A stretch of DNA of 64,000 nt from assembly GCA_022013695.1 (NCBI GenBank), contig JAKLPS010000022.1:3809-67808 (forward strand), in the 5' to 3' direction. Positions 1 through 64,000 of this stretch are shown here, piece by piece. How positions within the stretch are numbered: the stretch's first letter is position 1; every line of letters begins with the position of its first letter. The notes under the pieces were generated by a model. It was not told where the DNA came from, made no database searches, and saw only the letters and a list, made by a program, of their open reading frames with translations. Source of the stretch: Weeksellaceae bacterium (GTDB taxonomy: Bacteria > Bacteroidota > Bacteroidia > Flavobacteriales > Weeksellaceae). Made by a program: the position numbers and the translations under genes.

Positions 1-496
1 GCGCAATCCTGGCCACCTCCTGCCCTATCCTCCCGATCCCGATGATCCCGATGGTTTTGCCTCGCAGTTCGGTGCCTGCTTCATACTTTTTCTTAAGCGT
101 CGCAAACTCGGTGTGTCCTTTTACAGGCATTTGTCTGTTGGAGTCCTGAAGAAATCTGCAACCGGAGAAAAGGTGCGCAAAAACCAATTCTGCAACCGAT
201 TCCGACGAGGCGGCCGGCGTATTGATCACGTGTTTTCCCTTTTCTCGGGCGTATGCCACCTCGATGTTGTCCATCCCCACACCACCTCTTCCGATGATTT
301 GCAAACTGGGGCATTTATCCACCATTTCTTTGGTCACTTTCGTCGCACTTCTTACCAGCAAAACCGTTATTTCGTTTTCATTGATGTAAGTGATCAGATT
401 TTCCTGAGCCACTTTGTCGGTGATGACTTCGAAGCCGTTTTCTTTCAGCGCATCTATTCCGGACTGTGTCAAGCCGTCATTTGCAAGTACTTTCAT
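1..496 (-). CDS. D-3-phosphoglycerate dehydrogenase / D-isomer-specific 2-hydroxyacid dehydrogenase, N-terminal part (3-prime end outside window)
   Basis: My own minus-strand translation from the ATG at 494-496 reads MKVLANDGLTQSGIDALKENGFEVIT...LVRSATKVTKEMVDKCPSLQIIGRGGVGMDNIEVAYAREKGKHVINTPAASSESVAELVFAHL...GKTIGIIGIGRIGQEVARIA (GxGxxG NAD loop). It is absent from the ORF track because it runs off the window edge. Confidence 0.75.
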   Translation of the reverse strand, partial: MKVLANDGLTQSGIDALKENGFEVITDKVAQENLITYINENEITVLLVRSATKVTKEMVDKCPSLQIIGRGGVGMDNIEVAYAREKGKHVINTPAASSESVAELVFAHLFSGCRFLQDSNRQMPVKGHTEFATLKKKYEAGTELRGKTIGIIGIGRIGQEVARIA

Positions 497-555
497 TTTT
501 GTAAAATAATATTTTTTAAAGAGGATATTTCTGTTCGTTAATTATTTAGGAGCTT

Positions 556-660
556 AATCCTGCTATCCGCTCTATCTTTTTATTATTTTTCGCCCTCTAA
601 CTCCCTGCGGGGAGAACCAAAAATAATAAAAAGGATGCCGCTGCTATCAGGGCTAGGATT
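556..660. repeat. imperfect palindromic intergenic element (REP/MITE-like)
   Basis: The arm aatcctgctatccgctctatctttttattattttt faces aaaaataataaaaaggatgccgctgctatcagggctaggatt across a GC-rich centre (ctccctgcggggag). It lies between two convergent or adjacent genes. Confidence 0.4.
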
Positions 661-724
661 TTGGTGATCCAATGAAAAATTCCCGAAGACATAAGGTTGG
701 GAATTTTTGATTTGAATGATATTA

Positions 725-1126
725 TTAATCGCGGAAAACTTCTATCGTCACTTGTTTCTCGACCATATCTGTGAATTTTCCTTTGTATCGTGTTGCTTTT
801 ACAAGGTGATTATCGATCCAGTGATAGTTGCCGCCTCGCGGTTTCCCAAGCAGCACGCTGTGATATTTGAAACCGTGCTTTTTGAGCCAAGTTTCTGTGA
901 TTTCTCTTAGGTCTTCGGTTCGGGAACTGAAAAAACAGATTTGGTGACCCTCGTCATACCATTTGTTGATGGTTTCCAATGCGTCCGGAAAAGGCTCGCA
1001 AGTCACCATTCTTTCGGGCTCTTCATTAGGAACATCTTCTGTAATGGTACCATCGATATCGATCAGATAATTCTTAATACCGCCTTTCAGCATTGGGCTG
1101 AGATGTTCTTTGTATTCTAATTCCAT
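725..1126 (-). CDS. HAD-superfamily phosphatase-like protein
   Basis: 133 aa with the DIDGTIT motif (HAD motif I DxDxT) and a later GKPRGG segment. It is a compact single-domain protein. Confidence 0.6.
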   Translation of the reverse strand: MELEYKEHLSPMLKGGIKNYLIDIDGTITEDVPNEEPERMVTCEPFPDALETINKWYDEGHQICFFSSRTEDLREITETWLKKHGFKYHSVLLGKPRGGNYHWIDNHLVKATRYKGKFTDMVEKQVTIEVFRD

Positions 1127-1318
1127 ATTTGGTCAATTGAAGTTGCAAAATTAGCTTTTTCTTGGCACAATTACAAGTCCTGATCCAATGCTTAATAGAA
1201 TCTTAATTTTTATAGAAAATTGCGAAAAGACCCGAAAAAAATAAACTTCAACAAATTTCCAAAAATATAGATTTTCATTCAGTCATTGTCATCATAATGC
1301 AAAAGATGTTTTTTATAT

Positions 1319-2722
1319 TTGACGAAGAATAAAAAAACTATGGAAAAGAAACTCAAGCTTTGGGACGCGGTGATGATCGTGATGGGATCGATGATCGGGA
1401 GCGGAATTTTTATCGTGAGTGCCGATATTATGCGAAATCTCGGATCCGGATATTGGCTCATCGTGGTCTGGCTGATCACCGCCGTGATGACCGTCGCAGC
1501 CGCAATCAGCTACGGCGAACTCTCGGCAATGTTCCCAAAAGCGGGCGGACAATATACTTACATCACGGAGATTTTCGGGAAAATGATGGGATTTCTCTAC
1601 GGTTGGGGAATGTTTACCGTGATCCAAACCGGGACGATCGCGGCTGTGGCCGTCGCTTTCGGTAAGTTTACGGCCTATCTCATTCCTTCGCTAAATGACG
1701 CCGCGCCAATCTTCCAAAGTGGCGAATTTAAAATTACCTGGATTCAGATTTTGGCAATCGTCGTGATTCTTTTCCTCACTTTTGTGAATACGAAAGGCGT
1801 ACAGTTCGGGAAAATCTTACAGAATATTTTTACTTCCTCAAAGATCATTGCGCTCCTTGGATTGATTATTTTAGGTTTCATTTTGATCGACAAATCCAAT
1901 TGGAGCTCTAATATGAGTTTCGGTTGGGATGCTTTTCAGAATCTGAAACAAACGGAATGGACAAGGATTTCCGGCGCAACGCTTCTTGGGGGCATCGCCG
2001 CCGCGATGGTGGGTTCCGTTTTCAGTTCTGTCGCCTGGGAGAATGTGACTTTCATTTCCGGCGAGATCGAGAATCCTAAAAAGAATGTCGTGAAAGCTAT
2101 GATTCTAGGAACTTCGGCGGTAATGCTGCTTTATCTTTTGGTCAATTTTGTTTACCTGAATGCGCTTGACAGAGATTCTATCGCTTTCGCAGCGAATGAC
2201 AGAGTTGCGGTTGCGGCGGCTGAAAAAATGTTTGGAAATGCAGGCACGATCATCATTGCCGTTTTGGTAATGATCTCTACTTTTGGCTGCGTAAACGGCA
2301 TTGTTCTGGCAGGCGCAAGGGTTTTCCAGACGATGGCAAAAGACGGTTTATTCCTGAAACCTGCCATTGAAAATAACAAAAATGGTGTTCCTGAAAATTC
2401 ACTTTGGATGCAGGGATTCTGGGCAAGTTTGCTTTGCCTGAGCGGACAATACGGCGATCTTCTCGATATGATTTCTTTTGTAATCGTTCTTTTCTATATG
2501 ATTACAGTATTTGGTGTCATCTATCTTAGAATCAAAAAACCTGAAATGGAAAGAGGTTACCAAACGTTCCTTTATCCTTTCACTCCGATTTTATACTTGG
2601 TGATTGGAACCGTTTTTTGTGTTCTTTTATTCATCTATAAACCTCAATATACCTGGCCGGGATTAGGATTGATATTGATTGGATTGCCGGTTTATTTTTT
2701 TATTAATAAGAAAAAAGTATAA
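1319..2722 (+). CDS. amino acid permease (APC superfamily)
   Basis: 467 aa and polytopic. The N-terminal segment LWDAVMIVMGSMIGSGIFIVSADI and the segment ISYGELSAMFPKAGGQYTY are typical of APC transporters. Confidence 0.85.
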   Translation: MTKNKKTMEKKLKLWDAVMIVMGSMIGSGIFIVSADIMRNLGSGYWLIVVWLITAVMTVAAAISYGELSAMFPKAGGQYTYITEIFGKMMGFLYGWGMFTVIQTGTIAAVAVAFGKFTAYLIPSLNDAAPIFQSGEFKITWIQILAIVVILFLTFVNTKGVQFGKILQNIFTSSKIIALLGLIILGFILIDKSNWSSNMSFGWDAFQNLKQTEWTRISGATLLGGIAAAMVGSVFSSVAWENVTFISGEIENPKKNVVKAMILGTSAVMLLYLLVNFVYLNALDRDSIAFAANDRVAVAAAEKMFGNAGTIIIAVLVMISTFGCVNGIVLAGARVFQTMAKDGLFLKPAIENNKNGVPENSLWMQGFWASLLCLSGQYGDLLDMISFVIVLFYMITVFGVIYLRIKKPEMERGYQTFLYPFTPILYLVIGTVFCVLLFIYKPQYTWPGLGLILIGLPVYFFINKKKV

Positions 2723-2734
2723 TTTTCAATTCGT

Positions 2735-3187
2735 ATGAGAAGGATATACAAAATCATCTTAATAATATTCTCAGTTTTTGTAATCGCATTATTTATACAT
2801 CCAACAAAAGTAGTCTACGAACCTCGAGTAATTGGAAAAATTTTTGATGAAAACAATGAACCAATTCCAAATGCTACAGTCAGCAGCATCCAAGAAAACG
2901 AGACAATAAATAAAGAACACGGTTATCATGAATATGAAGACTATATTTCTCAAACAGTAAAAACTGACATCAATGGTAATTTTGAGTTATCAGAAAAATC
3001 AAGAATTGACTGGTTTCACACACCTTTAGATTTACCTATAGTTTGGTGTCATTCGGATTTACAAATTAGACAAAACGGCTTCAAAACTTACAGGACAAAA
3101 TTTGGAGAATATGAGAAATATAATTATAAATGTAGAGCTTGTAAGAATATTGAATTTCGTCCGATTGTAATTTTAAAAAAGAAATAA
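2735..3187 (+). CDS. hypothetical membrane-anchored protein
   Basis: 150 aa with an N-terminal TM helix. The segment NATVSS...TDINGNFEL resembles a carboxypeptidase-regulatory-like fold, but only weakly. Confidence 0.5.
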   Translation: MRRIYKIILIIFSVFVIALFIHPTKVVYEPRVIGKIFDENNEPIPNATVSSIQENETINKEHGYHEYEDYISQTVKTDINGNFELSEKSRIDWFHTPLDLPIVWCHSDLQIRQNGFKTYRTKFGEYEKYNYKCRACKNIEFRPIVILKKK

Positions 3188-3201
3188 TCAAATCTTCATA
3201 G

Positions 3202-3819
3202 ATGAAGCTCAAATCTATCTTCTCAAATCTAATCTCAAAGTATTCTGACAAAGAAAAACTGAAAATTGATTATTGGCAAGAAATTGAGAAATCATATTCC
3301 CAGAAAAGCAGAAAATATCATAATCTCACTCATCTTGAAAATATGATTTGGGAATTGGAAAATGTGAAAGAAGAAATCTTAGATTATGACGCTTTGATAT
3401 TTTCAGTCTTCTATCACGATATTATTTATAAAGCGACTTCGAAAGAAAACGAGGAAAAAAGTGCAGAAAAAGCAAAAATAAGTCTGGAAAAACTGGATAT
3501 TTCTGATGACAGAATAAGCAATATCTACAATCAAATTCTTGCTACAAAATCCCACAAAACAAATGATGATTCTGACACCAATTTTCTACTGGATGCCGAT
3601 TTAGCCATTCTTGGGAAAGATTGGAAAGTTTATGAAAATTATGTTCAACAAATCAGAGAGGAATATTCAATCTATCCAGATTTTCTTTATAAACCTGGTA
3701 GAAAAAAGGTTCTAACTTATTTTCTTGAATTCGAAGAGATTTTCAAAACGGATTATTTTAAAGAGAAATATGAGAGGATTGCGCGAGAAAATATTCAAAG
3801 GGAAGTTTCGATGTTATGA
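3202..3819 (+). CDS. HD-superfamily metal-dependent phosphohydrolase-like protein
   Basis: 205 aa with YHNLTHLENM and FYHDIIY (H...HD pattern). Confidence 0.55.
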   Translation: MKLKSIFSNLISKYSDKEKLKIDYWQEIEKSYSQKSRKYHNLTHLENMIWELENVKEEILDYDALIFSVFYHDIIYKATSKENEEKSAEKAKISLEKLDISDDRISNIYNQILATKSHKTNDDSDTNFLLDADLAILGKDWKVYENYVQQIREEYSIYPDFLYKPGRKKVLTYFLEFEEIFKTDYFKEKYERIARENIQREVSML

Positions 3820-3825
3820 TTGTTT

Positions 3826-4674
3826 TTATCCTTCCAACAAAAACTCCTTATAATTCCCCAAAAACTTCACATCTGCACCAATTGCCTTCAGTTCATCAAC
3901 AGAATTAATGTAAAGCACATCATCCCAACCACCAACAACGGTCACGAAGAAGAAATAATTTCCCAATTTGGTTTTCAGCGTTCGGGATTCTATTTTGCTA
4001 AGGTTCATATTTCGCCACGCAAAAACCGATAAAACCTGATGCAATCCTCCGGCGTGATCTTGTGGTAAAGTGATGAGCATTGCTGTTTTCTTACCGATAC
4101 TTTCCAGATGATTCTCGTAAGAATTTTCGGTTTTGGAAATGATGATGAATCTGGTGTGATTCTCCTCCACATCGTGAATGTTTTCATTAAGGATCTTCAA
4201 ACCGTATAATTCGGCAGCAAATTTATTCGCAACAGCCGCAATTTTCCGCTCCGGATTTTCGGAAACACGTTTTGCAGCCGCAGCTGTGGAAGCGAATTCC
4301 TGTTTCGGAACGTCGGGATAATTTTTATTAAGAGAATGAAAACTCTGAGCTAAAGCCTGCGGATGAGAATAGATTTTCTCGATAGAATCTTCATTTTCCT
4401 GACCTGGATGAATCATCAGATGATGCGCGATTGGCATTATGGCTTCCGCTTCAATCTTAATTTCCGGCGTTTGATACAGATAATCCAAGGTCATAGAAAC
4501 CGTCCCTTCTATCGAGTTTTCCAACGGAACAACCGCCTTGTCCACCTCATCGTTCTGAACTGACAAAAAGCAATCCAAAATATTGACCTTAGGAAATAGT
4601 TCTTCATTTGGGAACAATTGCGTTGCAGCACGCTGCGTAAAAGAAGCTTCGGGACCGAGGAATGCTATTTTCAT
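3826..4674 (-). CDS. pheA: prephenate dehydratase
   Basis: 282 aa. MKIAFLGPEASFTQRAA is followed by a PDT domain and a C-terminal ACT-like segment (ESRTLKTKLGNYFFFV). Confidence 0.85.
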   Translation of the reverse strand: MKIAFLGPEASFTQRAATQLFPNEELFPKVNILDCFLSVQNDEVDKAVVPLENSIEGTVSMTLDYLYQTPEIKIEAEAIMPIAHHLMIHPGQENEDSIEKIYSHPQALAQSFHSLNKNYPDVPKQEFASTAAAAKRVSENPERKIAAVANKFAAELYGLKILNENIHDVEENHTRFIIISKTENSYENHLESIGKKTAMLITLPQDHAGGLHQVLSVFAWRNMNLSKIESRTLKTKLGNYFFFVTVVGGWDDVLYINSVDELKAIGADVKFLGNYKEFLLEG

Positions 4675-4702
4675 TTACAAAATTTAAACAATCAAAAATA
4701 GA

Positions 4703-5197
4703 TTATAATAATGATTTGCCCAAGATGACAAGACTTTGTTTTTCGCCATCGAGTTCGGCAATATTTTTGAGATTGCCCCAAAGTTCAAAGCCAAATTTTT
4801 CAAACAAATTAAGACTTGGGAGATTGTGGGCGAAGATAAACGCCAGCAGATTTTCAATTCCCAAATCGGGACATTTTTCTAGAGCTGATTTTAGGACTTC
4901 CTGACCAAAACCTTTTCCACGAAATTTTTCATCGATGTAAATGCTGATCTCAGCGGTTTTCTGATAAGCCGGCCGGCCGTAGAAATCCTGAAAACTAACC
5001 CAGCCCATCGGTTTTTTTTGACCCTCTTCCACCATCCAGAGCGGTCTCGTCGCAGTGTTGTGCCGGTGAAACCACTCGACTTTACTTTGGACCGAAATAG
5101 GCTCCAGATCCGCCGTAACCAGCCTCGACGCAACCGTAGAATTGTAGATTTCTACGATTTTTGGAAGGTCATCTAAAGTAGCATCCCGAAAAATCAT
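4703..5197 (-). CDS. GNAT N-acetyltransferase (phosphinothricin-acetyltransferase-like)
   Basis: 164 aa with EKFRGKGFGQEVL as the acetyl-CoA binding motif (R/QxxGxG). Confidence 0.75.
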   Translation of the reverse strand: MIFRDATLDDLPKIVEIYNSTVASRLVTADLEPISVQSKVEWFHRHNTATRPLWMVEEGQKKPMGWVSFQDFYGRPAYQKTAEISIYIDEKFRGKGFGQEVLKSALEKCPDLGIENLLAFIFAHNLPSLNLFEKFGFELWGNLKNIAELDGEKQSLVILGKSLL

Positions 5198-5286
5198 TTT
5201 TTTATTATTAAAATGTTGATTTGTAAATTGTTAAACTGCTTAATCAACCCTTTTTGAACAATTTTACAAATGCACTATTTTACAAT

Positions 5287-6438
5287 TTAGCCAATGGAAT
5301 TAAAAGCCTGTTCCAGATCTGCAATGAGATCTTCTGCATCTTCGATCCCGACGCTTAATCTTACCAAATCATCGGTGATTCCCAACGCTGCTCTTTTCTC
5401 TTCCGGGATGGATGCGTGCGTCATCAAAGCCGGAAGGTTTGCCAAAGATTCTACGCCGCCAAGTGATTCTGCGAGCGTGAAAATTTTGATATTTTCCAAA
5501 AATTTTATGGCGTCTTCTTTCTTCCCCGATTTGAAAGTGAAAGAAACCATTCCGCCAAAATCCGCCATTTGTAGCGTGGCCAAATCGTATTGCGGATGAG
5601 ACGACAGTCCCGGATAATACACTTTCTCGACTAAAGAATGGTTCTCCAAATATTTTGCAATCTCGAAACCGTTGTCCGAATGTCTCTGCATTCTGAGGGA
5701 CAAAGTTTTGATGCCTCTCAAAACCAAATAAGAATCGTGAGGTCCCAAAATACCACCGCTCGCAAACTGGATGAAATGCAGTTTCTCTCCCAATTCTGCG
5801 TCTTTGGCAATCAGTGCTCCGGCGATAACGTCGGAATGACCGCCCAGATATTTTGTAGCGGAATGCATCACAATATCAGCGCCAAGATCCAAAGGTTTTT
5901 GAATGTAAGGTGTTGCAAATGTGTTATCTACAGCCACCAGAATATCTTTTCCTTTTACGGTTTCAGCGACCATTTTGATGTCCACGAGTTTCATCAAAGG
6001 ATTGGTCGGCGTTTCCAGCCAGATTAGTTTTGTTTTATCGCTAATGACATTTTCCAACTGTTCCACATTATCAAAACCGATGAACGTAAATTTCAGTTGG
6101 TATTTCTCGAATAATCGGGTGAACATTCGGTAAGAACCGCCGTAAAGATCGTCTACTGCGATGACTTCGTCGCCGGGATTTAGCAATTTCAAAACACAAT
6201 CGATCGCCGCCAAACCGGAACCGAAAGCCAAACCTCTCGCGCCGTTTTCGATGCTTGCCAAACTGTCTTCCAAAGCCTGTCTTGTGGGATTTGCGCCCCT
6301 TGAATATTCGTAACCGGAAATCAATTGTCCGGGGCTTTTCTGTGCAAATGTTGAGGTTAAAAATATGGGAACATTGACTGCGCCGGTTGCCGGCTCGTGC
6401 TGTTGTCCGCCGTGAATAACTTTTGTATTGAATTTCAT
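5287..6438 (-). CDS. PLP-dependent Cys/Met metabolism enzyme (cystathionine gamma-synthase/beta-lyase family)
   Basis: 383 aa. HSATKYLGGHSD contains the PLP-lysine motif of this family. Confidence 0.85.
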   Translation of the reverse strand: MKFNTKVIHGGQQHEPATGAVNVPIFLTSTFAQKSPGQLISGYEYSRGANPTRQALEDSLASIENGARGLAFGSGLAAIDCVLKLLNPGDEVIAVDDLYGGSYRMFTRLFEKYQLKFTFIGFDNVEQLENVISDKTKLIWLETPTNPLMKLVDIKMVAETVKGKDILVAVDNTFATPYIQKPLDLGADIVMHSATKYLGGHSDVIAGALIAKDAELGEKLHFIQFASGGILGPHDSYLVLRGIKTLSLRMQRHSDNGFEIAKYLENHSLVEKVYYPGLSSHPQYDLATLQMADFGGMVSFTFKSGKKEDAIKFLENIKIFTLAESLGGVESLANLPALMTHASIPEEKRAALGITDDLVRLSVGIEDAEDLIADLEQAFNSIG

Positions 6439-6520
6439 AATATTAATTTATTAATGGACCAGTTTATCAGTCTATCAATGATTGTTACATTGTTAGACTT
6501 TAAATTACTACCTTGATTTT

Positions 6521-6847
6521 CTACATTTTTATTGCCGATTTCACTGCGAAATCCTCAGCCACTTCTTCCAGCCACTGAGAAACATCTTCTTCGCCGGTTG
6601 CGCGCAGATAAGTCTGCCCGAGAGAGATGATAATCTGATGATAAAAGCGCTTCATATGATCTACGGGCATATCTTTGGTCCAAAGATCGATTCTCAAAGC
6701 TTCGGAGGTTTTCTCGTCCCAGACGGAGATCATCACGGCTTTGGTTTCCTGATTTTCCACGCCGCCATCTTCGGCATTCCAAGTCATTTTTTCGGGAACG
6801 TGATTGTCGTCCAACTCTATATCTACTGTGATTTTTGTTTTACGCAT
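6521..6847 (-). CDS. gldC: gliding motility protein GldC
   Basis: 108 aa. The string DDNHVPEKMTWNAEDGG...VMISVWDEKTSEALRIDLWTKDMPVDHMKRFYHQ matches what I remember of GldC, and it lies immediately downstream of gldB as in Flavobacterium. Confidence 0.8.
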   Translation of the reverse strand: MRKTKITVDIELDDNHVPEKMTWNAEDGGVENQETKAVMISVWDEKTSEALRIDLWTKDMPVDHMKRFYHQIIISLGQTYLRATGEEDVSQWLEEVAEDFAVKSAIKM

Positions 6848-6933
6848 TTGCTTATATTCAGATTAAATGATTAAAAAATTGAAAAATATGGATTGAATAA
6901 AAATAATTAATAATTTATCATTGCCATTAATGA

Positions 6934-7917
6934 TTACTTCGGTCTGTAACCCGATCCGTTGAAAATTTCTGTGGCATTTTTCTTCAAAAAAACCTGCAAT
7001 TTTTCTTCAGGATGGGCTTTCAAATAATGCTTGCAAATCTGCCAGCCTGTCCAGATTGCAATCTGCGGCGAACTTTCCCGATCCACTTCTGTATAAAATT
7101 TGGAGAAAGGCCCCGGCGTGATGAATCGCTCGGCAAGATCGGGATCTGAACTGAAAAGCAAATCATTCTCCACGAAATAATTCCAAATATTGGCTTCATT
7201 CGCAACCGCCCAATCGTATTGCGCTTTGGAATAATTGATTTTCAAATGATCTGCAACATTTGGCAAAAACGCATCTTGCAAAATTTGAATTTTGCCCTGA
7301 TAAACCATTTGGTCGAGAAACTTCTGCTGATCCGGCCGAAGAGGAACCAATCTCGCTGCATAAAAAGCGGAAATTTTCGGAACCATATTTTCCGGGTTCA
7401 TCGATTTTTGGAAATAAAGATCGAGACTTTTATAATTATGATTCCCCTCGCCCAGAAATCCTGTGATATCCACAAAAAGCATATTGCGGTCTTCCCTCAA
7501 AAAAATAGGATCGACAACGCTGGGCGGATCTACCACAGATGAATAGAGATAGACGTGAGGCGGCTGAAATTTCGGAAAATAATTTTTGATATGCGAGAAA
7601 AGATCGGTCAAATCTTTTTGCAGCTTCCGCTGATGGATCTTAGAAATCGCTTCTTTGTAAATGCGGATTTCCATCGTGTCTTTTCGCCGATCGCCGTAAT
7701 CTTCGTCAGAAACCGAGCCCTGAAACCACGGATATTTTTTTTTGAAATCTTCCAAATTGACCGAAGAATTGTAGAACTCGCCGGACAAATCGGTGATCTG
7801 CACTTTCCTGACAGGATTCTTGATCTCGACGTCCCATTGATTTTTATTTTCCTTTTTGCAAGCGAATAAACTAAAAACAATTATAGCCGAAAAAGAGATA
7901 GATCGGAAAAACTTCAT
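6934..7917 (-). CDS. gldB: gliding motility lipoprotein GldB
   Basis: I chose the internal Met (cat at 7915-7917), which gives MKFFRSISFSAIIVFSLFAC, a lipoprotein signal with Cys. Adjacent to gldC and divergent from nadE. The ORF-track start at 8019 would overlap nadE. Confidence 0.75.
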   Translation of the reverse strand: MKFFRSISFSAIIVFSLFACKKENKNQWDVEIKNPVRKVQITDLSGEFYNSSVNLEDFKKKYPWFQGSVSDEDYGDRRKDTMEIRIYKEAISKIHQRKLQKDLTDLFSHIKNYFPKFQPPHVYLYSSVVDPPSVVDPIFLREDRNMLFVDITGFLGEGNHNYKSLDLYFQKSMNPENMVPKISAFYAARLVPLRPDQQKFLDQMVYQGKIQILQDAFLPNVADHLKINYSKAQYDWAVANEANIWNYFVENDLLFSSDPDLAERFITPGPFSKFYTEVDRESSPQIAIWTGWQICKHYLKAHPEEKLQVFLKKNATEIFNGSGYRPK

Positions 7918-7992
7918 TATTTTTACATTAAGATTTTCGAAAAGCAAAAATACTGCTTTAAATTTTGAATCAAGGATTTTAAAATAAAAATT

Positions 7993-8784
7993 ATGCAGAC
8001 ACAGAAAGTTATAAATCACATCGTCAACTGGCTAAAGGATTATGCAAGCAACGCAAAAGTAAACGGCTTCATAATAGGCGTTTCCGGAGGGATAGATTCT
8101 GCCGTGGTTTCTACTTTGGCTGCAAAAACAGGGCTTAAAACCTTGGTTTTGGAGATGCCCATCCGCCAAAAAGCGGATCAGGTGGACAGAGCGCAGGATC
8201 ACATCGATTTTTTGAAAGCTAATTTCCCGAATGTCGAAGGTTTCACTGTGGATCTCACACCCGTTTTCGAAAGTTTTGAAAAAGTGGTGGATGATTATAA
8301 GGAAGGCGCCTGGAGCAAAAATCTGGCGCTTGCCAATACCAGATCGCGTTTCCGAATGGTAACGCTTTATTATTATGGACAGCTCAATGGACTTTTGGTT
8401 ACAGGAACCGGAAATAAAGTGGAAGATTTCGGAATAGGCTTCTACACCAAATACGGCGATGGCGGCGTAGACATCTCGCCTATTGCCGATCTGTACAAGA
8501 CTCAGATTTACGAAATTGCCAAAGAACTTAACATCTTGGAAAGCATTCAAAAAGCTGCTCCTACAGATGGGCTTTGGGATGCCGACAAAACGGATGAAGA
8601 CCAAATCGGTGCCAGCTATCCCGAACTCGAATGGGCAATGGAACAGCAAAAAAAAGGGAAAACCCCGGCAGATTTCGACGGAAGACCAAAAGAGGTGCTG
8701 GAAATCTATCTGAAATTCCACAATGCCACGCAGCACAAGATGAATCCGATCCCAATATGTGAAATTCCCGAAGATTTGAAATAA
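7993..8784 (+). CDS. nadE: ammonia-dependent NAD+ synthetase
   Basis: 263 aa with GVSGGIDSAV, the SGGxDS PP-loop motif. Confidence 0.9.
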   Translation: MQTQKVINHIVNWLKDYASNAKVNGFIIGVSGGIDSAVVSTLAAKTGLKTLVLEMPIRQKADQVDRAQDHIDFLKANFPNVEGFTVDLTPVFESFEKVVDDYKEGAWSKNLALANTRSRFRMVTLYYYGQLNGLLVTGTGNKVEDFGIGFYTKYGDGGVDISPIADLYKTQIYEIAKELNILESIQKAAPTDGLWDADKTDEDQIGASYPELEWAMEQQKKGKTPADFDGRPKEVLEIYLKFHNATQHKMNPIPICEIPEDLK

Positions 8785-8830
8785 GCCTCACAAAACAAAA
8801 CACAAGATTTAAGACATCAAAAAACCATCT

Positions 8831-9484
8831 ATGAAAACTAAAATTCTACTTTCTGCTTTTAGTCTTTTCGCTTTCGCTTCTGCCTTTCATTCTCAGGAAA
8901 CCAAAACGGACGAAGCAACGGCTGCTGCTCCTGCGGCAGTTATCGACCGGCTCAATATTCCCGGACCGCTAACCTTCAATAATAATGAATACCTCCTGAC
9001 CTGGAGCAAGCAAAACTCTCCCACTTGGGCGCAGCAGCAATATATAATGAGAGATGATGATTTCAATAATTACAAGGAGCTCATCAATATTTCGTATTTC
9101 GACAAAGAAATCCCGTTGGAGACAGCCGTAAAACAAAAAGTGGAATATGTAGAAAAGAGAAAAGAGGCGACTAAGGACAAATATTCGTTCGTAAATGTGA
9201 CGGAAAGCCCCGACGGCAAAGAAATCGTGGTAGATTATCTCGTGACTGTGGTTTCAAAAGATGCCGAACCTTACGCAGAGTACAATATGGATCGTTTCAA
9301 AAGTTACGACGCCGGCGGCAAAAAATCTTTTGTCATCTTTTCTTTCTCCAAAAGAATTGCAGGCGATTTGAAATATGCTACAAAAGCCTTGTCTAAACAG
9401 CGAAGCCAACTGATGGAAGCCATCATCACCACGCCGGTTCCGCCCGTCACTTATAAGCCAACGGCGGTTGAACCAAAGAAATAG
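8831..9484 (+). CDS. hypothetical secreted protein
   Basis: 217 aa with an N-terminal signal peptide (MKTKILLSAFSLFAFASAFHSQ). I recognise no motif. Confidence 0.6.
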   Translation: MKTKILLSAFSLFAFASAFHSQETKTDEATAAAPAAVIDRLNIPGPLTFNNNEYLLTWSKQNSPTWAQQQYIMRDDDFNNYKELINISYFDKEIPLETAVKQKVEYVEKRKEATKDKYSFVNVTESPDGKEIVVDYLVTVVSKDAEPYAEYNMDRFKSYDAGGKKSFVIFSFSKRIAGDLKYATKALSKQRSQLMEAIITTPVPPVTYKPTAVEPKK

Positions 9485-9517
9485 TCTTAGCAAATTTCAG
9501 ATGATAACTGTTGGATA

Positions 9518-10558
9518 ATGATGAACGACGAATTTTACATCCGGCGATGTATCGAATTGGCGCAGAAGGCTTTAGGCAACACATACCCGAATCCTTTGGT
9601 CGGGTCCGTAATTGTGCATCGTGACAGAATCATCGGCGAAGGATTTCATAAAAAAGCAGGCGAACCTCACGCAGAAATCAACGCTATTAGTTCGATAAAA
9701 AAGGAAGATCAACATCTAATTTCTGATTCTACCATTTACGTCTCATTGGAACCTTGCGCCCATTTTGGGAAAACGCCGCCTTGCGCTTTGAAAATCGTGG
9801 AACTTGGTTTCAAAAAAGTCGTGATTGGCGCAATGGACAGCCACGAGAAAGTAAACGGCAAGGGCAAAAAAATAATTGAAGACGCGGGAATTGAAGTGGT
9901 TTCGGGAATTTTAGAAGATGAGTGCAAAGACCTCAACAAAAGATTTTTCTGCTATCACGACAAGAAAAGACCTTTCCTTCTTCTGAAATGGGCAGAATCG
10001 GCGGATGGTTTTCTGGACAGGGATTTCCAACCGACGCCAATCAGCAACTCACTTTCCAGACAATTTGTACATCAAATGAGAAGTGAGGAACACGCCATTT
10101 TGGTAGGGAAAAATACTGCGTTGCACGACAATCCAAGTTTGACGGTGAGGGAAGTCCGAGGGAGAAATCCCATTAGAATTTTAATAGATTTTAAGCTGGA
10201 AGTTCCGGAGAGTTTTCATATTTATAATGAAGAATCGGAAACAATTGTCTTCAACTCCATCAAAAATAGCGAAGAAAATCATCTTATGTTTTTTAAAATA
10301 GAAAGAAAAAATTCATTAGATCAAATTTTAAAAAAATTGTACGAATTGCAGATTCAATCGGTCATTGTGGAAGGTGGAAGCTTTAGTTTGCAGCAATTCA
10401 TCGATGAAAACATCTGGGATGAAGCAGTCATTTTTCAAAATCCACACCTGAATCTTGAAAATGGAACAAAAGCGCCCCATTTCAATTTTAAACCGGAAAA
10501 AACTGAAAATCTTAGAGATGGTAAGATTTTGTTTTTCCACAATCAAAGTCTGGATTAA
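9518..10558 (+). CDS. ribD: bifunctional riboflavin biosynthesis deaminase/reductase RibD
   Basis: 346 aa. HAEINA...SLEPCAHFGKTPPC is the CMP/dCMP deaminase zinc motif, followed by a reductase domain. Confidence 0.9.
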   Translation: MMNDEFYIRRCIELAQKALGNTYPNPLVGSVIVHRDRIIGEGFHKKAGEPHAEINAISSIKKEDQHLISDSTIYVSLEPCAHFGKTPPCALKIVELGFKKVVIGAMDSHEKVNGKGKKIIEDAGIEVVSGILEDECKDLNKRFFCYHDKKRPFLLLKWAESADGFLDRDFQPTPISNSLSRQFVHQMRSEEHAILVGKNTALHDNPSLTVREVRGRNPIRILIDFKLEVPESFHIYNEESETIVFNSIKNSEENHLMFFKIERKNSLDQILKKLYELQIQSVIVEGGSFSLQQFIDENIWDEAVIFQNPHLNLENGTKAPHFNFKPEKTENLRDGKILFFHNQSLD

Positions 10559-10615
10559 TCTCAGAATTTTTAAAATCGACGCTCAAAAAAAAATTCGTAA
10601 ATTCGCATCCTTAAT

Positions 10616-11203
10616 TTGATTAAATCCATGAAAAATCTGAGCGCCTCCACCAAAGGTTTGATTTTCTCTGTCTTGGCAATGATTCTCGCCTTTGCGATTT
10701 ACTTTTTGTTTTTGGCTAAGCGAAATTACTATTTGGTGGACAATCCGACGCCGGAAACCTTCTATTTCACGATCAATAATGATGCGGAGAACGTACTTTC
10801 TGCGGGTCAGTATCTGAAAGTTGATCTTAAAAAAGGAAAAAATAGCATCAAGGTCTTTGATCGTAGCAAAAAAATGATTTATGATTCTACGTTCTACGTG
10901 CAAAAACCACGAGGCTTGCTGAACATCACCGGACAGGATTATTTTGTCAATACCCAATATTACGGATATGGCTTGAACAAAGATTCGCTAATCGCTGCAA
11001 AACCTGGCATCGAGATCGATAAGAAACATTATCTCGGCGATGTGCAGAAAATTAATAAACTCTACACCGAGGATTTCTACTACAACTTGGATGAGGAATA
11101 TGACCGCGTCATCAAAAACGTTGCAAAAGTAGAAAGCAGACCGAAGATCTTCCGAAAACAGGATTTTATCAATTATTACAACAGCTACTATAAATTTCAG
11201 TAG
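10616..11203 (+). CDS. hypothetical membrane-anchored protein
   Basis: 195 aa with one N-terminal TM helix (LIFSVLAMILAFAIYFLFL). Confidence 0.55.
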   Translation: MIKSMKNLSASTKGLIFSVLAMILAFAIYFLFLAKRNYYLVDNPTPETFYFTINNDAENVLSAGQYLKVDLKKGKNSIKVFDRSKKMIYDSTFYVQKPRGLLNITGQDYFVNTQYYGYGLNKDSLIAAKPGIEIDKKHYLGDVQKINKLYTEDFYYNLDEEYDRVIKNVAKVESRPKIFRKQDFINYYNSYYKFQ

Positions 11204-11268
11204 ATGGAGCTATCAAAGAATTAGATGATCAAAAAAGCAAAATTATTTATCAATTATTAGCAATAAAA

Positions 11269-11994
11269 ATGGATCACAACACCATCACGCCATACAACTC
11301 GGAATATAGCAAGAAAAGCCAGGTCGAAGATATGTTTGACAATATTGCGCCGAAATATGACCTTTTGAACCACATGCTTTCTATGAAAATAGACGTGCTT
11401 TGGCGAAATAAACTAGTGGAAATACTGAGAAAAGACCAGCCAAAATTGGTATTGGATGTTGCTACTGGAACGGGCGATCTGGCGATTGCCGTGCAAAAAG
11501 GAACCGATGCGGATGTCGTAGGCTTGGACCTTTCCCAGCAGATGCTGAACGTGGGAATCGAGAAAATCCGAAAACAGAAGCTAGACGGCAGAATCTCTAT
11601 GCAAAAAGGCGATGCGGAACAACTTCCTTTTGAAGACAATAAATTCGATGGCGTTACCGTTGCATTTGGAGTGCGCAATTTTGAAAATTTAGATAAAGGA
11701 TTGACCGAATTGCGCAGAGTTGTGAAGGAAGGCAAAAGTATTTATATCTTAGAGTTCTCTAAAGTTGAAGGATTTTTGGGACCGTTTTATATGTTTTATT
11801 TTAAGAATATTTTGCCGGCCATCGGGCGCTTGGTTTCCAAAGACAACAGGGCTTACACCTACCTTCCGGATTCTGTAAACGCATTTCCGTTTGGCGAAAA
11901 AATGAAAACGATTCTTCTGGACACCGGTTTCAGGGCAGTAGAATATAAAAAACTAAGTTTAGGAATAGCCACCATTTATAAAGCTACAAAATAG
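11269..11994 (+). CDS. ubiE: demethylmenaquinone/ubiquinone methyltransferase UbiE/MenG
   Basis: 241 aa. FDNIAPKYDLLNHMLSMKIDVLWR and VLDVATGTGDLA (SAM motif I) match. Confidence 0.9.
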   Translation: MDHNTITPYNSEYSKKSQVEDMFDNIAPKYDLLNHMLSMKIDVLWRNKLVEILRKDQPKLVLDVATGTGDLAIAVQKGTDADVVGLDLSQQMLNVGIEKIRKQKLDGRISMQKGDAEQLPFEDNKFDGVTVAFGVRNFENLDKGLTELRRVVKEGKSIYILEFSKVEGFLGPFYMFYFKNILPAIGRLVSKDNRAYTYLPDSVNAFPFGEKMKTILLDTGFRAVEYKKLSLGIATIYKATK

Positions 11995-11995
11995 A

Positions 11996-12796
11996 ATGAA
12001 GCAGCGACTTATCAAAATTTTATCATTTGCAGTACTTCTGAGCAGCCACTTGGAAGGCCAGACTTTCAATAATCTTTTCAGAACCAAAGATCGGCAGGAC
12101 AACTTGGAAGACTTTGACCTGAAAAAATTCAGTTACGGATTCTATCTCGCTGCCAACAATTTTGATTATAAAATGAATCTCAGCCCAGTTTTTGGGATGG
12201 ATGGCGATAGAAATCTGGTGGAATCCAAAGCCACCTACAGTTTCGGAGCCGGATTGATCGGCAAAATGAGGCTGAATGAATACTTGGATCTTCGGCTGGA
12301 GCCCGGTTTGCACTTCGTACAGCGCGATTTGACCTTCAATACCTACGACCACGTGAATCAATATGCCGGAGGAACCAACTACAACCTGCCCTTTACGCCG
12401 CTGCCAGAATTTACGGATGTAGATTCCAAAAAAATTGTAAAATCTACTTATATAGACATCCCGCTGCTCCTCGAGATCCACGGCGACCGCTGGTACAACT
12501 CGCGGCCTTATGCGGCGGCGGGCATCAATTATCTGATTAATTTGCAATCCAACGAAACTGCTACAGACGACAATCAACAGAATATTTTCCGCACCACGAC
12601 GCACAATTTCGGGTGGAGTGCCGAGATCGGGATTCAGTTCTATTTCAGCAGGTTCAAACTGACGCCGGCTGTTCGCGGCACATTCTTTACCAATAATGAG
12701 CTGGTGCAGGATAACGAAACTACGCCGCCGTACTGGACCCCAGCCATTTCCACTATGCAAACTAGAGCCTTGATGCTGGTCCTTAAATTTGAATAG
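11996..12796 (+). CDS. porT: PorT-family outer-membrane beta-barrel protein (T9SS-associated)
   Basis: 266 aa with a signal peptide, alternating beta-strand pattern and a C-terminal aromatic residue (LKFE). Its position directly after ubiE is typical for Bacteroidota. Confidence 0.65.
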   Translation: MKQRLIKILSFAVLLSSHLEGQTFNNLFRTKDRQDNLEDFDLKKFSYGFYLAANNFDYKMNLSPVFGMDGDRNLVESKATYSFGAGLIGKMRLNEYLDLRLEPGLHFVQRDLTFNTYDHVNQYAGGTNYNLPFTPLPEFTDVDSKKIVKSTYIDIPLLLEIHGDRWYNSRPYAAAGINYLINLQSNETATDDNQQNIFRTTTHNFGWSAEIGIQFYFSRFKLTPAVRGTFFTNNELVQDNETTPPYWTPAISTMQTRALMLVLKFE

Positions 12797-13012
12797 CATA
12801 TAAATTGAGCTATTTGGGAGGCTATTTGTTATTATATAGATTCACATTGTATATCTTTCAAAGATTTAGAGCGATGAAATTATTAAAAAAAATCGGCTCC
12901 TAAATCACTATAAATCAAACAGAAAGGAAGTCTTGCTCACAAAAGAGAAATATCGTGTTAAATCATCATTAATTTTTCTTATTTTTGTAAAAGTTAGAAT
13001 TTAATTCTGGTA

Positions 13013-13315
13013 ATGCTAAGCGAATTAGAAAACAACTTTTCTGTTTTGGAAAAAAAGATTCTCCATCTATATAAGAAGTTTAAGAATCTTTCGGAAAACC
13101 ACGCAGAAACGGCCGCGGAGCTAAGAAAATTGCGAGAAGAGTATGCCGAGGAAAAACGCAGAAACCAGAGGTTAGGAGAAGAAAACAAAGAATTAAAACT
13201 TTATTCCGCAGTATCCGGAAACGCAGAACACAACCGACTGATGAAAAATCATATCAACAGATTGGTAAAAGAAATAGATATGTGCGTTTCCGAATTACAA
13301 AACACCGGCTTATAA
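13013..13315 (+). CDS. hypothetical coiled-coil protein upstream of zapA
   Basis: 100 aa with charged heptad-like sequence. Its stop abuts the zapA start. Confidence 0.55.
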   Translation: MLSELENNFSVLEKKILHLYKKFKNLSENHAETAAELRKLREEYAEEKRRNQRLGEENKELKLYSAVSGNAEHNRLMKNHINRLVKEIDMCVSELQNTGL

Positions 13316-13317
13316 CG

Positions 13318-13605
13318 ATGGATTTCAGAAGAATAACAATCAATATTGCCGGAAGAAATTATCCGCTCAATGTGCCCGCAGCCGAGGAAGAAACGTTGCG
13401 AAAAGTGGGCAAGCAGATAGAAAGTTTGATAAAAGACTTCGAAGCCAGTTTCGATGTGCGAGACAAGCAAGATGCGCTTGCCATGTGCGTGTTGAAACTT
13501 GGGACCAATGCAGAAGTTTATTCTTTAAATAATGAGAAAAATCTTAAAAATACAAACGAGCGCGTGATGAAGATCAATGCACTCCTTGAACAATTGGAAA
13601 AATAA
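13318..13605 (+). CDS. zapA: cell division protein ZapA
   Basis: The internal ATG at 13318 gives MDFRRITINIAGRNYPLNVPAAEEETLRKVGKQIE...DKQDALAMCVLKL, a typical ZapA N-terminus. Confidence 0.75.
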   Translation: MDFRRITINIAGRNYPLNVPAAEEETLRKVGKQIESLIKDFEASFDVRDKQDALAMCVLKLGTNAEVYSLNNEKNLKNTNERVMKINALLEQLEK

Positions 13606-13626
13606 AATTTTTCTGACGACAAGCTT

Positions 13627-13791
13627 CCTACAACAGTTCTAACACAAAGAAGTAAACTCAACAATTAAAAATTACCGGACGAAAGTTCATTCGATGGCGT
13701 GCTGCCTTGCGCAGATTACAGAGCGTGAAAATCAGTTCAAATCGTGTTTTTATGGAGTTTACTCTATAACTGAACTGTTGTAGGTTTTTTT
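13627..13791 (+). ncRNA. ssrS: candidate 6S-like structured RNA
   Basis: The 13-nt 5-prime segment cctacaacagttc pairs perfectly with gaactgttgtagg about 145 nt downstream. An inner 8-bp helix pairs gtaaactc with gagtttac, and a T7 run follows. The region is non-coding and lies directly downstream of zapA. Confidence 0.5.
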
Positions 13792-13937
13792 ATGTACGAT
13801 ATACAAAGTAAAATGTAAAAAGTATTGAGTTATAAATCAAAAGGATAAATAGAAAGCAAAGGCATGAAAAGTCTTTATACATAGTACTTTTACAATGTAC
13901 TTTAAAAATAAAATAAACTCAACATATATATAAATTT

Positions 13938-15509
13938 ATGGACACAATTACCATTATCATTGGTGTCGTCGCACTTATCATCGGAGCGGTAGCCGGACTT
14001 TTCATCGGAAAGAGTTCTCTAAATTCAAAAGCGCAATACGTTGTAGAAGATGCGAAGAAGACAGCCGAAAACATTATAGAAAAAGCCAATGTGCAATCCG
14101 AAGCTGTAAAAAAAGAAAAACACTTACAGGCCAAAGAGAAATTTCTGGAGCTGAAATCCCAACACGACGCCGACATCCAGTCTAGAGAAAGAAAAATGCA
14201 GGAAGCGGAAAAGCGAACCAAAGACAAGGAAAACAAACTCAATGACGAGCTTAGCAAAACTGGAAAACTTGAAAAAGATCTCGAACGGCAGTTGGCGGAA
14301 TATGACAAAAAACTAGAAGTGGTGCAGAAAAAGCAACACGATCTGGAAGCTGCAACCAACCAAAAAGTAGAAATGTTGGAAAAAATAGCCAACTATTCTG
14401 CCGAAGAAGCGAAAAACGAATTGGTAGAATCTTTGAAAGCTGAAGCTAAAAGCAAAGCGTCAGCGCACGTTCAAAGTATTATGGAAGAGGCGCAGCTAAA
14501 TGCAAAAAGTGAAGCCAGAAAAATCGTTATCCAGACCATCCAAAGAATTGGAACTGAGCAAGCGGTAGAAAACTCAGTATCTGTTTTTAATATCGAGTCA
14601 GACGAAATCAAGGGCAGAATCATTGGGCGAGAAGGTAGAAATATCCGCGCCTTAGAAGCGGCCACTGGCGTAGAAATCATTGTAGATGATACCCCGGAAG
14701 CTATTCTTCTGTCTTGTTTTGATCCTGTGCGCCGAGAGATCGCAAGATTGTCCCTCCACAGATTGGTTACAGACGGCAGAATCCACCCAGCGAGAATCGA
14801 GGAAGTGGTAGAAAAAACAAGAAAACAGATTGAGGAAGAAATCATCGAAGTTGGTAAAAGAACCATCATCGATCTTGGAATCCACGGGCTGCATCCAGAA
14901 CTGGTGAAAGTAATCGGTCGGATGAAGTTCCGTTCTTCGTATGGCCAAAACCTTCTTCAACACTCCCGAGAAGTGGCAAACATCGCTGCAACGATGGCCG
15001 CAGAACTGGGACTGAATGTAAAATTAGCAAAAAGAGCCGGTTTATTACACGATATCGGGAAAGTTCCTGAGCAGGAATCCGAATTGCCGCACGCCCTTCT
15101 TGGAATGCAGTGGGCAGAAAAATATGGCGAGAATGCCGAAGTGATCAACGCCATTGGTGCTCACCACGACGAAATCGAAATGACTTCTCTCCTATCACCA
15201 ATCATCCAGGTTGCCGATGCAATTTCCGGCGCAAGACCGGGCGCCAGAAGACAGGTTTTGGAATCTTATATCCAAAGGCTGAAAGATCTTGAAGCAGCTG
15301 CTTTGAGTTTTGACGGCGTTTCCAGCGCTTATGCGATCCAAGCGGGAAGAGAACTTCGTGTGATGGTAGAAAGCGGAAAAGTGAACGATGAAAATGCTCA
15401 TCAGCTTTCGTATGACATCTCTGAAAAAATCCAGAATGAGTTGACTTATCCGGGACAAGTAAGGGTAACAGTAATTAGAGAAACTAGATCTGTGAATATT
15501 GCGAGATAA
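13938..15509 (+). CDS. rny: ribonuclease Y
   Basis: 523 aa with an N-terminal TM helix, a long coiled coil, KH ([15 protein letters not shown]) and HD (LLHDIGK) domains. Confidence 0.95.
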
Positions 15510-15531
15510 TTCAGATTTTAAAATAAATGAG

Positions 15532-15555
15532 AAAGGCTTCCAGATTTGGAAGCCT
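15532..15555 (+). terminator. intrinsic terminator hairpin after rny
   Basis: aaggcttcca-gatt-tggaagcctt forms a perfect 10-bp stem followed by ttttgttt. Confidence 0.7.
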
Positions 15556-15604
15556 TTTGTTTATTGATGAAAATACTAATTTCGAAAAGCTATTCCACTC
15601 CCAC

Positions 15605-16207
15605 TTAATCATCCCCCCTTCCATCCGCAATGGCGTGAACCGTTTTATTTTCATCCACCAATATCATTTCTGTTCTTCCAATTTGGGGGATTCTTTCGAT
15701 TTTATAATTCATTGTTTCCAGAGATTTGATGGTTGTTTCCGGAAAGTTGTTTTCGGTTAGTACCACTTCAGGCAACCATTGGTGATGGAACTTCGGAGTG
15801 TTGACAGAGAAGTTGGCATTCTGTTTAAAATCTATCACATTTACGATTGCCTGGAAAACTGAGGTTGGGATTGTAGTTCCGCCTGGAGTTCCAACCACAA
15901 TCTTTACTTTGTTGTCTTTCAAAACCAAAGTTGGCGTCATAGATGAGAGCATCCTTTTTCCGGGTTCAATTTTGTTTGCTTCACCACCGACTGCGCCGAA
16001 CATATTTGGAACACCTGGTTTTATGGAGAAATCATCCATTTCGTTATTAAGGAAGAAACCGGCTCCGGAAACTACAGTTTTGCTTCCGTACAATCCGTTC
16101 AGCGTTGTAGTTACAGAAACTGCATTCCCGAATTTGTCCAGGATGGAAACCTGAGTTGTTTCAGTACTCTCTTTTTGATTTGGATCGATGATATTCCCAA
16201 CAATTTT
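15605..16207 (-). pseudogene. ggt: gamma-glutamyltransferase, 5-prime-truncated remnant (small-subunit region only)
   Basis: The open frame reads ...GNIIDPNQKESTETTQVSILDKFGNAVSVTTTLNGLYGSKTVVSGAGFFLNNEMDDF...GTPGGTTIPT... This is the catalytic Thr region plus the small subunit. A TGA closes the frame at 16208-16210, and the roughly 370-aa large subunit expected upstream is absent. Confidence 0.75.
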
Positions 16208-16352
16208 TCAGTACATTACCACAAAAAATTAAAATCGTTTTTATTTGGTTCAAAAAATGAATTCTGGAAAGACAAACTTACAAAATTGTTTTCAGCGCGC
16301 TCGCATACTCAGAAGATAATTTGCCTTAAGCCTTTTACAATGATCGAAAACA

Positions 16353-16379
16353 AAAAGCCCACTCCAATGAGCGGGCTTT
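16353..16379 (-). terminator. intrinsic terminator after the 635-aa T9SS gene
   Basis: The minus strand reads aaagcccgctcattggagtgggcttttt, a hairpin followed by a T-run. Confidence 0.55.
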
Positions 16380-16402
16380 ATTAATTATCTACTTCTAAAG
16401 TA

Positions 16403-18310
16403 TTATTTTTTAATCGCTTTGAGCGATTTTAAGCTCCCGTCTTTCATTTGAAGATTGATCATGTACAATCCTTGTCTCAAATTAGATAAGTTCAACTGGT
16501 TTACTGCCGCAGTCCTGCTCAATTGTCTTCCAGACATATCACTTACTGAGATGGATTTAACTCCTTTTATGTCAGAGATATTAAGAACATCCGTGAATGG
16601 ATTAGGATATAGCGATATGCCTGCGCGGCTAGCACCAGAAACGGCCAAACTTACACTACTAAATTCATCAGCTCCCATATCCGGCGTTGCAGTTCTTGCT
16701 TCTCCATCAATATCCGTTGTGACATCCGCTAAAGGCGTTCCGAAGTTATCTAATTCTGTATTAACGGCCGTAAGGTGCAAATCCGTAGATGAAGCAAATG
16801 TTGGCATTACATTTAAAGAATTTTCATTTCCGCCAAAACCTGTTTGCAAATCATTTAAAGTAGTATTATCGGCTGCAGCAATATATCCCAATGCCGTACC
16901 TGAAGCATAATAATCGTTATAATCAAGATTGTTGAACACGGTCTTAGGTGCTCCTGAGTAAATCGCATATCGCGCTCCTGAAGTCTTATTATTAGCGAAA
17001 ATATTATTTCTTGCATCTATTGCACCTGCGGCGGTAACCAACGAGTGGACATATAAGGCTGCCGACGTTCCAACTTCACCAGGATTTGAAGTGCTGAGGT
17101 TGACCGTATTATTATAAATTTTATATCCGCTGCCAGCATTATATACTGAAATACCCATCGGCTGAGCAGTCACTCCAGTTCCACTAATATCGGAAATAAA
17201 ATTGTTATATACTAACACATTTGCACCAGGTGCTGTAGATGATAAACATATACCAGCTCCTGCATTTGCAGAAATAGTATTTTGTAAACCTGCTATTTTA
17301 TTGGAATATACGCTCACGTTAGAAGTAGCTCCTGCAATAGTGACTCCTGCATAATAAGAGTTAGCACTCGGAGTACTAAAGTTGGATATTGTGTTATCAT
17401 GTACTTTCGAAGAAGTCGATGTGCCGGTATTCACATAAACTCCCAGAGGAATCGTATACGTGCTAGTAGAGGAGTTGGAAAATCCTGTAATAGTATTCCC
17501 ATATACGTCTGCATTGTTGGTTGCATTTGCTAAATAAACGCCAATGAGATAATTAACCTTAGAACTTGTTCCAATATCGCTATTACTTACGGTGATTGTA
17601 TTATTACTTACGGTTGAACCGCCACTAACACCCTCCAAATAAGCCCCATAATTTCTAATCCCAGTAGTGAAAGTGTTACCAGTGATCACAAGGCCGGCGT
17701 TGTTACCAGCTGGTTTTCCCACCACATAGATCCCTGCCATACCAGTTTGTACTTCATTATTTTGAAATGTAATATTGCTGAAAAATCCTCCCGCAACGCC
17801 AGTTCCATTTGCCAAAACAACAGGATAACCCGCCGAATTAGTACCATTCACAAAAGTTGTGTTCTTAATGGTTACATTGGTAAGCGTTTTGGCAGCGGCA
17901 TTAGCACCCATTAGTAGTACATACGGTGTTGAAGTGGATGTGTTTTTAACCGTAAGATCCTTCGTAGTACCGCCAACAGTAGCAGAACCATCTATGGTTA
18001 CATTTGATCCCAGTATTTTTATTATGGAACCTGTATTTATTGCACCAGTTACGGTTACGGGGACTGAGGGCTTAATGACAACCGAAGTGTAAGTAGTACT
18101 GATGTTTAAGAGTGCTGTGGAAGGTTCATTAGTGTTTGCTGTGATCGTTACCTTTATGTCACCTTGGTGTATTCCCGAATTAATGGCGTCAAAAGCCGCA
18201 AATAATGATAGGTAATTTGCACTGGCTGTTCCTGCGGTGGCAGTTACGTCCACCTGAGCGTGCACAAATATCGCAAAAGCTATAAAACTTGCAAGTAAAA
18301 ATTTCTTCAT
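16403..18310 (-). CDS. T9SS-secreted right-handed beta-helix repeat protein
   Basis: 635 aa with a signal peptide and many N/T/G-rich repeats (NNTITVSN, GNTITGF, DNTISNF). The C-terminal sorting domain reads LYPNPFTDVLNISDIKGVKSISVSDMSGRQL...LRQGLYMINLQMKDGSLKSLKAIKK. Confidence 0.8.
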   Translation of the reverse strand: MKKFLLASFIAFAIFVHAQVDVTATAGTASANYLSLFAAFDAINSGIHQGDIKVTITANTNEPSTALLNISTTYTSVVIKPSVPVTVTGAINTGSIIKILGSNVTIDGSATVGGTTKDLTVKNTSTSTPYVLLMGANAAAKTLTNVTIKNTTFVNGTNSAGYPVVLANGTGVAGGFFSNITFQNNEVQTGMAGIYVVGKPAGNNAGLVITGNTFTTGIRNYGAYLEGVSGGSTVSNNTITVSNSDIGTSSKVNYLIGVYLANATNNADVYGNTITGFSNSSTSTYTIPLGVYVNTGTSTSSKVHDNTISNFSTPSANSYYAGVTIAGATSNVSVYSNKIAGLQNTISANAGAGICLSSTAPGANVLVYNNFISDISGTGVTAQPMGISVYNAGSGYKIYNNTVNLSTSNPGEVGTSAALYVHSLVTAAGAIDARNNIFANNKTSGARYAIYSGAPKTVFNNLDYNDYYASGTALGYIAAADNTTLNDLQTGFGGNENSLNVMPTFASSTDLHLTAVNTELDNFGTPLADVTTDIDGEARTATPDMGADEFSSVSLAVSGASRAGISLYPNPFTDVLNISDIKGVKSISVSDMSGRQLSRTAAVNQLNLSNLRQGLYMINLQMKDGSLKSLKAIKK

Positions 18311-18530
18311 AATGGTCTATCTATTAATTATTTAAAAACATTTAAACAAATGTAATCATTATTTTATCAAAAATTCATCTAAGTGTAATGTTTTTCTTTA
18401 CTACAAGAAATTTGAAAATTATAAGTCTGATTAATACTACAATCAAAATCACCAAAACTTCTGAACAATTGCAACAAAAAAACCGACCTATTTAATAGGA
18501 GGCCGGCTTGATTATAACCAATTTTTTAGA

Positions 18531-19595
18531 TTATTTTTTGATCGCTTTGAAAGTTTTTACGCTTCCATCTTCCATTTTAAGATTAACAATATAGACGCCT
18601 TGTTTCAAGTTGGTAACATTGAGTTCTGTGGATGGCGCAAGGGTTTTCACTTCTCTTCCGGACATATCGTGAATAGAAACGGATTTAACGCCTTTTATAT
18701 CGGAGATATTAAGAACATCCGTGAATGGGTTTGGATACAAAGAAAGAGCGGTTTTAGGAGTCAAATTGTCATTTACCGCTAAAAGATCAACGACATTGGT
18801 GGCTTTTAATCTGATGTTGTCGAATAAGATAGCCGCAGCTACTGTATTAACAGTTACAGTAGTATTGGGCACCGCTTGGACTTGAATATTTGCTAAATTT
18901 GGCGTAGCACCAGCTCCTGCACCTTGATAGAATTGATCAATCACAACCTCTTTTGTTGCCTCATTGATAATTTTATAGGAAATCTCTCCAGAAACACTGT
19001 CCCAAGCAATCCCCACTTTGTACCAAGTGTTGGCCGCTATGGCCGTATTAAACGTGTAAGCCCAATTTCCAACCGCTTGGCCAGTTTGCCCATTTATGTT
19101 GACAGGGTCAGAGTATGCAATTAAAGAATGTTGTTTTGTGGCCATATTAAGGGCAAAACCTACGACGCATTTGTTGGCTGCCGAAGCATCCCACAGATAA
19201 ATCCTAGCAGTATTCTGCGAAGTTGACGGTGCTCCACTAAAAACATCAAATTCATACTGAAGGATGTCATTTCCAGGAGTTCTAGTGCCCCAAACAGAAA
19301 CCAACTTGTTGTTTTGGTTGATCTGTTTTGTGCCGACAGCACTATTTGATCCCAGAATAGAAAGAACCTTCCCGTGTGTCACATTGTCGTTCTGAACTTG
19401 GAAATTACTCGCTGCTGAATTAGGAGCAGTTGTCGCCGCGCTGATATACCAACCTCCTTGTCCTGGCGTAACACCAGTAATATCCGTTCCTAAGTTTCCA
19501 AGTGTTGCTGCTTCAAAATCATCACTGTAAACTGATTGCCCGAAGAATAATCCGGGCGCTGCTGCCAAAAGGCAAGAGAATAGAATTTTTTTCAT
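18531..19595 (-). CDS. T9SS-secreted protein (lectin/LamG-like body, uncertain)
   Basis: 354 aa with a signal peptide. The C-terminal sorting domain LYPNPFTDVLNISDIKGVKSVSIHDMSGREV...LKQGVYIVNLKMEDGSVKTFKAIKK is almost the same as in the neighbouring gene. Confidence 0.75.
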   Translation of the reverse strand: MKKILFSCLLAAAPGLFFGQSVYSDDFEAATLGNLGTDITGVTPGQGGWYISAATTAPNSAASNFQVQNDNVTHGKVLSILGSNSAVGTKQINQNNKLVSVWGTRTPGNDILQYEFDVFSGAPSTSQNTARIYLWDASAANKCVVGFALNMATKQHSLIAYSDPVNINGQTGQAVGNWAYTFNTAIAANTWYKVGIAWDSVSGEISYKIINEATKEVVIDQFYQGAGAGATPNLANIQVQAVPNTTVTVNTVAAAILFDNIRLKATNVVDLLAVNDNLTPKTALSLYPNPFTDVLNISDIKGVKSVSIHDMSGREVKTLAPSTELNVTNLKQGVYIVNLKMEDGSVKTFKAIKK

Positions 19596-19700
19596 ATTAT
19601 TATAAATTTTTAAAAATTAATACGAATATAAAATAAATTTTCTGTAAAAAAAAGAACATTAACAGTTAATGTAGCGAGAGAAAAAATAAAAGTGATATAA

Positions 19701-19732
19701 ATAAAAAATCCCACAATCTCAGTTGTAGGATT
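19701..19732 (-). terminator. hairpin plus T-run directly downstream of the tRNA fragment
   Basis: The minus strand reads aatcctacaactgagattgtgggatt followed by tttttt. Confidence 0.5.
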
Positions 19733-19734
19733 AA

Positions 19735-19753
19735 GCGATCCGGACGGGACTTG
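19735..19753 (-). other. tRNA 3-prime-end fragment (T-loop/T-stem/acceptor), probable ICE attachment-site repeat
   Basis: The minus strand reads CAAGTCCCGTCCGGATCGC, which parses as T-loop end, T-stem CCCGT, 7-nt acceptor strand and discriminator. It resembles the tRNA-Asp-type TTCGAGTCCCGTCCG end. No D-arm or anticodon arm lies upstream, so it is only a fragment. Confidence 0.5.
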
Positions 19754-19769
19754 TTATTTTTTCAAAAAA

Positions 19770-20265
19770 GCCCTATCCATAAGCTTTATATTGTTCTCTT
19801 GTTTAATAGGTCACCGAATAGGTCACTTTTATAAAACAATGTAGAGAGCGTCGTTTTTACTGGTGCAAATATAGGTCATTTTTAATAATTTCCAAATAAT
19901 GGGTACATTTTTTTCGTATATGTTATGCAATCACCAGATAATCAACTATTTTAATTAGTTCCCCATCTGCTGCACATTAGACGAGGTAGAAATAATCCTT
20001 TATTTTCTAGCATTCAAAACATTGTTCGCTGAAATAATGATGACCACCATCTTGTTTATTCTGCCTTTACAATTTTCTAAAATAGCAAGTCCATTGCGGT
20101 CAGTGGAGCATAATATCCAAGAGTACGCAATCATAATGGAACGTTTCTATCGTCTCTATTTCTTCACTGAAAGTGAGTGCAAATTCACAGATTAATTTCT
20201 CCAAAAGATATTCTGCAATACTTTTTTGCTAATTCTGTCTCGTCTTCAATAATAAAGATTTTCAT
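19770..20265 (-). pseudogene. decayed OmpR/PhoB-type response regulator
   Basis: From the ATG at 20263-20265 the frame reads MKIFIIEDETELAKSIAEYLLEKLICEFALTFSEEIETIETFHYDCVLLDIMLH then stops. A shifted frame continues with DRNGLAILENCKGRINKMVVIIISANNVLNARK then stops. Further shifted fragments follow. The 3-prime end is missing where it abuts the tRNA fragment. Confidence 0.7.
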
Positions 20266-20457
20266 TTTGCTACTTTAGGGGTTCAATTTTGAAGAAATTT
20301 TGAATTTTACAATACCATTAATTCATTATAAAATTATTATAGAAAAAAGACAACCGATCCAGATATTAATTATACAAGCATACGTTATCTCCTTTTATAT
20401 TTTGCTCCATAAAGGAAAAGAGGTTGCGTCCCTGCATAAAATATTGCTTATAAAAAT

Positions 20458-20485
20458 AATACAGATATGCGTACATATCTGTATT
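20458..20485 (-). terminator. perfect 12-bp hairpin downstream of the multicopper oxidase gene
   Basis: aatacagatatg-cgta-catatctgtatt. Confidence 0.55.
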
Positions 20486-20553
20486 ATATTATAAAGATTC
20501 AAGATCAATCTTAATAACTATTTCAACACCACGAGCAGGTTGTTGAATTTATT

Positions 20554-23091
20554 TTAGTAATTAAGAGATAAGCCTACGCCCCATCCCATATCACTATCAT
20601 AATGTGTACGAATGCCAACATTTTTATTGATAATATATTTTAGTTCTGTCATATATTCCATATCGGTGTTGACCATAAAAGCTGCTCTCAATCTTTTTGT
20701 AATCGGAATATCTTCACGCATTAAAGAAAGACGTACAATTCCATCGTGATAGACTTCTGCCTGAAAGTTCACTAACATTGGCAAAGTGTACATAAAACCT
20801 AAACTAATGGCTCTACGTGTATCTTTTTCATTTTTCTGTCCAAATAAATTGGTTTCGTGTTCATCCATACCCATTTTACGGTAGCGCCAGTCGAAACCGA
20901 TGAATGGCATAAACCATTGCATTTTACCAATATATCTTCCTAAATGAGTTTCTATCTCATAGCCGTGCATATCATTATAACCTAAACGCCATTCTGTACC
21001 TAAGCTCCATCTTGAGTTCTGAAGCATTGCATCACCATCATTCCCATTGCTCGCAAAATCATTTTGTGCCATAAAATGAGGCATATTGCTTTCTCTTTGC
21101 AACATATTATATGCTTGTTTCTTGTCAGGCAAATTTGGATTTTGATAATCGTCAACCGCAAATACCCTGTTCATTCCTGACATCATATGATAAAGGATGT
21201 GACAGTGGAAAAACCAATCTCCTTCTTCGTTTGCTAAAAACTCAATAGTGTCAGTTTCCATTGGCATTATATCTAAAACATTTTTAAGGGGAGATTTTTC
21301 ACCTTTGCCATTAATAACTCTAAAATCAAAGCCGTGCAAGTGCATCGGGTGTCGCATCATTGAGTTATTATGAATGGTAATTCGTAGAATTTCTCCTTTT
21401 TTTACAGGTATTTTATCAACTTCTGAAAGTATTTTATTATCCATACTCCACACATAACGGTTCATATTTCCTGTAAGGGTAAATTTCAATTCTTTTACTG
21501 GAGCATCTTTAGGAAGTTCCGTATTGGAAGGAGATTGTAACATTGCATAATTTAGCGTTTTGATTTCTCCCAAAGCATTTGCATTGTAACGATTGGGATC
21601 ATTATCCATATTCATATTGTGCTGACTATGGTCTTCTTTTGGTTTAGCATCTCCAGTAATCTCAGGATACATTACCACATTCATATCCATTTGGTTCAGG
21701 CTCATTTTCATTCCCATATCGTCCAAATCCCCATTCATTTTCATCATATCGTTCATCATTTTCATTCCCTCAAAATATTTCAATCTTGGGAGCGGCGATA
21801 TTAACTGCTTGATACCATTGCCTACAAAATAGCTAGCCGATTGTGTTCGGTCTTCGGTTGTGGCTAAAAATTCATAAGCAACACCATCTTCAGGAATTGT
21901 GACAACAATATCGTACGTTTCGGACACTGCAATAATTAATCTATCGACCTCTACTGGTTCTACATCATTACCATCATTGGCTACTACAGTAATTTTACCT
22001 CCGGCGTACCGCAACCAAAAGTAAGAAGATGCCCCCCCATTTGATATTCGCAACCGCACTTTATCGCCTGCTTTCAGTGTTTTGCCATCAACTGTTTTTA
22101 AGTCGGTAGCATTATTTCCGTTGATTAATATTTTATCGTAATACACATCGCTAACATCCATTGCCAACATACGTTTCCATTCGTTAGTTACTTTTGTTTT
22201 GAAATGACCTTCTCTGATAGCTTCTGCGTAAGATTGTGTAGCATTTTTTTTGATAGCCGCCCAATCATTGGCGTTATGTAACATCCGATTAATGTTATTG
22301 GGATTGAGGTTTGTCCACTCGCTTAAAATGATGGGTACAGTAGGCAAATCATCTATTCCTTCTCTAAAAGTTTTATCATCCTCACGCTTTTTCATTACAA
22401 AACTACCATACATACCAATCTGCTCCTGCAAACCAGAATGTGAGTGATACCAGTGCGTGCCATGTTGGATAATCGGAAAACGATAGGTATAAGTATCGCC
22501 CGCCTTAATTGGTTTTTGTGTAAGCCAAGGCACACCATCCTCTTTATTGGGTAAAAAAACACCATGCCAATGCAGTGATGTACTTTCTTTTAATTGATTA
22601 TGTACGACAATTTCGGCTGTATCGCCTTCTGTAAAAGTGAGTGCAGGCATAGGTATTTGACCATTTACGGCAATAGCTCTCTTTTCTTTACCTGCGTAGT
22701 TTACTAGTGTATCTGTTACATATAATTCGTATCGAACTGTTTTTGGAGGTTTTGTGTTTACAATTCTTTTTACGGGTTGAGGCTTTTCTTTTGGCATAGA
22801 CATATTGTTCATTTTGTCCACCTTTTTCGGCTGCTCTTTTGGGGGCATCTGCATTTCATCATTTTTTTTGTTTGATGACTGCTTTACCGTTTTAGCCTTT
22901 TCTTTTATCAATTTCATACCACACTTTGGGCAGTTGCCTGGTTTTGTGGCGTGGATTTCGGGATGCATCGAGCAAGTATAAGTTGCCTGTTGAACCTGTT
23001 CTTTTTTACTCATATCCATACCTTTCATATCCTGTGATTGTGCAAAGGTGTACGTTGCAACGATGAATATTATTAATGTTATCTTTTTCAT
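20554..23091 (-). CDS. multicopper oxidase fused to an N-terminal Cys-motif metal-binding module and a C-terminal CopB-like beta-barrel segment
   Basis: 845 aa. YTCSMHPEIHATKPGNCPKCGMKL sits near the N-terminus. The MCO copper ligands are HWHGV, HWYHSH, HPMHLHG and HCHILYHMMSGM. There is a Met/His-rich linker. The final ~200 aa show an alternating beta pattern ending in GLSLNY. Confidence 0.85.
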   Translation of the reverse strand: MKKITLIIFIVATYTFAQSQDMKGMDMSKKEQVQQATYTCSMHPEIHATKPGNCPKCGMKLIKEKAKTVKQSSNKKNDEMQMPPKEQPKKVDKMNNMSMPKEKPQPVKRIVNTKPPKTVRYELYVTDTLVNYAGKEKRAIAVNGQIPMPALTFTEGDTAEIVVHNQLKESTSLHWHGVFLPNKEDGVPWLTQKPIKAGDTYTYRFPIIQHGTHWYHSHSGLQEQIGMYGSFVMKKREDDKTFREGIDDLPTVPIILSEWTNLNPNNINRMLHNANDWAAIKKNATQSYAEAIREGHFKTKVTNEWKRMLAMDVSDVYYDKILINGNNATDLKTVDGKTLKAGDKVRLRISNGGASSYFWLRYAGGKITVVANDGNDVEPVEVDRLIIAVSETYDIVVTIPEDGVAYEFLATTEDRTQSASYFVGNGIKQLISPLPRLKYFEGMKMMNDMMKMNGDLDDMGMKMSLNQMDMNVVMYPEITGDAKPKEDHSQHNMNMDNDPNRYNANALGEIKTLNYAMLQSPSNTELPKDAPVKELKFTLTGNMNRYVWSMDNKILSEVDKIPVKKGEILRITIHNNSMMRHPMHLHGFDFRVINGKGEKSPLKNVLDIMPMETDTIEFLANEEGDWFFHCHILYHMMSGMNRVFAVDDYQNPNLPDKKQAYNMLQRESNMPHFMAQNDFASNGNDGDAMLQNSRWSLGTEWRLGYNDMHGYEIETHLGRYIGKMQWFMPFIGFDWRYRKMGMDEHETNLFGQKNEKDTRRAISLGFMYTLPMLVNFQAEVYHDGIVRLSLMREDIPITKRLRAAFMVNTDMEYMTELKYIINKNVGIRTHYDSDMGWGVGLSLNY

Positions 23092-23092
23092 T

Positions 23093-25132
23093 TTATTTTT
23101 TTACTTTTAAAAAACTTGCATTGATTGCAACTACGACTGTGCTAACCGTCATTAAAACCGCACCTGCGGCTGGGCTTAACAATATGCCTTGCTTGTACAA
23201 AACACCTGCTGCCAAAGGCAATGCGATTACATTGTAACCCGTAGCCCAAATTAAATTCTGTATCATTTTACGATAGGTGGCTTTGCCAAATAAAATAAGA
23301 TTTACAACATCCTTAGGGTTACTGTTCACTAAAACAATACCTGCGGTTTCGGCTGCAATATCACTACCGCTGCCAACTGCTATACCAACATCTGCAATTG
23401 CCAGTGCTGGTGAATCGTTTACGCCATCACCTGTCATAGCTACGAATTCGCCATTGCTTTGCAGGTCTTTTATCTTTTCTAATTTTTGATGTGGTAATAC
23501 TTCGGCAATAAAACTATCCATACCCAAAATATCGCTTACACTTTTTGCTACTTTGTTATTATCACCGGTAAGTAAAATAGATTTGATATTATTTTCTTTC
23601 AAGGTCTTTATTGCTTCGGCAGCTTCAGGACGAATTTCATCTGACAAAGCAATATAACCTGCTAACTCATTATTTACGATTACGAACACAACCGTTTCTG
23701 TATCGTTGGCATTAAAGCCTTCGGGAATTGCTAAATTATTTTCTTTTAAATATCCCGGACTGACTATCAATATTTTTTCGCCTTCAACCGTTGCTTCAAC
23801 TCCTTTGCCTGTTATGGCATTAAAGTTTTCCGTTTCAGGAATGGTGATCGATAGTTCTTTTGCTTTTTGCAAAATGCCTGTTGCAATAGGATGTTCTGAT
23901 TTTTGTTCTAATGCAGACGCAAGGCGAATGATTTCATTTTCATTGAACTCTTTTTGCAGCGATACAATTTTTGACACTTCAAATCTTCCTACAGTTAATG
24001 TTCCTGTCTTGTCAAAAACGATAGTGGTTATTTTTCTTGAATTTTCAAACGCTGTACGATTTTTAATAAGTAAACCATTCTTAGCTGATAATGCTGTTGA
24101 TTTTGCAACAACCAATGGTACTGCCAAACCCAAAGCATGAGGGCAGCAAATAACAATTACGGTTACCATCCTTTCCATTGCAAAAGCCAATGATTGCCCT
24201 GTAAGATACCAATATAAAAATGTGGCAATGCCCGTAACCAATGCTATAATGGTAAGCCATCTTGCTGCTTTGTCTGCTAATAGTTGCGTTTGTGATTTTG
24301 ATTTTTGTGCATCGTCCACCAATTTAATAACCTGTGATAAGTAAGAGTCTTTTGTGGCATGGGAAACGGTAACTTTTATAGAACCGTTGCCATTGATTGC
24401 ACCTGCAATTACTTTATCGCCTTTTACTTTTTGTACTGGTTTGCTTTCACCTGTAAGCATACTTTCGTTCAGATAGCTTTCGCCTTCTAATATTATTCCA
24501 TCGGCTGCCACTTTTTCGCCTGGTTTTACTAAAATAATGTCGTTCTCTTTTAGTGTATCGGTTTTTACATCATGCACCATGTTAGGCATTACCATGTGTG
24601 CATCGGCTGGCATTAACTGCACCAATAATTCTAATTCTTTTGATGCACCTGCAACAGATTTCATTTCTATCCAATGCCCCAAAAGCATGATTAGTATAAG
24701 GGTTGCCAATTCCCAAAAGAAATCCATGCCCTGTAACCCAAACACAATTGCAACGCTGTAGATGTAAGCAACTGTTATGGCGAAGCCGATTAAAAACATC
24801 ATGCCGGGGTTCTTTGCTTTTACTTCGTCAACCAATCCTTTTAAAAATGGAAAGCCTCCATAAAAAAACACAACGGTTGACAATGCAAAGAGTATGTATT
24901 GCGAACCTGCAAACTGCCAATCAACTTTCATAAAATGTTGTATCATGGTTGACAGCATCATGATTGGAATGGTTAGGACAAGCACTACATAAAACCGCTT
25001 TTTAAAATCGGCAATCATCATGGCATGGTGGTTATGTCCTGCCATGCCCATTGCTGGGTTTGCTCCATGCTGCATATTGCTCATTTTATGCCCTGCATGG
25101 GTTTCTTTATTTTCTGTATGTTGATGTTCCAT
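23093..25132 (-). CDS. heavy-metal (copper) translocating P1B-type ATPase with His-rich N-terminus
   Basis: 679 aa. The N-terminus is MEHQHTENKETHAGHKMSNMQHG...GHNHHAMM. Other motifs are the TM motif CPH (VICCPHALG), DKTGTLT and GDGVNDSPAL. Confidence 0.9.
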   Translation of the reverse strand: MEHQHTENKETHAGHKMSNMQHGANPAMGMAGHNHHAMMIADFKKRFYVVLVLTIPIMMLSTMIQHFMKVDWQFAGSQYILFALSTVVFFYGGFPFLKGLVDEVKAKNPGMMFLIGFAITVAYIYSVAIVFGLQGMDFFWELATLILIMLLGHWIEMKSVAGASKELELLVQLMPADAHMVMPNMVHDVKTDTLKENDIILVKPGEKVAADGIILEGESYLNESMLTGESKPVQKVKGDKVIAGAINGNGSIKVTVSHATKDSYLSQVIKLVDDAQKSKSQTQLLADKAARWLTIIALVTGIATFLYWYLTGQSLAFAMERMVTVIVICCPHALGLAVPLVVAKSTALSAKNGLLIKNRTAFENSRKITTIVFDKTGTLTVGRFEVSKIVSLQKEFNENEIIRLASALEQKSEHPIATGILQKAKELSITIPETENFNAITGKGVEATVEGEKILIVSPGYLKENNLAIPEGFNANDTETVVFVIVNNELAGYIALSDEIRPEAAEAIKTLKENNIKSILLTGDNNKVAKSVSDILGMDSFIAEVLPHQKLEKIKDLQSNGEFVAMTGDGVNDSPALAIADVGIAVGSGSDIAAETAGIVLVNSNPKDVVNLILFGKATYRKMIQNLIWATGYNVIALPLAAGVLYKQGILLSPAAGAVLMTVSTVVVAINASFLKVKK

Positions 25133-25222
25133 ATAAATAATTTCATTTGCAACAATCCTTTTTATGAATAAAGATTGCTTTAAAAATGCTGATTAATATT
25201 TGTTTAATTTTTCGCATTGTAT

Positions 25223-25693
25223 TTAATTTTCTGTTGAAAGGCTGTCTGCTGTTTTGTTCATCCAATCCACGATCAATTTTTTTTGCTCCATTGAAAGCTG
25301 TGCATTTCTGTGCATTATTTTATAAGAAGCTAAAGGCATTTGTTCGTCTTTAATTTGGTTTGCTATTCCTTTCAATTTACTTATTTGCCTTCGACTACTA
25401 ATACTGCCAAACTCACTAAAGTTTAATTTTTCTTTGCCATTATCAATATGCTTCTTCATCAGCCACGCAATTGGTTGAATGTTGGAATACCAAACATTAT
25501 TGGTATTGTTGCTATGACAATCGTAACAGGCATTTTTTAAGATGTTTTGCACATTTGGCGGAACTGTATAAACTTTCGAAAAATCGGTTGTGTAAACCTG
25601 CCCTTTATCTACATTAAGGGCAGGTTGATAAAATTGTATTGCAATAAAAATAAACAGCACTATTGCTAACATTATCTTTAATACTCTCTTCAT
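25223..25693 (-). CDS. haem-binding-domain (CxxCH) membrane-anchored protein
   Basis: 156 aa with an N-terminal TM helix and CYDCHS (CxxCH). Confidence 0.65.
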   Translation of the reverse strand: MKRVLKIMLAIVLFIFIAIQFYQPALNVDKGQVYTTDFSKVYTVPPNVQNILKNACYDCHSNNTNNVWYSNIQPIAWLMKKHIDNGKEKLNFSEFGSISSRRQISKLKGIANQIKDEQMPLASYKIMHRNAQLSMEQKKLIVDWMNKTADSLSTEN

Positions 25694-26356
25694 TTAGAAC
25701 GCTTTCTTTACAGAGCCACAAGTAAGCATCTTGCTACCGTAATAAGGATTTTTTATTGTCTTAGCTTCGCTAATCCAAACAGCACCTTTACCATCATTAT
25801 ACATTGGGCAGAAGTCCTGATAAACTTTTTGAGTGGTGCCAAACAATACGATAAGGTCTGAAACATCTTTACTCAACATTGCTAAATGCTCTCTTTGGTG
25901 GTCTATCTTTCCCGCGTTGTCACCAATATGCTCAGCATTTTCTTTTGCACTCTCCGCAATGTCCATAAACTCTTTATGCTTGTTTGCGGCTATTGATTTC
26001 ATATCTACATTGTTTATAGTTGTAAATAATTGCTTCCCTGCGTTAGCAGCTACTTTGTCATTATCTGCAACGAGTGCATTTTTTAAAACCAGATAATCTT
26101 TTACAATTGGTTCAATAGAGAAGATTTGTGTCTGCTCTTTTGAAGCAGACTTTTCCACCTTTTGAGATAGTGTATCTCTTGGAGTAACGGCAGGCGTTGT
26201 ATCATTTTGTGTTGCTGTTGACAAATCTTGGATTCTAGTTATGGCTGTGCTATCATCAGCCTGCTGGTCGCCATTTTTATTGGAAGATTGCTTGCAGGAA
26301 ATTGTTGCCGCTGCAACTGTTACTAATGTAATGATTGAGAAAATTATATTTTTCAT
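25694..26356 (-). CDS. DUF3347-like lipoprotein
   Basis: 220 aa with the lipobox AATISC and the C-terminal motif CPMYNDGKGAVWISEAKTIKNPYYGSKMLTCGSV, which is shared with the 292-aa gene. Confidence 0.65.
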   Translation of the reverse strand: MKNIIFSIITLVTVAAATISCKQSSNKNGDQQADDSTAITRIQDLSTATQNDTTPAVTPRDTLSQKVEKSASKEQTQIFSIEPIVKDYLVLKNALVADNDKVAANAGKQLFTTINNVDMKSIAANKHKEFMDIAESAKENAEHIGDNAGKIDHQREHLAMLSKDVSDLIVLFGTTQKVYQDFCPMYNDGKGAVWISEAKTIKNPYYGSKMLTCGSVKKAF

Positions 26357-26394
26357 TTTAATGCTATTTAATGTTATTAAAGAAATTTTGTTGT

Positions 26395-26916
26395 TTACTT
26401 GTTTTCAAATTCTTTCAGCTTTCGCTTCATGAATTCGATTTCTTTTGCTTGGGTTTCCAATATGTTCTTTTGGAGCTCAATTAATTCGGGGTCGGTAAGC
26501 TTAGCTTTTTCAGACATTAATACTGCGGCTGCGTGATGCGGTATCATTCCTTTTACAAATTCCTTATCGCCCACATTTAATTGCTCTCTAATGCCAAACC
26601 ATGAAAAGATACCAATCGCAAGAGAAACCACAATGACTGCCCAATTGATCTTTTTGTTTTGATACATTCCTTTCATCATCCATAATTCAATAATCAGCAT
26701 TGCTGAAACCATCAGCAGCGTCATATATAAATTGTTGATGTTCGGGATAAGGTTCTGTAAGCCATCAATCATAGCATACATAATAAAATACATAGCTATA
26801 AACATTGCAACAGCCATTAAAGCAAAACGTTTGTACATTGCTAAAGAGTGGGCAGAATTATTTTTTTCGCTCTTTTGGGTATGTTGCATACCGTGTTGAT
26901 TTTTCATACTTTCCAT
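26395..26916 (-). CDS. DUF305-like membrane protein
   Basis: 173 aa with three predicted TM helices followed by MIPHHAAAVLM...LQKNILETQAKEIEFM, a DUF305-type four-helix motif. Confidence 0.6.
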   Translation of the reverse strand: MESMKNQHGMQHTQKSEKNNSAHSLAMYKRFALMAVAMFIAMYFIMYAMIDGLQNLIPNINNLYMTLLMVSAMLIIELWMMKGMYQNKKINWAVIVVSLAIGIFSWFGIREQLNVGDKEFVKGMIPHHAAAVLMSEKAKLTDPELIELQKNILETQAKEIEFMKRKLKEFENK

Positions 26917-26935
26917 AACAATTGTTTTTTATTTG

Positions 26936-27814
26936 TTATTTAACAGTTTCCTGTACACTGCCACAAGTGAGCATTTGAGAACCGTAATATGGATTTTTAA
27001 TAGCTTCTTCTTTGCTTAGCCAATTTGCTCCTTTACCATTATCGTACATTGGGCAATGTTGATAATAAACAGGTGTTTCTTGTTTTGAAACCTTGGCTAA
27101 TTCGTACATATTAATAGCCAGTAAAGCGAAAAATTCTCTTTGTTTGGTAACATCTTTTGCTGCAGCAATTTTTTCTGCATTAGTAGTTAAATCTTTCATT
27201 ACTTTCATCCAGACGGTATGTTCTTCATTGGAAAGTTTTGTCATTTCTATAGCTTTTATTGCCTTTATTAATTCAGCAGCTTTTGCAGAAGAAGTGCCTG
27301 CATCAGTTTTTACCAAGGCATCTTTCACTGAAAAATAGTTATCGAAAATAGCTTTCAGTTGTGGTTCATTTTGGGTAGTTGCCATATCTGTGGCTGGCAT
27401 TTCTTTGGTATTGTGGTTAGCGTGATCAGCTTTCATATCCATACCTGCATCTTTAGATGTGGCAATTGGCTTTAGTTCCCTGTCATACTGGCAACAACCT
27501 GATAACTTTGCATAAACATCATCAGGTGCTAAAAATTTCTCATTGTCGTACCCTGCTAAAGCAATACGTTTGAGAATCTCATCCTGATTTGTTTTTTTAC
27601 TATCGTAGTCGATTGTAGCCATCTTGGTATCTTTATTCCAATTTACTGTGGCTACATTTTTTACATTTCCTGCTTTCTCGATTGTGGTTTTACACATTTC
27701 ACAGTTGCCATATATTTTCACTGTTTCTGTTTTTGCATTTTTAATTTGGGCAAAACTGTTTACGGCTGATAGTAATACGGTGATTACCATCAATATTTTT
27801 GATATTGACTTCAT
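26936..27814 (-). CDS. HMA (heavy-metal-associated) domain fused to a DUF3347-like domain
   Basis: 292 aa with a signal peptide, GNCEMCKTTIEKA (CxxC HMA motif) and a C-terminal CPMYDNGKGANWLSKEEAIKNPYYGSQMLTCGSV. Confidence 0.7.
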   Translation of the reverse strand: MKSISKILMVITVLLSAVNSFAQIKNAKTETVKIYGNCEMCKTTIEKAGNVKNVATVNWNKDTKMATIDYDSKKTNQDEILKRIALAGYDNEKFLAPDDVYAKLSGCCQYDRELKPIATSKDAGMDMKADHANHNTKEMPATDMATTQNEPQLKAIFDNYFSVKDALVKTDAGTSSAKAAELIKAIKAIEMTKLSNEEHTVWMKVMKDLTTNAEKIAAAKDVTKQREFFALLAINMYELAKVSKQETPVYYQHCPMYDNGKGANWLSKEEAIKNPYYGSQMLTCGSVQETVK

Positions 27815-27907
27815 TTTGAATTTTTTAAATTATTAAGGGATATAGAGTTTTACGAAAACTAATATTAGCTTTCGACAAGACATAACTGTGGCATACAAGC
27901 CATCTTT

Positions 27908-28300
27908 TTAACCTATTTTAGGCGGTTGCCAAAAGGAATGGAAGCCCGAAGAATAATAGGCTTGTTTGAAACCGAATTTTTGCGTTTTAATTTCTGCAAA
28001 CTGGTTTTCTATTTTTATATCTATTAGTACAGGTAAACTTAATGAAGATGAAGAAGTGCTACATTTGCAAGAACTGTGTTTACAATTACCGTTGCAGTCG
28101 TGACCATCTTTGCATTTTTTACAGGACTTGTCCTTGCAACTGATTTGATGTTCTGCTTTTGAAGATTGATCTTTAGAGCAACTTTTTTGTTCTGTATTAG
28201 CTGTTTTTTTTGCACAGGCATAACTTATGCTTGGAATTAGAAAAAAGCCCAAACATAGTAAGATAATAAAGCTGATATGTTTACTAAAAATTTTCAACAC
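27908..28300 (-). CDS. small membrane/lipid-anchored cysteine-rich protein
   Basis: 130 aa. The anchor FFLIPSISYAC is followed by SCSKD...SCKDKSCKKCKDGHDCNGNCKHSSCKC and a C-terminal ...FWQPPKIG. Confidence 0.6.
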   Translation of the reverse strand: MLKIFSKHISFIILLCLGFFLIPSISYACAKKTANTEQKSCSKDQSSKAEHQISCKDKSCKKCKDGHDCNGNCKHSSCKCSTSSSSLSLPVLIDIKIENQFAEIKTQKFGFKQAYYSSGFHSFWQPPKIG

Positions 28301-28507
28301 TACAAAATTATGAATAATTATTTAAATTGCTATATTTTATTCTATTTAAGTCGTAATCTAACAGCGGAGGCGGAATATTTAATTTAGGTGATCCTTTTCA
28401 GCCCATCTAACAATTTACTATGTCTTTTTAATTATAATCTGCTTGGACTCGTAACTTGATATACACTATGTCTTACAAAATACTTTAGAAATATTATAAG
28501 ATCTCAT

Positions 28508-31500
28508 TTACCTTTTTCTGATTACAGTTGATAGATCTTTCAAATTTGCATCTTCAATTTCGTTTATTGTTACACCGAAAGAATTTTTAGTTTTAAAATC
28601 ATTAGTAGAATTAGCCTTTATTAAAACACTAAAAAGAGTTCTATTCTCATCTTCTCTTTCCCTCACGTAATCCCTTTTTTCATTCGCTTTAAGCATTTGA
28701 GCCTTTTCTATTTTATACAACGTCACTAAATTCTCCTTCATTTCCGGAAGTTCTGCCAGCTTTTTATCCAATTCTGCAATTTTATCTTCAGTACTTTTGG
28801 TTTGATGTTCAATTTGAGAAACATCGATTCCTTTCTGAGCTAGATTTTCAATAACTTCCTGTACTTGAGTTTTATGAAGGTCAATTGTTTTTTGATATGA
28901 TGGTAATTGGGTTGCCCAATATTCAGAATTGCCATCGCCATTTTTTGAATAGCCTTCAATTCTATTATATGAATGCTCAGCTTTGGTTACTAACTCCTGA
29001 ACTTTCAAAACATCTTCGTATTTTCTCAAGACAAAAGCACTATCTGCGAGATGCTTATTTTTCTCACTTTCAATCCTTTTTTTCATTAATTCGATTTCAA
29101 TGTCGGCTCTGGTTTCGGGATTGGTAATGATGGACGTTTTAAGTTCTTGTGTACTGATGTCCGAAATATCCAAAACATCGGCTCCTTTTTTCATCGCCTC
29201 CAAATATCTTGCTTGCTTCGATTGCAGTTTTTGAAGCATAAAAACATCAATACTATCATTGGTCAACATAAAATTGATTCTCACATTCTCGTTTTTATTT
29301 CCTTGCCTCCACGCTCGTCCTTCGACCTGTCGCAAAGACGTGAAATTGTACGGTAACGTTAGCATATAAATATCTGTCGTGTTTTCCTGAAGGTTCATTC
29401 CTTCCTGAATGGCCTCACTTCCGATAACCACTTTAATTTTTCCTTCATTAAAATCATTTTGAATAGCAATTCTTTGATTTTTATTGTTAGCTCCGGTAAT
29501 AATGCCGATTTCTTCGGGTTTGTAACCAATTTCTGTAATGAGATATTCTTTTAATTTCGAAAATTGAGCAACCGCCAATTCAGAATAAATAATTTGTCCC
29601 GATTCCGGAATGTCTTTTTTGTTTTGCCTAATTAAATCCATCGTCTGTTTCAGCTTCGGAGAATTTTCTATAAATTCCTTTACAGAAGGCTCTTCATCAT
29701 CATAATATGTTGATAAATATGGCGAAATTGCAATCAGTCGGGCATTGAGAATATGAGTAAGAATTGCCCCCTTTTCAGTTTCGCTGAAATTTTCATTGAG
29801 CAAGTCATATTGTTCTTTTGTCAGATCATTCTGCTCAATTTTATACTCTTTGTTGATTTTGTTGGGACGAATCAATTCAGGATTGTCTTCTTCTCCTTTT
29901 ATATCAATGAATTCCGAAAGTAATTGTTGAAACAGCGAATTGTTTTTAAATCTCCGTACATTGGCTTTAAACTTCACATCACCTTTTGCATCAATTTCCA
30001 TATCATTATCCGCTTCCATAAAGGTCTCGAAGAATGTATTCACATTGAAATATCCCGATTCTTCTAATCTTTTATTTGCTATTAAAGAAAGAATGGAATA
30101 ATATTCCAAAGGCTTGTTGGTAAAAGGCGTTGCGGAAAGCAAGGTTACATTTCTTCCGTCATTTTTGTCTTGAATGTATTGCGCAGCCATCCAGGTATTA
30201 ATTCCCAATTTGGAGGTCTGTTGGTTTTGACTTCTAAAATCGGAAGCAAATCTTCGGTCTTCAATTTTTACTTTTCCTACAATGTGATTGGCGTTGTGAA
30301 CTTCGTCGTAAGTCAAATGGTCGAATCCAAAATCTTCCCAATCATATATTTTTCCACGCTTCATTTTTCCCTCAATCTCCTTTTCTTTCTGCAAATCAAT
30401 TTGAATATCTCTCTCGGTATTGGTAACACCTTTCATTTCGCTTGTAGAGATGTAGCTGAATTTTGACGAAAGTTCTTGGGTTATTTCTGATGAAAACCCG
30501 ATATTATTGAAGCCCTCATAAGTAACGATGGTAATTTCTCCGTCTTTATTATCAAATTTTGAGAGATCATAATCTTTCCCCAAATTCCCTAAAACATTGA
30601 CTTTCGCATTGGGAATCGTTTCAAAAATCGTTTCCACCCATTGTTTCAAAATACTGTCATTCGGAACTACGATGATTGGTCTTTTAGCATTTCCCCTTTC
30701 CATTGCTTCGTGCATAGAAAGGGTTCCAGATAATGTTTTGCCAAAACCCACTTCGTGCGCTAAGAGCCCTACTCCTTTTGTGGTCTGTCTTCCGATCCCT
30801 GCCTTCTGGACTTCGGTCAAACGCAATTCCTGACCTTTGAAATGCAGATAGATTCTGGAAAATAATGGGAATTTAGAATAATCCGGAACGTAGATGTTAT
30901 TGTAATTTCTGTTGAATTCTTTTACAAAACGATTTCTTATATCATCCGAAAGTTCCTCCCGGACAAATTTGTAAAACAAATCTTTCGCCGCAGCTTTTCG
31001 TCTTTCTCTAACTAACGCATTTCTCTCCTTATCGCTTCCTGTAACTGTTTCGTTATCTACAAAGCTTCGCACTTCCCAAGCTGAAGAACCTGCAAAGGCT
31101 TCACTTGACAAGGTGCCTACAAAATCTTTAAATTTTTCCGCAAGATTGTAATCTACAATGACCGATTCGGTACGTTTTGTAATATGATTGTATTGATCTT
31201 TTTCTGTTTGACCTAACTCAAATTTGTGTACGAACTCGTGATTCGGACTGATATAAATCTCATCTAACGATTTCGCTTTTGGTAGAACATTTTCTAATAA
31301 TGCTTTTTGTTTTTCGTATTGGTTTTCTGTTCCTCCAACTGCATTTTTATCAGAAAAATCCCGCTCCAACTGTTCAAGTTTTGCGTAAATAGTTCCTTCG
31401 GTGTAATAAAAATCGTGAACCCACTTTCCATCAATGTAGTTCGCAAATTGATAATGCTTTCCACGATTATTTAATGTGCCGTCATAAGACGTATCTCTGA

Positions 31501-33721
31501 ATGCTTCAATCTGTTCTTTGGTAATTTCAGAACTGTTTTGTAATGAAGTATTGACAATTTTATCCTGTTTGGAGAATTGATATTTTAAAACACCTTTTTT
31601 GAGTTCAGGTTTTGACTGAATTTTATACTCATTCTGATTTTTTGTATTGTGAATAGAAATTATCCTATCACTTTTTTCAATCAATTCTTTTAATTTTTCA
31701 TCAGAAAACGATGTCGGCTTTGTGATTAGATCTTCGCGCAGTTTTTCATACTTGCTAATTTCGGTCGAAATTGTGGGAGATTTAAACTTAATGTCATTGA
31801 GTTTGGAAAGTACTTGGTCAATTTTTTCTTGAGCTTCTGTTAAATTGAGTTCATTTTTATTTTTGTTTTTGTTTTCAATCCTCGCAGGATCTTCAATTTC
31901 TGCAATCCCTTTTTTAGATTCAGGAACTTTATTTTCAACTTTAGCTTCTTCCTCTAAAAACAAATCTTCAAACAGATTTCCGATCCGCTGGGTTTCTTTC
32001 CTGTTTTTAAAATGTTCAATCTTAAATAAAGCTTCATCTAAATTACCGTGAATATATTTTTCTAATCGACCAAAACGGTTAGTTTTCTCTTGGGTTTCTC
32101 CCAAAATTCTTGTTGGATTATTTTCAAAATAATTGGAAATATCCTTTGAAATATTTTTATTATTTTTTCTTAGAATGATAATATCGGTTCCGATCTGTGT
32201 TCCTGCAAAAGCTCCGTTGGGCAAACGAAAACCTTCCAAAATATTGGCGTTTTGCAATTTTTTTTGCCTGCTCAGCCAAGATGATGGCAGTACCATCGCT
32301 AAAACGCCGTCTGATTTTAAAGAATCCAAAGACCGCTTAACGAAGTAATCTTCGTATTTAGGAATTTTGTGTTCTTCTCCCAATCCTTTGTAAAGTCCCC
32401 GATGTTCACCATAGGGAGGATTACCAATGACCAAATCATATCTTTCTGAAAAATCTTTTGAGTCTTTTTTATTACCTCTGTCATCAATAAATTCAGTTTC
32501 AAACGAACGAAGATTGATGTCAGCGTCGGGATGCAGAATCTTTGCAATTTTTGCGGTGATGTCGTTGATTTCAAATCCTGTAATTTTAGAATTTACAGAT
32601 AATTCGTGAGTAGCATAAATGAAATTTCCTGTTCCGACACTGGGTTCTAAAACCGAAATTTCTTTTTGAGTTTTGAAATGGTCTTTTATTAAATTACGAA
32701 CCGAATCTACAATTTTATCCTGCGTATAATATTCATCTAAAATCCCTCGTCCTTCTTTTGCGGTTCCTCCACTTTGGAATTGGTTGCAGATTTCTTTTAA
32801 ATCATCAGTGATGTTAAGATTTTCCTTTAAAAAGATTTTGTGGTCGTCAGAAATAAAACAAGCTGCGGAAACCACTTCTGCAACTTGTTCATTATTCAGT
32901 TTTTGCCCTTTATATTTTGAAATAAGAGCATCTAACTCTACATTATTTGTTGAATTCTCACTTACCTCGGAAAGTCCTCCATCGGTTCTTCTTCTATCGG
33001 ATACAGTTCTCCCGGGTACGATTCCGCCCACGGAACGTCCTTGAGTCTCTCCAACATTATTCTGTTGTGAGTCGTCATAGGATCCTCTTCCTCTGTCCCG
33101 GTTTCCCAAATTGCTCCGCTCTGTGCCTGCAAGTCCATTTCCAGCATTGTTGCTGCCCACTGCTTGTCCGCTTCCGTAACTTCCGTTTTGCTCGGATTGG
33201 ATTTTAGGGCTAAGTTCTCCAGTGTTGTGTTCAGGTGTTCCGTTTCCCACTTGCTGAGAATCGGATATTCTTCCGGATTCAATTGCATTGCTTTCATTTT
33301 CAGAAATTTTTGGTTCAACTAAATTAGTATTTTTATCTTGAAGATTAAGTTTACTCTCTAAATATTCGGTCAGGTCTTGATTCCCATTTTCAGAAATTTC
33401 ATACAACGGACGAACGTCTTTGATATTTTTGCCATTAAATTCTGTAAGAATTTTCCTAGTTATTGCATTTCCTGTTCTGTCCCCGCTCAGACATAGAAAC
33501 ATTTTGCCATCATAATTCTGGTATCTATTGAGGAACTTTTTGCTATTTGAACCTGAATTAAGGGTTATCAGTGTTCTATTATTGACTTTCTTGTTCAATT
33601 GAAGAAGCTCCAAGAATGAAAGCATATCCTTACTGTTTGTGAAAACAATAAGTTCCTTTTTATTTCCTTCAACTACAGAAATGTCATCATTTATCTCATT
33701 AAAAAAATCTTCATCTTTCAC
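28508..33721 (-). CDS. polyvalent protein: Toprim-like N-terminus, low-complexity linker, N6-adenine DNA methyltransferase, SNF2/DEAD-like helicase, coiled-coil tail
   Basis: 1737 aa. MTase motif I is VLEPSVGTGNF and motif IV is VIGNPPYG (nt 32411-32422). Helicase motifs are HEVGFGKTLSG, LTYDEVHNANH, LLSATPFTNKP and QVEGRAWRQGN. Confidence 0.85.
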   Translation of the reverse strand: MKDEDFFNEINDDISVVEGNKKELIVFTNSKDMLSFLELLQLNKKVNNRTLITLNSGSNSKKFLNRYQNYDGKMFLCLSGDRTGNAITRKILTEFNGKNIKDVRPLYEISENGNQDLTEYLESKLNLQDKNTNLVEPKISENESNAIESGRISDSQQVGNGTPEHNTGELSPKIQSEQNGSYGSGQAVGSNNAGNGLAGTERSNLGNRDRGRGSYDDSQQNNVGETQGRSVGGIVPGRTVSDRRRTDGGLSEVSENSTNNVELDALISKYKGQKLNNEQVAEVVSAACFISDDHKIFLKENLNITDDLKEICNQFQSGGTAKEGRGILDEYYTQDKIVDSVRNLIKDHFKTQKEISVLEPSVGTGNFIYATHELSVNSKITGFEINDITAKIAKILHPDADINLRSFETEFIDDRGNKKDSKDFSERYDLVIGNPPYGEHRGLYKGLGEEHKIPKYEDYFVKRSLDSLKSDGVLAMVLPSSWLSRQKKLQNANILEGFRLPNGAFAGTQIGTDIIILRKNNKNISKDISNYFENNPTRILGETQEKTNRFGRLEKYIHGNLDEALFKIEHFKNRKETQRIGNLFEDLFLEEEAKVENKVPESKKGIAEIEDPARIENKNKNKNELNLTEAQEKIDQVLSKLNDIKFKSPTISTEISKYEKLREDLITKPTSFSDEKLKELIEKSDRIISIHNTKNQNEYKIQSKPELKKGVLKYQFSKQDKIVNTSLQNSSEITKEQIEAFRDTSYDGTLNNRGKHYQFANYIDGKWVHDFYYTEGTIYAKLEQLERDFSDKNAVGGTENQYEKQKALLENVLPKAKSLDEIYISPNHEFVHKFELGQTEKDQYNHITKRTESVIVDYNLAEKFKDFVGTLSSEAFAGSSAWEVRSFVDNETVTGSDKERNALVRERRKAAAKDLFYKFVREELSDDIRNRFVKEFNRNYNNIYVPDYSKFPLFSRIYLHFKGQELRLTEVQKAGIGRQTTKGVGLLAHEVGFGKTLSGTLSMHEAMERGNAKRPIIVVPNDSILKQWVETIFETIPNAKVNVLGNLGKDYDLSKFDNKDGEITIVTYEGFNNIGFSSEITQELSSKFSYISTSEMKGVTNTERDIQIDLQKEKEIEGKMKRGKIYDWEDFGFDHLTYDEVHNANHIVGKVKIEDRRFASDFRSQNQQTSKLGINTWMAAQYIQDKNDGRNVTLLSATPFTNKPLEYYSILSLIANKRLEESGYFNVNTFFETFMEADNDMEIDAKGDVKFKANVRRFKNNSLFQQLLSEFIDIKGEEDNPELIRPNKINKEYKIEQNDLTKEQYDLLNENFSETEKGAILTHILNARLIAISPYLSTYYDDEEPSVKEFIENSPKLKQTMDLIRQNKKDIPESGQIIYSELAVAQFSKLKEYLITEIGYKPEEIGIITGANNKNQRIAIQNDFNEGKIKVVIGSEAIQEGMNLQENTTDIYMLTLPYNFTSLRQVEGRAWRQGNKNENVRINFMLTNDSIDVFMLQKLQSKQARYLEAMKKGADVLDISDISTQELKTSIITNPETRADIEIELMKKRIESEKNKHLADSAFVLRKYEDVLKVQELVTKAEHSYNRIEGYSKNGDGNSEYWATQLPSYQKTIDLHKTQVQEVIENLAQKGIDVSQIEHQTKSTEDKIAELDKKLAELPEMKENLVTLYKIEKAQMLKANEKRDYVREREDENRTLFSVLIKANSTNDFKTKNSFGVTINEIEDANLKDLSTVIRKR

Positions 33722-34398
33722 CTTTTTCTGTTTTTTATGAAGTGGTTAAATTCAAAAATTTCTTTGGCTTGGTTGTCCCAACTCTTTCTCGATATTAATT
33801 GGAGTGTTACAAATATGTCCGTCTTTTTATTGTAAGAATCAATCCTTTCAAGCCTTCCGTTGTAGTCTTTTTCCGCATGTTTGTAAATAGAGTACGGTAA
33901 AATCGTATCCGTTGGATAAATATAAAACCGGGTGTACATCCAAGGTGAGTTGATCTCAAATCGTTTGTATTTTTTCTTAAACAAAACCGTATCACTCAGA
34001 TTTTTTCTGTTTCTGTAATTGGGGATTTTTTCCTGAGAAAACAATGTCCCTCCTTTTTTCTTTTCAACCGTAAGGGGCTTTTGTTTCTTTATGATGTCTG
34101 ACAGGATAATTTTGCCGGGATTTTCATTTTCAATGGTATAGCACAATGAATCTTTAATGAAATAAATTTGTTGGGTTATTTCGGGAGCATCAACATCCGG
34201 AATCCTTTCTATAATAGAGTCTCCGGAATAATTAAGGCTTGACAAATGAAAACTCTGGATTTTGTCCAGGTTTTTGGAAGCATCGAAATAGACATTCGAA
34301 ACAACATCAATTCCGCCTTTGTCCGATTTAATTTTTTTGTGACAAGAATTGATCACAAAAAGAAAAAACAGGATGGGTAATACTAAAAGCTTTTTCAT
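33718..34398 (-). CDS. hypothetical lipoprotein
   Basis: 226 aa with the signal and lipobox LFFLFVINSC. Confidence 0.6.
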   Translation of the reverse strand: MKKLLVLPILFFLFVINSCHKKIKSDKGGIDVVSNVYFDASKNLDKIQSFHLSSLNYSGDSIIERIPDVDAPEITQQIYFIKDSLCYTIENENPGKIILSDIIKKQKPLTVEKKKGGTLFSQEKIPNYRNRKNLSDTVLFKKKYKRFEINSPWMYTRFYIYPTDTILPYSIYKHAEKDYNGRLERIDSYNKKTDIFVTLQLISRKSWDNQAKEIFEFNHFIKNRKR

Positions 34399-34477
34399 AG
34401 AAATAGGGTTTAAAAAAGCGGCAGCCTAATTAATTTGACTTACCGCTAGGAAATAAATGATTGGTTGTACGTCTTAT

Positions 34478-36502
34478 CTATCGTTTAATACTTTGTTCTT
34501 TCACGTTATTTTTTTCGTGCTTGTTGTCTTGTTCCAAACCTTCTAAAGGCTTGTTGGTATTGATTCTGTTCATATCGGAATCATACAGATTCAGATTTTT
34601 GTATTGCGGATTCAGTACCGCTTTGCCTTCTACCACTTTATCGTCCAATTCAAATTTTACCTTGACGATATTTCCTTTTTCCAAAGATTTTATGGTACTT
34701 TCCTTCCATTCTGGCTTATCGAATATCAGTTTGGATTTTTCTACGATCTGAGCCGTATCAACACCATAATTTTTGTAAAAATTCTGGAAATTATAATTTC
34801 CTTTTTCAGTTTTGGGCTCGTTAAAATTCAGTTTGGCAAATGCTGGTTCTATTTTTTCTGTTTTCGGATTGTGAAATTCTATTTTAACTGTGCGTCCTTC
34901 TAAAAGGTTTATAGCTTCTTTAGCTGTAAATGTATTTACCCTGTTAACCGAAAAATTATGGGATAAAATATCTCCATTTTCTTTCGTGAGTTTAGCATTG
35001 TAAAAATTCATAAAAACGCTCCCATTTTCGATTTTATTAAATTTTAATGTAAATTCAACTTCATTTCCGGGCATCGTTTTGTCGGAACTGGTCTTAATTT
35101 CGAACTCTTTTTCGGGAGCATTAATCCCATTCTCCAAATCTTTGTGCAGTTGTTCTCCTTCTCCGAAACCAAGATATTTTAACTGAAATTTCGGATACTG
35201 AGATGGTTCATATTCGTTTTTTGTTTCCATAATGTTTGGGTTTTGATTGTTAAATTTTATATCATTCATTGTTAATATTCTGTGTCTTGAAAAAACATTT
35301 TCATCCAGATAATTTTTTAGAATTTCACCGTTATCCAATAATTCGTAGGATTCCCCATATAGCTGTTTTTCCAATAGGCCGAAAGCCAATTCGTATTTGT
35401 CATTTTTTGACAACGTATGACCATCAATAACATTTGGGATTGTGTCCATTTGTGCCTTTGTAAGAGAATAATCTCCATCTGTTGTTCCGAATTCCATTTT
35501 TTCTGAATAAGCTTTTCTTTGGTTCGCTGTGATCTGCAAGTTCTCCAGTATGAATTCGTTTTCTTTCATAAAGATCCTGTAATTGAGAATATCATTTTTT
35601 TCCTCTTCGGAAAGTTTCGGATAAAGATTATTTTGCACCGCTTTTGCTTTTAAGTCGTTTTCGACATAGCTTTTGAATTCGTTCAAACTTTTTGGAGCAT
35701 CATAAAAATCTCTCATACCTGTCCATTCTTTGCTGCCATACGGTAATCTATATTCCTGCGTTTGCAGATCATAGCTGTAATACCTATGACCGCTTGGACT
35801 CTTCAGCGAGCCACTTCCATCATCGTAATCGTTCCAGGTCCAGCCGTCCGGAAGGTCAGATGCAGGGGTTAAATTTTCTTCAAAGTCTTCTTCTGAAAAT
35901 AGGTCATCAAATCCAAGACTATTTTCTTCCCAGTCAAAGCTTAATGTGCTTTCTATTTGATCTTTAGTCTTTTCAATAGAGGTATTTATTTCGATGGTTG
36001 ATCTATCTGTTTCCATTTCATATTTTCGGAAATGATCGGCTTGCCGTTCATCAATTTCTGAAGTTGTCATTCCTAAACTTAAGTCTGTCCTTAACTCCAA
36101 TTCATTTGCCCAAGAATCTGAAAGATATATTTGCTTTGCCGCTTCATTACCAATAGGCACTTCTGTAAAAGCATGGTTATCTTGTATGATTAAGATTCTA
36201 CCATCGATTTTCTGTTTATCCATAAAGCGTACTACTTCAGCTAAACTTTTAAAATTAATTTTCACGGAAGTATCAGTATCCGCATTGAAGATTGTATTTA
36301 CAGTGTAGGCAGAACCTTGAACTATTTGATTTGCCGTGGATTTATAAATCTGCATAAACTTTTTCTCCCGATCAGAAAACTTCCTTTCTCCATCCCTGAA
36401 AAATTGTTCAGGCGGAGTAGTTTTCATTTCACGAACAAAATCTTTATAAGCCGTTGTTCTCGGAATTACAAGCTTCTCAAACCAAGATAATTTATCTTCC
36501 AT
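34478..36502 (-). CDS. hypothetical ICE protein (possibly DUF3945-type)
   Basis: 674 aa with no catalytic motif I recognise. It lies in the co-directional tra gene train, and its start overlaps the upstream ORF. Confidence 0.55.
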   Translation of the reverse strand: MEDKLSWFEKLVIPRTTAYKDFVREMKTTPPEQFFRDGERKFSDREKKFMQIYKSTANQIVQGSAYTVNTIFNADTDTSVKINFKSLAEVVRFMDKQKIDGRILIIQDNHAFTEVPIGNEAAKQIYLSDSWANELELRTDLSLGMTTSEIDERQADHFRKYEMETDRSTIEINTSIEKTKDQIESTLSFDWEENSLGFDDLFSEEDFEENLTPASDLPDGWTWNDYDDGSGSLKSPSGHRYYSYDLQTQEYRLPYGSKEWTGMRDFYDAPKSLNEFKSYVENDLKAKAVQNNLYPKLSEEEKNDILNYRIFMKENEFILENLQITANQRKAYSEKMEFGTTDGDYSLTKAQMDTIPNVIDGHTLSKNDKYELAFGLLEKQLYGESYELLDNGEILKNYLDENVFSRHRILTMNDIKFNNQNPNIMETKNEYEPSQYPKFQLKYLGFGEGEQLHKDLENGINAPEKEFEIKTSSDKTMPGNEVEFTLKFNKIENGSVFMNFYNAKLTKENGDILSHNFSVNRVNTFTAKEAINLLEGRTVKIEFHNPKTEKIEPAFAKLNFNEPKTEKGNYNFQNFYKNYGVDTAQIVEKSKLIFDKPEWKESTIKSLEKGNIVKVKFELDDKVVEGKAVLNPQYKNLNLYDSDMNRINTNKPLEGLEQDNKHEKNNVKEQSIKR

Positions 36503-37221
36503 TTTTTAGTTTTAAATTTACCTTCTAAATCTTCGTGACTTTCTACTTCCTCTTCTTGTTCTTTGTTTTCCTCTCTCATTCTATTGGCGTCTTGATAGAC
36601 ATCGGGGTCATTTACATTTAGCCGAATGTCAGATTTATTCTGCTCCTGTGATTGATGCTGCTTTTTAGAAATTCCATCAACTGTTCCTATCTCTTTGGAA
36701 ACGATATTCAGATCCTTAGCGATTTCTTTTGCCATTTCTGGGAACTGGTCAATTTTATCCTGTAGAAAAGATTTCAGTTTCATAAGTTCATTTTTGTAGA
36801 GGTTGGTTTCTGCTACATCTCTTTTATCTGCAATAATTGCAGTTAATTCTCTTGTGTTTTTAATGAGATCAAACTCAACCACCTTATTGGTTTCTTTGTC
36901 GAAAATGAAAGCCTTTTTTTCATAAATCAATTCTTTTTCTGATTTTGAAAGGTCTTGAATATTGGAATATTCAATATTGGCTTTACTGTTTTTGAGAATC
37001 TCATCAATACTTTTATCTCGTTCTAAAAAGATGACCTTCAGTTTGGTATTATTATCCGTAAGCTGAAAGGTCGCCCTATTCTTGTCGTTGTCTGCAACGA
37101 TGGTATATCCCTTCAAAAATTTCTGAATATCATCCGCATTTAGCTTTGTAGAGAATGATAAATCTTCATTGATTATTCCGTATTTTTTTAGTTCTTCTGT
37201 GGGTAAGGTTGTGTTATTCAT
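36466..37221 (-). CDS. hypothetical ICE protein (possibly DUF4099-type N-terminus)
   Basis: 251 aa. The N-terminus LPTEELKKYGIINEDLSF...FLKGYTIVADNDKNRATFQL resembles the domain I recall from Bacteroidota conjugative elements. Confidence 0.5.
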   Translation of the reverse strand: MNNTTLPTEELKKYGIINEDLSFSTKLNADDIQKFLKGYTIVADNDKNRATFQLTDNNTKLKVIFLERDKSIDEILKNSKANIEYSNIQDLSKSEKELIYEKKAFIFDKETNKVVEFDLIKNTRELTAIIADKRDVAETNLYKNELMKLKSFLQDKIDQFPEMAKEIAKDLNIVSKEIGTVDGISKKQHQSQEQNKSDIRLNVNDPDVYQDANRMREENKEQEEEVESHEDLEGKFKTKKWKINYLGLRSL

Positions 37222-38053
37222 TGTATGTTGCTATTAAATTGTTAACTTTTATGAGGTCGTTTAAAAAATGAGAAGGATTGATATTTTGCCCAAATTCCTT
37301 TACCGAAAAATGTAAATGAGGTCCTGTGGAATTTCCGGAATTGCCACTTTTCCCAATGATAAAACCAGCTTTTACTTTTTCGCCTATCCGATAATAGATC
37401 TCTGATAAGTGCATATAGGTTGTTTCAAAACGGTTGAAATGTTTTACTTTGATGAAATTTCCACCGCCTTTAGAATCCCAACCGGTTGCCGTAACAATTC
37501 CATCTATTACGGAATAGACATTTTCATAGTTGGCTTTAAGGTCGATCCCGTTGTGCATTTTTTTGCTTCCGAAAATGGGATGCGTTCTGGTTCCGTACGA
37601 TGATGTTACTGTCAATTTATTTTTAAGTGGCATTACAATTTTTGAAAAATATTCTGTTGGTTCATCTACAAAATCATAGGTCGTAACTGCAGCCTGCTTC
37701 TTTGATGTTTCTCTATGATCTTCAAGCTGATTTTGTGTGAGCTGCGTTAAAGAAGTTTTGAGTTTTTCAATGTCATTTATCCCTTCATCCTTTACACTTC
37801 CATATTCTTTAATGAGTATTTTCAGGGAATCAATTTGATTTTTCAGATCTGATTTTGTGATGATGTTTAAAACCTCTTTCCACGTTTTTTTATTCTTTTT
37901 CTGGTTTACCGGTTCGTCAATGTTAGTTTTATCTGATACTTTTGGATTTTCAGATTTTTTCGGTAATGTTGGTATAATCGTATTGAATTGCGCAGATGAT
38001 AAGCTACTGTAAAACAGCACCACCAAAGTCAATGTATATTTTAGTTTTTTCAT
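37214..38053 (-). CDS. M23-family metallopeptidase (peptidoglycan hydrolase for T4SS assembly)
   Basis: 279 aa with a signal peptide, HNGIDL and GNSGNSTGPHLHF. Confidence 0.85.
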   Translation of the reverse strand: MKKLKYTLTLVVLFYSSLSSAQFNTIIPTLPKKSENPKVSDKTNIDEPVNQKKNKKTWKEVLNIITKSDLKNQIDSLKILIKEYGSVKDEGINDIEKLKTSLTQLTQNQLEDHRETSKKQAAVTTYDFVDEPTEYFSKIVMPLKNKLTVTSSYGTRTHPIFGSKKMHNGIDLKANYENVYSVIDGIVTATGWDSKGGGNFIKVKHFNRFETTYMHLSEIYYRIGEKVKAGFIIGKSGNSGNSTGPHLHFSVKEFGQNINPSHFLNDLIKVNNLIATYNE

Positions 38054-38054
38054 T

Positions 38055-40046
38055 TTATGCAGCTTTTATATTTTCATTCACAATCAATTCCACTTCTTTA
38101 TTGATTTTTCTAAAGTTGGTCATCAGCACTTCTTCTTTGCGGTTATTTCCTTTTTTATCTACAAAAGAGTAATACGATGGTATTTTCACATAGTTGCTTT
38201 CTTCCTCTTGAATAGCTTTCAAATCCAAATTTATCTTACCGTTGACTGCGGACGTTTTATATTCTTCACCATCGTTTTCTTCTCCCTGTGCAATCATTCC
38301 AACCATTTCTCCTGTTTTCAGAGCCGCAATTTTTCCTGCAGGAATCATATGATCCATTTTTTCATTGATACTTGTGGTCGTCCCTTGTTGTGAAATGGAT
38401 TGTGAATATAATTTCTGTTTAATTTTCCCAAATAGTTTTTCCAACCAATCGAGTGTGTTTTTGTCTCTGGCGGATCCGGAAAGAATATTTCCAACAATAG
38501 CAGAAATCGTATCAGCAACTTCTTTTTTGTAGAACTGTCTGAGCTGCGGAATTTCCTGAAGTCCAAGCATTACAGCAACTCTGTTGCTTCTTGCAGTGGC
38601 TACGATGTTATCAATTTTATGAATATAAATCGTCGGAAATTCGTCTGCGATAATTCCTCCCGGTAAATTGTGTTTGGAATTGATCAATCTTAAAGTCCTG
38701 TTTAATACCGAAGAATACAATGCAGAATTAATATCCTGTGTTCCCGGGTCTGAAGCCAGAATAATAATGGAAGGATTATCTCTGTCGGTTATCTTCAATT
38801 CCACTTCATCTCCGGAAAACACCCAAAAGCTTTCTTTAGTAGCCAATCTTGAAAGGAAAATTTTGAGTGTTCCGACCTGTCCTTCCAATTGGTCAAAAGC
38901 TTTGTTGTCATAAGCCGTCTTGAAGGGTGAAAGCAGAGAGAAAATTTCTTCATTGGTAAAAAGTGTATCGAAAATTTCTTTGTAGCTTCTATTCATAAAA
39001 GAAAGAATATGAGGCAGATCAGAATATTTTCCGTTTTCGAATGTTGCAAAAAAATAAATGCAGGATGAAAGAAAATTGATGGCAGATTGCGTAAAAAATG
39101 CTTCAGAACCACCTCCTGAACTCGAACCTCCTTTTTGTAAAGAGGACACCATTGATTCTGCCATTTCCTGCGCTTCTGCCAAAGTTTGAATGTACTTTTT
39201 ATGAAACGGATTAACTCGTTTTGATTTTTCAACCTCATTCAGATTAATGACGTGGAAATTGTAATCGTAATCCGATTCTTTGCTTTTTTTCAACAAATAA
39301 TGGTAGTACGCAATCTGTGCTAGATCGGGAAACTTAAAATCGTAGATGCAGAGACAAAAACCTTTTGCGATCATCTGTCTTATGGCAGGATTGATGACTC
39401 CGAAAGATTTTCCGCTGCCTGGTGTTCCGATGACCATTGTTCCTCTAAAAGGATTGATGTTCATCCAGCCTTTATTGCTTTTGTTTTTGTAACGGAACAA
39501 GTATGGGATGTTAATTGTGACGTCCGATGTTACCAATTCCTGATTTTGGTCGAAAGATTCTTCTTCAACATTCCATCGGTCTTTTCCCATTTTTTGCTGC
39601 ATCAGTTTTGAAATACTGTCTGCACCCATTTGAAGAATAACTGCCCCTAAAAAAGAAAGAACAGCATAAATTACCTGATAGAGATTGAAGCCAGGAAATA
39701 CTTTTGGAAGCTTCCCATTGCCTGCCTCATTTTGCCAAACCAATGAAGAGAAAATAATCAGCAATCCCAAAATCATAGGAACGACAATTTCCTTAGCAAC
39801 ATTAAGGTCTTTCTTTTTCTTGGCTTTTGTTCCGACAGCTACCAATCCAATAAGAATCAATGTCGCAAATTTGGCATTGATAGGTGGGTAGATAAAGCTC
39901 AGCTTTGAAAAATTTTTCAGCAAGTTGGACACTACCGGAACATCAGCATTAAGGTAAAAAAGCGAAGCACAATCGAGTGCAACCACAGCGTACACTGCTT
40001 TTTGTAGAAAGCCATAGATCTTTATTTGATGTTGTTGCTCTTGCAT
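38055..40046 (-). CDS. type IV secretion coupling protein (TraG/TraD/VirD4 family)
   Basis: 663 aa with N-terminal TM helices, Walker A GTPGSGKS and a Walker B-like GGIIADEF. Confidence 0.85.
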   Translation of the reverse strand: MQEQQHQIKIYGFLQKAVYAVVALDCASLFYLNADVPVVSNLLKNFSKLSFIYPPINAKFATLILIGLVAVGTKAKKKKDLNVAKEIVVPMILGLLIIFSSLVWQNEAGNGKLPKVFPGFNLYQVIYAVLSFLGAVILQMGADSISKLMQQKMGKDRWNVEEESFDQNQELVTSDVTINIPYLFRYKNKSNKGWMNINPFRGTMVIGTPGSGKSFGVINPAIRQMIAKGFCLCIYDFKFPDLAQIAYYHYLLKKSKESDYDYNFHVINLNEVEKSKRVNPFHKKYIQTLAEAQEMAESMVSSLQKGGSSSGGGSEAFFTQSAINFLSSCIYFFATFENGKYSDLPHILSFMNRSYKEIFDTLFTNEEIFSLLSPFKTAYDNKAFDQLEGQVGTLKIFLSRLATKESFWVFSGDEVELKITDRDNPSIIILASDPGTQDINSALYSSVLNRTLRLINSKHNLPGGIIADEFPTIYIHKIDNIVATARSNRVAVMLGLQEIPQLRQFYKKEVADTISAIVGNILSGSARDKNTLDWLEKLFGKIKQKLYSQSISQQGTTTSINEKMDHMIPAGKIAALKTGEMVGMIAQGEENDGEEYKTSAVNGKINLDLKAIQEEESNYVKIPSYYSFVDKKGNNRKEEVLMTNFRKINKEVELIVNENIKAA

Positions 40047-40429
40047 TAAGAATAATTTTCGAAATATTGATTCAGTAATTTGTGTTCTTCCAGTAAATTT
40101 TCGTGTAGCTCCTGTTGCCGTTCCTGCAAATTTTTATGATGTTCCTGTATTTTAACAAGTTTGGCATTCAACAGATTCAATTTATTAATGAAGTCATTTC
40201 CTCTTTTTTCGACGTTCTTAATAATGTATGAGCAGCTTGCCTCTTCAATATTTTTCAACACATTATCTTTAAACTCACTGAAATGCTTTTCCAATTTATA
40301 GATTTCAAGTTCCCTTTCTAGTTTTCTATTTTTTTGTTTTTCAAAAATTATATCTAAAACCACTAGCACAAGCATTGTAAGTAATAATGCGATATAAATA
40401 TTTTTCACATTGTCAATTAAGTATTCCAT
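40046..40429 (-). CDS. hypothetical TM plus coiled-coil protein
   Basis: 127 aa with one TM helix and a charged coiled coil. Its stop is adjacent to the coupling-protein start. Confidence 0.5.
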   Translation of the reverse strand: MEYLIDNVKNIYIALLLTMLVLVVLDIIFEKQKNRKLERELEIYKLEKHFSEFKDNVLKNIEEASCSYIIKNVEKRGNDFINKLNLLNAKLVKIQEHHKNLQERQQELHENLLEEHKLLNQYFENYS

Positions 40430-40439
40430 AATAAAAAAA

Positions 40440-41309
40440 TTAAAAGGTATCGGCTTTTAGAATTTCAGAATAGTTGACCTTCATTTCGATGGTTCTTCCG
40501 GAGAGTTGCTCTTCAATGAGGCGAATCATCATCACTTTACTGTTGGGGTAGGTGAATTTTTTGAAAACATAAATATTTCTGAAATTTTTTCTGAAGTGTT
40601 TTTGGGGATTGAGTTGTAAAATGGGCGTCAGATCTACACTTTGGTTGTTTGTTGCTTTATGGATTTTTTTGTCTTCTAATGAGAATTTTAAATCTTCAAT
40701 ATCATAGCTCAGATTAGAATTATTCTTGATGGTCATATCTAAAAAGATGTAATCACTTATCACATAGACATTGTTGAGTTGAAAGCTGAGTTTTAGATTT
40801 TTCTCTTCTCTGATTGGATTTTTCTCAGATTTTTTTTGAATAATATCCATCGCAAATTTTCTCAGTTCAAGATTAGAGAACACCATTTTATCAAATTCTA
40901 CAGGCTGCATCGCTTCGGGCTGTATATGAATATTGGTAATCGTATTGAGGTTATCCTGATTTCGATAAACAACTTTGTATTGTGCAATGAAAGATTGTGC
41001 GACAACGGTAATGATCCCAATAGTATTTCCATTAAAAAAAACGGAAGGTATATTGATTTTTCCTTTCTCGTCAGAATCAGGATGATCTGTGATCTTTATC
41101 CTGGCAATGTTTGTAGCAGGCAAATCTCCAGTCAGTTTTTCTGTTGACAAATCCACGTACTGAATGGGTTCCGGCGAAATGATATGCAGGTTGATACCTT
41201 CGGTAATTTCAATCTCAGGTAAATCGGAAACAATCTGTTCTTTGGTTGCAGTTTGAGCCGTGAAAAATTGAGCTATGAATATTAAAAGGGTGTATAATAA
41301 AGTTCTCAT
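40440..41309 (-). CDS. traN: conjugative transposon protein TraN
   Basis: 289 aa with a signal peptide. The PIQYVDLS segment and its position after traM match TraN (DUF4138). Confidence 0.75.
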   Translation of the reverse strand: MRTLLYTLLIFIAQFFTAQTATKEQIVSDLPEIEITEGINLHIISPEPIQYVDLSTEKLTGDLPATNIARIKITDHPDSDEKGKINIPSVFFNGNTIGIITVVAQSFIAQYKVVYRNQDNLNTITNIHIQPEAMQPVEFDKMVFSNLELRKFAMDIIQKKSEKNPIREEKNLKLSFQLNNVYVISDYIFLDMTIKNNSNLSYDIEDLKFSLEDKKIHKATNNQSVDLTPILQLNPQKHFRKNFRNIYVFKKFTYPNSKVMMIRLIEEQLSGRTIEMKVNYSEILKADTF

Positions 41310-41313
41310 TGTT

Positions 41314-42528
41314 TTATTTTTTTTGTTGGTTTTGTGAATCTTTCAATTGTTTTTCGTCGATCAAAAAGACATATGAGTTGTATTTCAGTTTTGCTTTATT
41401 TTCTTTGATCAGATTGGCGATAGATTTGGAGGTTGATGTGAACAGGCTGCTTCCGATGCTTGAGAAAAATCCTTTTCCGCCCATATCCATCTGTGTTCCT
41501 TGAACTGAGTTGCTACCCATTTCCCTCATCATATCTCTAAAAACACTTTGTGGAACGTACAATCCTTTCATCCCATCTACATCGTAAATTGATAAATTAA
41601 CAGGATAGATTTCTCCTTTTGTGAATACAGAAACAATATTAAGATTGACCCGTTGCATCGAAAATCCTGAGATTTGTCCGTATAAAATAGAACCTTTGCT
41701 TATTTTTTTGTTCCCAACAAAGATGTCTTCCAATAATCGGAACCTAATCCTGCTTCCAAGAAAGCCTTTGTTGTTTTCGTCAATGACTGCTTTGATAAAG
41801 CTGTTATCTTTTTCTTTATAGAAAGCATTGAATTCACTGTTGATTCCGGATTTGCTCACATTGAAAGTTGAATTAAGAAAATCTTCCATTTTCTCTTTAT
41901 TGGACTTCAGTCTCTGTTCTGCGGCGAGTTTACTTTGATACTCAGGGTCACGGGATTTTTCTAAAGAATCCATCACCAGCATTTGTTCTTTCATATATTT
42001 GACAGGGTCTGGTTGGACACTTTGTGTCTTTTCTTTAGGTGTATCACCGTATTTATCATCTTGGTTTCTGTAGGATTTGTCATTCAGCATTTTGATGATT
42101 TCAGATGATCTATTGTAATCTTTATCGTCCCTTTGTGATTGATTTGGTTTGTAATAGGAGGACTGATTTCCTTTTGCCTGGTATCCGTTTTGTCTGCTAT
42201 TGACTGCTTTTAGTGAATCTATTTTTCTTTTTTGCGCTAATGACAATTGGTCATCATAGTTTAATAAACTATCCTCTTCTTTATCCAAACCACCAAGCAT
42301 CGTTCTGTTATCCTCTTTTTTGAAAAAAGCATCATACGCATCATTTTTGGTCATAATGGAATCCTGCGTTTCGCCCAATGAAAGCGACAATTCTTTTGGT
42401 TTATCTTTTTCAGACGTATCTTCTTTGACAAACTGCGCTCCTACATAGGCAAAAAGAAAAAGAAACGGTAAAGCCAGAAGTGGCAAAACATATTTTTTTT
42501 CTTTAAAATTTATTTTTTTAATGTCCAT
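41314..42528 (-). CDS. traM: conjugative transposon protein TraM
   Basis: 404 aa with an N-terminal TM helix and a polar linker. Size and position between traL/K and traN fit TraM. Confidence 0.7.
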   Translation of the reverse strand: MDIKKINFKEKKYVLPLLALPFLFLFAYVGAQFVKEDTSEKDKPKELSLSLGETQDSIMTKNDAYDAFFKKEDNRTMLGGLDKEEDSLLNYDDQLSLAQKRKIDSLKAVNSRQNGYQAKGNQSSYYKPNQSQRDDKDYNRSSEIIKMLNDKSYRNQDDKYGDTPKEKTQSVQPDPVKYMKEQMLVMDSLEKSRDPEYQSKLAAEQRLKSNKEKMEDFLNSTFNVSKSGINSEFNAFYKEKDNSFIKAVIDENNKGFLGSRIRFRLLEDIFVGNKKISKGSILYGQISGFSMQRVNLNIVSVFTKGEIYPVNLSIYDVDGMKGLYVPQSVFRDMMREMGSNSVQGTQMDMGGKGFFSSIGSSLFTSTSKSIANLIKENKAKLKYNSYVFLIDEKQLKDSQNQQKK

Positions 42529-42871
42529 ATTTTAATTTTTGGTATTGGTTAAACAGGTAGTCAATTCGTAAGCTGTCTTCTTTTTTCAGAGTGTTTTGGT
42601 CTCTTTTTACTTTTAAAGCTTTCAGTTCGTTCACAATTTTTTCCATCTCTTTATCATTATTTAAGGATGGATTTTGACTCATCTTACTCTTAGAATAGAG
42701 GACCGGAGGTCTTATTTTAAATGCTGTTTCGGAAGGGAAAAAGACACCTTGAATGAGAGACCCTATAAATGAAACCGACAGTAGAATCATTGAATACGTG
42801 AAGAATTTCTTCGGATTTTGAACTACCCACTGCAGCCATTTCTGACCTTTTTTTTTAAATGTAGTTTCCAT
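42518..42871 (-). CDS. small membrane protein in the TraL position
   Basis: 117 aa with one TM helix, located between traK and traM. Confidence 0.5.
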   Translation of the reverse strand: METTFKKKGQKWLQWVVQNPKKFFTYSMILLSVSFIGSLIQGVFFPSETAFKIRPPVLYSKSKMSQNPSLNNDKEMEKIVNELKALKVKRDQNTLKKEDSLRIDYLFNQYQKLKYGH

Positions 42872-42873
42872 TT

Positions 42874-43488
42874 TTAGTAAGAGTTTTTATTTTGATTGGA
42901 TAGTTCTTCGTTATTGATGATTCGCCAGTTTTTAAGGATCACACCGTGAGGATTATTGGGACTTCTGATGATGTCTTCAAAGAAACCTTCGGTGATGAGC
43001 TTTCTGGTAATGACAGAAGATTTTCTTGTGATCATTTGTTTCCCGAAAAAATGAAATTTCTTCTGTTCCATATTGAGTGCAATTGAATCGGTATGGATGC
43101 TTACCATTGAACTGGAGGCGATGATCTGATTGTAAAATCCTTTTTCCTTTAAGTTGGTATATTCTTTTTTTCCGCTGTCATCAATGAGATACAATGACTT
43201 TTGAATATTATCCTTGATATAGGTATCATCGGGAGCAAGTGTGAAAAACAACCTGTGGAATAATTCTATTTGAGCTTTGTATTCTACAGGTCGGTTCAAT
43301 AATACATCGGTTTGCTTGGCAAGTACCGGAACGCCATTGTCTAAAATGTAAATTGATTTTCTGGAATCCTCGATCATTCTGTATGCAAAAAAAAATCCCG
43401 CAATAACAATGAAAACAGCAAAAGCAATGGCAGATAATGAAACGACCTTGTTGATCTTGATTCTTTGTTCTATATTTTTGATAAGCAT
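42874..43488 (-). CDS. traK: conjugative transposon protein TraK
   Basis: 204 aa with an N-terminal TM helix followed by SIYILDNGVPVLA. Size and position fit TraK. Confidence 0.75.
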   Translation of the reverse strand: MLIKNIEQRIKINKVVSLSAIAFAVFIVIAGFFFAYRMIEDSRKSIYILDNGVPVLAKQTDVLLNRPVEYKAQIELFHRLFFTLAPDDTYIKDNIQKSLYLIDDSGKKEYTNLKEKGFYNQIIASSSMVSIHTDSIALNMEQKKFHFFGKQMITRKSSVITRKLITEGFFEDIIRSPNNPHGVILKNWRIINNEELSNQNKNSY

Positions 43489-43511
43489 TTTGTTTTGGTA
43501 TTTTTTAAAGG

Positions 43512-44744
43512 TTATTTTCCGTTTTTCATCGCTTTCTGAACTCTTCCCGAAGCGGAACCTGCTGCGCTTGCTGCTACTGAAGCACCTCCTGTTTTGGCAG
43601 CCAATATTGCTGTTTTAGCACTACTCGCCATTTTTCCTGCGGCACTTTTCATTTTCGTCATTGCTCCGGCTCCTCCTGCTGAAACAATACTGTCGGCAAT
43701 AGTTGGAGTCATTAAAACCCCGATGCCTGTTACAACATAGGCAACACAGGTAAAGAGCTGATTGTAGATCATTCCCGAATTACTCACATAGACCATTACA
43801 GCGTCTAAGTTGGTAATCGTTCCGTTGGATAAAAGTGTATCATACCTTTCAATCTCCATTGTATAGCCTGAAGCAATTAATTGCTGACCAATATTGATGA
43901 TGGTGTAGGCAACAAAAGTGTAAAGGTTAATATTGATGAACTTGGACACCCAGCTATATAAAGAGCTTTCAAATCCAGGTACAAGAGCCATCCCAACGGC
44001 TATCGGGCCTAAAATAATCAGGATGTAAGCCCATATTTTTTGAATGAAGAAAATGAGATAAACACAAATCCTCAGAACGGAAAGACAAACAAACTCAATG
44101 AGTTCTGCCACTAATTTCTGCATTTGGAATTCCATTCTTATCGACCATTCCTTGATGGGCTGAATGAGTTTATCCAATCCCTCACTGATGTCAAACCAGG
44201 AATCATCTGCATCTTCGGTAGTGTTTTCAATAACTTCCTGCTTCGCATCTTCTTCCGCTTTCAGTTTTATGACAGCATCGAGCAATTGCTGCTGCTTCTT
44301 AAATCTCTCGACCCTTAAGTCGTTAACTTCTGATTCTATCTCGCTGAAAATTGAAATTCCGGGTTCGGCAATGGCCTCAAATGGTGCTTGAATCATACTG
44401 ACAAATCCACTCCAATAAACAAGCGTAAATCCTATAAGAATTGGTTTCAGCATTGGGGTAATTTCCCACTCCCTGTCTCCGGCGGCCATTTGCCAACCCA
44501 TATACCCGAGGTACATAAGAGCGCCTAAACCGCCTATTGCTTTTCCTACCAAAGCAGAACCGGCAGCACTATCTTGTACGCTATTATCCAGCTTTGTAAA
44601 AACTTCCATAAACCATTTCTCAAAAGCACCGTCACCTTTTAAAAATTGGAGTAGATTGCTGTAATCACTGTCAGTTTGGGCAAACCCCATCACCGGCAAT
44701 ACTATTGCCAAAAGGCAAAAAATTAATGTTATTGTTTTATTCAT
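43512..44744 (-). CDS. traJ: conjugative transposon protein TraJ (VirB6-like polytopic protein) with Ala/Gly-rich tail
   Basis: 410 aa. GKAIGGLGALMYLGYMGWQMAAGDREWEITPMLKP resembles the TraJ N-region. It has multiple TM helices. Confidence 0.75.
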   Translation of the reverse strand: MNKTITLIFCLLAIVLPVMGFAQTDSDYSNLLQFLKGDGAFEKWFMEVFTKLDNSVQDSAAGSALVGKAIGGLGALMYLGYMGWQMAAGDREWEITPMLKPILIGFTLVYWSGFVSMIQAPFEAIAEPGISIFSEIESEVNDLRVERFKKQQQLLDAVIKLKAEEDAKQEVIENTTEDADDSWFDISEGLDKLIQPIKEWSIRMEFQMQKLVAELIEFVCLSVLRICVYLIFFIQKIWAYILIILGPIAVGMALVPGFESSLYSWVSKFININLYTFVAYTIINIGQQLIASGYTMEIERYDTLLSNGTITNLDAVMVYVSNSGMIYNQLFTCVAYVVTGIGVLMTPTIADSIVSAGGAGAMTKMKSAAGKMASSAKTAILAAKTGGASVAASAAGSASGRVQKAMKNGK

Positions 44745-44746
44745 TT

Positions 44747-45577
44747 TTAAAATCGGTGTTTATAGTGGTTCATTATATTTTGAACAATCTGCCCGTCTGA
44801 TGCCGGTGTCCACGCAGGTGGCAAAGCATAATTTGAATGGTTTTTCAGAATATTTTTGTAATCTGTAAGAAGTGTTGTCTTATTATTATACTTCCTTAAT
44901 TCCCTTACAAATTTTCTCCATCTGATAAGAGTTTCGTGATACATAATGAATCGTTTTCCCCTTGGCATATCCATACTTCTGGACATTGAATATTTTTCTT
45001 TGATGAGATCAAGTTCTTCCTGAAGCCGTGTTATAGTACCTGTATTACTGAGTGTTTCAAAAGTTTGCTGGTCTTTCAGCCGCCATTCGATAAAGTTTTG
45101 AGGGGTATCAGGAAATTCAGTAATAGGTTTTAACATTCGTTTGTAATACAAAAGCCAAAGAGGATCGGCATCGACAGTAGCGGAAGTCCAATGGGCAAAA
45201 TCCTGAACGCTTCTTTTATAAATGGTATCCGAAGCAGCTTTTATCTTTTTTGCTTCTTCCTCCTGATACTTCAATTGAGCAAATCTTTGATTTTGCACCC
45301 CTGTCGCTTTTAATGGTCGAATGTCTTCCCCATCTTTATAATCCCTATTGATTTTTGGAGACCACATTCCCCAAACCGTCGCGTAGGCAAAATTGGTCTG
45401 AATACCTAAAAAGTATTTTGGATAAGGACGCCAGTCTCCCCAATCTTGAAAGACCATTCTTTTATGCTGGGCAACAATGGAAGGGTCATTCAATCTTTTT
45501 ACACTCAACTGTCCAAACACAGTGGCTGCGATTAGGAGAAACTGAAGTAGACTGATTTTTTTTAGTAGATTTTCCAT
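44747..45577 (-). CDS. secreted hypothetical protein, member 4 of a C-terminal-motif family
   Basis: 276 aa with a signal peptide, ending in DGQIVQNIMNHYKHRF. Confidence 0.6.
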   Translation of the reverse strand: MENLLKKISLLQFLLIAATVFGQLSVKRLNDPSIVAQHKRMVFQDWGDWRPYPKYFLGIQTNFAYATVWGMWSPKINRDYKDGEDIRPLKATGVQNQRFAQLKYQEEEAKKIKAASDTIYKRSVQDFAHWTSATVDADPLWLLYYKRMLKPITEFPDTPQNFIEWRLKDQQTFETLSNTGTITRLQEELDLIKEKYSMSRSMDMPRGKRFIMYHETLIRWRKFVRELRKYNNKTTLLTDYKNILKNHSNYALPPAWTPASDGQIVQNIMNHYKHRF

Positions 45578-45582
45578 AATAT

Positions 45583-46251
45583 TTAATTAAAGATGTAATG
45601 GTATTTAGTGATGATGTCGCCAACAATGGCTCTGTCTATATTGATGTAATTACGAAGCACCGGAACCTGATACAGGTAAGGGATTTTCCTGGCATTCTCT
45701 AATCGCAGATTGATGTATATAATGTTTCCGTTGATATTTCTTACTCGTGTAAATATCTTTTCAATCAGCATTTCTCTATCCATCGCATCCATCAGAAAAT
45801 CTTTATCTTCATTGAGAATATCTTGGGTAACTTCCTGCTGAAGTTTGATCGTTTGCTTGCCTATCTCAACATAATATTTTGAAATGAGTACCGAATATTC
45901 AGGATGCTGTGCGGATAGATCCAGCATTTTATTGGAGTTCGTTACTATTTTACCCAAATACTGATAGAGATAAATGAGTTTTTTGCTCTGGGTCAAGGCT
46001 GAATTCACATTTTTGAGCTGTTGATAGATGTATTCCTGAATGGCGATGATCTGCGTGATTTTATTGTTGATATCATCATACAGTTCTTTTTGCTTTTCAT
46101 ACGAATCCAAAAAAGTCTGTTCACTTCCCAATCGAACGCCGTGATTTACGGTGATCTGTGATAAAAGTTTGTCATTGATAACTATCTGCTGGCTTTTTAC
46201 GGATGCAACAGTGAAGAATAAAAGTCCAAGAAGAATTGCTTTTTTGCTCAT
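45583..46251 (-). CDS. secreted coiled-coil protein (TraI/DUF4141-like?), family member 3
   Basis: 222 aa with a signal peptide, ending in YINIDRAIVGDIITKYHYIFN. Confidence 0.6.
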   Translation of the reverse strand: MSKKAILLGLLFFTVASVKSQQIVINDKLLSQITVNHGVRLGSEQTFLDSYEKQKELYDDINNKITQIIAIQEYIYQQLKNVNSALTQSKKLIYLYQYLGKIVTNSNKMLDLSAQHPEYSVLISKYYVEIGKQTIKLQQEVTQDILNEDKDFLMDAMDREMLIEKIFTRVRNINGNIIYINLRLENARKIPYLYQVPVLRNYINIDRAIVGDIITKYHYIFN

Positions 46252-46319
46252 ATCATTATTATTTTATCATTAAGAAATTTGTGAAATACTTTGGCTCTGC
46301 CGAATCTTCGATTTCATTT

Positions 46320-47042
46320 CTAAAAAGACTTGATGTTATTCATTATGCTTTCAACTACTTGTTTATCCCTATTGACATAATATTGAAAGGCTCTTTTGTT
46401 ACGTTTTACTTTGGCTTTAATATCCCGTATTTTCAAAAGCATATGCGTAGAATTTCTGCTCAATATTTTTACTTCGCCTAAAGCATAATCCAATAATACT
46501 TTGCGTTCCGATTTCTCCATTTGATTGATAGCTCCATAAGACAAAATGATCCCGGTAACCAGCCGTGTTACCATTTGCAGATCATCCACAAACTGAACCT
46601 GAGAAGGCAAAAGGGCTATAATGGAATAAGGAGCATCGTTTATTTCATTGATAATAGCAGTCTGATTGTTTGTTATTTTTGTTATTTCCCTGCTCATTGC
46701 TATTCCTGTCGGTATTGCCTGGATGGCAAATGAAACTATCCTCAATCGATCCTGAATTTTGGTAATCTTGTCTTTGAAGTTGTTCCATTGGGTTCTATTG
46801 GCGGTTTCCACAGTCGCATTCAGCGTTTGCTTTTCCCGCATCTCTTTTTGCCTGTCGTGTTCTTTCATTGTGGCATTGATCTCCAAATCCATCATCGGAA
46901 ATGATACATTTTCCTGTTGCCAAGCTGGTGTGGAACCGCCACCGGAAGAAGTTAAAACGACGTATATTGCAGAAAAAAGCAAACTTAAAAACAACTTATT
47001 TTTGCCTTCATAAAGTCGGCGAATCTCGTTCCTCGATTTCAT
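46320..47042 (-). CDS. membrane-anchored hypothetical protein, family member 2
   Basis: I chose the internal Met (cat at 47040-47042), which avoids overlap with the upstream gene. It gives MKSRNEIRRLYEGKNKLFLSLLFSAIYVVL and the protein ends in YVNRDKQVVESIMNNIKSF. Confidence 0.55.
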   Translation of the reverse strand: MKSRNEIRRLYEGKNKLFLSLLFSAIYVVLTSSGGGSTPAWQQENVSFPMMDLEINATMKEHDRQKEMREKQTLNATVETANRTQWNNFKDKITKIQDRLRIVSFAIQAIPTGIAMSREITKITNNQTAIINEINDAPYSIIALLPSQVQFVDDLQMVTRLVTGIILSYGAINQMEKSERKVLLDYALGEVKILSRNSTHMLLKIRDIKAKVKRNKRAFQYYVNRDKQVVESIMNNIKSF

Positions 47043-47052
47043 CTTTTTGGTT

Positions 47053-47706
47053 TTAAAAATTCCTTTTATACCGATCCATAATATCCTCAACAATCGCTTT
47101 GTCTGTATTGATGTAGCCTGCAAATGGATTGATGGAATTCCAGAATCCCAATCGGTTTGCTTTCTCCAATCTTAATTTGATGGCCAAAAGCCACAACTTC
47201 AGATTTTTGACATTACCGGAAATATTATGAAGGATTTTGTAGCGGTCTCCTGCAGTAGCCAGATTCAACTCTCCGGATGCGAGAATATCAGATACATCGG
47301 TCACGATCTTTAGACTTTGCTCGTAGGTTTTTTGGGAAGCTTTCACCCCAAAAATTGCGTATTGCGGATGTGCTGATGCTAATTGTCCTACTTGTGCTGA
47401 GTAATTGTAACACTTATTGAGTTCCGAGTAGATCTCCTGCACCTGAATACCATTTTGCAGTGTCCCGGAAACTTCTTTTAAGCCCTTCAGAATTTTATTC
47501 TGAATATCGTTAGCTGCAACCATCTGGGTTCCGACCCATGTCTGGGCATCTTTTAGTTTTGAAGTTTCTTCGATGACCTCATTCTGTTTGGCTTTTAGAT
47601 TTTCAGAATATAGAATCATTGCTGCCGTTACCGTAGGATCGATGTAGGTGTTTTGAGCACACAATAAACTTCCAAATCCTAAAAATAGAATGCTAAACTT
47701 TTTCAT
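47053..47706 (-). CDS. secreted coiled-coil protein (TraI/DUF4141-like?), family member 1
   Basis: 217 aa with a signal peptide, ending in YINTDKAIVEDIMDRYKRNF. Confidence 0.6.
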   Translation of the reverse strand: MKKFSILFLGFGSLLCAQNTYIDPTVTAAMILYSENLKAKQNEVIEETSKLKDAQTWVGTQMVAANDIQNKILKGLKEVSGTLQNGIQVQEIYSELNKCYNYSAQVGQLASAHPQYAIFGVKASQKTYEQSLKIVTDVSDILASGELNLATAGDRYKILHNISGNVKNLKLWLLAIKLRLEKANRLGFWNSINPFAGYINTDKAIVEDIMDRYKRNF

Positions 47707-49513
47707 ATTGTTTTTTATTTATTAATTCTGAAAAACTGATATTTCGGTCTTCTAATTCCTGTGAGATGGTCTTGAAGACATTCTTCCCTTTATGTTCTTT
47801 TTTCATCATTCCGTAAAAGGAATTGATTTTTTGATCCAGTGGATTTTGATATAAATTCACGAGCGATACAAGATTTTCGAGACTGTCTCCGAAGATTTTC
47901 AAATCACCAACTATTCTGCGCAATGCTTCATCATAATTGCCATATTTCTGAACATAGTATTCAACGGCTGACTTTTCCGGTTTTTCTGTGGTATAAGTCA
48001 AATATTGTTCAAGCGAAACTTCATTTCCGTACACTTCTCCTTTTGAACCTCGTTTCAGATAAAACTCCTTGAACCGACTTCGCCCGAATTTATTATTCAG
48101 ATTGTTGATGGTAAAAATCTTGTTTTGCTCTACTTTATTGAGTGAAAGCAATGAAGCGATCTTGTCAAAGTTGTCTTTGAACTTCGTCTGGTCAAGCAAT
48201 ATAAAAGTGTCCGAGTTATTTATTATACTGTCTTTTACGACTGCATTCCCGATAATATCATCCAGTTCCTGAGTAACAACTACCGCTTCTCCCCAAAATT
48301 TCCGTACTGTTTTATATAAATAAAGAATATAACCTCCCATTAATTTACTCGCAATGGCTTTCCACGCTTCTTCTATGATGAGAGCTTTTCTGCGGTCTTT
48401 TCTAAGGCGCATTTTCTGAATAAAAGTGTCCATTATAATCAACGTCACTATTGGAAACAGCTTCGGATTGTCCTTTACGTTATCGATCTCAAAAACAATG
48501 AAAGATTCGTCAAACAGTTTATTATCTGCACTTTCGTTTAAAGTCGTTCCGTACCTTCCGCCTTTGTAAAAATCTTTCAGCACAAATAAAAAGGTGCGCA
48601 GATTGAATTCCTTCTCTATAATGTTGTGTTTTTTATTACTCAGGTAAATAGGAAGAAATTGATCGCAATAATCATAAAACCCATTGAACGAAAGTTCTGT
48701 TACAACCAGCTTTTCTTCCAGTTCTTTTATTTTTCTGATAATGACTTTTCTAAAGGATTCATTCAATTCTTCTGCTGATCTGGATTGCCTGATGATGTCA
48801 TTAGATTTCATTAAAGTCAGCTGCGTCTCATTGTATATTTTCCTTCTTTCTTCATCGTTCAGCGTGTCGTACGCTTCATAGACTTGATAGAAATTGTCAC
48901 TTTCATAATCCGGATTATTGATGTTTTTATCAGGATGATAAAATTTTAATAATTTTCTTCCGGCTTCCTTGATTTCATTAGAACTGGCATCGAATGTAAT
49001 CCCCAGAATGTCATAATAGTTTTGATGTCCTTTGGCTTCATTCTCATATTCTGTGAATAGATCTTCTTCTTGAATGTTATATTTATTGAGATATAAAATA
49101 AGTTCTTCCGAAGTTTTATTTTGATACCACTCTTGTCCTGAGTTAAAATACTGATGATAATACGACATCAACACATTGTCTAATATGGACTTTTGTGCTG
49201 ATGACATTGAAGAGTCAGGACCTTGCCAAATCAGGAAGATCAGGTTGGTTAAAAATTCGATTTTTTCGATATTGAACTCTTTCTTATCCATCAGAAAAGG
49301 ATTCATTGTGATCGGTTTTTCTTCGGTGTACTGAATGTATCTTCCTCCTTTGTATTTACAAGTTCCTGAATAAGAATCTCCTGTATCAACAATGACTACA
49401 TCATAATTGTAGGTCAGATACTGCTCGATGATATTATTCATTAAAAAACTCTTGCCTGACCCACTGGGTCCTAAAACAAACTTATTCCTGTTGTTTATTC
49501 TTCCTGTTTTCAT
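47693..49513 (-). CDS. traG: TraG (VirB4-type conjugation ATPase), C-terminal part, carrying an inserted J-domain
   Basis: GRINNRNKFVLGPSGSGKSF is the Walker A motif and ALIIEEAWKA is Walker B-like. The insert NYYDILGI...KFYHPDKN...EAYDTLNDEERRKIYNE lies at 48827-49021. The 32 codons upstream (49514-49606) are in frame and look like coding sequence. Confidence 0.85.
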   Translation of the reverse strand: MKTGRINNRNKFVLGPSGSGKSFLMNNIIEQYLTYNYDVVIVDTGDSYSGTCKYKGGRYIQYTEEKPITMNPFLMDKKEFNIEKIEFLTNLIFLIWQGPDSSMSSAQKSILDNVLMSYYHQYFNSGQEWYQNKTSEELILYLNKYNIQEEDLFTEYENEAKGHQNYYDILGITFDASSNEIKEAGRKLLKFYHPDKNINNPDYESDNFYQVYEAYDTLNDEERRKIYNETQLTLMKSNDIIRQSRSAEELNESFRKVIIRKIKELEEKLVVTELSFNGFYDYCDQFLPIYLSNKKHNIIEKEFNLRTFLFVLKDFYKGGRYGTTLNESADNKLFDESFIVFEIDNVKDNPKLFPIVTLIIMDTFIQKMRLRKDRRKALIIEEAWKAIASKLMGGYILYLYKTVRKFWGEAVVVTQELDDIIGNAVVKDSIINNSDTFILLDQTKFKDNFDKIASLLSLNKVEQNKIFTINNLNNKFGRSRFKEFYLKRGSKGEVYGNEVSLEQYLTYTTEKPEKSAVEYYVQKYGNYDEALRRIVGDLKIFGDSLENLVSLVNLYQNPLDQKINSFYGMMKKEHKGKNVFKTISQELEDRNISFSELINKKQYEKV

Positions 49514-49606
49514 CGGTAAATCCGAAGGATCTACTTTTAGCGGAACACCCTGTCTGTCTGTAAATCTCAGGTAGAAATTGGATTCTTCATTGACCGGGTA
49601 ACTTTC

Positions 49607-50758
49607 TTAAAAAAAAAAACACAAGGCCGCTTCGCTTGTCGTCATAAATAGATCGTATTCCCTAAGTTCTGTTCCATTGCCCGGAATGGCTGATCGCCAG
49701 AGTTCTAACTGGTTGTAGGCATTTTTAGAAACAATAATTCCTTTCGTGAAAAGCTTGTTTTCAATCATCGACTGGATATTTTCCATTTTCTCCAATGTGT
49801 GTGCTGAAAAAAGGATGGAAAAATGAGCATTGACGACGAGCTGTCCATCGGTTGCAATGTTATGAAGCAGGGTCTGAATTTCATCTGCTATAATCGCGTT
49901 GGACGGAGAATTGTTCGCCGCGCCTTCGTGTTTTTTCTTTTTTTTATCAAGCTCCCTTTGCTGTTGTGCCTGAAGGGGAATGGTAATGATCTGATTGTAG
50001 ACAATGGTCTCGTAGTCTTCCAGTTCATTGATGAAACTAAAATTGTCAACCGCCGTCTCAGCTGCAGCTCCGTTACCTCCTAAAACTGAGTAAGGCTCAA
50101 TTTCTGAAGGCAGATCAATGTTTTCTACGTCAACATAGGCAATGTTTTTCACAAACCTATTTCCGATCTGCAAAAATTCGTTGGTGCTTTTTATATTATC
50201 AAAAGTTGGAGTTTCTGTAAACTGCATCGACAGAACTCCCGAAATGTAGTAATCAAAATCTTTCTCAAATAAAAACTCAGGTTCACAATTATTCTGTTTC
50301 AAAAGCATCAATACTTTCTGGCACTTATCCCGTAGTTCCTTATAACTTTTATCCGAAAAATGATAATGCTTAGTTTTCTTTTTCAGTTTGTCATCGATAA
50401 TATCCGTGAAGAATAGCACGGTTTCGATGGTTTTAAAAAGCCTGCCCTCAAAATGTTCTGAATATTTTTGCTGTAGAAACTGATTGGACTGTTCTGCGGT
50501 GTATCTTTTTTTAGAAAAAATGTCGAGCTTCTGGACAATTCTTCCTTCACCAATAATCGAGACTACCTGATTTAAGACCGTATGAAAATGGAGGTACGTA
50601 TCCGGATCTGCTGAATACTGCTCTACAATATTTTTTATCCTAATACCAATAATAGGATTTCCATACTGTCCGAAAAGAACATCGAAATCCCAATTGAAAT
50701 CTTTTGCATAATCATACCCGATAAAAGGGATGTTAAATGCTTGTTTTTCCTTTTTCAT
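49607..50758 (-). CDS. traG: TraG (VirB4-type conjugation ATPase), N-terminal part, ended by an in-frame TAA
   Basis: 383 aa ending in ...TSEAALCFFF then stop. The stop at 49607-49609 is in the same frame as the downstream ATPase ORF. Confidence 0.8.
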   Translation of the reverse strand: MKKEKQAFNIPFIGYDYAKDFNWDFDVLFGQYGNPIIGIRIKNIVEQYSADPDTYLHFHTVLNQVVSIIGEGRIVQKLDIFSKKRYTAEQSNQFLQQKYSEHFEGRLFKTIETVLFFTDIIDDKLKKKTKHYHFSDKSYKELRDKCQKVLMLLKQNNCEPEFLFEKDFDYYISGVLSMQFTETPTFDNIKSTNEFLQIGNRFVKNIAYVDVENIDLPSEIEPYSVLGGNGAAAETAVDNFSFINELEDYETIVYNQIITIPLQAQQQRELDKKKKKHEGAANNSPSNAIIADEIQTLLHNIATDGQLVVNAHFSILFSAHTLEKMENIQSMIENKLFTKGIIVSKNAYNQLELWRSAIPGNGTELREYDLFMTTSEAALCFFF

Positions 50759-50769
50759 ATTGAACTTAT

Positions 50770-51105
50770 TTATTTTTTATTCGTCATATGGAACCTTTCG
50801 GTTTCATCATTCTTTAAAAGTCTTTTGTTGGTTAATTTTTTTGGAAAGATCAAGATCTGATCGAAATTTTTGGTCTTGTCATATAGCCCATATTTGTCCT
50901 GTCTTTTGAAGATCAGATAAACACCTCCTGCGGTTATTGCGAGTCCGAATAAAGAACCTAGTAATCCAAACTTCGATAATACCAGCGCCAAAATGACTCC
51001 TGTGCCAATGACACCCACTGCGTAAAAAATGTATTTCCCTTTCAGTCCGAAAAACACAAGGGGTTTTTTGAGCCCCTTGTATAAATAAAATCCCATCTTA
51101 GGCAA
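50770..51105 (-). CDS. traF: conjugative transposon protein TraF (DUF4133-like)
   Basis: 111 aa with YKGLKKPLVFFGLKGKYIFYA and two TM helices, located between traE and traG. Confidence 0.7.
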   Translation of the reverse strand: MPKMGFYLYKGLKKPLVFFGLKGKYIFYAVGVIGTGVILALVLSKFGLLGSLFGLAITAGGVYLIFKRQDKYGLYDKTKNFDQILIFPKKLTNKRLLKNDETERFHMTNKK

Positions 51106-51418
51106 AGAATGCTGTTACGAATTCCGGAACTACCAGCAGGAAGATCATTGCTCCGCCATAACCAAGGATCTCTTTGTTGACATCCTGGTCGCCATTCGTC
51201 CATTTGTTATACACTCTCAAACCTCCAATGAAACCGACCAATCCGCCCACTGCTTTTAAAATAAGTTTGATAGGATCCCAATAATCCTTAATGTCGTTGG
51301 CGGCGTTCGAGATCGCTGTTGCACCGCCTTGTGCGAAAGCAGGTGTTAGTGCCATCACTACAAAAGCGAGGGTTAGAATTTTTTTCATCATTTGGTGTTT
51401 TTTGAATTTTTGATTCAT
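51098..51418 (-). CDS. traE: conjugative transposon protein TraE (DUF4134-like, pilin-like)
   Basis: 106 aa with a signal peptide and two hydrophobic helices flanking VYNKWTNGDQD. Confidence 0.7.
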   Translation of the reverse strand: MNQKFKKHQMMKKILTLAFVVMALTPAFAQGGATAISNAANDIKDYWDPIKLILKAVGGLVGFIGGLRVYNKWTNGDQDVNKEILGYGGAMIFLLVVPEFVTAFFA

Positions 51419-51538
51419 AATAAGTGTGCTTTTAGAAGGTTAATTAATTGGTTTATTTTTGGTTTTTGGGCATAGAATACCCTGCATCGTATTTTTAACA
51501 CGTTGTTTGTTAGCGAGTTATATTATTTGGAGTAAAGA

Positions 51539-52132
51539 CTACATCGTGGAATGGTAAACTTTGTGTCCGTCATAGTTGGCAACCATTTGAACCAAGGTTT
51601 CAGAAAGATTGAGCATCTTCTTCCATTCTTTTATTCTGGAATTTTCTGTGGCTTTGTCTTTAATAATTGGGCTTTGGGGAATCACATCGTAAGGTTTTTG
51701 GATTTCCTGTTCTTTTGATACTTTTTCTTTTTGGTTAGGATACGTTTCACTTGATTCAGAATTTTCAGAATTTTGTAGGTTTTCCTTTTCGGTGGAATCC
51801 TTTTTTGGTGCATTATCCAATTCATCTAAATCTTGTTCAGATTCAAATCGTTCCCTCAAATACTCCAGATCTTGTCTTTCTTCCGTTTCTTCGCTTGGAA
51901 TAGGAGTTAATTCTTTTCTGTTGAATGATTTTGGAGTTGTGATATTTTCAACATCTTCAATCCCAATAGTTGCAGTAAGGGCTTCGTACTGCTCGGAGAT
52001 GGCGGACAAAGAAAATTCCTCAGTCTCTTCTTTGTAAATTGCTTTTTCTTTTTTGAGGAAGAGATCGTACAAGATGTTACCTGCATAATACATCAGGTAA
52101 ACCGCCAGTATGCTAAGTGAAATTTTAATCAT
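51539..52132 (-). CDS. hypothetical TM-anchored acidic protein
   Basis: 197 aa with an N-terminal TM helix and an E/S/K-rich body, downstream of the ParA-like gene. Confidence 0.5.
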   Translation of the reverse strand: MIKISLSILAVYLMYYAGNILYDLFLKKEKAIYKEETEEFSLSAISEQYEALTATIGIEDVENITTPKSFNRKELTPIPSEETEERQDLEYLRERFESEQDLDELDNAPKKDSTEKENLQNSENSESSETYPNQKEKVSKEQEIQKPYDVIPQSPIIKDKATENSRIKEWKKMLNLSETLVQMVANYDGHKVYHSTM

Positions 52133-52167
52133 TTTTTATGTTTTATTTAGTGGATATTTTTCGGTGT

Positions 52168-52851
52168 CTAATCTTTGGCTTTTTCCTTCTTTTTCAGAAT
52201 TTCTATTTTGATCTTTGAGTTTTCATTGATATGCTTTAAAAGTTCATCGAGTGTATTTTCTACGGCATATTTTTGCTTGCCAGCCAGGTTTCTGGTATTA
52301 ATAGTTTGCAGGATGTTTCTCTTGAATACTGGACTTGGCAGCAGCATTCCATATTTTGCCAGCTCAATGTCCATTGCTTCCTGATTTAGGTATTTGTATC
52401 CTTTATCATATTTGGAACGGATAAATATTCTTTCGGCCTCGCTTTCCAATAATCCCAGCATATTGATAAAAACCAACGTTGATTTTACAGATACATCGGA
52501 ATATTCAAATGGGATCACGATAAAATCGCTGTATATCAATAAGTCGCTGTATTTAGCATCAAGTGTTCCTGCCAGATCAAAGAGATTGATCTCCTCGCTT
52601 TCTTTCAGATCAATAAGAGTATCAAAGTCCGAAAAAGACTGCCCATCATCTTCACCAATAATCTCAACATCGTACAATTTTGGAATTTCCAACACTTCAT
52701 CTTCTTTCCATTTGTAGTAAAAGGATTTCTGATAATCAAAATCAAACACATTGATTTTTCTTTCGGAATTAGTGGAAATATAATTGGCTAAAGCAATCGC
52801 CAATGTTGTTTTTCCGGTTCCTCCTTTTTGGGTGGCAAAAGTGATGATCAT
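52168..52851 (-). CDS. ParA/MinD-like ATPase (TraA position)
   Basis: 227 aa with the deviant Walker A motif TQKGGTGKTT. Confidence 0.8.
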   Translation of the reverse strand: MIITFATQKGGTGKTTLAIALANYISTNSERKINVFDFDYQKSFYYKWKEDEVLEIPKLYDVEIIGEDDGQSFSDFDTLIDLKESEEINLFDLAGTLDAKYSDLLIYSDFIVIPFEYSDVSVKSTLVFINMLGLLESEAERIFIRSKYDKGYKYLNQEAMDIELAKYGMLLPSPVFKRNILQTINTRNLAGKQKYAVENTLDELLKHINENSKIKIEILKKKEKAKD

Positions 52852-52920
52852 TGGTTGGTTGATGGTTTTTGTTTGATAATTATTAGCTGTAAGTTTTTAT
52901 CGGAAGCCGGAACTTAGGCC

Positions 52921-54414
52921 TTAACGCCTCTTCTTCCTTCGTTTCTTGAGTTCGTTTTCAGCAGGGTCTTTTGCCGTTCCTGAACTTTTCATCCATTCAA
53001 ATAGCATTTCGTTGACGGCTTTGTTTAATTCTGTTTTTTTATTATTTTCAGTCCGGTTTTCTGTCTGCACTTCATTTATGCCTATGGGATTTAGAAATTT
53101 TTGATATTCCTTTTCTCCGATTAATGGTTGAAGTTCACCCACGTAATGGAATCTGGTATGAACAGCATACAGCTTTCCGTCTTCAGCAGTCGTTATAGAA
53201 ATATCTTTTTTTTCATCATTTGTGTTTTTGTTATTTCTAATAAAATCCTTTACTTCAAACTGGACTTTTCGGTAGGTTTCCAAATCTTTCTTCCCTCGGT
53301 TTTCAAAAAGCATAAAGTCCTTAATCTCTGCTTCCGGATATTGCTTTTTCAAAAACTCCAGCAGTATTTCTCTTGATTCCTGATTTGGAATGTTATAATC
53401 TTTTAAGATTTCGAAAAGCTTTTTATCCAAAGTTTCGGAAGTGAATTCAAATAATTCATTCATTTTCAAAATCTCACTCCCTTTGTAGACGATTCCTGTT
53501 TTATGGTCTATCAACGTGTAACCAAAAGGTTTTAAACCTTCTTTTTGATGAAATACAATGTCGATTCCGAAAACATCTTTCAACTTTTTCTGAAGCTCAC
53601 TTTCAAATTCAATTTTTGATTTTGAAAGATTTTCTCTGTCAGCTATCTTTTCTTGTGGTAACATTGATTGACTTCGCCTATTGTCTTCCACTTTGAAAAC
53701 TTTGTTGGAATACAGTTCCTTATATTTATTCAGAATGGCTTTAATCTGTCTGGCTCTGCTGTCACTTTTACTATTGTCGAAAACAATTTGATTCCCTGAA
53801 AGTGTTCGCTGTATGACTCCGTTTTTTAAAATGCTATAAAAATTTTCATCATTTGTGTTTCTGTTTATTTTATAACCATTTCTATGGAGCAAAGTTTCCA
53901 ACTGACTGAACGAACTTATTTTGTAATTTAGAAGTTTGTCCAATTCTGCTTCTGGACTCTGGCCGTACAATTTTCCCATTGTATTACTTAATGCCTTTTG
54001 AGCATTAAGCCTCTCGTAACTGTCATCGATCTTCTTTCCGGATTGCTTATCAACCCTTGTGGAAACAATGTGGACGTGATTATTATCTGTGTCCTTATGA
54101 AATACAACAATGAAAGGTTGTGTCCCGTATCCCATTTCATTCATAAAACCTTCTGCAACATTTTTCAGTTCTTCTTTGCTGTGCTCCTGAAACTTGGTTG
54201 AAATGACTGAGTGAAATTGGGGTTTCTTTACTTTTTCGTTTTTTGAAATTGATTTTAAATAATCCCGAACCTCCTTCTGACTACTGGCTTCATTGATGAA
54301 CGAAGGAAAATTTTTCATCAGCATCAATTCCCCAGTTCCTTTATTCACTTTTTTATCGTTGTAATTGACTCCCGAAAAGCTGGAACTCGCCGGTTTCATT
54401 ATTTTAACGATCAT
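52921..54414 (-). CDS. relaxase/mobilization nuclease
   Basis: 497 aa. FHKDTDNNHVHIVSTRVD is the HxDxxxxHxH relaxase histidine triad. Confidence 0.85.
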   Translation of the reverse strand: MIVKIMKPASSSFSGVNYNDKKVNKGTGELMLMKNFPSFINEASSQKEVRDYLKSISKNEKVKKPQFHSVISTKFQEHSKEELKNVAEGFMNEMGYGTQPFIVVFHKDTDNNHVHIVSTRVDKQSGKKIDDSYERLNAQKALSNTMGKLYGQSPEAELDKLLNYKISSFSQLETLLHRNGYKINRNTNDENFYSILKNGVIQRTLSGNQIVFDNSKSDSRARQIKAILNKYKELYSNKVFKVEDNRRSQSMLPQEKIADRENLSKSKIEFESELQKKLKDVFGIDIVFHQKEGLKPFGYTLIDHKTGIVYKGSEILKMNELFEFTSETLDKKLFEILKDYNIPNQESREILLEFLKKQYPEAEIKDFMLFENRGKKDLETYRKVQFEVKDFIRNNKNTNDEKKDISITTAEDGKLYAVHTRFHYVGELQPLIGEKEYQKFLNPIGINEVQTENRTENNKKTELNKAVNEMLFEWMKSSGTAKDPAENELKKRRKKRR

Positions 54415-54770
54415 TGTCCGAGCATAGAATATATTTTAATAAAAATGTCATTCTGCTTTATCTTCAAATCAGCTATTTCAGATAACTTGTTAGAAAAATC
54501 TTGCAGGTCTGCTGCGCTGATAAATTTTTTAGCATTTGCAATTTTTGCGATCTGATTGATGTTGGTTTCTATTTTCACGAATAGATTATCTTGTTTTTCA
54601 ATGAACGCTAATACTATTCTCCTCTCATCATCCAAAATCCTGTTTTCTACAGAATTGATAATTAGACTTGTCATAGAGATTTTCTTTTCTGAACATATCT
54701 TCCTCCAGTATTTCTTTTTTTGATTGTTGATCCTGATAACTATAATCCCGTCTTTTTCATCGGTTTCCAT
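54411..54770 (-). CDS. MobC-like relaxosome accessory protein
   Basis: 119 aa, small, overlapping the relaxase start by 4 nt. It has an RHH-like N-terminus. Confidence 0.55.
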   Translation of the reverse strand: METDEKDGIIVIRINNQKKKYWRKICSEKKISMTSLIINSVENRILDDERRIVLAFIEKQDNLFVKIETNINQIAKIANAKKFISAADLQDFSNKLSEIADLKIKQNDIFIKIYSMLGQ

Positions 54771-54831
54771 CTTTTTTCAAATTTAAAATCCCGCTTTGCT
54801 TTATTTTTGTAATGAAAAATTTTGACTGTTT

Positions 54832-55155
54832 TTAAATTGGTACAAAAATCACTGTTGCAAGTGCAACAATACCAACAACGATAGAGCCTGCAATTTTTAC
54901 TTTTTTCACTTCTCTGATCTGTTTTTTATCAATTGTGATAGAATCTCCTTTTTTAGAAATACCGTAAACATTTTTACCATCTATCGAAGTAATCTTTATT
55001 TTATGCATTTTAGCTTTAAAATCCTGAATCTCATATTTATGATTTAGCTCTAAAGAATTGTAGTTTAAAGGCTTACCTTGATTCGATATGATAGATTTGC
55101 AAGATGTAAGTGAAATTCCAATCAACAGAAATAAAAATTTGTAATAGTTTTTCAT
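54832..55155 (-). CDS. small lipoprotein with C-terminal TM helix
   Basis: 107 aa with the lipobox ISLTSC and a C-terminal AGSIVVGIVALATVIFVPI. Confidence 0.55.
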   Translation of the reverse strand: MKNYYKFLFLLIGISLTSCKSIISNQGKPLNYNSLELNHKYEIQDFKAKMHKIKITSIDGKNVYGISKKGDSITIDKKQIREVKKVKIAGSIVVGIVALATVIFVPI

Positions 55156-55227
55156 TGTTTTTATTTTTAGATTTTAAAACGATTAACCTATACATCGTGA
55201 GGTGAAAAAAAACTGCAAACTATTGTT

Positions 55228-56319
55228 CTATGGTAATTCCCAATTTGGTACACCATTCACGCTCTTTAAAATATAAGTTCCGGTAGCTGGTGGCGGTGGA
55301 ATTGTTTCTGATGCAAAGCCAAATGTACCATCCGCTTTGGCAACTACTTTTTTTGTATAGGTTGCATCTCCGTCTGCATTGGGCATTTGGGAAGGTGTAA
55401 CGCTTAGCTTGCCATTGATATTTAACCATCTCTCAGAAAAATCCCCCGAAATCAAAGCAAATTTGTAATCCGTATAATTGTTCGTGATACTATCCCAAAA
55501 GCTGGTTGAACTTGTTGTAACGGGGGTTGAATGTATAGCTAGTTTATTACTTACGCTTCTGTTTCCTGTGGCCGGGCTACCAGCGCCAATGCCAATGAAT
55601 ATATTATTAGACCCTGTTCGGTTTCCTGTCCCGGACAGATAGCCAATAGAGATGTTATCATTTCCAGAAGTGATGTAGGACATAGCTCCCGGACCAATTC
55701 CAATATTTCTGTTTCCTGAAATCACTCCATTTAAGATTCCATTCAATGCCGAAACTCCTGCTCCATAATTAAGTTTACCTGTAATTTCGCCTTGAGACAT
55801 TGCATAAGAGCTGGCTGAATTTCCTTTTCCTGAAGTTATATTAGAATCTGTCGCAAAAATAGAATTGTAGTCACCCGTGATTGGACTTCTGGAAATGCCC
55901 AGTATGTAATTTTCTTTTTCATCAAAATTTAGATGCAAATTGTTCCTGACAATAAGTTCAACCGTCGAAGTGTTGCCCTTGAGTGCAACTGTATTTAGTG
56001 GGTCTTCTTGTATAAATGACTTCCATAGATCACCGTCAAAATAATACAACCCGGACTTTGTGATATGAATGACCTGACCGGATAAGTTTGTGGCCGCAGA
56101 GGTTACAAAAACGACAGCTCCTTTTTTTGCGGACGAATACGTTTTTGCTGCGAGTTGGTTTCCTGTAATCCTTGGAGGAATAATCCCGTCATAATGATTG
56201 GTATCATTTGGTTTCCCTACAACTTCTAAAGTAGCCTCGGGCGTCTGGGTGTTGATGCCAATCTGTCCCTGAATTGATATTGCTATGAAAGGCAGAAAAA
56301 AATAAATTAATGTTTTCAT
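55228..56319 (-). CDS. secreted fibre/adhesin-like protein, paralog A
   Basis: 363 aa with a signal peptide. Its N-module is shared with the next gene. The G/N/S-rich repeat region reads NIGIGPGAMSYITSGNDNISIGYLSGTGNRTGSNNIFIGIGAG. Confidence 0.6.
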   Translation of the reverse strand: MKTLIYFFLPFIAISIQGQIGINTQTPEATLEVVGKPNDTNHYDGIIPPRITGNQLAAKTYSSAKKGAVVFVTSAATNLSGQVIHITKSGLYYFDGDLWKSFIQEDPLNTVALKGNTSTVELIVRNNLHLNFDEKENYILGISRSPITGDYNSIFATDSNITSGKGNSASSYAMSQGEITGKLNYGAGVSALNGILNGVISGNRNIGIGPGAMSYITSGNDNISIGYLSGTGNRTGSNNIFIGIGAGSPATGNRSVSNKLAIHSTPVTTSSTSFWDSITNNYTDYKFALISGDFSERWLNINGKLSVTPSQMPNADGDATYTKKVVAKADGTFGFASETIPPPPATGTYILKSVNGVPNWELP

Positions 56320-56402
56320 TTTATTTTTTATTAAAATTCATTTGGTCTTAAGAATCGTATTAACTGTGTATAATTTGTATTAATTGCTATAATTTTAGCA
56401 TC

Positions 56403-57197
56403 CTATTGTAGATAGGGTCTGATCCAATTTGAGTAGCCCTGAACTTCCCCATAAGTATAATATGATGTTGATATTGCGCCTAAAGAAGCTTGAGGAATTT
56501 TTATGGTAAAATTTTCAAGCAAGGCAGGAATAAGCATTGTTGAATTCTCAGGATGTAAAAAAACAATCTGGTTAGGAATATACCCTATGTCACTAAAGAT
56601 ATCCGGAATATTTATAAGTGCGTATGAAGTAATTGGTTCTGAATCAGTCGACCTGAATATTTGAAATTTTACATTGACGATACCATTAACTTTTCTGAAT
56701 GATACGGATCCTTTTAGTCCTCCATAATTTTTGGTCCCAATGGTATAGTATTTAGAAGCGGTTAAATAATTATTTGTATTTCCATTATAATTAACCGGAG
56801 CGGACCATGTAGAAGTTGCACTAAGAGACGCAGTGCTGGTATGGTCAAATGTTAATAGAATTCTATATTCAGTGGGTTGCTTTTCTTTTGAAAATGTTTG
56901 CCACAAATTGCCATCAAAATAATATAATCCGGGTTCAGTTATTTGAATGACTTGTCCTGATAAATTGGTAGCCGGAGATGTAACAAAGACGACAGTTCCT
57001 TTTTTTGAAGATGAATATGTCTTTGCAGCGAGTTGGTTTCCTGTAATTCGTGGAGGAATAATTCCGTCATAATGATTGACATCATTTGGTTTTCCTACCA
57101 CTTCTAAAGTCGCCTCTGGAGTTTCGGTATTGATGCCGACCTGACCTTGGATTGATACTACTATTAATGCCAGTAGAAGATGACTCAATTTTTTCAT
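56403..57197 (-). CDS. secreted protein, paralog B (same N-module, unrelated C-terminus)
   Basis: 264 aa. The N-terminal ~100 aa are nearly the same as in paralog A: GINTETPEATLEVVGKPNDVNHYDGIIPPRITGNQLAAKTYSS...LYYFDG. Confidence 0.6.
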   Translation of the reverse strand: MKKLSHLLLALIVVSIQGQVGINTETPEATLEVVGKPNDVNHYDGIIPPRITGNQLAAKTYSSSKKGTVVFVTSPATNLSGQVIQITEPGLYYFDGNLWQTFSKEKQPTEYRILLTFDHTSTASLSATSTWSAPVNYNGNTNNYLTASKYYTIGTKNYGGLKGSVSFRKVNGIVNVKFQIFRSTDSEPITSYALINIPDIFSDIGYIPNQIVFLHPENSTMLIPALLENFTIKIPQASLGAISTSYYTYGEVQGYSNWIRPYLQ

Positions 57198-57366
57198 TAG
57201 TATTTTGATTAAAAATTCTGTGACAAAATTGGGCGTTAAAACCTTCTAAAACAATAGTATTCAAGGGGTTTGGGCTAAATAAGAATAATCTGGATTAGTC
57301 TGGAAACTTCCGAAGATTAAAAAAGAATAATCTGGATTAATTTGGATTCTTCAAAATATTAATCGT

Positions 57367-57380
57367 AATATTGCAATATT
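57367..57380. promoter_or_regulatory. perfect 14-bp palindrome upstream of arsR (candidate ArsR operator)
   Basis: AATATTGCAATATT is its own reverse complement and ends 12 nt before the arsR ATG. A related GCAATATTGC lies at 57742-57751. Confidence 0.45.
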
Positions 57381-57391
57381 AAATATTGATA

Positions 57392-57718
57392 ATGGGAGCA
57401 ACTAAGACCGAACATTTTACAGATAAGCAAAATCAAATTGCAATAATTGCAAAAGCATTGGGGCATCCTGCGCGAATAGCGATTATTGAGTATTTGATGA
57501 AAGTTAATGAGTGTATTTGTGGTGACATCGTGAATGAATTACCGTTAGCTCAACCCACCGTCTCTCAGCATTTGAAAGAACTGAAAAATGCAGGGATTAT
57601 AAAAGGTAACATTTCCGGAAACGCTATCTGCTATTGTATAGACGAAAAGACTATCGAAATTCTAAACACTTATTTTTCCGCAATAGTACAAACTGTTACC
57701 AAAGTAAAATGCTGTTAA
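57392..57718 (+). CDS. arsR: ArsR/SmtB-family metalloregulator
   Basis: ALGHPARIAIIEYLMKVNECICGDIVNELPLAQPTVSQHLKELKNAGII contains the wHTH and the CxC metal site. I prefer the ATG at 57392 over the TTG at 57386. Confidence 0.85.
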   Translation: MGATKTEHFTDKQNQIAIIAKALGHPARIAIIEYLMKVNECICGDIVNELPLAQPTVSQHLKELKNAGIIKGNISGNAICYCIDEKTIEILNTYFSAIVQTVTKVKCC

Positions 57719-57774
57719 GCATTTTTTTACTCGTATTTATCGCAATATTGCATTTAGACTATAAAGAATTTATT

Positions 57775-58248
57775 ATGAAATTATCAGAAGTAAAACAAAT
57801 TTTGCCAACATTGGAAAATGTTGAATTTCAATTAGAAAATGGAACTTATGTTCCAGAACATTTTCACGTTACAGAGGTGGGAATGATTACCAAAAACTTT
57901 ATTGATTGTGGCGGTGTCATCCGTTCAGAGAAGGTTGTGAACTTTCAGCTTTGGAATGCAGATGATTTTGAACATCGTTTGAAGCCTAACAAATTGCTCA
58001 ACATTATCAAACTTTCTGAAGATAAATTAGGAATCGAAGATTTTGATATTGAAGTTGAATATCAAAGTGAGACAATCGGTAAATATGATTTAGAATTTAA
58101 CGGGAAAACATTTATTCTAAAAAATAAGACTACAGCTTGTTTAGCTCAGGACGCTTGTGGAATTCCTACGGAAAAAGAAAAGAAAAACTTATCCGAACTT
58201 AATGTAAATCAAAACAATTCTTGCACACCAGGTGGCGGATGTTGCTAA
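57775..58248 (+). CDS. DUF6428-like protein with Cys-rich C-terminus
   Basis: The internal ATG at 57775 gives MKLSEVKQILPTLENVEFQLENGTYVPEHFHVTEVG... and the protein ends in NSCTPGGGCC. Confidence 0.6.
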   Translation: MKLSEVKQILPTLENVEFQLENGTYVPEHFHVTEVGMITKNFIDCGGVIRSEKVVNFQLWNADDFEHRLKPNKLLNIIKLSEDKLGIEDFDIEVEYQSETIGKYDLEFNGKTFILKNKTTACLAQDACGIPTEKEKKNLSELNVNQNNSCTPGGGCC

Positions 58249-58258
58249 TTAAATTGCT

Positions 58259-58750
58259 ATGGAAATAAAGCCGATTACCAAAGATAATTTTTCAGAGTTG
58301 TTAGAAATCTATGGTCAGGGATTAGCTACTAATATTGCCACTTTTCAAAATGACTTGCCAATATGGCAAGAGTGGGATAAAGGACACCTTAATTTCTGCA
58401 GAATCAGTATATATGAAAATAACGAAATGCTTGGTTGGACTGCATTATCTCCTGTCTCCAGCAGATGTGTTTATTCAGGCGTAGCAGAAGTCAGTGTTTA
58501 TGTAGCAACAGATGCAAGAGGAAAAGGTGTTGGTAAAATATTGCTGAATGAATTGATTGAGCAGAGTGAGTCAAATGAAATATGGACATTACAATCCGGG
58601 ATATTTTCAGAAAACCAAGGCAGTATAAAACTACACGAGAGATGTGGTTTTAGAATCGTTGGCTACAGGGAAAAAATTGGAAAGAAGAATGGGGTTTGGA
58701 AGGACAATATATTGATGGAGTACAGAAGTAAGATTGTCGGAATAGATTAA
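58259..58750 (+). CDS. GNAT N-acetyltransferase (PAT/ArsN1-like)
   Basis: 163 aa with DARGKGVGKILL (acetyl-CoA motif), located in the ars operon. Confidence 0.7.
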   Translation: MEIKPITKDNFSELLEIYGQGLATNIATFQNDLPIWQEWDKGHLNFCRISIYENNEMLGWTALSPVSSRCVYSGVAEVSVYVATDARGKGVGKILLNELIEQSESNEIWTLQSGIFSENQGSIKLHERCGFRIVGYREKIGKKNGVWKDNILMEYRSKIVGID

Positions 58751-58777
58751 AAATAAAAATTATAAAATCAATAAAAA

Positions 58778-59551
58778 ATGAAAATTGCATTATTCAGCGA
58801 CATTCACGCTAATCTCCCTGCATTAGAAGCATTCTTTGCAGATGTTGAAAAAAGAAATCCCGACAGCATTTATTGTTTGGGAGATTTAGTTGGTTACAAT
58901 ATTTGGCCAAACGAAGTGGTCAATGAAATCCGTAAAAGAAAAATACCAACTATTGCTGGCAACTACGATTTTGGCATTGGGAGAATGAGTAATGAATGCG
59001 GTTGCGCCTACAAAACAGACGCTGAGAAGGACAACGGAAACATTTCCATTTCTTTTACTAATTCGTTGATGAAAGATGACGAACGTGCTTACCTGCGTAC
59101 CCTTCCAGCACATATAAAAGTAGAATTTCAATTGAATGAAGACAAGCTAAACCTGCTTTTGGTACACGGGAGTCCCAGAAAAATAAATGAATATCTTTTC
59201 GAAGACCGTGAAGAAAAAAGTATGCTCCGTATTATGGAACAGGCTGACGCTGACATTATGTGTTTCGGACATACCCACAAGCCTTATCACAGAGTTTTAA
59301 ATTCGGGTATTGATGGACAGGATCATTTTCGTCACGCCGTAAATATCGGTTCGGTTGGGAAGCCGAAAGACAATGATATCAGAGGTGGTTATGTGATGTT
59401 GACAGTTGATGAAAACAGTTCTGTCTTGAACAAAGAAAGCATCAGTGTAGAATTTATCCGTTTTGACTATGACTTTGAAAAGGCAGCAAAGGCAGTGGAA
59501 GACAGCCCTCTTCCAAACGAGTATGCAGAAAATCTAAGACGTGGCTATTAA
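58778..59551 (+). CDS. metallophosphoesterase (calcineurin-like)
   Basis: 257 aa with FSDIHAN, GDLVGYN, GNYD and GHTHKP motifs. Confidence 0.85.
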   Translation: MKIALFSDIHANLPALEAFFADVEKRNPDSIYCLGDLVGYNIWPNEVVNEIRKRKIPTIAGNYDFGIGRMSNECGCAYKTDAEKDNGNISISFTNSLMKDDERAYLRTLPAHIKVEFQLNEDKLNLLLVHGSPRKINEYLFEDREEKSMLRIMEQADADIMCFGHTHKPYHRVLNSGIDGQDHFRHAVNIGSVGKPKDNDIRGGYVMLTVDENSSVLNKESISVEFIRFDYDFEKAAKAVEDSPLPNEYAENLRRGY

Positions 59552-59569
59552 TCTTCAAAAATCTAAAAA

Positions 59570-59947
59570 ATGGAACTTTTAAAAGATTTATATTATTCTA
59601 AAGAACATACTTGGGTTCGTATTGAGAACAAAATTGCAACTGTCGGTATTACACCATTTGCTCAAAAGGAATTGGGAGAAATCGTATATGTTGACTTACC
59701 GAATGTTAATCATAACTTCAAACAAGACGAAGTATTTGGTTCTGTAGAAGCCATTAAAACTGTCAGCGACCTATTTATGCCTCTTTCAGGGAAAATAATT
59801 GAAACCAATGAGCAACTTTTAAAAGAGCCAACGCTTGTAAATTCTAATCCATTTGATAATGGCTGGATGGTGAAAATTGAAATTGAAGACCTAAGAGAAA
59901 CTGAAAATTTATTAACAGCGGAACAATACGCTCAACTACATAATTAG
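59570..59947 (+). CDS. glycine-cleavage H-protein-like lipoyl carrier
   Basis: 125 aa. YSKEHTWVR...ATVGITPFAQKELGEIVYVDLP...FGSVEAIKTVSDLFMPLSGKIIE retains the lipoyl-lysine position (EAIK). Confidence 0.8.
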   Translation: MELLKDLYYSKEHTWVRIENKIATVGITPFAQKELGEIVYVDLPNVNHNFKQDEVFGSVEAIKTVSDLFMPLSGKIIETNEQLLKEPTLVNSNPFDNGWMVKIEIEDLRETENLLTAEQYAQLHN

Positions 59948-59950
59948 AAG

Positions 59951-60982
59951 ATGCAACCAAAATTAAAATTCCTCGACCGCTTTCTTACCCTATGGATTTT
60001 TTTAGCAATGCTTTTGGGCGTTGGGTTAGGATATTTCTTTCCTAATATTTCTACTGTCACAAATTCTTTGTCTGTCGGAACAACTAATATTCCCCTAGCA
60101 ATAGGCTTAATTTTAATGATGTATCCGCCTTTGGCAAAAGTGGATTATACTCTATTACCAATGGCTTTTAAAGACAAAAAAGTAATGTCGGTATCATTAC
60201 TACTCAATTGGATTATCAGCCCTATTTTAATGTTTGTATTAGCTATCATTTTTCTAAGAGATGAGCCAGACTATATGATTGGTCTAATTTTGATCGGTCT
60301 TGCAAGATGTATTGCAATGGTAATTGTCTGGAACGATTTAGCAAAAGGTAATCGGGAGTACGCCGCTCTGCTAATCGCATTAAACAGTATTTTCCAATTG
60401 GTATTTTATAGTTTTTATGTTTGGCTTTTCATAAATGTACTACCACAAAAACTAGGATTAGGAAATTTTAACGTTGCTGTACCAATGAAAGATGTTGCCG
60501 AGAGTGTATTCATTTATTTAGGAATCCCATTTATTGCAGGATTTGTGAGCCGTTACTTCTTGATTAAATTAAAAGGAAAAGAGTGGTTCAATAGAAAATT
60601 CATTCCAGCTATTTCACCTATTACTTTGTATGCTTTGCTGTTTACCATAGTATTGATGTTCAGTTTGAAGGGAGACAAAATTTTAGAGTTACCAATGGAC
60701 GTTGTTAAAGTTGCCATTCCATTAGTAATATACTTTGTTCTTACATTCTTCATCAGCTTTTTCATTAGTAAGGCATTGAAAGTACCTTACGACAAAAATG
60801 CATCGATTGCATTTACAGCCACTGGAAATAATTTCGAATTAGCTATTGCCGTAGCTATAGCAGTTTTTGGAATCCATTCTTCACAAGCATTTGTTGGGGT
60901 CATTGGCCCTCTTGTGGAAGTGCCTGTTTTGATTTTATTGGTCAGGGTTAGTTTATGGTTAAAAAGAAAATACTATTCTTAA
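59951..60982 (+). CDS. acr3: ACR3-family arsenite efflux permease
   Basis: 343 aa and polytopic, with [11 protein letters not shown] (conserved Cys) and the [10 protein letters not shown] segment. Confidence 0.9.
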
Positions 60983-61296
60983 ACAAAATATTACCTGAAA
61001 CTCTAAAAAACAAGTTCCGCAGTTTTTTCCCCTTTTTGCAAAAAAGGCAAGATCGTCTTTGGATATCAAACTTAAAAAGTTTGTATATACAAAGACACAT
61101 CTTGCTCAAAAAAGCCTCTTATTTTTCGGAGTTCTGAAAAATAATTTATAGTATTGATAATCAGTAAGTTTTATTCTTTTATTGTTTTTATTGGGAAAGT
61201 ATAGAAGTGAAGCCTTTAAGTATGAAAGAAAAATACTAATTGCTTGTAAAGTGAGAATTTAGCTATAGTATTGTAAATCAAATTGTAATGATTTTC

Positions 61297-61731
61297 ACCT
61301 GTACTTATTTTACGCAGGTGACCTGTATCTAATGTACGCAGGTATAGGATTGCACCTATATTGATATTACGCAGGTTTGATGATTGACATTATCCTATTT
61401 TATACAAATGACCTGCACCTGATTTACGCAGGTATAGGATTGCACCTGTATTGATATTACGTAGGTTTGAAGATTGATATTGTCCTATTTTATATAGATG
61501 ACCTGTACCTAAGTTACGCACGTATGAACTCCAGCTGTAGGTATTTTACGCAGGTTTCATGATTGGCAAAATCTTTTTTATGCAGGTAACCTGTATCTGA
61601 TTTACGCAGGTATGAACTCCAGCTGCATGTATTTTACGCAGGTTTCATGATTGGCAAAATCCCTTTTATGCAGGTAACCTGTATCTGATTTACGCAGGTA
61701 TGAATTCCACCTGTATTCGTATTACGCACGT
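61297..61731. repeat. array of eleven 23-bp dyad sites (ACCTG-N13-CAGGT, right half TTACGCAGGT) in about five tandem 88-90-bp units
   Basis: Site starts are 61297, 61321, 61354, 61411, 61444, 61501, 61533, 61589, 61621, 61677 and 61709. Sites occur in pairs 32-33 bp apart, and the pairs recur every 88-90 bp. Extra half-sites tatgcaggt lie at 61579-61587 and 61667-61675. Confidence 0.9.
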
Positions 61732-61912
61732 ATGAAGTCTAGCTTTATATATTTTTTCGCATATTCGTTAAGTTGCATTGCCCTATAACGAACATGAATA
61801 ATTTATTGCACAACGACTATAACCTACTCGGAAAGAAAGCCAATTGCCATAAAAGGCATAAAAAAAGAGATTAATTTCAGCAATGCGAAAAGATTGTATT
61901 TTGAGAAAGGTT

Positions 61913-62584
61913 TTAATTTACAATAACCCATAAATGGGTCAAATCAACATCACCATTTTCCCTATGAGCGGTAGATCCTAAATAGCTAAAATCTGCATTA
62001 GATTCTAATTCCGATAAAAATTCATCATTTTTCCAATTCTTGTCAGTTTGTGCCAATTCCTTAATCCACTGGTTTATTGTAGTCATCCAATGGTTAGAAT
62101 TTTCCTTTTCTACAAAACCTAGCAAACCACATTCATTTATACCTTTGCCGTGTTTTTCAGTTTTATACCTCTCTATTCCCCCATTATTATTATCACCGAT
62201 AACATATTCTTTTTCTCTTGATTTTTCAGGAGAAGGCAAGCGTTTACTTTCTACCGAAAAAAGAGATGAAGTTGAAACATTTTGTTCATTTGGATAAAAA
62301 TAAAAATCTGAAAAACCTTTGCTTAAATTTGTAATATCCCGGTATTGTCCATTAATATTAAATGGATAATCGTATTTTCTTATTAGGATTTGAGCTTGCT
62401 CGATATATATTTGTGTAAAATCGTCTTCATTCAATTTTCTCTTTTGGTAGAAATCAGAAACTACATATGACTTGAAATGTGGTACAACAGACTTCATCAG
62501 TTTACTAATAAGTAAAATAATATTAGTATTTGGAATACTAATCTGAGGATTGGATTTATTATATAAATTTTCCTCTGCTATCAT
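61913..62584 (-). CDS. hypothetical protein, possible PD-(D/E)xK nuclease
   Basis: 223 aa. SDFYFYPNE...SLFSVESKRL fits a D...ExK pattern. It overlaps the upstream methyltransferase-like ORF by 4 nt. Confidence 0.4.
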   Translation of the reverse strand: MIAEENLYNKSNPQISIPNTNIILLISKLMKSVVPHFKSYVVSDFYQKRKLNEDDFTQIYIEQAQILIRKYDYPFNINGQYRDITNLSKGFSDFYFYPNEQNVSTSSLFSVESKRLPSPEKSREKEYVIGDNNNGGIERYKTEKHGKGINECGLLGFVEKENSNHWMTTINQWIKELAQTDKNWKNDEFLSELESNADFSYLGSTAHRENGDVDLTHLWVIVN

Positions 62585-64000
62585 TCTTTTGTCAAATTTG
62601 AAAGGTCAGAGAAACATTTATCCGCATCACGATATGCTGTTGAAGAAAGCCAGTACCTGTATTGATTAGGTTTCACAAAAACAACAGTATCTTTTTGAGG
62701 ATATAATTTTATTATTCTATTTACGGAGAGATGTGCAGAAATTTCGTTATTTGTAAGTCCTTCAATATTTAGTGCAGAAAAGTCTTTACTGAAATTCGGT
62801 TCTGTATTTTCGTTGTCGTACTTGAAGACAGTTGCAATTAATGAGTTTTCAAGTTGAATAACATCAGACAATCTGAATTTACGATTATTATCTTCATAGA
62901 TTGTATTTAATGCTCGTGAAAATTCAGTTCCATAATTACCTATAATTTTTTTAATATTTTCATCTCCTCTAATTTTGCTTATAGCTTTTGAATTTTCACC
63001 GCGTCTAAGAAAATCCTGCGTATAGTTATTGACATCATTTATTGTATTGATATCAAATGAAGATAAAGGAAAATCAAAAAAAGGCAAAAACATTAAATCT
63101 TTTTTCAATAATGCCGTATTAAGATTAATAAGCACCTGTCCGCTACAAGAAAAAATCAAAAATCTGAATAATTCGTTTTTATTATCGAATGTTTCCTTTA
63201 TTTGGTGTAGTACTTCTATTGATCCAGAAATGCCAATAATTTTATGTTGGAAAGAAAAATCATAGTTGTTTAGGTGAATTGGAATTTTTACCTGACCTGT
63301 ATTTTCTTTGATTAAAATATTAGGAGCTTTAAATATTAATTCGTTTGGAATTTTCTCAAATTTTTGATTTCTTGGAATATCCTTTAATGACTCTATAATT
63401 ATTTCATTTTCATTTATAGCTTCTGTTGGAAGAGTTTTTAACGAGTAAATAAATTCAGGATTCAAATTCCCATTTGAACCTATTTTAAAACCTTCTCCAA
63501 AAACACAATCGTTTTCCTTAAGAAATTCTTCGAAAGATTTACAATTATTTGCTTTCTCTACAAGATTTTTTATTCTTCCACCTCCGAGTAAGTTAATTTT
63601 CCAAATAAACTGATTATTAATAGCTGCTTGCCGGTTTACAAAATGTAAATCATAATCATCTATTTCGAAAACAATTCTTTCCTTGGTTGCCTTAGTCCTT
63701 CTAAATGTTAAGTGTAAAATATTTTTACTAAAATCTGGTTTTTCATTTTTGATAAATATAGCTGCCGAACCGACTCTTGCTCCATTATCCCACAGAGATT
63801 TACCTTCAGCTAAGGCAGTAAAATCTAAAATTTGAACTGCATTGTAGTTTGAAAACAAAACTTTCTTGTAATCATTGGAAGTACTATTATATAATAAGCC
63901 AGATGATTTAATGATCAAACAAACCAATCCTCTATCTTTTAAAAAACTAAATGATTCCGAAAGAAACTTTAAAGCAATTTGTCCTTGTGGAATTTTTGTT
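62581..64000 (-). CDS. C-terminal part of a large DNA methyltransferase-like protein (start beyond window)
   Basis: The frame stays open past the listed Met to the window end (...KIPQGQIALKFLSESFSFLKDRGLVCLIIKSSGLLYN...), which resembles the post-NPPY region of N6-MTases. A long specificity-like domain follows. Confidence 0.5.
   Translation of the reverse strand, partial: TKIPQGQIALKFLSESFSFLKDRGLVCLIIKSSGLLYNSTSNDYKKVLFSNYNAVQILDFTALAEGKSLWDNGARVGSAAIFIKNEKPDFSKNILHLTFRRTKATKERIVFEIDDYDLHFVNRQAAINNQFIWKINLLGGGRIKNLVEKANNCKSFEEFLKENDCVFGEGFKIGSNGNLNPEFIYSLKTLPTEAINENEIIIESLKDIPRNQKFEKIPNELIFKAPNILIKENTGQVKIPIHLNNYDFSFQHKIIGISGSIEVLHQIKETFDNKNELFRFLIFSCSGQVLINLNTALLKKDLMFLPFFDFPLSSFDINTINDVNNYTQDFLRRGENSKAISKIRGDENIKKIIGNYGTEFSRALNTIYEDNNRKFRLSDVIQLENSLIATVFKYDNENTEPNFSKDFSALNIEGLTNNEISAHLSVNRIIKLYPQKDTVVFVKPNQYRYWLSSTAYRDADKCFSDLSNLTKE

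Follow-up and report, generated by a model that had tools for sequence, protein, structure and literature searches.

In the 64,000-nucleotide stretch of DNA from a Weeksellaceae bacterium that was analysed here (the window), a J-domain lies nested within TraG, the VirB4-family ATPase of an MPF_B conjugation system. [quoted passage not shown] A sequence-only reading had placed a J-domain at residues ~165-229 of the C-terminal traG open reading frame (ORF) and had taken it for an insertion into the ATPase rather than a separate gene. Profile searches and alignment with J-less TraGs, respectively, bore out both points, and the translation of 47693..49513 is exactly the one that had been quoted.

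The J-domain and its host protein

The Pfam DnaJ profile (PF00226) matches residues 165-228 over its full length (profile positions 1-63 of 63, E=1.3e-17) with 64 bits, well above the gathering cut-off of 27.8 bits. When the PDB sequences were searched with phmmer, the highest-scoring entries were about 30 solved J-domains (E=4.6e-13 for the best), among them E. coli DnaJ (1xbl and 5nro, where chain 5nro_B is the DnaJ J-domain bound to DnaK). Matches of this strength are not explained by chance. The J-domain shares ~35-47% identity with the J-domains of DnaJ proteins from bacteria and eukaryotes. In the AlphaFold2 (AF2) model it adopts the expected four-helix fold (helices 166-170, 178-191, 205-219, and 221-238; regional pLDDT ~70-89), as expected of an antiparallel helix II/III hairpin, with the HPD loop between helices 178-191 and 205-219. 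The HPD tripeptide is present at 48929-48937, marginally offset from the ~48931-48939 given before. Among 144 unique TraG J-domains, the equivalents of DnaJ R22, K26, and R27 are K (94%), R (97%), and K or R (87%), respectively, and the position equivalent to DnaJ F47 remains aromatic.

The HPD motif and the helix II/III signature are common to the TraG J-domain and the class A/B J-domain proteins DnaJ and CbpA. The latter, however, also have G/F, zinc-finger, and C-terminal client-binding domains, none of which was detected in TraG by an NCBIfam profile search. The class A/B DnaJ profile (TIGR02349) reached only 62 bits (cut-off 377), and its match was confined to profile positions 1-83 of 354. 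The TraG J-domain is predicted to be of the class-C type, devoid of a G/F or zinc-finger region. A second J-domain was searched for in the window and none was found.

The identity of the surrounding protein follows from several features. The C-terminal ORF matches PF19044 (P-loop_TraG, E=3.4e-123), a match that the insert breaks into two stretches, and scores 373.8 bits with TIGR03783 (cut-off 261.55; 469.5 bits for the intact 1022-aa homologue P0001). It is 95% identical to P0001 and spans the equivalent of residues 417-1022 in intact homologues. The N-terminal ORF aligns to residues 1-384 of P0001 and matches PF03135 (CagE_TrbE_VirB, E=1e-5) as well as TIGR03783 profile positions 39-396. Exact-sequence searches returned no database entry for either ORF. 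The J-domain is flanked by ordinary TraG sequence, as had been noticed earlier, with Walker A upstream and ELSFNGFYDY (residues ~271-280), FIVFEID (at 338), and Walker B downstream; E381, E382, and W384 of Walker B are invariant in alignment A2. Together with a VirB4/TrwB-like fold and its operon position, these features assign the protein to the TraG family of VirB4-type ATPases. The traG gene is located after traE and traF and before traJ to traN in an MPF_B tra operon (Table 1; gene equivalences were taken from PMC4027160). The layout matches that of ICEEaIII, where tra genes of the same orientation separate the relaxase from the T4CP (PMC13019914). No tRNA gene that might serve as an ICE attachment site was found when the window was scanned.

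Table 1. Coordinates of traG, its nested J-domain, and the neighbouring conjugation genes in the window.
Feature	Positions	Strand	Basis or remark
Surrounding conjugation module	38055..54770	-	Pfam scans; all genes on the minus strand
MobC	54411-54770	-	
Relaxase	52921-54414	-	
ParA/TraA-like	52168-52851	-	
TraE (DUF4134, VirB2-like)	51098-51418	-	
TraF (DUF4133, VirB3-like)	50770-51105	-	
traG N-terminal ORF, 383 aa	49607..50758	-	VirB4 N-terminal domain; terminates at in-frame TAA
T11 run ending in TAA stop	49607..49619	-	T10+AAA (FFFK) in intact relatives
Stretch from stop to next ATG, in frame	49514..49606	-	Encodes ESYPVNEESNFYLRFTDRQGVPLKVDPSDLP, conserved TraG residues
traG C-terminal ORF, 606 aa	47693..49513	-	VirB4-type ATPase domain with nested J-domain
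Walker A GPSGSGKS (ORF residues 15-22)	49448..49471	-	Invariant in alignments A1 and A2
Whole ~145-aa insertion (ORF residues ~125-270)	48704..49141	-	Alignment, loop-length survey, AF2
J-domain (ORF residues 165-229, NYYDILGITFDASSNEIKEAGRKLLKFYHPDKNINNPDYESDNFYQVYEAYDTLNDEERRKIYNE)	48827..49021	-	PF00226, PDB J-domain matches, AF2 helices
HPD tripeptide (CAT CCT GAT; ORF residues 193-195)	48929..48937	-	Helix II-III loop
Walker B LIIEEAW (ORF residues 378-384)	48362..48382	-	On model beta-strand 375-382
TraJ-like (TrbL/VirB6)	43512-44744	-	
TraM	41314-42528	-	
TraN (DUF4138)	40440-41309	-	
T4CP	38055-40046	-	

The window copy departs from the family in one respect, as it lacks a single uninterrupted ORF spanning the N- and C-terminal parts. 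The C-terminal ORF appears as a separate one because an in-frame TAA (49607-49609) interrupts traG; both ORFs share one frame, and translating 47693-50758 yields a single stop. Homologues have K at this codon and show CFFFKESYPVNEE. When translation halts at the TAA, the residues encoded between the two ORFs are lost, including the TDRQGVPL stretch, of which D402, R403, G405, and P407 are invariant in three distant TraGs. Either the window copy has become a pseudogene or a split gene, or the stop reflects a sequencing error; the copy is probably either inactive or misread at the homopolymer. Among relatives, the run reads T10+AAA in ten species genomes, T11+AAA in L003, and T9+AAA in L084. Phase variation at the T-run was not adopted as an explanation, since one variant comes from a metagenome taken as 454-era, whose traG N-terminal half is also split into several ORFs, and another from an assembly of unstated sequencing technology.

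A broken gene could also hint that the architecture itself is spurious, the result of a chimeric assembly or of ORFs fused by chance. The same architecture is, however, found as a continuous ORF of 1003-1026 aa in hundreds of independent assemblies, including complete chromosomes and plasmids. These many intact copies rule out such an artefact, to which we assign a negligible probability.

The insertion site

The insertion, delimited by alignment with an 821-aa Hymenobacter TraG, begins with helices that precede the J-domain and continues after it with a flexible linker and a long helix. It enters the VirB4-fold ATPase at the helical subdomain that separates Walker A from Walker B. The span from 'YY' to 'LSFN' measures 10-26 aa in canonical TraGs and ~159 aa in the J-bearing clade. 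In a loop-length survey of 108 near-full-length representatives at 50% identity, ~90 had just the 10-26-aa loop at this site, so that Bacteroidota TraGs do not all possess the segment.

Structure prediction returned the four-helix J-domain on a VirB4-fold core. Foldseek matched the AF2 model to VirB4 (4ag6, E=1e-9, TMt 0.65), TrwK (8rtd), and TrwB (1e9s). A profile search against PDB sequences, meant to place the insertion site in TrwK/4AG5 numbering, aligned no more than the Walker A region (4ag5, residues 24-101). The helices flanking the insert (82-124 and 276-315) form part of the helical subdomain of the VirB4/TrwB fold in the AF2 model. In TraG this subdomain is all-alpha-like, and the insertion sits at its tip. 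The linkers on both sides of the J-domain are of lower confidence (pLDDT ~69-72 at residues 151-170 and <50 at 234-244), which is consistent with a tethered module. The all-alpha domain of TrwB faces the cytoplasm (PMC3969286), and by analogy the J-domain of TraG would be exposed there as well.

Distribution and conservation among TraGs

A survey of homologues, proposed along with the original reading, recovered the J-domain insert in hundreds of TraG clusters, with an overall identity down to ~40%, and it is absent from most TraG clusters. J-bearing TraGs occur in Weeksellaceae, Capnocytophaga, Flavobacterium, Prolixibacteraceae, and Sphingobacterium. The HPD motif is conserved in 245 of 247 J-bearing TraG proteins and in all 53 genome loci, which cover at least 15 genera and three orders. 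The genomes were scanned with the pattern L[SD]FN[ST]FY[ED][FY]; the closest species were missed because this pattern excludes LSFNGFYDY, the variant present in the window.

When 14 inserts sharing 27-55% identity were compared, the residues that never vary inside the conserved TraG flanks numbered eight (Y83, L86, R102, H109, P110, D111, A130, and Y131), and all of these are located inside the J-domain match. Likewise, pairwise identity among 63 J-bearing TraGs is 0.43 in the J-domain versus 0.24-0.30 in the remaining insert. The near-perfect conservation thereby falls on the hallmark residues predicted to contact Hsp70, and the pattern argues for selection on the J-domain. The domain is restricted to one TraG clade.

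Could the J-fold simply be a structural helical module that extends the helical subdomain, without any Hsp70 function? In Bacteroidales relatives the site is occupied by helical inserts of comparable length that contain no J-domain, and two lineages that fall within the J-bearing TraGs (P0122 and P0123) have kept the insert with a decayed J-like fold after losing the HPD. On the other hand, the HPD is found in 298 of 300 sequences from TraGs that are just ~40% identical, the near-invariant positions extend beyond the hydrophobic core to the hallmarks of Hsp70 interaction, and a solvent-exposed HPD loop would not be expected to persist in a purely structural bundle. We therefore regard a structural module as very improbable. 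The loss of the HPD in P0122 and P0123 and the J-less Bacteroidales inserts nevertheless imply that DnaK stimulation is dispensable in at least some TraGs.

The architecture is already present in databases by automatic label, as some members are termed 'DnaJ domain-containing protein' or 'J domain-containing protein'. Our literature search turned up no description of a VirB4 or TraG with a J-domain, and none was known to the sequence-only reading either.

A putative role for host DnaK in conjugation

Most likely, the J-domain serves to bring host DnaK to the T4SS on its cytoplasmic side, a function that we infer because the HPD and the helix II/III hallmark residues are near-perfectly conserved. 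No Hsp70 gene was found when the window was searched for one, and the DnaK partner must hence be chromosomal. In the proposed mechanism, the J-domain would recruit ATP-bound host DnaK to the base of the T4SS, where one end of the TraG ring faces the cytoplasm, and trigger ATP hydrolysis there, upon which DnaK would clamp polypeptides held beside the motor.

Conjugative relaxases need to be unfolded to pass the T4SS. As the downstream role we tentatively prefer that DnaK unfolds, or holds unfolded, protein substrates bound for the channel; candidates would be the ssDNA-linked relaxase and possibly other large transferred proteins. Which unfoldase acts on T4SS substrates 'remains unclear' (PMC5826034), and VirB11 is rare outside MPF_T (PMC4027160). 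Moreover, E. coli donors mutated in dnaK or dnaJ show a defect in F conjugation, which is possibly indirect according to the authors (PMC7762799).

Our second choice, which we hold to be possible but doubtful, is that the recruited DnaK acts on the machine itself, i.e., that it assembles, activates, disassembles, or quality-controls TraG oligomers or the inner-membrane complex. A lone J-domain without a client-binding domain usually targets what it is tethered to. Dedicated J-proteins for building or remodelling machines include auxilin, acting with clathrin, lambda P, in its release of DnaB, and TopJ of the Mycoplasma terminal organelle; NCBIfam reported similarity of the TraG J-domain to that of TopJ, a machine-assembly J-domain protein. 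VirB4 also occurs in monomer/dimer/hexamer equilibria (PMC3969286), and the chaperone and protein-folding class is enriched among F-donor defects (PMC7762799). Against this stands that canonical TraGs, like all other VirB4s, have no J-domain and assemble nonetheless, and no sequence feature marks TraG itself as a client.

Finally, TraG activity might be tied to the free DnaK pool, such that conjugation would be switched by proteotoxic stress in the donor, comparable to the control of sigma-32 by DnaK/DnaJ. The conservation of the HPD indicates engagement of Hsp70 only and not its purpose, and the loss of the J-domain while the insert stays is what a modulatory add-on would show. Pfam scans of the window, however, revealed neither a regulatory element nor a stress-linked gene beside traG, and we consider this regulatory coupling improbable and purely speculative.

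The J-bearing TraG shares Walker A/B, the fold of the VirB4 C-terminal domain, the N-terminal VirB4 domain, and the gene order traE-traF-traG...traJ-traM-traN with the CTnDOT-type (MPF_B) TraG/VirB4 (TIGR03783/PF19044; 4AG5, TrwK 7O41/8RTD), to which it adds the ~145-aa J-domain insertion and a C-terminal extension of ~55-65 aa. None of the characterised VirB4s was found in the literature to have a chaperone-recruiting domain. A lone J-domain on a membrane transport machine is likewise seen in Sec63 (ER), Pam18/Tim14 (mitochondrial TIM23), and DjlA (E. coli inner membrane), and the J-domains of Sec63 and DjlA are among the sequence matches of the TraG J-domain, although homology to these proteins is confined to the J-domain. 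Theirs are located on scaffold or membrane subunits, whereas that of TraG lies inside the motor ATPase. Furthermore, Sec63 and Pam18 place Hsp70 in trans (on the pulling side), while TraG would place it in cis (in the donor cytoplasm). The large T antigen of SV40 and polyomavirus also joins a J-domain to a hexameric P-loop translocase, is encoded by a mobile element, and has host Hsp70 remodel complexes; it differs from TraG in its N-terminal J-domain, SF3 helicase ATPase, and eukaryotic host.

A J-domain nested within a P-loop translocase is a new architecture for the catalogue of class-C J-proteins, and the large natural clade of J-bearing VirB4 motors offers a clean genetic handle on chaperones in type IV secretion. 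Such motors are encoded on ICEs and plasmids of Elizabethkingia, Chryseobacterium, Riemerella, Capnocytophaga, and relatives. Since these hosts include opportunistic pathogens, whose ICEs bear resistance and defence cargo, the J-domain may be a target for blocking transfer. It is conceivable, if still rather unlikely, that host DnaK is an integral part of the machine, namely the missing unfoldase or holdase that prepares the relaxase and other large proteins for the T4SS. If true, a bacterial secretion motor with a hard-wired Hsp70 would be without precedent.

The J-domain within the TraG ATPase

The C-terminal ORF of traG contains a canonical J-domain that is inserted in cis into the motor ATPase of a T4SS. 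The sequence-only reading had placed such a domain in this ORF, and its translation is reproduced exactly, as is the range of the domain (Table). The full-length Pfam DnaJ profile (PF00226, positions 1-63 of 63) matches residues 165-228, with a significant E-value of 1.3e-17 and 64 bits vs a gathering cut-off of 27.8, and it splits the P-loop domain of TraG (PF19044, E=3.4e-123) into two stretches. When all PDB chains were searched by sequence, the best matches were ~30 solved J-domains, including C. elegans dnj-12 (4.6e-13), human DNAJB and DNAJA members, and E. coli DnaJ (5nro_B among its chains), with VirB4 (4ag5) and TrwK (7o41) ranking after them. The ORF falls far below the cut-offs of the NCBIfam DnaJ equivalogs, and no G/F, zinc-finger, or client-binding domain was found in the window TraG by these domain scans; the protein is a J-domain superfamily member of the class C type.

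Features of the traG region and its surroundings in window coordinates
Feature	Position	Strand	Description
traG N-terminal ORF	49607..50758	-	383 aa; VirB4 N-terminal domain; same frame as the C-terminal ORF
TAA stop codon	49607-49609		Parts the two traG ORFs
T-tract	49607-49619	-	T11+AA
traG C-terminal ORF	47693..49513	-	606 aa
Whole insertion	48704-49141	-	Residues ~125-270; J-domain mid-insert
J-domain	48827-49021	-	Residues 165-229 exactly
HPD tripeptide	48929-48937	-	Residues 193-195; codons CAT CCT GAT
Large ORF	28508-33721	-	1737 aa; Toprim-like, Eco57I-type N6-adenine methylase, and SNF2/helicase domains
M23 peptidase gene	37214-38053	-	Directly downstream of the coupling-protein gene
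ORF downstream of traG	47053-47706	-	~220 aa; signal-peptide-like N-terminus
ORF downstream of traG	45583-46251	-	~220 aa; signal-peptide-like N-terminus
Cargo cluster	57634-60982	+	Adjoins the transfer genes; DUF6428, GNAT acetyltransferase, metallophosphoesterase, and SBF-family transporter (possibly ACR3-like)

The segment is under purifying selection. The HPD tripeptide is present in 245 of the 247 J-bearing TraG proteins fetched, one of the two exceptions being a truncated fragment, and a purely structural role of the domain is highly improbable because HPD is retained. Across 14 inserts that are 27-55% identical, eight residues are invariant between conserved TraG flanks (Y83, L86, R102, H109, P110, D111, A130, and Y131), all of them inside the J-domain match. 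Among 144 unique J-segments, the equivalents of DnaJ Y7, L10, R22, K26, H33-P34-D35, A53, Y54, L57, R63, and Y66 (E. coli numbering) are at least 93% conserved when conservative K/R exchanges are counted, and the F47 equivalent is F in 81% and Y in 13%. Furthermore, among 63 J-bearing TraGs, mean pairwise identity drops from 0.69-0.72 in the ATPase core to 0.43 in the J-domain and 0.24-0.30 elsewhere in the insert. Such a pattern would be expected if selection preserves the Hsp70-interacting surface.

[quoted passage not shown] In the model, Walker A is followed by beta strands, helices 82-97 and 105-124, and then the insert, which comprises helices within 129-160, the four J helices (166-170, 178-191, 205-219, and 221-238), a linker (234-244, pLDDT <50), and helix 247-268. 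Helices 276-291 and 305-315 come next, before the strands with FIVFEID and Walker B (LIIEEAW). Based on this order of elements, the J-domain is predicted to hang off the loop joining helices two and three of the helical subdomain, in the interval between Walker A and Walker B. The model thus presents four J helices on a VirB4 fold, flanked on both sides by lower-confidence linkers. The all-alpha domain of TrwB, the counterpart of the helical subdomain, faces the cytoplasm (PMC3969286); by analogy, the J-domain should be exposed to the cytoplasm on the side of the ring that points away from the membrane.

Insertion site and spread

The sequence-only reading had also claimed an insertion rather than a separate gene, which is borne out by comparison with the canonical 821-aa TraG of a Hymenobacter plasmid. 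The intact 1022-aa homologue P0001 (95% identical to the window ORF) carries an extra in-gene segment of ~145 aa between the conserved motifs '..SYY' and 'ELSFN', and additionally a C-terminal extension of ~55-65 aa. A search with P0001 against 1.84 billion 50%-identity representatives gave 437 clusters at E<1e-30, of which 108 representatives of at least 740 aa were aligned. The same span measures only 10-26 aa in ~90 of these 108, so the segment is not common to all Bacteroidota TraGs. About 10 carry charged helical inserts of 64-156 aa without a J-domain (the Segatella/Prevotella/Bacteroides type among them), and three have a J-domain with HPD (P0121, P0125, and P0126), as do four fragments (P0124, P0136, P0142, and P0147). 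Two metagenomic TraGs, P0122 (967 aa) and P0123 (1003 aa), have a J-like segment without HPD that reaches 20-21 bits over the whole Pfam DnaJ profile, under the cut-off, and appears to be a decayed J-domain.

The loop is a variable evolutionary hotspot for insertions. At the same site, the TraG of a Segatella hominis plasmid (L001:1303-4212) and its Bacteroidales relatives carry ~100-150 aa of charged helical sequence that lacks a J-domain. The Segatella insert aligns with those parts of the J-bearing insert that precede and follow the J-domain; this suggests that the J-domain was placed into a helical extension of the subdomain. In a rough neighbor-joining tree (core columns, no support values), all J-bearing and decayed-J TraGs share one neighborhood, as would fit a domain gained once whose HPD was occasionally lost later.

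The J-bearing insert marks a large TraG clade and is no singleton, being present in many genera and in only part of the TraG family. PF00226 is paired with PF19044 in each of the 120 closest clusters, which are 86-95% identical and belong to Chryseobacterium, Epilithonimonas, Elizabethkingia, Cloacibacterium, and Empedobacter. When P0126, which is 40% identical, served as the query of a second search, 107 of 115 new proteins had the J-domain, adding Kaistella, Capnocytophaga leadbetteri, C. stomatis, and Sphingobacterium siyangense, with hundreds of metagenomic members in some clusters. Scanning a single genome for each GTDB species yielded 53 J-domain loci, all with HPD, in Halpernia, Kaistella, Frigoriflavimonas, Bergeyella, Riemerella, Vaginella, Weeksella, Chryseobacterium, Empedobacter, Epilithonimonas, Capnocytophaga, Flavobacterium daejeonense, Prolixibacteraceae (Draconibacterium and Sunxiuqinia), and Sphingobacterium. 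Chryseobacterium plasmids also carry copies. One further J-bearing TraG with HPD lies in a MAG labelled Fusobacterium ulcerans (JBEBQF010000001.1), reflecting either mis-binning or transfer beyond Bacteroidota.

The conjugation module and the interrupted traG copy

The window TraG belongs to the TraG/VirB4 family by a TIGR03783 score above cut-off, its fold match, and fitting synteny. According to Pfam scans, a conjugation module of the Bacteroidota type (MPF_B) occupies the minus strand at 38-55 kb, encoding in order MobC, a MobA/VirD2-type relaxase, a ParA/TraA-like ATPase, TraE (DUF4134, VirB2-like), TraF (DUF4133, VirB3-like), TraG, several small ORFs, a TraJ-like TrbL/VirB6 protein, TraM, TraN (DUF4138), and a VirD4-type coupling protein (VirB equivalences from PMC4027160). 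Relaxase and coupling protein are set apart by the tra genes, with a single orientation throughout, which is the layout of the 'type III' ICE of Elizabethkingia anophelis (PMC13019914). No third secretion ATPase was matched by Pfam among the scanned tra-region ORFs; VirB11 is seldom found outside MPF_T (PMC4027160). Neither an Hsp70 gene nor a second J-domain occurs within the 64-kb window.

The reading frame of the window traG is not intact. Where it has its single stop codon, intact homologues (1018-1026 aa) have ...EAALCFFFKESYPVNEESNFYLRFTDRQGVPL..., and the T11+AA that creates the in-frame TAA is T10+AAA in ten other species genomes. The tract is T11+AAA, a +1 frameshift, in the complete chromosome CP199727 that carries P0006 (L003:2894-2907), and T9+AAA in an EBPR metagenome contig taken to be 454-era (L084:2004-2015), where the N-terminal half of traG is also split into several ORFs. 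Eleven of the 120 closest clusters are C-terminal fragments beginning at or just past the T-tract. The 31 residues from the TAA to the following ATG are conserved, so that loss of function is the most likely state of the window copy, unless the TAA is a misread homopolymer boundary. The neighboring ORFs downstream of traG match those of the P0006 chromosome in length, exactly or closely. The repeated alteration of this T10 tract, at the boundary of the N- and C-terminal domains, could reflect a slippage-prone on/off site or mere homopolymer sequencing error.

The two ~220-aa ORFs downstream of traG have no Pfam match and look like paralogues, with similar C-terminal ends (...DKAIVEDIMDRYKRNF and ...DRAIVGDIITKYHYIFN). 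The M23 peptidase is a possible cell-wall hydrolase serving the mating channel. The 1737-aa ORF resembles the 'polyvalent' proteins that conjugative elements encode, and it is a candidate large T4SS-transferred protein; proteins of this kind have reportedly been proposed as co-transferred.

Precedents and putative Hsp70 recruitment

The sequence-only reading knew of no described VirB4/TraG with a J-domain. This stands for the literature: full-text searches, which covered few subscription journals, returned nothing combining a J-domain with VirB4, TraG, or conjugation, and the architecture is absent from the Elizabethkingia ICE papers, a 2025 T4SS review, the MPF classification paper (PMC4027160), and the main text of a survey of ~280,000 J-domain proteins. 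Given that coverage, an earlier description may exist. It does not stand for databases, where the architecture is not unseen because some members are already automatically labelled 'DnaJ domain-containing protein' (NCBI), 'J domain-containing protein' (UniRef), or 'DnaJ-class molecular chaperone...' (JGI). Otherwise, both observation and interpretation hold, now with a large clade, an insertion-prone loop, and a stop-interrupted window copy added.

J-domains dock on ATP-bound Hsp70 through the HPD loop and helix II, trigger hydrolysis, and lock Hsp70 onto a nearby polypeptide. The closest functional parallels are Sec63, Pam18, and DjlA, in which a J-domain is likewise fixed to a transport machine, and polyomavirus large T antigen, which combines one with a hexameric helicase; these are analogies with no homology beyond the J-domain. 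[quoted passage not shown] A stress-sensing regulatory role is unlikely, and both this and the structural role are less likely than action on a substrate or machine client. E. coli donors mutated in dnaK or dnaJ are defective in F transfer (PMC7762799), an earlier case of conjugation requiring DnaK, if perhaps only indirectly. Passage through the T4SS requires relaxases to unfold, and which unfoldase does this 'remains unclear' (PMC5826034).

Two clients are tentatively proposed within the functional reading. DnaK might unfold or hold the secretion substrates, which is the somewhat favored possibility, or, a little more doubtfully, the client might be the machine itself, with DnaK assembling or remodeling TraG oligomers or the inner-membrane complex.

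Follow-up and report, generated by a model that had tools for sequence, protein, structure and literature searches.

An ars-operon paralogue of the glycine cleavage H-protein and its possible role beside Car1-like metallophosphoesterases

Described lipoyl carriers and partners of arsenate reductases

Arsenate reductases have thioredoxin or glutaredoxin partners, which are recharged by NADPH/TrxR or by glutathione, and trx/trxR genes are embedded in some ars operons. Car1 of Rufibacter tibetensis is reportedly coupled to thioredoxin, and we know of no lipoyl-protein partner for this enzyme. The small operon-encoded protein ArsD, characterized by vicinal cysteine pairs, is the As(III) metallochaperone for ArsA. 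The reduced lipoyl group is a classic high-affinity target of As(III). Paralogues of the H-protein (GcvH) have been recruited as non-glycine lipoyl carriers in several systems, including GcvH-L, LbpA, and the families TIGR03077 ('not_gcvH') and NF045810. GcvH-L belongs to the SirTM/macrodomain operon, which in S. aureus and S. pyogenes encodes a dedicated, reversibly modified GcvH-like protein, and LbpA belongs to sHdr sulfur oxidation; H-proteins are also lipoyl relay intermediates in some bacteria, e.g., B. subtilis. Finally, electrons pass from NADH through Lpd and a protein-bound lipoyl group to a thiol-disulfide enzyme in the Lpd-DlaT-AhpD-AhpC relay of M. tuberculosis.

Car1 is an arsenate reductase of the metallophosphoesterase family, and Cys74 and Cys76 are reported to be essential for it (Shen et al. 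2024, as cited in PMC12124457). The literature searched, with the original Car1 report outside its coverage, contained no description of a GcvH linked to ars genes, which is consistent with the claim of an earlier sequence-only reading of this DNA that such a role had not been described. In all sources the gene considered here is labelled GcvH, i.e., as a housekeeping gene.

The window operon and its GcvH-like protein

The window, i.e., the whole stretch of 64,000 nt that was analysed, contains an operon of the order arsR-DUF6428-arsN-MPE-gcvH-acr3, which is borne by a conjugative transposon. All six genes are on the forward strand. The first gene (57386..57718) encodes an ArsR/SmtB repressor (Pfam HTH_5, 2e-12; NCBIfam NF033788, 68 bits) with a CICGD motif (Cys43, Cys45) and a Cys-Cys pair at the C-terminus, and arsR was observed in all 28 ars-type GcvH loci whose flanks extend over 3 kb or more on both sides. 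The second gene (57775..58248) encodes a DUF6428 protein of 157 aa (Pfam PF20001, 2e-67) ending in CTPGGGCC (Cys150, Cys156, Cys157); in most ars-type GcvH cassettes it stands second, and it recurs in most architectures. The third gene (58259..58750), for an ArsN1-related GNAT acetyltransferase (NF040503 ArsN1a, 1e-37, 129 bits, below the 170-bit cut-off), is optional, being found in some cassette architectures only. It is followed by the gene for a calcineurin-like metallophosphoesterase of 257 aa, MPE1 (58778..59551), by gcvH (59570..59947) after a gap of 18 nt, and by the arsenite efflux permease gene acr3 (59951..60982; TIGR00832, 447 bits), whose ATG begins 3 nt past the gcvH stop. The coordinates thus bear out the placement of gcvH between the metallophosphoesterase and acr3, with its stop 3 nt before the latter, as given in the sequence-only reading. 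Promoter and terminator scans inside the operon gave no signal over background. ArsA is absent from this operon and from related annotated loci.

The gcvH gene (ATG start, TAG stop) encodes a protein of 125 aa that matches Pfam GCV_H/PF01597 far above chance in a profile search (E=7e-42) and clears the NCBIfam cut-offs for TIGR00527 (144 bits vs 115.85) and NF002270 (156 vs 117). The solved structures nearest to it are those of H-proteins (1zko, 9e-36), and residues 3-122 of pea 1hpc/1dxm align without a shift with its residues 3-122; sequence and fold are accordingly those of an H-protein (PF01597, TIGR00527, PDB 1zko). The AlphaFold2 model of the protein is poor (pLDDT 67). The earlier recognition of a GcvH-like ORF retaining the context of the lipoylation lysine, GSVEAIKTVSD, stands: residue K63 (codon 59756-59758) is located in VEAIKTVSD, aligns to pea Lys63 and occupies the lipoyl-lysine hairpin, which makes its lipoylation a sequence-based prediction. 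No gcvT or gcvP was found among the window ORFs scanned, which were large ORFs and, less exhaustively, small ones, in agreement with the earlier remark that neither gene is nearby. The two ORFs alone big enough for an unsplit GcvP encode a helicase/methylase and a multicopper oxidase, and 20 further large ORFs are all unrelated to gcvT/gcvP; a tblastn search of the window revealed no GcvH-like sequence besides this one.

Among the described systems, housekeeping GcvH (PF01597, TIGR00527) is the closest, sharing the fold family, the length and the hairpin VEA(I/V)KTVSDLFMP, and Bacteroidota housekeeping GcvH proteins are 51-60% identical to the ars-type protein. Unlike them, the ars-type proteins form a separate, mobile clade confined to ars operons and lacking gcvT/gcvP nearby, with Glu14 replaced and the net negative charge reduced by about one half. 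The recruited H-protein paralogues are related in concept, whereas the ars-type protein scores far under the cut-offs of TIGR03077 (68 vs 144) and NF045810 (34 vs 150), being much nearer in sequence to genuine GcvH than to these carriers, and no lipoate ligase, sirtuin, macrodomain or Hdr genes occur near it in the annotated neighbourhoods, in contrast to GcvH-L and LbpA. With thioredoxin and glutaredoxin it would share only the logic of an operon-encoded dithiol carrier that recycles a disulfide. The window protein has the H-protein fold rather than the thioredoxin fold, with no CxxC and zero cysteines, and its proposed lipoyl dithiol would be recharged by NADH and dihydrolipoamide dehydrogenase. 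The likeness to ArsD is confined to small size, encoding in the operon, a position adjacent to a transporter and possible As(III) binding by a dithiol; there is no kinship in sequence or fold, and ars-type GcvH has no cysteine pairs and its operons have no ArsA.

The ars-linked clade and its departure from glycine cleavage

The comparative sample included 190 GcvH loci, of which 75 are ars-linked and 115 are non-ars, so that the co-occurrence of GcvH with ars genes proposed as a check in the sequence-only reading gave a positive result. The 75 ars-linked proteins are separated by a single bipartition in NJ trees with bootstrap support of 79-98% (196/200 bootstraps for 81 sequences, 158/200 for 149 unique sequences), and the phylogenetic check proposed at the same time likewise placed the operon copy in a clade distinct from ordinary gcvH. 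The clade comprises 48 distinct sequences with pairwise identity down to 47%. The lysine K63 is kept in all 75 proteins, and the block F56-G57-x-V59-E60-A61-x-K63-T64-V65-S66-D67-L68-F69-M70-P71 is unchanged in six divergent members. The dN/dS ratio has a median of 0.12 and a maximum of 0.34; the ars-type gcvH is under purifying selection and functional. Taken as a whole, the comparison supports the description of this protein as an operon-specific, GcvH-like putative lipoyl carrier with a conserved ars linkage.

Ars-type GcvH was found on conjugative transposons and in other mobile contexts in many genera of Bacteroidota and, in addition, in Ignavibacteriales. Among PLSDB plasmids there were zero ars-type GcvH, all matches being below 60% identity, and 150 representatives of the family yielded no informative GcvH fusions, only unrelated or artefactual ones, e.g., GcvH-NAD synthase. 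A pseudogene copy is located beside intact MPE and acr3 genes in two Epilithonimonas type strains, and hence the gene is dispensable at least there.

The characteristic feature of the clade in our sample is residue 14. When the arm of the E. coli H-protein is loaded, its aminomethyl nitrogen is hydrogen-bonded by Glu-12 and Glu-14 (PMC7733448). The second of these residues is present in all non-ars GcvH (115/115) and in none of the ars-linked proteins (0/75), where position 14 is occupied by Thr, Val, Ala or Ile in 74 cases (Thr in 71/75) and is disrupted in 1. The window protein retains Glu12 and has Thr14 (codon 59609-59611), and the carboxylate pair of a functional GcvH is thereby incomplete. 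In the wider family Glu14 was observed in 121/150 representatives, and since the remaining 29/150 are without it, its loss is not unique to the clade. The net charge is -10 for ars-type GcvH vs -19 for the housekeeping protein. Another candidate position, Pro44, which splits the ars-type proteins from Bacteroidota housekeeping GcvH, was rejected as a functional signature, since Pro44 is the usual state in the wider family (118/150).

That an ordinary housekeeping gcvH has come to lie in an ars operon by chance, or is a passenger in decay, would agree with the NCBIfam GcvH equivalog cut-off being cleared, with the name GcvH in all sources and with the two pseudogenised copies. We consider this explanation already refuted, since ars context and loss of Glu14 are associated perfectly in both directions within the sample (74/74 vs 0/115), the clade is monophyletic and under purifying selection, it extends over mobile contexts in many genera plus Ignavibacteriales, and it has survived at least 14 operon rearrangements.

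The metallophosphoesterase neighbour and a possible electron route

The neighbours of ars-type GcvH were counted in 36 cases for adjacency and, for presence, in the 28 loci whose flanks cover 3 kb or more to both sides. In 32/36 cases an MPE gene directly precedes gcvH on the same strand, and one is found within the locus in 28/28, whereas acr3 is directly downstream in 21/36 and within the locus in 24/28. Elsewhere, acr3 lies upstream of MPE, or an MIP aquaporin gene takes its place. At least 14 architectures hold MPE and GcvH in one operon, e.g., acr3-MPE1-GcvH, MPE1-GcvH-MIP, MPE1-arsN-GcvH-MIP and MPE1-MPE2-GcvH; GcvH-PstSCA is a further example of the architectures observed. The constant partner of ars-type GcvH in these comparative data is thus MPE and not acr3, which reverses the roles assigned in the sequence-only reading, where acr3 was the partner and the metallophosphoesterase a bystander. 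Correlations of distance matrices with that of GcvH (r=0.78, partial 0.58, for MPE; r=0.72, partial 0.39, for Acr3) appear to favour MPE only slightly. The lasting adjacency may be due in part to the passing on of a single mobile cassette and not to independent selection.

These counts bear on the proposal that the reduced lipoyl dithiol captures As(III), shields PDH and OGDH as an acceptor or buffer, and hands the metalloid to the exporter as a chaperone. The tight binding of As(III) by dihydrolipoyl groups is established chemistry, K63 is strictly conserved, and a position next to an As(III)-producing enzyme fits such a function, which could coexist with that of a reductant; the 3 nt between the gcvH stop and the acr3 start in the window and the 21/36 cases with Acr3 directly downstream point in the same direction. 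Nevertheless, in roughly 40% of the distinct loci GcvH lacks the exporter as its direct neighbour. Acr3 often precedes MPE in operons where GcvH comes last, and the MIP channel that sometimes replaces Acr3 is a passive pore and an unlikely client for a chaperone. No locus combined GcvH and an exporter without MPE, and GcvH follows no single transporter type, unlike ArsD with ArsA; as for a sink, it would be stoichiometric and could not give lasting resistance. We therefore regard As(III) capture as a rather unlikely function, yet one to be taken seriously. The ArsD-like hand-off to Acr3 suggested earlier retains the cases with Acr3 directly downstream and is weakened by those in which Acr3 is non-adjacent or replaced by MIP.

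An extra, arsenic-induced H-protein that donates or accepts lipoyl groups, or replaces poisoned carriers, would be unharmed by the loss of Glu14. The ars-type and the Bacteroidota housekeeping GcvH have the same lipoylation loop, and the relay function of H-proteins in B. subtilis offers a precedent. Such a spare would leave unexplained the obligate association with MPE (28/28), the many surface changes and the halving of the negative charge, and genes for lipoate ligase, lipoyl transferase and lipoyl synthase are absent from all Pfam-annotated neighbourhoods; we regard it as improbable. The tight adjacency of MPE and GcvH could also be read, by analogy with the GcvH-L/SirTM/macrodomain operon and its reversibly modified protein, as that of an enzyme and its substrate or regulatory target, MPE hydrolysing a modification of GcvH. 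This possibility appears very improbable, as no sirtuin, ligase or transferase was found in the annotated operons and as the arsenate reductase activity described for the MPE family reportedly needs the same two cysteines (PMC12124457).

The window MPE1 has a calcineurin-like binuclear metallophosphoesterase domain (PF12850 Metallophos_2, 5.5e-21; PF00149, 2.3e-16) and contains Cys74-Gly-Cys76 (codons 58997-58999 and 59003-59005). The motif CGCAY at position 74 was observed in 115/120 close homologues of MPE1, whereas the paralogue MPE2 is without the 13-residue insert bearing Cys74/Cys76. It is MPE1, the neighbour of gcvH and not GcvH itself, that shares the Cys74/Cys76 numbering with Car1 of Rufibacter tibetensis, the match being made on the residue numbers reported for Car1 (PMC12124457). 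To that extent, MPE1 is a candidate arsenate reductase of the Car1 kind, and it may be an active Car1 orthologue. The Pfam neighbour lists of simple cassettes include neither type of ArsC and no thioredoxin gene, which leaves MPE as the only candidate for a reductase and GcvH as the only candidate for thiol redox there. A mutual exclusion of GcvH and ArsC (1/28 loci) was considered and dropped, since L113 and L196/L197 carry MPE1-MPE2-GcvH plus ArsC; ArsC follows MPE2, not the absence of GcvH.

Since it is always found alongside a Car1-like MPE in mobile ars operons, ars-type GcvH probably assists arsenic detoxification as a dedicated lipoyl (dithiol) protein. More specifically, and with less than even confidence, we propose that it is a neofunctionalised H-protein that has left glycine cleavage and now works as an accessory subunit in an arsenate-reduction module of the Car1 type. 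The reading that we rank first, tentatively, is that lipoyl-GcvH re-reduces the Car1-type disulfide. K63 would be modified by host lipoylation enzymes, and two electrons would pass from NADH via dihydrolipoamide dehydrogenase to the lipoyl group of GcvH. The swinging dihydrolipoyl arm would then re-reduce the Cys74-Cys76 disulfide formed in MPE with each reduction of As(V) to As(III) or, alternatively, attack an enzyme-arsenic intermediate directly, and As(III) would exit via Acr3 or, in other operon versions, via the MIP channel. GcvH would take the role held by thioredoxin or glutaredoxin for classical ArsC enzymes. The sequence-only reading had listed three options for the protein, and a reductant for the neighbouring arsenate reductase was not among them.

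The flow of electrons from the lipoyl group to MPE is presumed here on the basis of gene context and residue conservation. The standard potentials (E0') are about -0.29 V for lipoamide and above 0 V for As(V)/As(III), and the M. tuberculosis relay is a precedent for the proposed path, with the difference that its carrier is the lipoyl domain of pyruvate dehydrogenase E2 and its acceptor is a peroxiredoxin system. Several points tell against the reductant. GcvH is absent at 5/9 sampled MPE1 homologues, and if Car1 is coupled to thioredoxin, as is said, GcvH is not needed in principle. Moreover, a reduced lipoyl group binds As(III) tightly, and the proposed reductant could therefore be poisoned by the product of the reaction. 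A third electron route for arsenate reductases, running from NADH through dihydrolipoamide dehydrogenase and a mobile-element-borne ars-type GcvH to a metallophosphoesterase-type reductase, is accordingly advanced as a possibility, and somewhat more guardedly than the re-reduction of the disulfide.

Few detoxification systems are as well catalogued as the ars operons, yet their conserved ars-type gcvH has no ars name. If it is a Car1-type redox partner, electrons would enter arsenate reduction by a new pathway, the recruitment of H-protein paralogues away from glycine cleavage would have a fourth case, and the way in which compact cassettes function with neither ArsC nor thioredoxin genes would be accounted for; the lipoyl cofactor, classically a victim of arsenite, would have been recruited as a working part of arsenic detoxification. 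If it binds As(III) instead, it would be the first metalloid chaperone to rely on a lipoyl group. The rule of a residue 14 other than Glu combined with ars context would permit the re-annotation of thousands of mislabelled genes.

The gcvH-like gene, its operon and its mobile setting

The gcvH-like gene (59570-59947, +) is an intact ORF of 125 aa and one of six closely spaced ars operon genes, arsR to acr3, on one strand. The operon opens with arsR (57386-57718, +), followed by genes encoding a DUF6428 protein that ends in CTPGGGCC (57775-58248, +), an ArsN1-like GNAT protein (58259-58750, +), and a calcineurin-like metallophosphoesterase, MPE or MPE1 (58778-59551, +), separated by 18 nt from gcvH; the ATG of the arsenite permease gene acr3 (59951-60982, +) lies 3 nt past the gcvH stop. 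These coordinates confirm the gene order described in the sequence-only reading. Its identification of a GcvH-like protein with a lipoylation lysine agrees with Pfam (GCV_H, E=7e-42), with the NCBIfam models TIGR00527 (144 bits, cut-off 115.85) and NF002270 (156, cut-off 117), both passed, and with alignments to solved H-proteins, namely 1zko (9e-36) and pea 1hpc, whose residues 3-122 correspond in register to residues 3-122 of the window protein. Because this register is shared, K63 (codon 59756-59758) is the lipoyl lysine, and residue 14 is equivalent to Glu14 of the pea and E. coli proteins. No second GcvH-like sequence was found in the 64-kb window, and gcvT and gcvP, already reported as missing nearby, were absent among the large window ORFs scanned.

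The DUF6428 protein carries Cys150, 156, and 157 at its C-terminus, a cluster that suggests As(III) binding; its gene follows arsR in most related cassettes (e.g., L081 of the comparative set, 6717-7181) and may be the 'MrArsU' listed after arsR in Mucilaginibacter P3 operons (PMC10652896). In some cassettes, DoxX and chromate transporter (ChrA) genes are located between DUF6428 and MPE1 (L004, 5562-7116; L132).

The first ~19 kb of the window are chromosomal core (GldB, RibD, RNase Y), and a Bacteroidetes-type conjugative transposon with relaxase, TraG P-loop ATPase, TraM, and coupling protein occupies ~20-54 kb. This element also carries copper-resistance cargo (20554-25132, -), comprising a multicopper oxidase that contains a heavy-metal-binding domain and a P-type ATPase. 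From this setting, the ars operon is mobile-element cargo. TraG (VirB4-like) is divided between two ORFs (47693-49513 and 49607-50758, -), and residues 165-228 of the downstream part also match a DnaJ domain (1.3e-17); a split gene, an insertion, or a frameshift may be responsible. The interval from the relaxase genes to the ars operon contains two adjoining genes for secreted proteins (55228-56319 and 56403-57197, -), whose products share a near-identical N-terminal region of ~100 residues (QGQxGINTxTPEATLEVVGKPND...) and differ in their C-terminal parts; the first product has no Pfam match.

Near-identical GcvH proteins are on record from the Chryseobacterium group, Kaistella, Cloacibacterium, and Epilithonimonas, and proteins of 68-80% identity from Chitinophagaceae, Empedobacter, Flavobacterium, Sphingobacterium, Terrimonas, Emticicia, and Ignavibacteriales; the title of one entry is 'MULTISPECIES [Bacteroidota]'. 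In all sources, the annotation reads 'glycine cleavage system protein GcvH'.

Conservation and divergence of ars-type GcvH

A set of 190 GcvH loci was compiled from a one-genome-per-species scan, a metagenome scan, exact-protein contexts, and the window, and was annotated by tblastn with the window operon proteins and MPE2, ArsC, ArsM, and MIP queries. The association that the sequence-only reading had noted in one operon proved to be conserved, with 75 of the 190 loci ars-linked; the other 115, of which 83 are flanked by at least 2 kb on either side, lack ars genes in their vicinity. Among loci from the genome scan, ars linkage holds for all 9 that share at least 61% identity with the window GcvH and for none of the 71 at 60% identity or below. 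The ars-linked proteins comprise 48 distinct sequences with pairwise identity down to 47%; the Chitinophaga horti protein (L101), for instance, shares 52% identity with that of the window. The distinct operon clade envisaged earlier was recovered by neighbor-joining as a single bipartition in 196/200 bootstraps (81 sequences) and 158/200 bootstraps (149 unique sequences).

Within the 190-locus sample, residue 14 separates the two classes perfectly: it is Glu in 115/115 non-ars copies and never in the 75 ars-linked copies (Thr in 71, Val, Ala, and Ile in one each, deleted in one). In the E. coli H-protein, charged hydrogen bonds of Glu-12 and Glu-14 fix the aminomethyl-lipoate arm in a protective cavity, where it stays locked until released by the T-protein (PMC7733448). 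Net charge is -10 in ars-type GcvH versus -19, about half of the negative charge being gone. K63 is retained in 75/75 ars-linked copies, and the best-conserved block is the lipoylation hairpin, F56 to P71, identical in Bacteroidota housekeeping GcvH. The simplest reading of these sequences is that ars-type GcvH would still be lipoylated by host enzymes, while the need to carry the glycine-derived aminomethyl group would be gone. Loss of Glu14 is not exclusive to the ars clade, since 29 of 150 whole-family representatives lack it. Pro44 was rejected as a clade signature, being the common state outside Bacteroidota among the 150 family representatives.

The gcvH-like gene is under clear purifying selection (pairwise dN/dS: median 0.12, maximum 0.34) and evolves faster than its neighbors in the same cassettes (0.04 for MPE, 0.05 for acr3). 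The copies of two Epilithonimonas type strains are inactivated: that of E. hispanica KCTC 22104 (L002, 8001-8375) by a GGG-to-TGA nonsense mutation at codon 74, and that of E. pallida DSM 18015 (L004, about 7960-8330) by a 7-nt deletion in codons 13-15. MPE and acr3 beside both are intact and 98% identical to those of the window. The gene is thus dispensable in some hosts, and such hosts cannot depend on that copy as an H-protein.

The metallophosphoesterase as constant partner

Neighbor counts were based on 43 distinct ars-type GcvH sequences. Among the 36 loci with enough flank, MPE is located immediately upstream (same strand, at most 350 nt) in 32; in the remaining four, arsN intervenes (one), MPE lies 461-481 nt away behind a small ORF (L115) or degraded MPE fragments (L154), or the order is GcvH-MIP-MPE (one). 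The immediate downstream neighbor is Acr3 in 21, the aquaporin-family channel MIP in two, MPE2 in one, and other or none in 12. Anywhere in the 28 loci with at least 3 kb of flank on both sides, MPE and ArsR occur in 28, Acr3 in 24, and MIP in 3. At least 14 operon architectures were distinguished, including arsR-DUF6428-(arsN)-MPE1-GcvH-acr3, arsR-arsM-acr3-MPE1-GcvH, arsR-DUF6428-acr3-MPE1-GcvH, acr3-MPE1-MPE2-GcvH, MPE1-GcvH-MPE2, arsR-MPE1-GcvH-DUF2490-MIP-flavin monooxygenase, arsR-DUF6428-methyltransferase-MPE1-arsN-GcvH-MIP, MIP-MPE1-GcvH, and GcvH-PstSCA. The MPE-GcvH pair persists across them, whereas the exporter varies in type and position, and the comparative set contains no locus with GcvH and an exporter without MPE. 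Distance matrices weakly favor MPE (r=0.78, partial 0.58) over Acr3 (r=0.72, partial 0.39). The earlier pairing of GcvH with acr3 therefore gives way: judged from gene neighborhoods, the constant partner is the putative Car1-type metallophosphoesterase, not Acr3.

Capture of a housekeeping gcvH by chance is hardly credible, being contradicted by this pairing together with the conserved ars linkage, separate clade, and purifying selection. A spare lipoyl carrier or lipoyl relay is improbable, as it leaves the MPE linkage unexplained. The proposal of the sequence-only reading, that GcvH accepts or chaperones As(III), is chemically attractive and could hold alongside a reductant role, but the varying type and position of the exporter suit it poorly, and it is considered doubtful. 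Among nine MPE1 homologs sampled regardless of neighbors, GcvH accompanies four, MPE2 and LMWP-type ArsC take its place in four, and one is alone; GcvH thus behaves like an optional accessory of MPE.

Several further neighbors were observed. MIP replaces Acr3 beside MPE1 and GcvH in L147 (7383-9824), L189 (5677-6315), L195 (6671-7306), and L117 (5433-6203), sometimes with a DUF2490 outer-membrane-like protein and an ArsO-like flavin monooxygenase. PstS/PstC/PstA-like phosphate ABC transporter genes directly follow GcvH in L154 (7447-10285) and L163, suggesting phosphate/arsenate discrimination genes on the same island. A small lipoprotein-like ORF of ~131-147 aa, without a Pfam match, adjoins GcvH in the metagenomic loci L115 (6551-6988), L124 (532-975), and L145 (722-1117).

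Candidate function and relation to known systems

The 257-aa MPE is a calcineurin-like phosphoesterase whose family in Bacteroidota is very large and highly conserved, the best 120 matches of MPE being 82-95% identical. It contains Cys74-Gly-Cys76, and 115 of these 120 have CGCAY from position 74; this motif is part of an insert of 13 residues absent from the Cys-less paralog MPE2. The passage of the 2025 paper PMC12124457 citing Shen et al. (2024) describes the metallophosphoesterase Car1 of Rufibacter tibetensis as an As(V) reductase with essential Cys74 and Cys76. Two 'metallophosphoesterase' genes of Mucilaginibacter ars operons are listed as uncharacterised in a genome announcement (PMC10652896). 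MPE2, ~50% identical to MPE1, directly follows it in many ars operons (e.g., L102, 6777-7490; L103, 6777-7511; L194, 4778-5515; L196, 5789-6529); in this sample LMWP-type ArsC occurs only in operons also containing MPE2, and MPE2 also occurs without ArsC (L110, L177).

Simple GcvH cassettes, including that of the window, contain no Grx-type ArsC, LMWP-type ArsC, or thioredoxin gene. By gene content, MPE is their only plausible candidate arsenate reductase, and the lipoyl protein the only plausible candidate thiol-redox component. Car1 is reportedly coupled to the thioredoxin cycle via a surface Cys74-Cys76 disulfide. The best-supported explanation, which we hold tentatively, is that ars-type GcvH serves as a lipoyl reductant of the Car1-like MPE. 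Dihydrolipoamide dehydrogenase and NADH would reduce lipoyl-K63, and the dihydrolipoyl arm would re-reduce the Cys74-Cys76 disulfide or resolve an arsenic adduct; As(V) would thereby be converted to As(III), which would leave via Acr3 or MIP.

By sequence, ars-type GcvH is a member of the H-protein family. It differs from glycine-cleavage GcvH in lacking Glu14 and, among the large window ORFs scanned, the company of gcvT/gcvP, and is therefore filed as a GcvH paralog, not a functional GcvH. The proposed reductant role resembles that of the thioredoxin and glutaredoxin partners of ArsC, whose fold and cysteines it lacks. The likeness to the lipoyl carriers GcvH-L and LbpA is one of concept: their partner genes are absent from the annotated neighborhoods, and the protein scores far below NCBIfam models related to such carriers. 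That GcvH is a target of MPE, as in GcvH-L systems, is very unlikely given the absence of a modifying enzyme from the operons. A full-text literature search found no description of gcvH, glycine-cleavage-H, or lipoyl association with ars, in line with the earlier statement that such a role had not been described.

The mechanism of ars-type GcvH is a candidate only, and directly testable. The protein itself, mis-annotated as housekeeping GcvH, is a real, conserved ars-operon component, akin to dedicated H-protein paralogs and to those accessory proteins of ars operons that serve in thiol redox or metalloid handling.

Follow-up and report, generated by a model that had tools for sequence, protein, structure and literature searches.

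The phased array of 23-bp sites at 61297-61731 of the window (the 64,000-nucleotide stretch of Weeksellaceae DNA analyzed here) has a fixed order, orientation, and distance (110-270 bp, always to one side) relative to a long, co-varying hairpin that is probably an origin of transfer (oriT), both in integrative and conjugative elements (ICEs) and on a conjugative plasmid. The pairing of hairpin and array recurs at about 100 loci, comprising ICEs and one 70-kb conjugative plasmid. We tentatively favor the reading that the array is a cis-acting accessory arm of this oriT, consisting of phased sites for a putative lineage-specific, sequence-specific DNA-binding protein (the "reader"). The features on which the argument draws are as follows.

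19734-19753, minus strand: tRNA 3′-end-like fragment, probably the left ICE attachment repeat (sequence)
52168-52851, minus strand: ParA/VirC1-like ATPase, 227 aa, in the mob operon (Pfam VirC1 match)
52921-54414, minus strand: MobA/VirD2-type relaxase, 497 aa (Pfam PF03432)
54411-54770, minus strand: MobC-like ribbon-helix-helix (RHH) relaxosome accessory protein, 119 aa (Pfam PF05713)
57364-60975, plus strand: ars cargo cassette, ArsR to ACR3 (ACR3 end at 60982), between the upstream region of a 264-aa gene and the leader (comparison with relatives)
61005-61145, plus strand: conserved leader block with three further small inverted repeats (61027-61050, 61119-61144) (80-95% identity across genera)
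61047-61105, plus strand: long imperfect hairpin or cruciform, GCAAGAT...ATCTTGC, the probable oriT inverted repeat (fold; 48-sequence alignment with pair counts)
61089-61105, plus strand: invariant 17-mer ACAAAGACACATCTTGC, the right arm of the hairpin (exact matches across loci)
61146-61296, plus strand: AT-rich spacer, 77% AT, leading from leader to array (composition)
61297-61731, plus strand: array of 11 full 23-bp units, consensus ACCTG-tatct-TTTTACGCAGGT, in 90-bp x 2 and 88-bp x 3 higher-order repeats (motif scans, repeat searches, unit logo)
61578-61587 and 61666-61675, plus strand: additional right half-sites, with degenerate ones at ~61396-61409 and ~61486-61499 (motif scan)
61913-64000, minus strand: right-hand cargo, a 223-aa gene (61913-62584) that overlaps the stop codon of an MmeI-type RM-methylase fusion (62581 and on past the window edge; 969 aa in locus L001) (ORFs, locus comparison)

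The array and the sequence of its units

A scan of the window for ACCTG-N13-CAGGT with at most 1 mismatch returned 11 matches at 61297-61731, all on the plus strand (unit starts 61297, 61321, 61354, 61411, 61444, 61501, 61533, 61589, 61621, 61677, and 61709), and 1 unrelated match elsewhere, against a chance level in shuffled sequence of 0.51 per window on average and 3 at most. The right half TTACGCAGGT, also with at most 1 mismatch, is present in 13 copies within the array where 2.1 per window are expected, the surplus right half-sites being TTATGCAGGT at 61578 and 61666. TRF reports an 88-bp period with 4.8 copies at 61306-61728, and the repeat search resolves two subfamilies, 90-bp x 2 at 61306-61485 and 88-bp x 3 at 61485-61748. 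The initial annotation, made from the letters of the window, had described eleven such copies filling this stretch with a strongly conserved right half, set in pairs 32-33 bp apart within an 88-90-bp higher-order period and falling into two unit subfamilies; the mismatch scan against shuffles, the unit starts, and the TRF and repeat searches bear out each of these points, and the individual units that it placed at 61319, 61409, 61499, and 61588 are real but lie 1-2 bases away from those positions. It was also right that the stretch holds no coding gene. The array stretch is non-coding: its sole ORF has 43 aa, the 88-bp period is not a multiple of three, and the homologues do not code there either. 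Rfam gave no match on the array at gathering or permissive thresholds, and a scan for sigma-70 promoters and terminators found background level only.

What selection keeps in the units can be read from a logo of the window class (class A) built from 193-228 unique units, in which conservation is high in the right half and weak in the left arm; a core of 10-12 bp persists in 38 arrays of several genera (228 unique units), with variation at neighboring positions. The units are placed at 2- or 3-turn helical spacing, the commonest distances being 32 bp (81 cases), 33 bp (40), 24 bp (24), and 22-23 bp (14), with further clusters at 57 and 65 bp. Left-arm variants are accompanied by a compensating right-arm change in just 4/69, 2/98, 1/67, 0/26, and 1/60 cases, and the hairpins that single units could form as ssDNA are weak (-0.8 to -4.6 kcal/mol). 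Because the right half is conserved, the arms are uncompensated, and the folds are weak, we conclude that selection acts on a ~12-bp core (TTTTACGCAGGT in the window lineage) and more weakly on the upstream ACCTG, and not on base-pairing, which in turn points to protein binding. A structured RNA or an ssDNA hairpin array (terminators, sso, Frpo) is rejected, given the unstable folds, the near absence of compensation, and the lack of any Rfam match.

The hairpin leader and its surroundings

The 300 bp left of the array are conserved at every locus, with a core at ~61005-61145. The invariant hairpin within it, 204 bp left of the array, had been missed by the initial annotation. An GTAAATCA motif at 61273-61280, ~16 bp before the first unit, recurs ahead of arrays of other classes. 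We regard the hairpin as a probable oriT for the following reasons: i) in an alignment of 48 sequences the lower stem is invariant and the upper stem co-varies, with 87% of hairpin cells paired compared to 29-53% when the partner is slid, compensatory double changes at 9 pairs, and 0 of 500 shuffles reaching the observed score; ii) the 17-mer ACAAAGACACATCTTGC is exact in 36/36 Weeksellaceae loci, on two plasmids, and in ~50 metagenome loci (retrieved with a profile of the relaxase) at relaxase identities of 48-80%, and is thus invariant down to 48% relaxase identity; iii) in compact relatives the hairpin is directly upstream of mobC-relaxase; and iv) a relaxase-less 9.8-kb Empedobacter Rep/tet(X3) plasmid carries an orphan copy of the hairpin together with a single array unit. 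Within the 17-mer lies ATCTTG|C, which we take to resemble the MOB_P/VirD2-type nick consensus.

The array begins 112-231 bp right of the 17-mer in 36/36 Weeksellaceae loci, and 90-270 bp right of it in the metagenome loci and plasmid p1, a 70-kb Chryseobacterium conjugative plasmid in which the exact 17-mer is followed by ~13 units of ACCTGGGGAAATTTTACCTACCCC at a 33-35-bp period. In a count made without regard to motif, 40 of 62 distinct loci have at least 6 phased units on the right of the 17-mer, compared to 1 of 57 on the left. About a third of the elements have just 3-5 degenerate units, which together with the single-unit orphan plasmid means that the array is dispensable for at least some functions. 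Among species-representative genomes, a paired half-site scan found arrays at ~38 Weeksellaceae loci, each with from 4 up to 11 or more sites, and a scan of the genome collection placed arrays solely beside the hairpin leader, at 1-2 per genome; we therefore reject a dispersed repeat of REP/BIME type, and the earlier proposal of an element-specific array, as opposed to a motif scattered through genomes and relatives, is upheld. Each motif is confined to its own array (in the window, the 20-kb loci, and the 70-kb plasmid), so a dispersed operator set is rejected as well. Matches in other phyla or outside Weeksellaceae proved to be unrelated coding or REP-like repeats.

The usual order in relatives is T4SS, TM-acidic protein, ParA-like ATPase, relaxase, MobC, in some cases lipoprotein and PTL genes, then ~480 bp and the array, followed by an ars operon, a PRTRC cassette, or an RM module. 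Most relatives have an uninterrupted leader junction with the ars genes beyond the array; in the window the ars cassette is inserted on the left, and the array is found between convergent genes, ACR3 at the end of the ars operon and the 223-aa gene, which is co-transcribed with the MmeI-type RM-methylase. Cargo is found on either outer side, to the left of the leader in the window and to the right of the array in most relatives, and never between hairpin and array. Here too the initial annotation fared well: the array does sit at a module boundary, with cargo inserting on both outer sides; the R-M-like neighbor is an MmeI-type 969-aa enzyme with a 223-aa partner; and the ParA-like gene at 52168-52851 has no ParB beside it, the window holding neither a ParB nor a ParG gene. 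The window locus recurs in Chryseobacterium CP033917 and in several metagenome assemblies, one of which has 9 units instead of 11; three short-read contigs break within the array. CP033917 has a 4.3-kb cargo block between ACR3 and the equivalent of window position 60998, and is 99.9% identical to the window on the array side compared to 94% on the ars side, so that the array evidently does not travel with the ars genes. From the array onward, a window-type ICE encodes the RM module, PRTRC, SSB, Toprim primase, a 376-aa protein, a 250-aa DnaD/Rep-like protein, DUF3853, HTH_17, RteC, and TPR-AraC.

Changing motifs on constant backbones

The arrays fall into at least 10 motif classes, all sharing a 32-34-bp or 22-24-bp period, a single orientation, and a T-rich core. 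More distant relatives have other-class motifs at the same position (AACCTTGCATTATTTTTTACAGGTT, AACCTGTATCTCTTTTGAGCAGGTT, GGTAGTATYAAAATTAAGCTACC, GTAGGTATTATTTTATCCTAC, and GCTCAATTTTTGAGC), and at one locus ACCCTGCACTATTTTACGCAGGT occurs 19 times in alternation with a variant unit. In one group of loci (contigs ODJO01000420.1, ODHS01004254.1, and ODWA01000007.1 for the L173/L175/L181 group), L173, L181, and L175/L184 share 95-96% nucleotide identity over a 12.2-kb T4SS-ParA-relaxase-MobC backbone, extending to 155 bp past the 17-mer, yet have arrays of different classes. The integration ends of these elements also differ: in L173 and L180 the order is tRNA-Met, integrase, array, with the integrase stop codon abutting the array; in L175 tRNA-Ser is separated from the array by about 60 bp, and in L181 tmRNA by about 90 bp. 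L175 and L181 have in common a conserved terminal segment beyond the array, which places the array inside the element, in a more diverged, exchanged end block.

This group also bears on which protein could read the motif. Between L173, L181, and L184 there is hardly any difference in ParA, ParG-like protein, or MobC, and since near-identical ParA, relaxase, MobC, and ParG-like proteins accompany different arrays, none of them is the motif-specific reader. Specifically, the relaxase and the mob-linked ParA belong to a ~95% identical backbone with unrelated arrays; the ParG-like protein is nearly identical in elements whose arrays differ; and MobC varies at DNA-facing strand positions under a constant motif and keeps an identical RHH strand under different motifs. 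Other candidates were rejected on their own merits: the 197-aa protein that follows ParA in the window type is TM-anchored and acidic, a 69-aa ORF near ThiF looks spurious, and the right-hand neighbors of the arrays belong to a heterogeneous cargo (SIR2, OLD-family, AraC, HxlR, AlkB-like, LexA-like, RM, ars, TA). No StbA/TraK-type match was found among the genes beside the arrays.

Proposed role, alternatives, and known systems

According to our working model, the plus strand would be nicked at or near ATCTTG|C (ACAAAGACACATCTTG|C) and exit rightwards, and on this nick polarity the array would be the first DNA of the leading region. The putative reader may bind the array cooperatively, so that a nucleoprotein complex, wrapped or filament-like, is built beside nic. 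This complex could gate the relaxosome or set its position, perhaps in concert with the mob-linked ParA-like ATPase; alternatively, it could act on the leading end as this comes in. The presumed action is modeled on StbA at the stbDRs of R388 and on TraK of RP4, each beside its oriT; in R388, ten phased 9-bp repeats beside oriT bind StbA, which acts with the ParA-like StbB (PMC3098194). Leading-side placement is supported by gene orientation: on the array side, transcription of the SSB, primase, MTase/RM, TA, and umuDC genes runs toward the leader hairpin throughout, matching the geometry in which leading-region genes are oriented toward oriT (PMC11541004). A more specific suggestion, which we consider unlikely, is that the array is a rapidly swappable, lineage-specific "identity tag" at the start of the transferred strand, read by a cognate element protein (self versus non-self), or else a decoy or shield against recipient defenses. 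Either role would explain unrelated arrays on near-identical conjugation backbones, and an identity tag, if true, could result in oriT-level incompatibility, exclusion, or control of cross-mobilization among related elements that are co-resident or incoming.

An oriT accessory arm is not the only explanation for phased direct repeats. The array could instead comprise the iterons of a vegetative origin or copy-control locus for the excised or plasmid form, bound by a DnaD/Rep-like winged-helix protein and with the spacer as unwinding element, an alternative we find doubtful. The 23-bp repeats are direct, at 2- or 3-turn spacing, and lie beside a spacer of 74-77% AT as compared to 63% for the backbone; the 250-aa protein, which has weak DnaD-like and replication-initiator PHROG matches, is encoded beside the Toprim primase and SSB, and is 38-48% identical between elements whose neighboring genes are 63-80% identical; its putative recognition region is conserved in class-A-type elements but differs in p1, whose array has a different motif, although this covariation of Rep-like protein and motif comes from a single contrasting case; the family includes a 70-kb plasmid without an annotated rep gene; and integrated elements can carry iteron origins, as SGI1 does (PMC7826253). 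Against this, the array is anchored to the oriT hairpin and the rep-like gene lies 4-15 kb off with cargo between; in L145, L173, L175, and L181 the array side runs to the end of the element without a Rep-like gene; there is no enrichment of DnaA boxes (0.34 compared to 0.39 per kb of backbone, and none at 61005-61912 of the window); and class-A-type motifs persist even as Rep-like identity falls to 38-48%. No further Rep-like homologues were found in the fetched loci, and the database homologues are all from Weeksellaceae. The same anchoring to the hairpin, and not to parA, weighs on the idea of a sopC/parH-like partition centromere for the mob-linked ParA and a centromere-binding partner, which would segregate the excised or plasmid form and to which we assign a low probability. 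Phased repeats do occur at one locus per element, a small ParA is conserved in all relatives, and in p1 and one clade ParA is followed by a 96-aa protein whose C-terminal RHH is ParG-like; however, covariation of centromere and partner fails, with ParA, ParG-like protein, and MobC near-identical in L173, L181, and L184 under differing arrays, the window type has a membrane-anchored acidic protein after ParA and no ParB/ParG gene, ParA is 8.4 kb from the array within the mobC-relaxase operon and not in an adjacent parA-parB pair, and p1 has a second, separate parA, which comes with a repeat array (247-bp x 7) of its own. Of the initial annotation's comparison with iterons and centromeres, the architecture of phased sites therefore stands, but a sopC-like centromere of the ICE's ParA finds no support, since the motif changes while ParA stays ~95% identical.

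An integrase or excisionase (RDF) binding array beside oriT that couples excision to transfer, or a cluster of att arms, would fit the three array classes that go with three targets (tRNA-Met, tRNA-Ser, and tmRNA) in L173/L175/L181, the integrase stop codon abutting the array in L173 and L180, and the 60-90 bp between array and att end in L175 and L181, and has precedents in Tn916 Int at its oriT and in IntDOT (PMC3809561). It is nonetheless very improbable: the array is present on a plasmid without an annotated tyrosine integrase and, in the window type, is separated from the element end by >20 kb; neither the opposite end of the element nor the stretch between int and the tRNA contains the motif; the array motifs of L175 and L181 bear no relation to the terminal repeats TAGTCCCT of these elements; and the difference in array class can be explained by linkage within a swapped end block. 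Function as att arm-type sites in particular is ruled out by the occurrence of hairpin and array on a plasmid, and by an array-to-end distance that ranges from about 60 bp to >20 kb. Finally, there may be no dedicated reader at all, the array being a structural element (phased T-tracts, curved or wrappable DNA) or a feature of incoming ssDNA that evolves by drift and homogenization through unequal exchange. In keeping with this, period, orientation, and T-rich core are kept in all classes while the arms change, copy number varies, higher-order repeats are present, and no reader emerged from the candidates checked; but the class A core of 10-12 bp, kept in 228 units and 38 arrays while adjacent positions vary, bespeaks sequence-specific selection, the unit hairpins are unstable with uncompensated arm changes, and drift cannot produce unrelated arrays on 95% identical backbones. 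We judge this account quite unlikely.

Phased repeats beside oriT, iterons, and centromeres are all of a known kind, and an oriT accessory arm is best compared with the first of these. The stbDRs, StbA, and StbB of R388 and the homologous TraK region of RP4 (nic to traK) are, like the array, phased direct repeats beside oriT, here on what would be the leading side; R388 and the window-type elements both have a cis-acting, single main locus, and both encode a ParA-like ATPase that is tied to DNA processing in conjugation (PMC3098194). The stbDRs, however, are 2 x 5 copies of a 9-bp repeat with an 11-bp period in the promoter of the binder gene, whereas the array has 4-19 copies of a 23-bp quasi-dyad unit with a 32-34-bp or 22-24-bp period, no adjacent binder gene, and no detected StbA/TraK homologue, and the ParA-like gene is in the relaxase operon across oriT. 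Iteron origins (RK2, R6K, P1, F ori2, and SGI1 oriV) likewise have ~16-23-bp direct repeats at integral turns, an AT-rich neighbor, and lineage-specific sequences, but the array is anchored to the oriT hairpin and not to a rep gene, and is without DnaA box enrichment. F sopC and TP228 parH resemble it in having tandem units with a short inverted repeat at a single locus per replicon; they differ in that the array has no adjacent parAB operon, ParA and ParG-like proteins do not co-vary with it, and the window type has no ParB. The overdrive of the Agrobacterium Ti plasmid with VirC1 and VirC2 is again a cis element; it neighbors a VirD2-type nick site in a system that has a VirC1-like ParA ATPase and, in some relatives here, an RHH partner. 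Overdrive is a single ~24-bp element on the non-transferred side of the border; the array is multi-copy and would lie on the leading side, and the RHH partner stays the same from one motif class to the next. Neither the array nor this oriT is described in the literature we found on Elizabethkingia/Chryseobacterium ICEs or Bacteroides CTns, and what appears to be new is that quasi-dyad units of 23 bp with a three-turn period are combined with a constant linkage to an invariant oriT hairpin in ICEs and plasmids, with rapid class switching on near-identical backbones, and with the lack of an adjacent binder gene.

Among Chryseobacterium, Elizabethkingia, Empedobacter, and their relatives, tet(X) and genes for arsenic, copper, and defense functions are spread by these ICEs and plasmids. 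The analysis provides a candidate oriT for them (the invariant 17-mer in a co-varying hairpin), a cargo hot spot flanking the oriT-array unit, and a cis element that is conserved yet hypervariable; the identity of the reader would show how the family controls transfer, replication, or stability, and could explain specificity between related elements. The 17-mer is also a practical marker for finding such elements, and plasmids that hitch with an orphan oriT, in genomes. Motif scans found no copy of the array motif at the probable left end of the ICE, where the tRNA-like fragment is followed by three direct repeats of AATAGGTCAC at ~19808-19880. The window also has a match to the Flavo-1 RNA, and the host belongs to the Flavobacteriia.

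Cargo insertion around the leader-array unit

At window positions 57364 and 60975, the ars cassette is precisely inserted, flanked on one side by the region upstream of the 264-aa gene and on the other by the oriT-like leader (the conserved block beside the array of 23-bp units); in loci L017, L027, and others, the same flanks are joined without the insert, overlapping by ~20 bp. In 12 species, related ars cassettes lie across the array, on its opposite side. Thus, with ars to the left of the leader in the window and beyond the array in these species, each outer flank of the leader-array unit is a hot spot for cargo.

We also observed a 3.6-kb insertion in L180 which splits mobC from the oriT-like leader, lies at -3761 to -144 relative to the invariant 17-mer of the leader hairpin, encodes an ORF of 1205 aa in the opposite orientation, and is missing in the otherwise near-identical L173.

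Leaders and arrays in other replicons

The small Empedobacter Rep/tet(X3) plasmid pSE1-3-9kb (L191, NZ_CP043635.1) lacks a relaxase and has two oriT-like leaders in opposite orientations (record ~6920-6986 and ~3945-4002); one has the exact 17-mer and a single array unit, and in the other both hairpin arms have changed in compensating fashion (ACAAATCCACATCTTGC). It gives the appearance of a plasmid that hitches on these ICEs by means of an oriT only.

Two kinds of atypical array were also seen. In L119/L120, a core resembling that of the window's motif class (class A) lies on the opposite strand (TGCGTAAAA) at +300 to +560 from the 17-mer, in irregularly spaced pairs, which suggests that the array has been inverted or rearranged in that element. 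The Pyrinomonadaceae MAGs L019, L088, and L097 have arrays of a ~33-35 bp repeat (CCCACCCGCTTACGCAGGTGGTACTGACAAG) unrelated to the window array, with which it has the 10-mer TTACGCAGGT in common by coincidence; because each of these genomes contains several such arrays, they seem to belong to a distinct repeat family, REP-like or otherwise.

Probable ICE left end and replication-like module

Near the probable left end of the ICE are two features:

19734-19753, tRNA 3'-end-like fragment (reverse complement CAAGTCCCGTCCGGATCGCT)
19808-19880, three direct AATAGGTCAC repeats, following the fragment

These are probably the left attachment repeat of the ICE and arm-type sites for the integrase; the window contains no intact tRNA gene. 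Past the right end of the window, the replication-like module is represented in the Chryseobacterium ICE L188 (CP033917) by:

5944-6696, DnaD/Rep-like winged-helix protein, 250 aa

This protein is just 38-48% identical between ICEs; the flanking genes (376-aa protein, DUF3853, Toprim, and RteC) are 63-80% identical. The gene is a locally accelerated or exchanged one within a conserved module.

Other features of the window and the plasmid relative

The VirB4/TraG-type ATPase (47693-50758, minus strand) is present as two ORFs ~94 bp apart, one of 383 aa matching CagE_TrbE_VirB and one of 606 aa matching the TraG P-loop and a DnaJ domain. In the 70-kb conjugative plasmid relative, TraG is a single protein of 1021 aa. 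The two ORFs may reflect gene splitting, a frameshift, or an insertion. Further features are:

552-658, minus strand, Flavo-1 RNA (Rfam RF01705, 70 bits), within the window's chromosomal portion
28508-33721, minus strand, 1737-aa protein with Toprim-like, Eco57I-type methylase, and SNF2/helicase domains
L194 15183-16929 (NZ_CP139138.1 65183-66929), near-perfect tandem repeat, 247 bp x 7.1

The plasmid relative (L194) also has a large "helicase-related" gene similar to that for the 1737-aa protein. Its 247-bp repeat occupies a 2-kb stretch without genes, immediately preceding a second parA with its partner gene, and is likely the plasmid's own centromere or origin.
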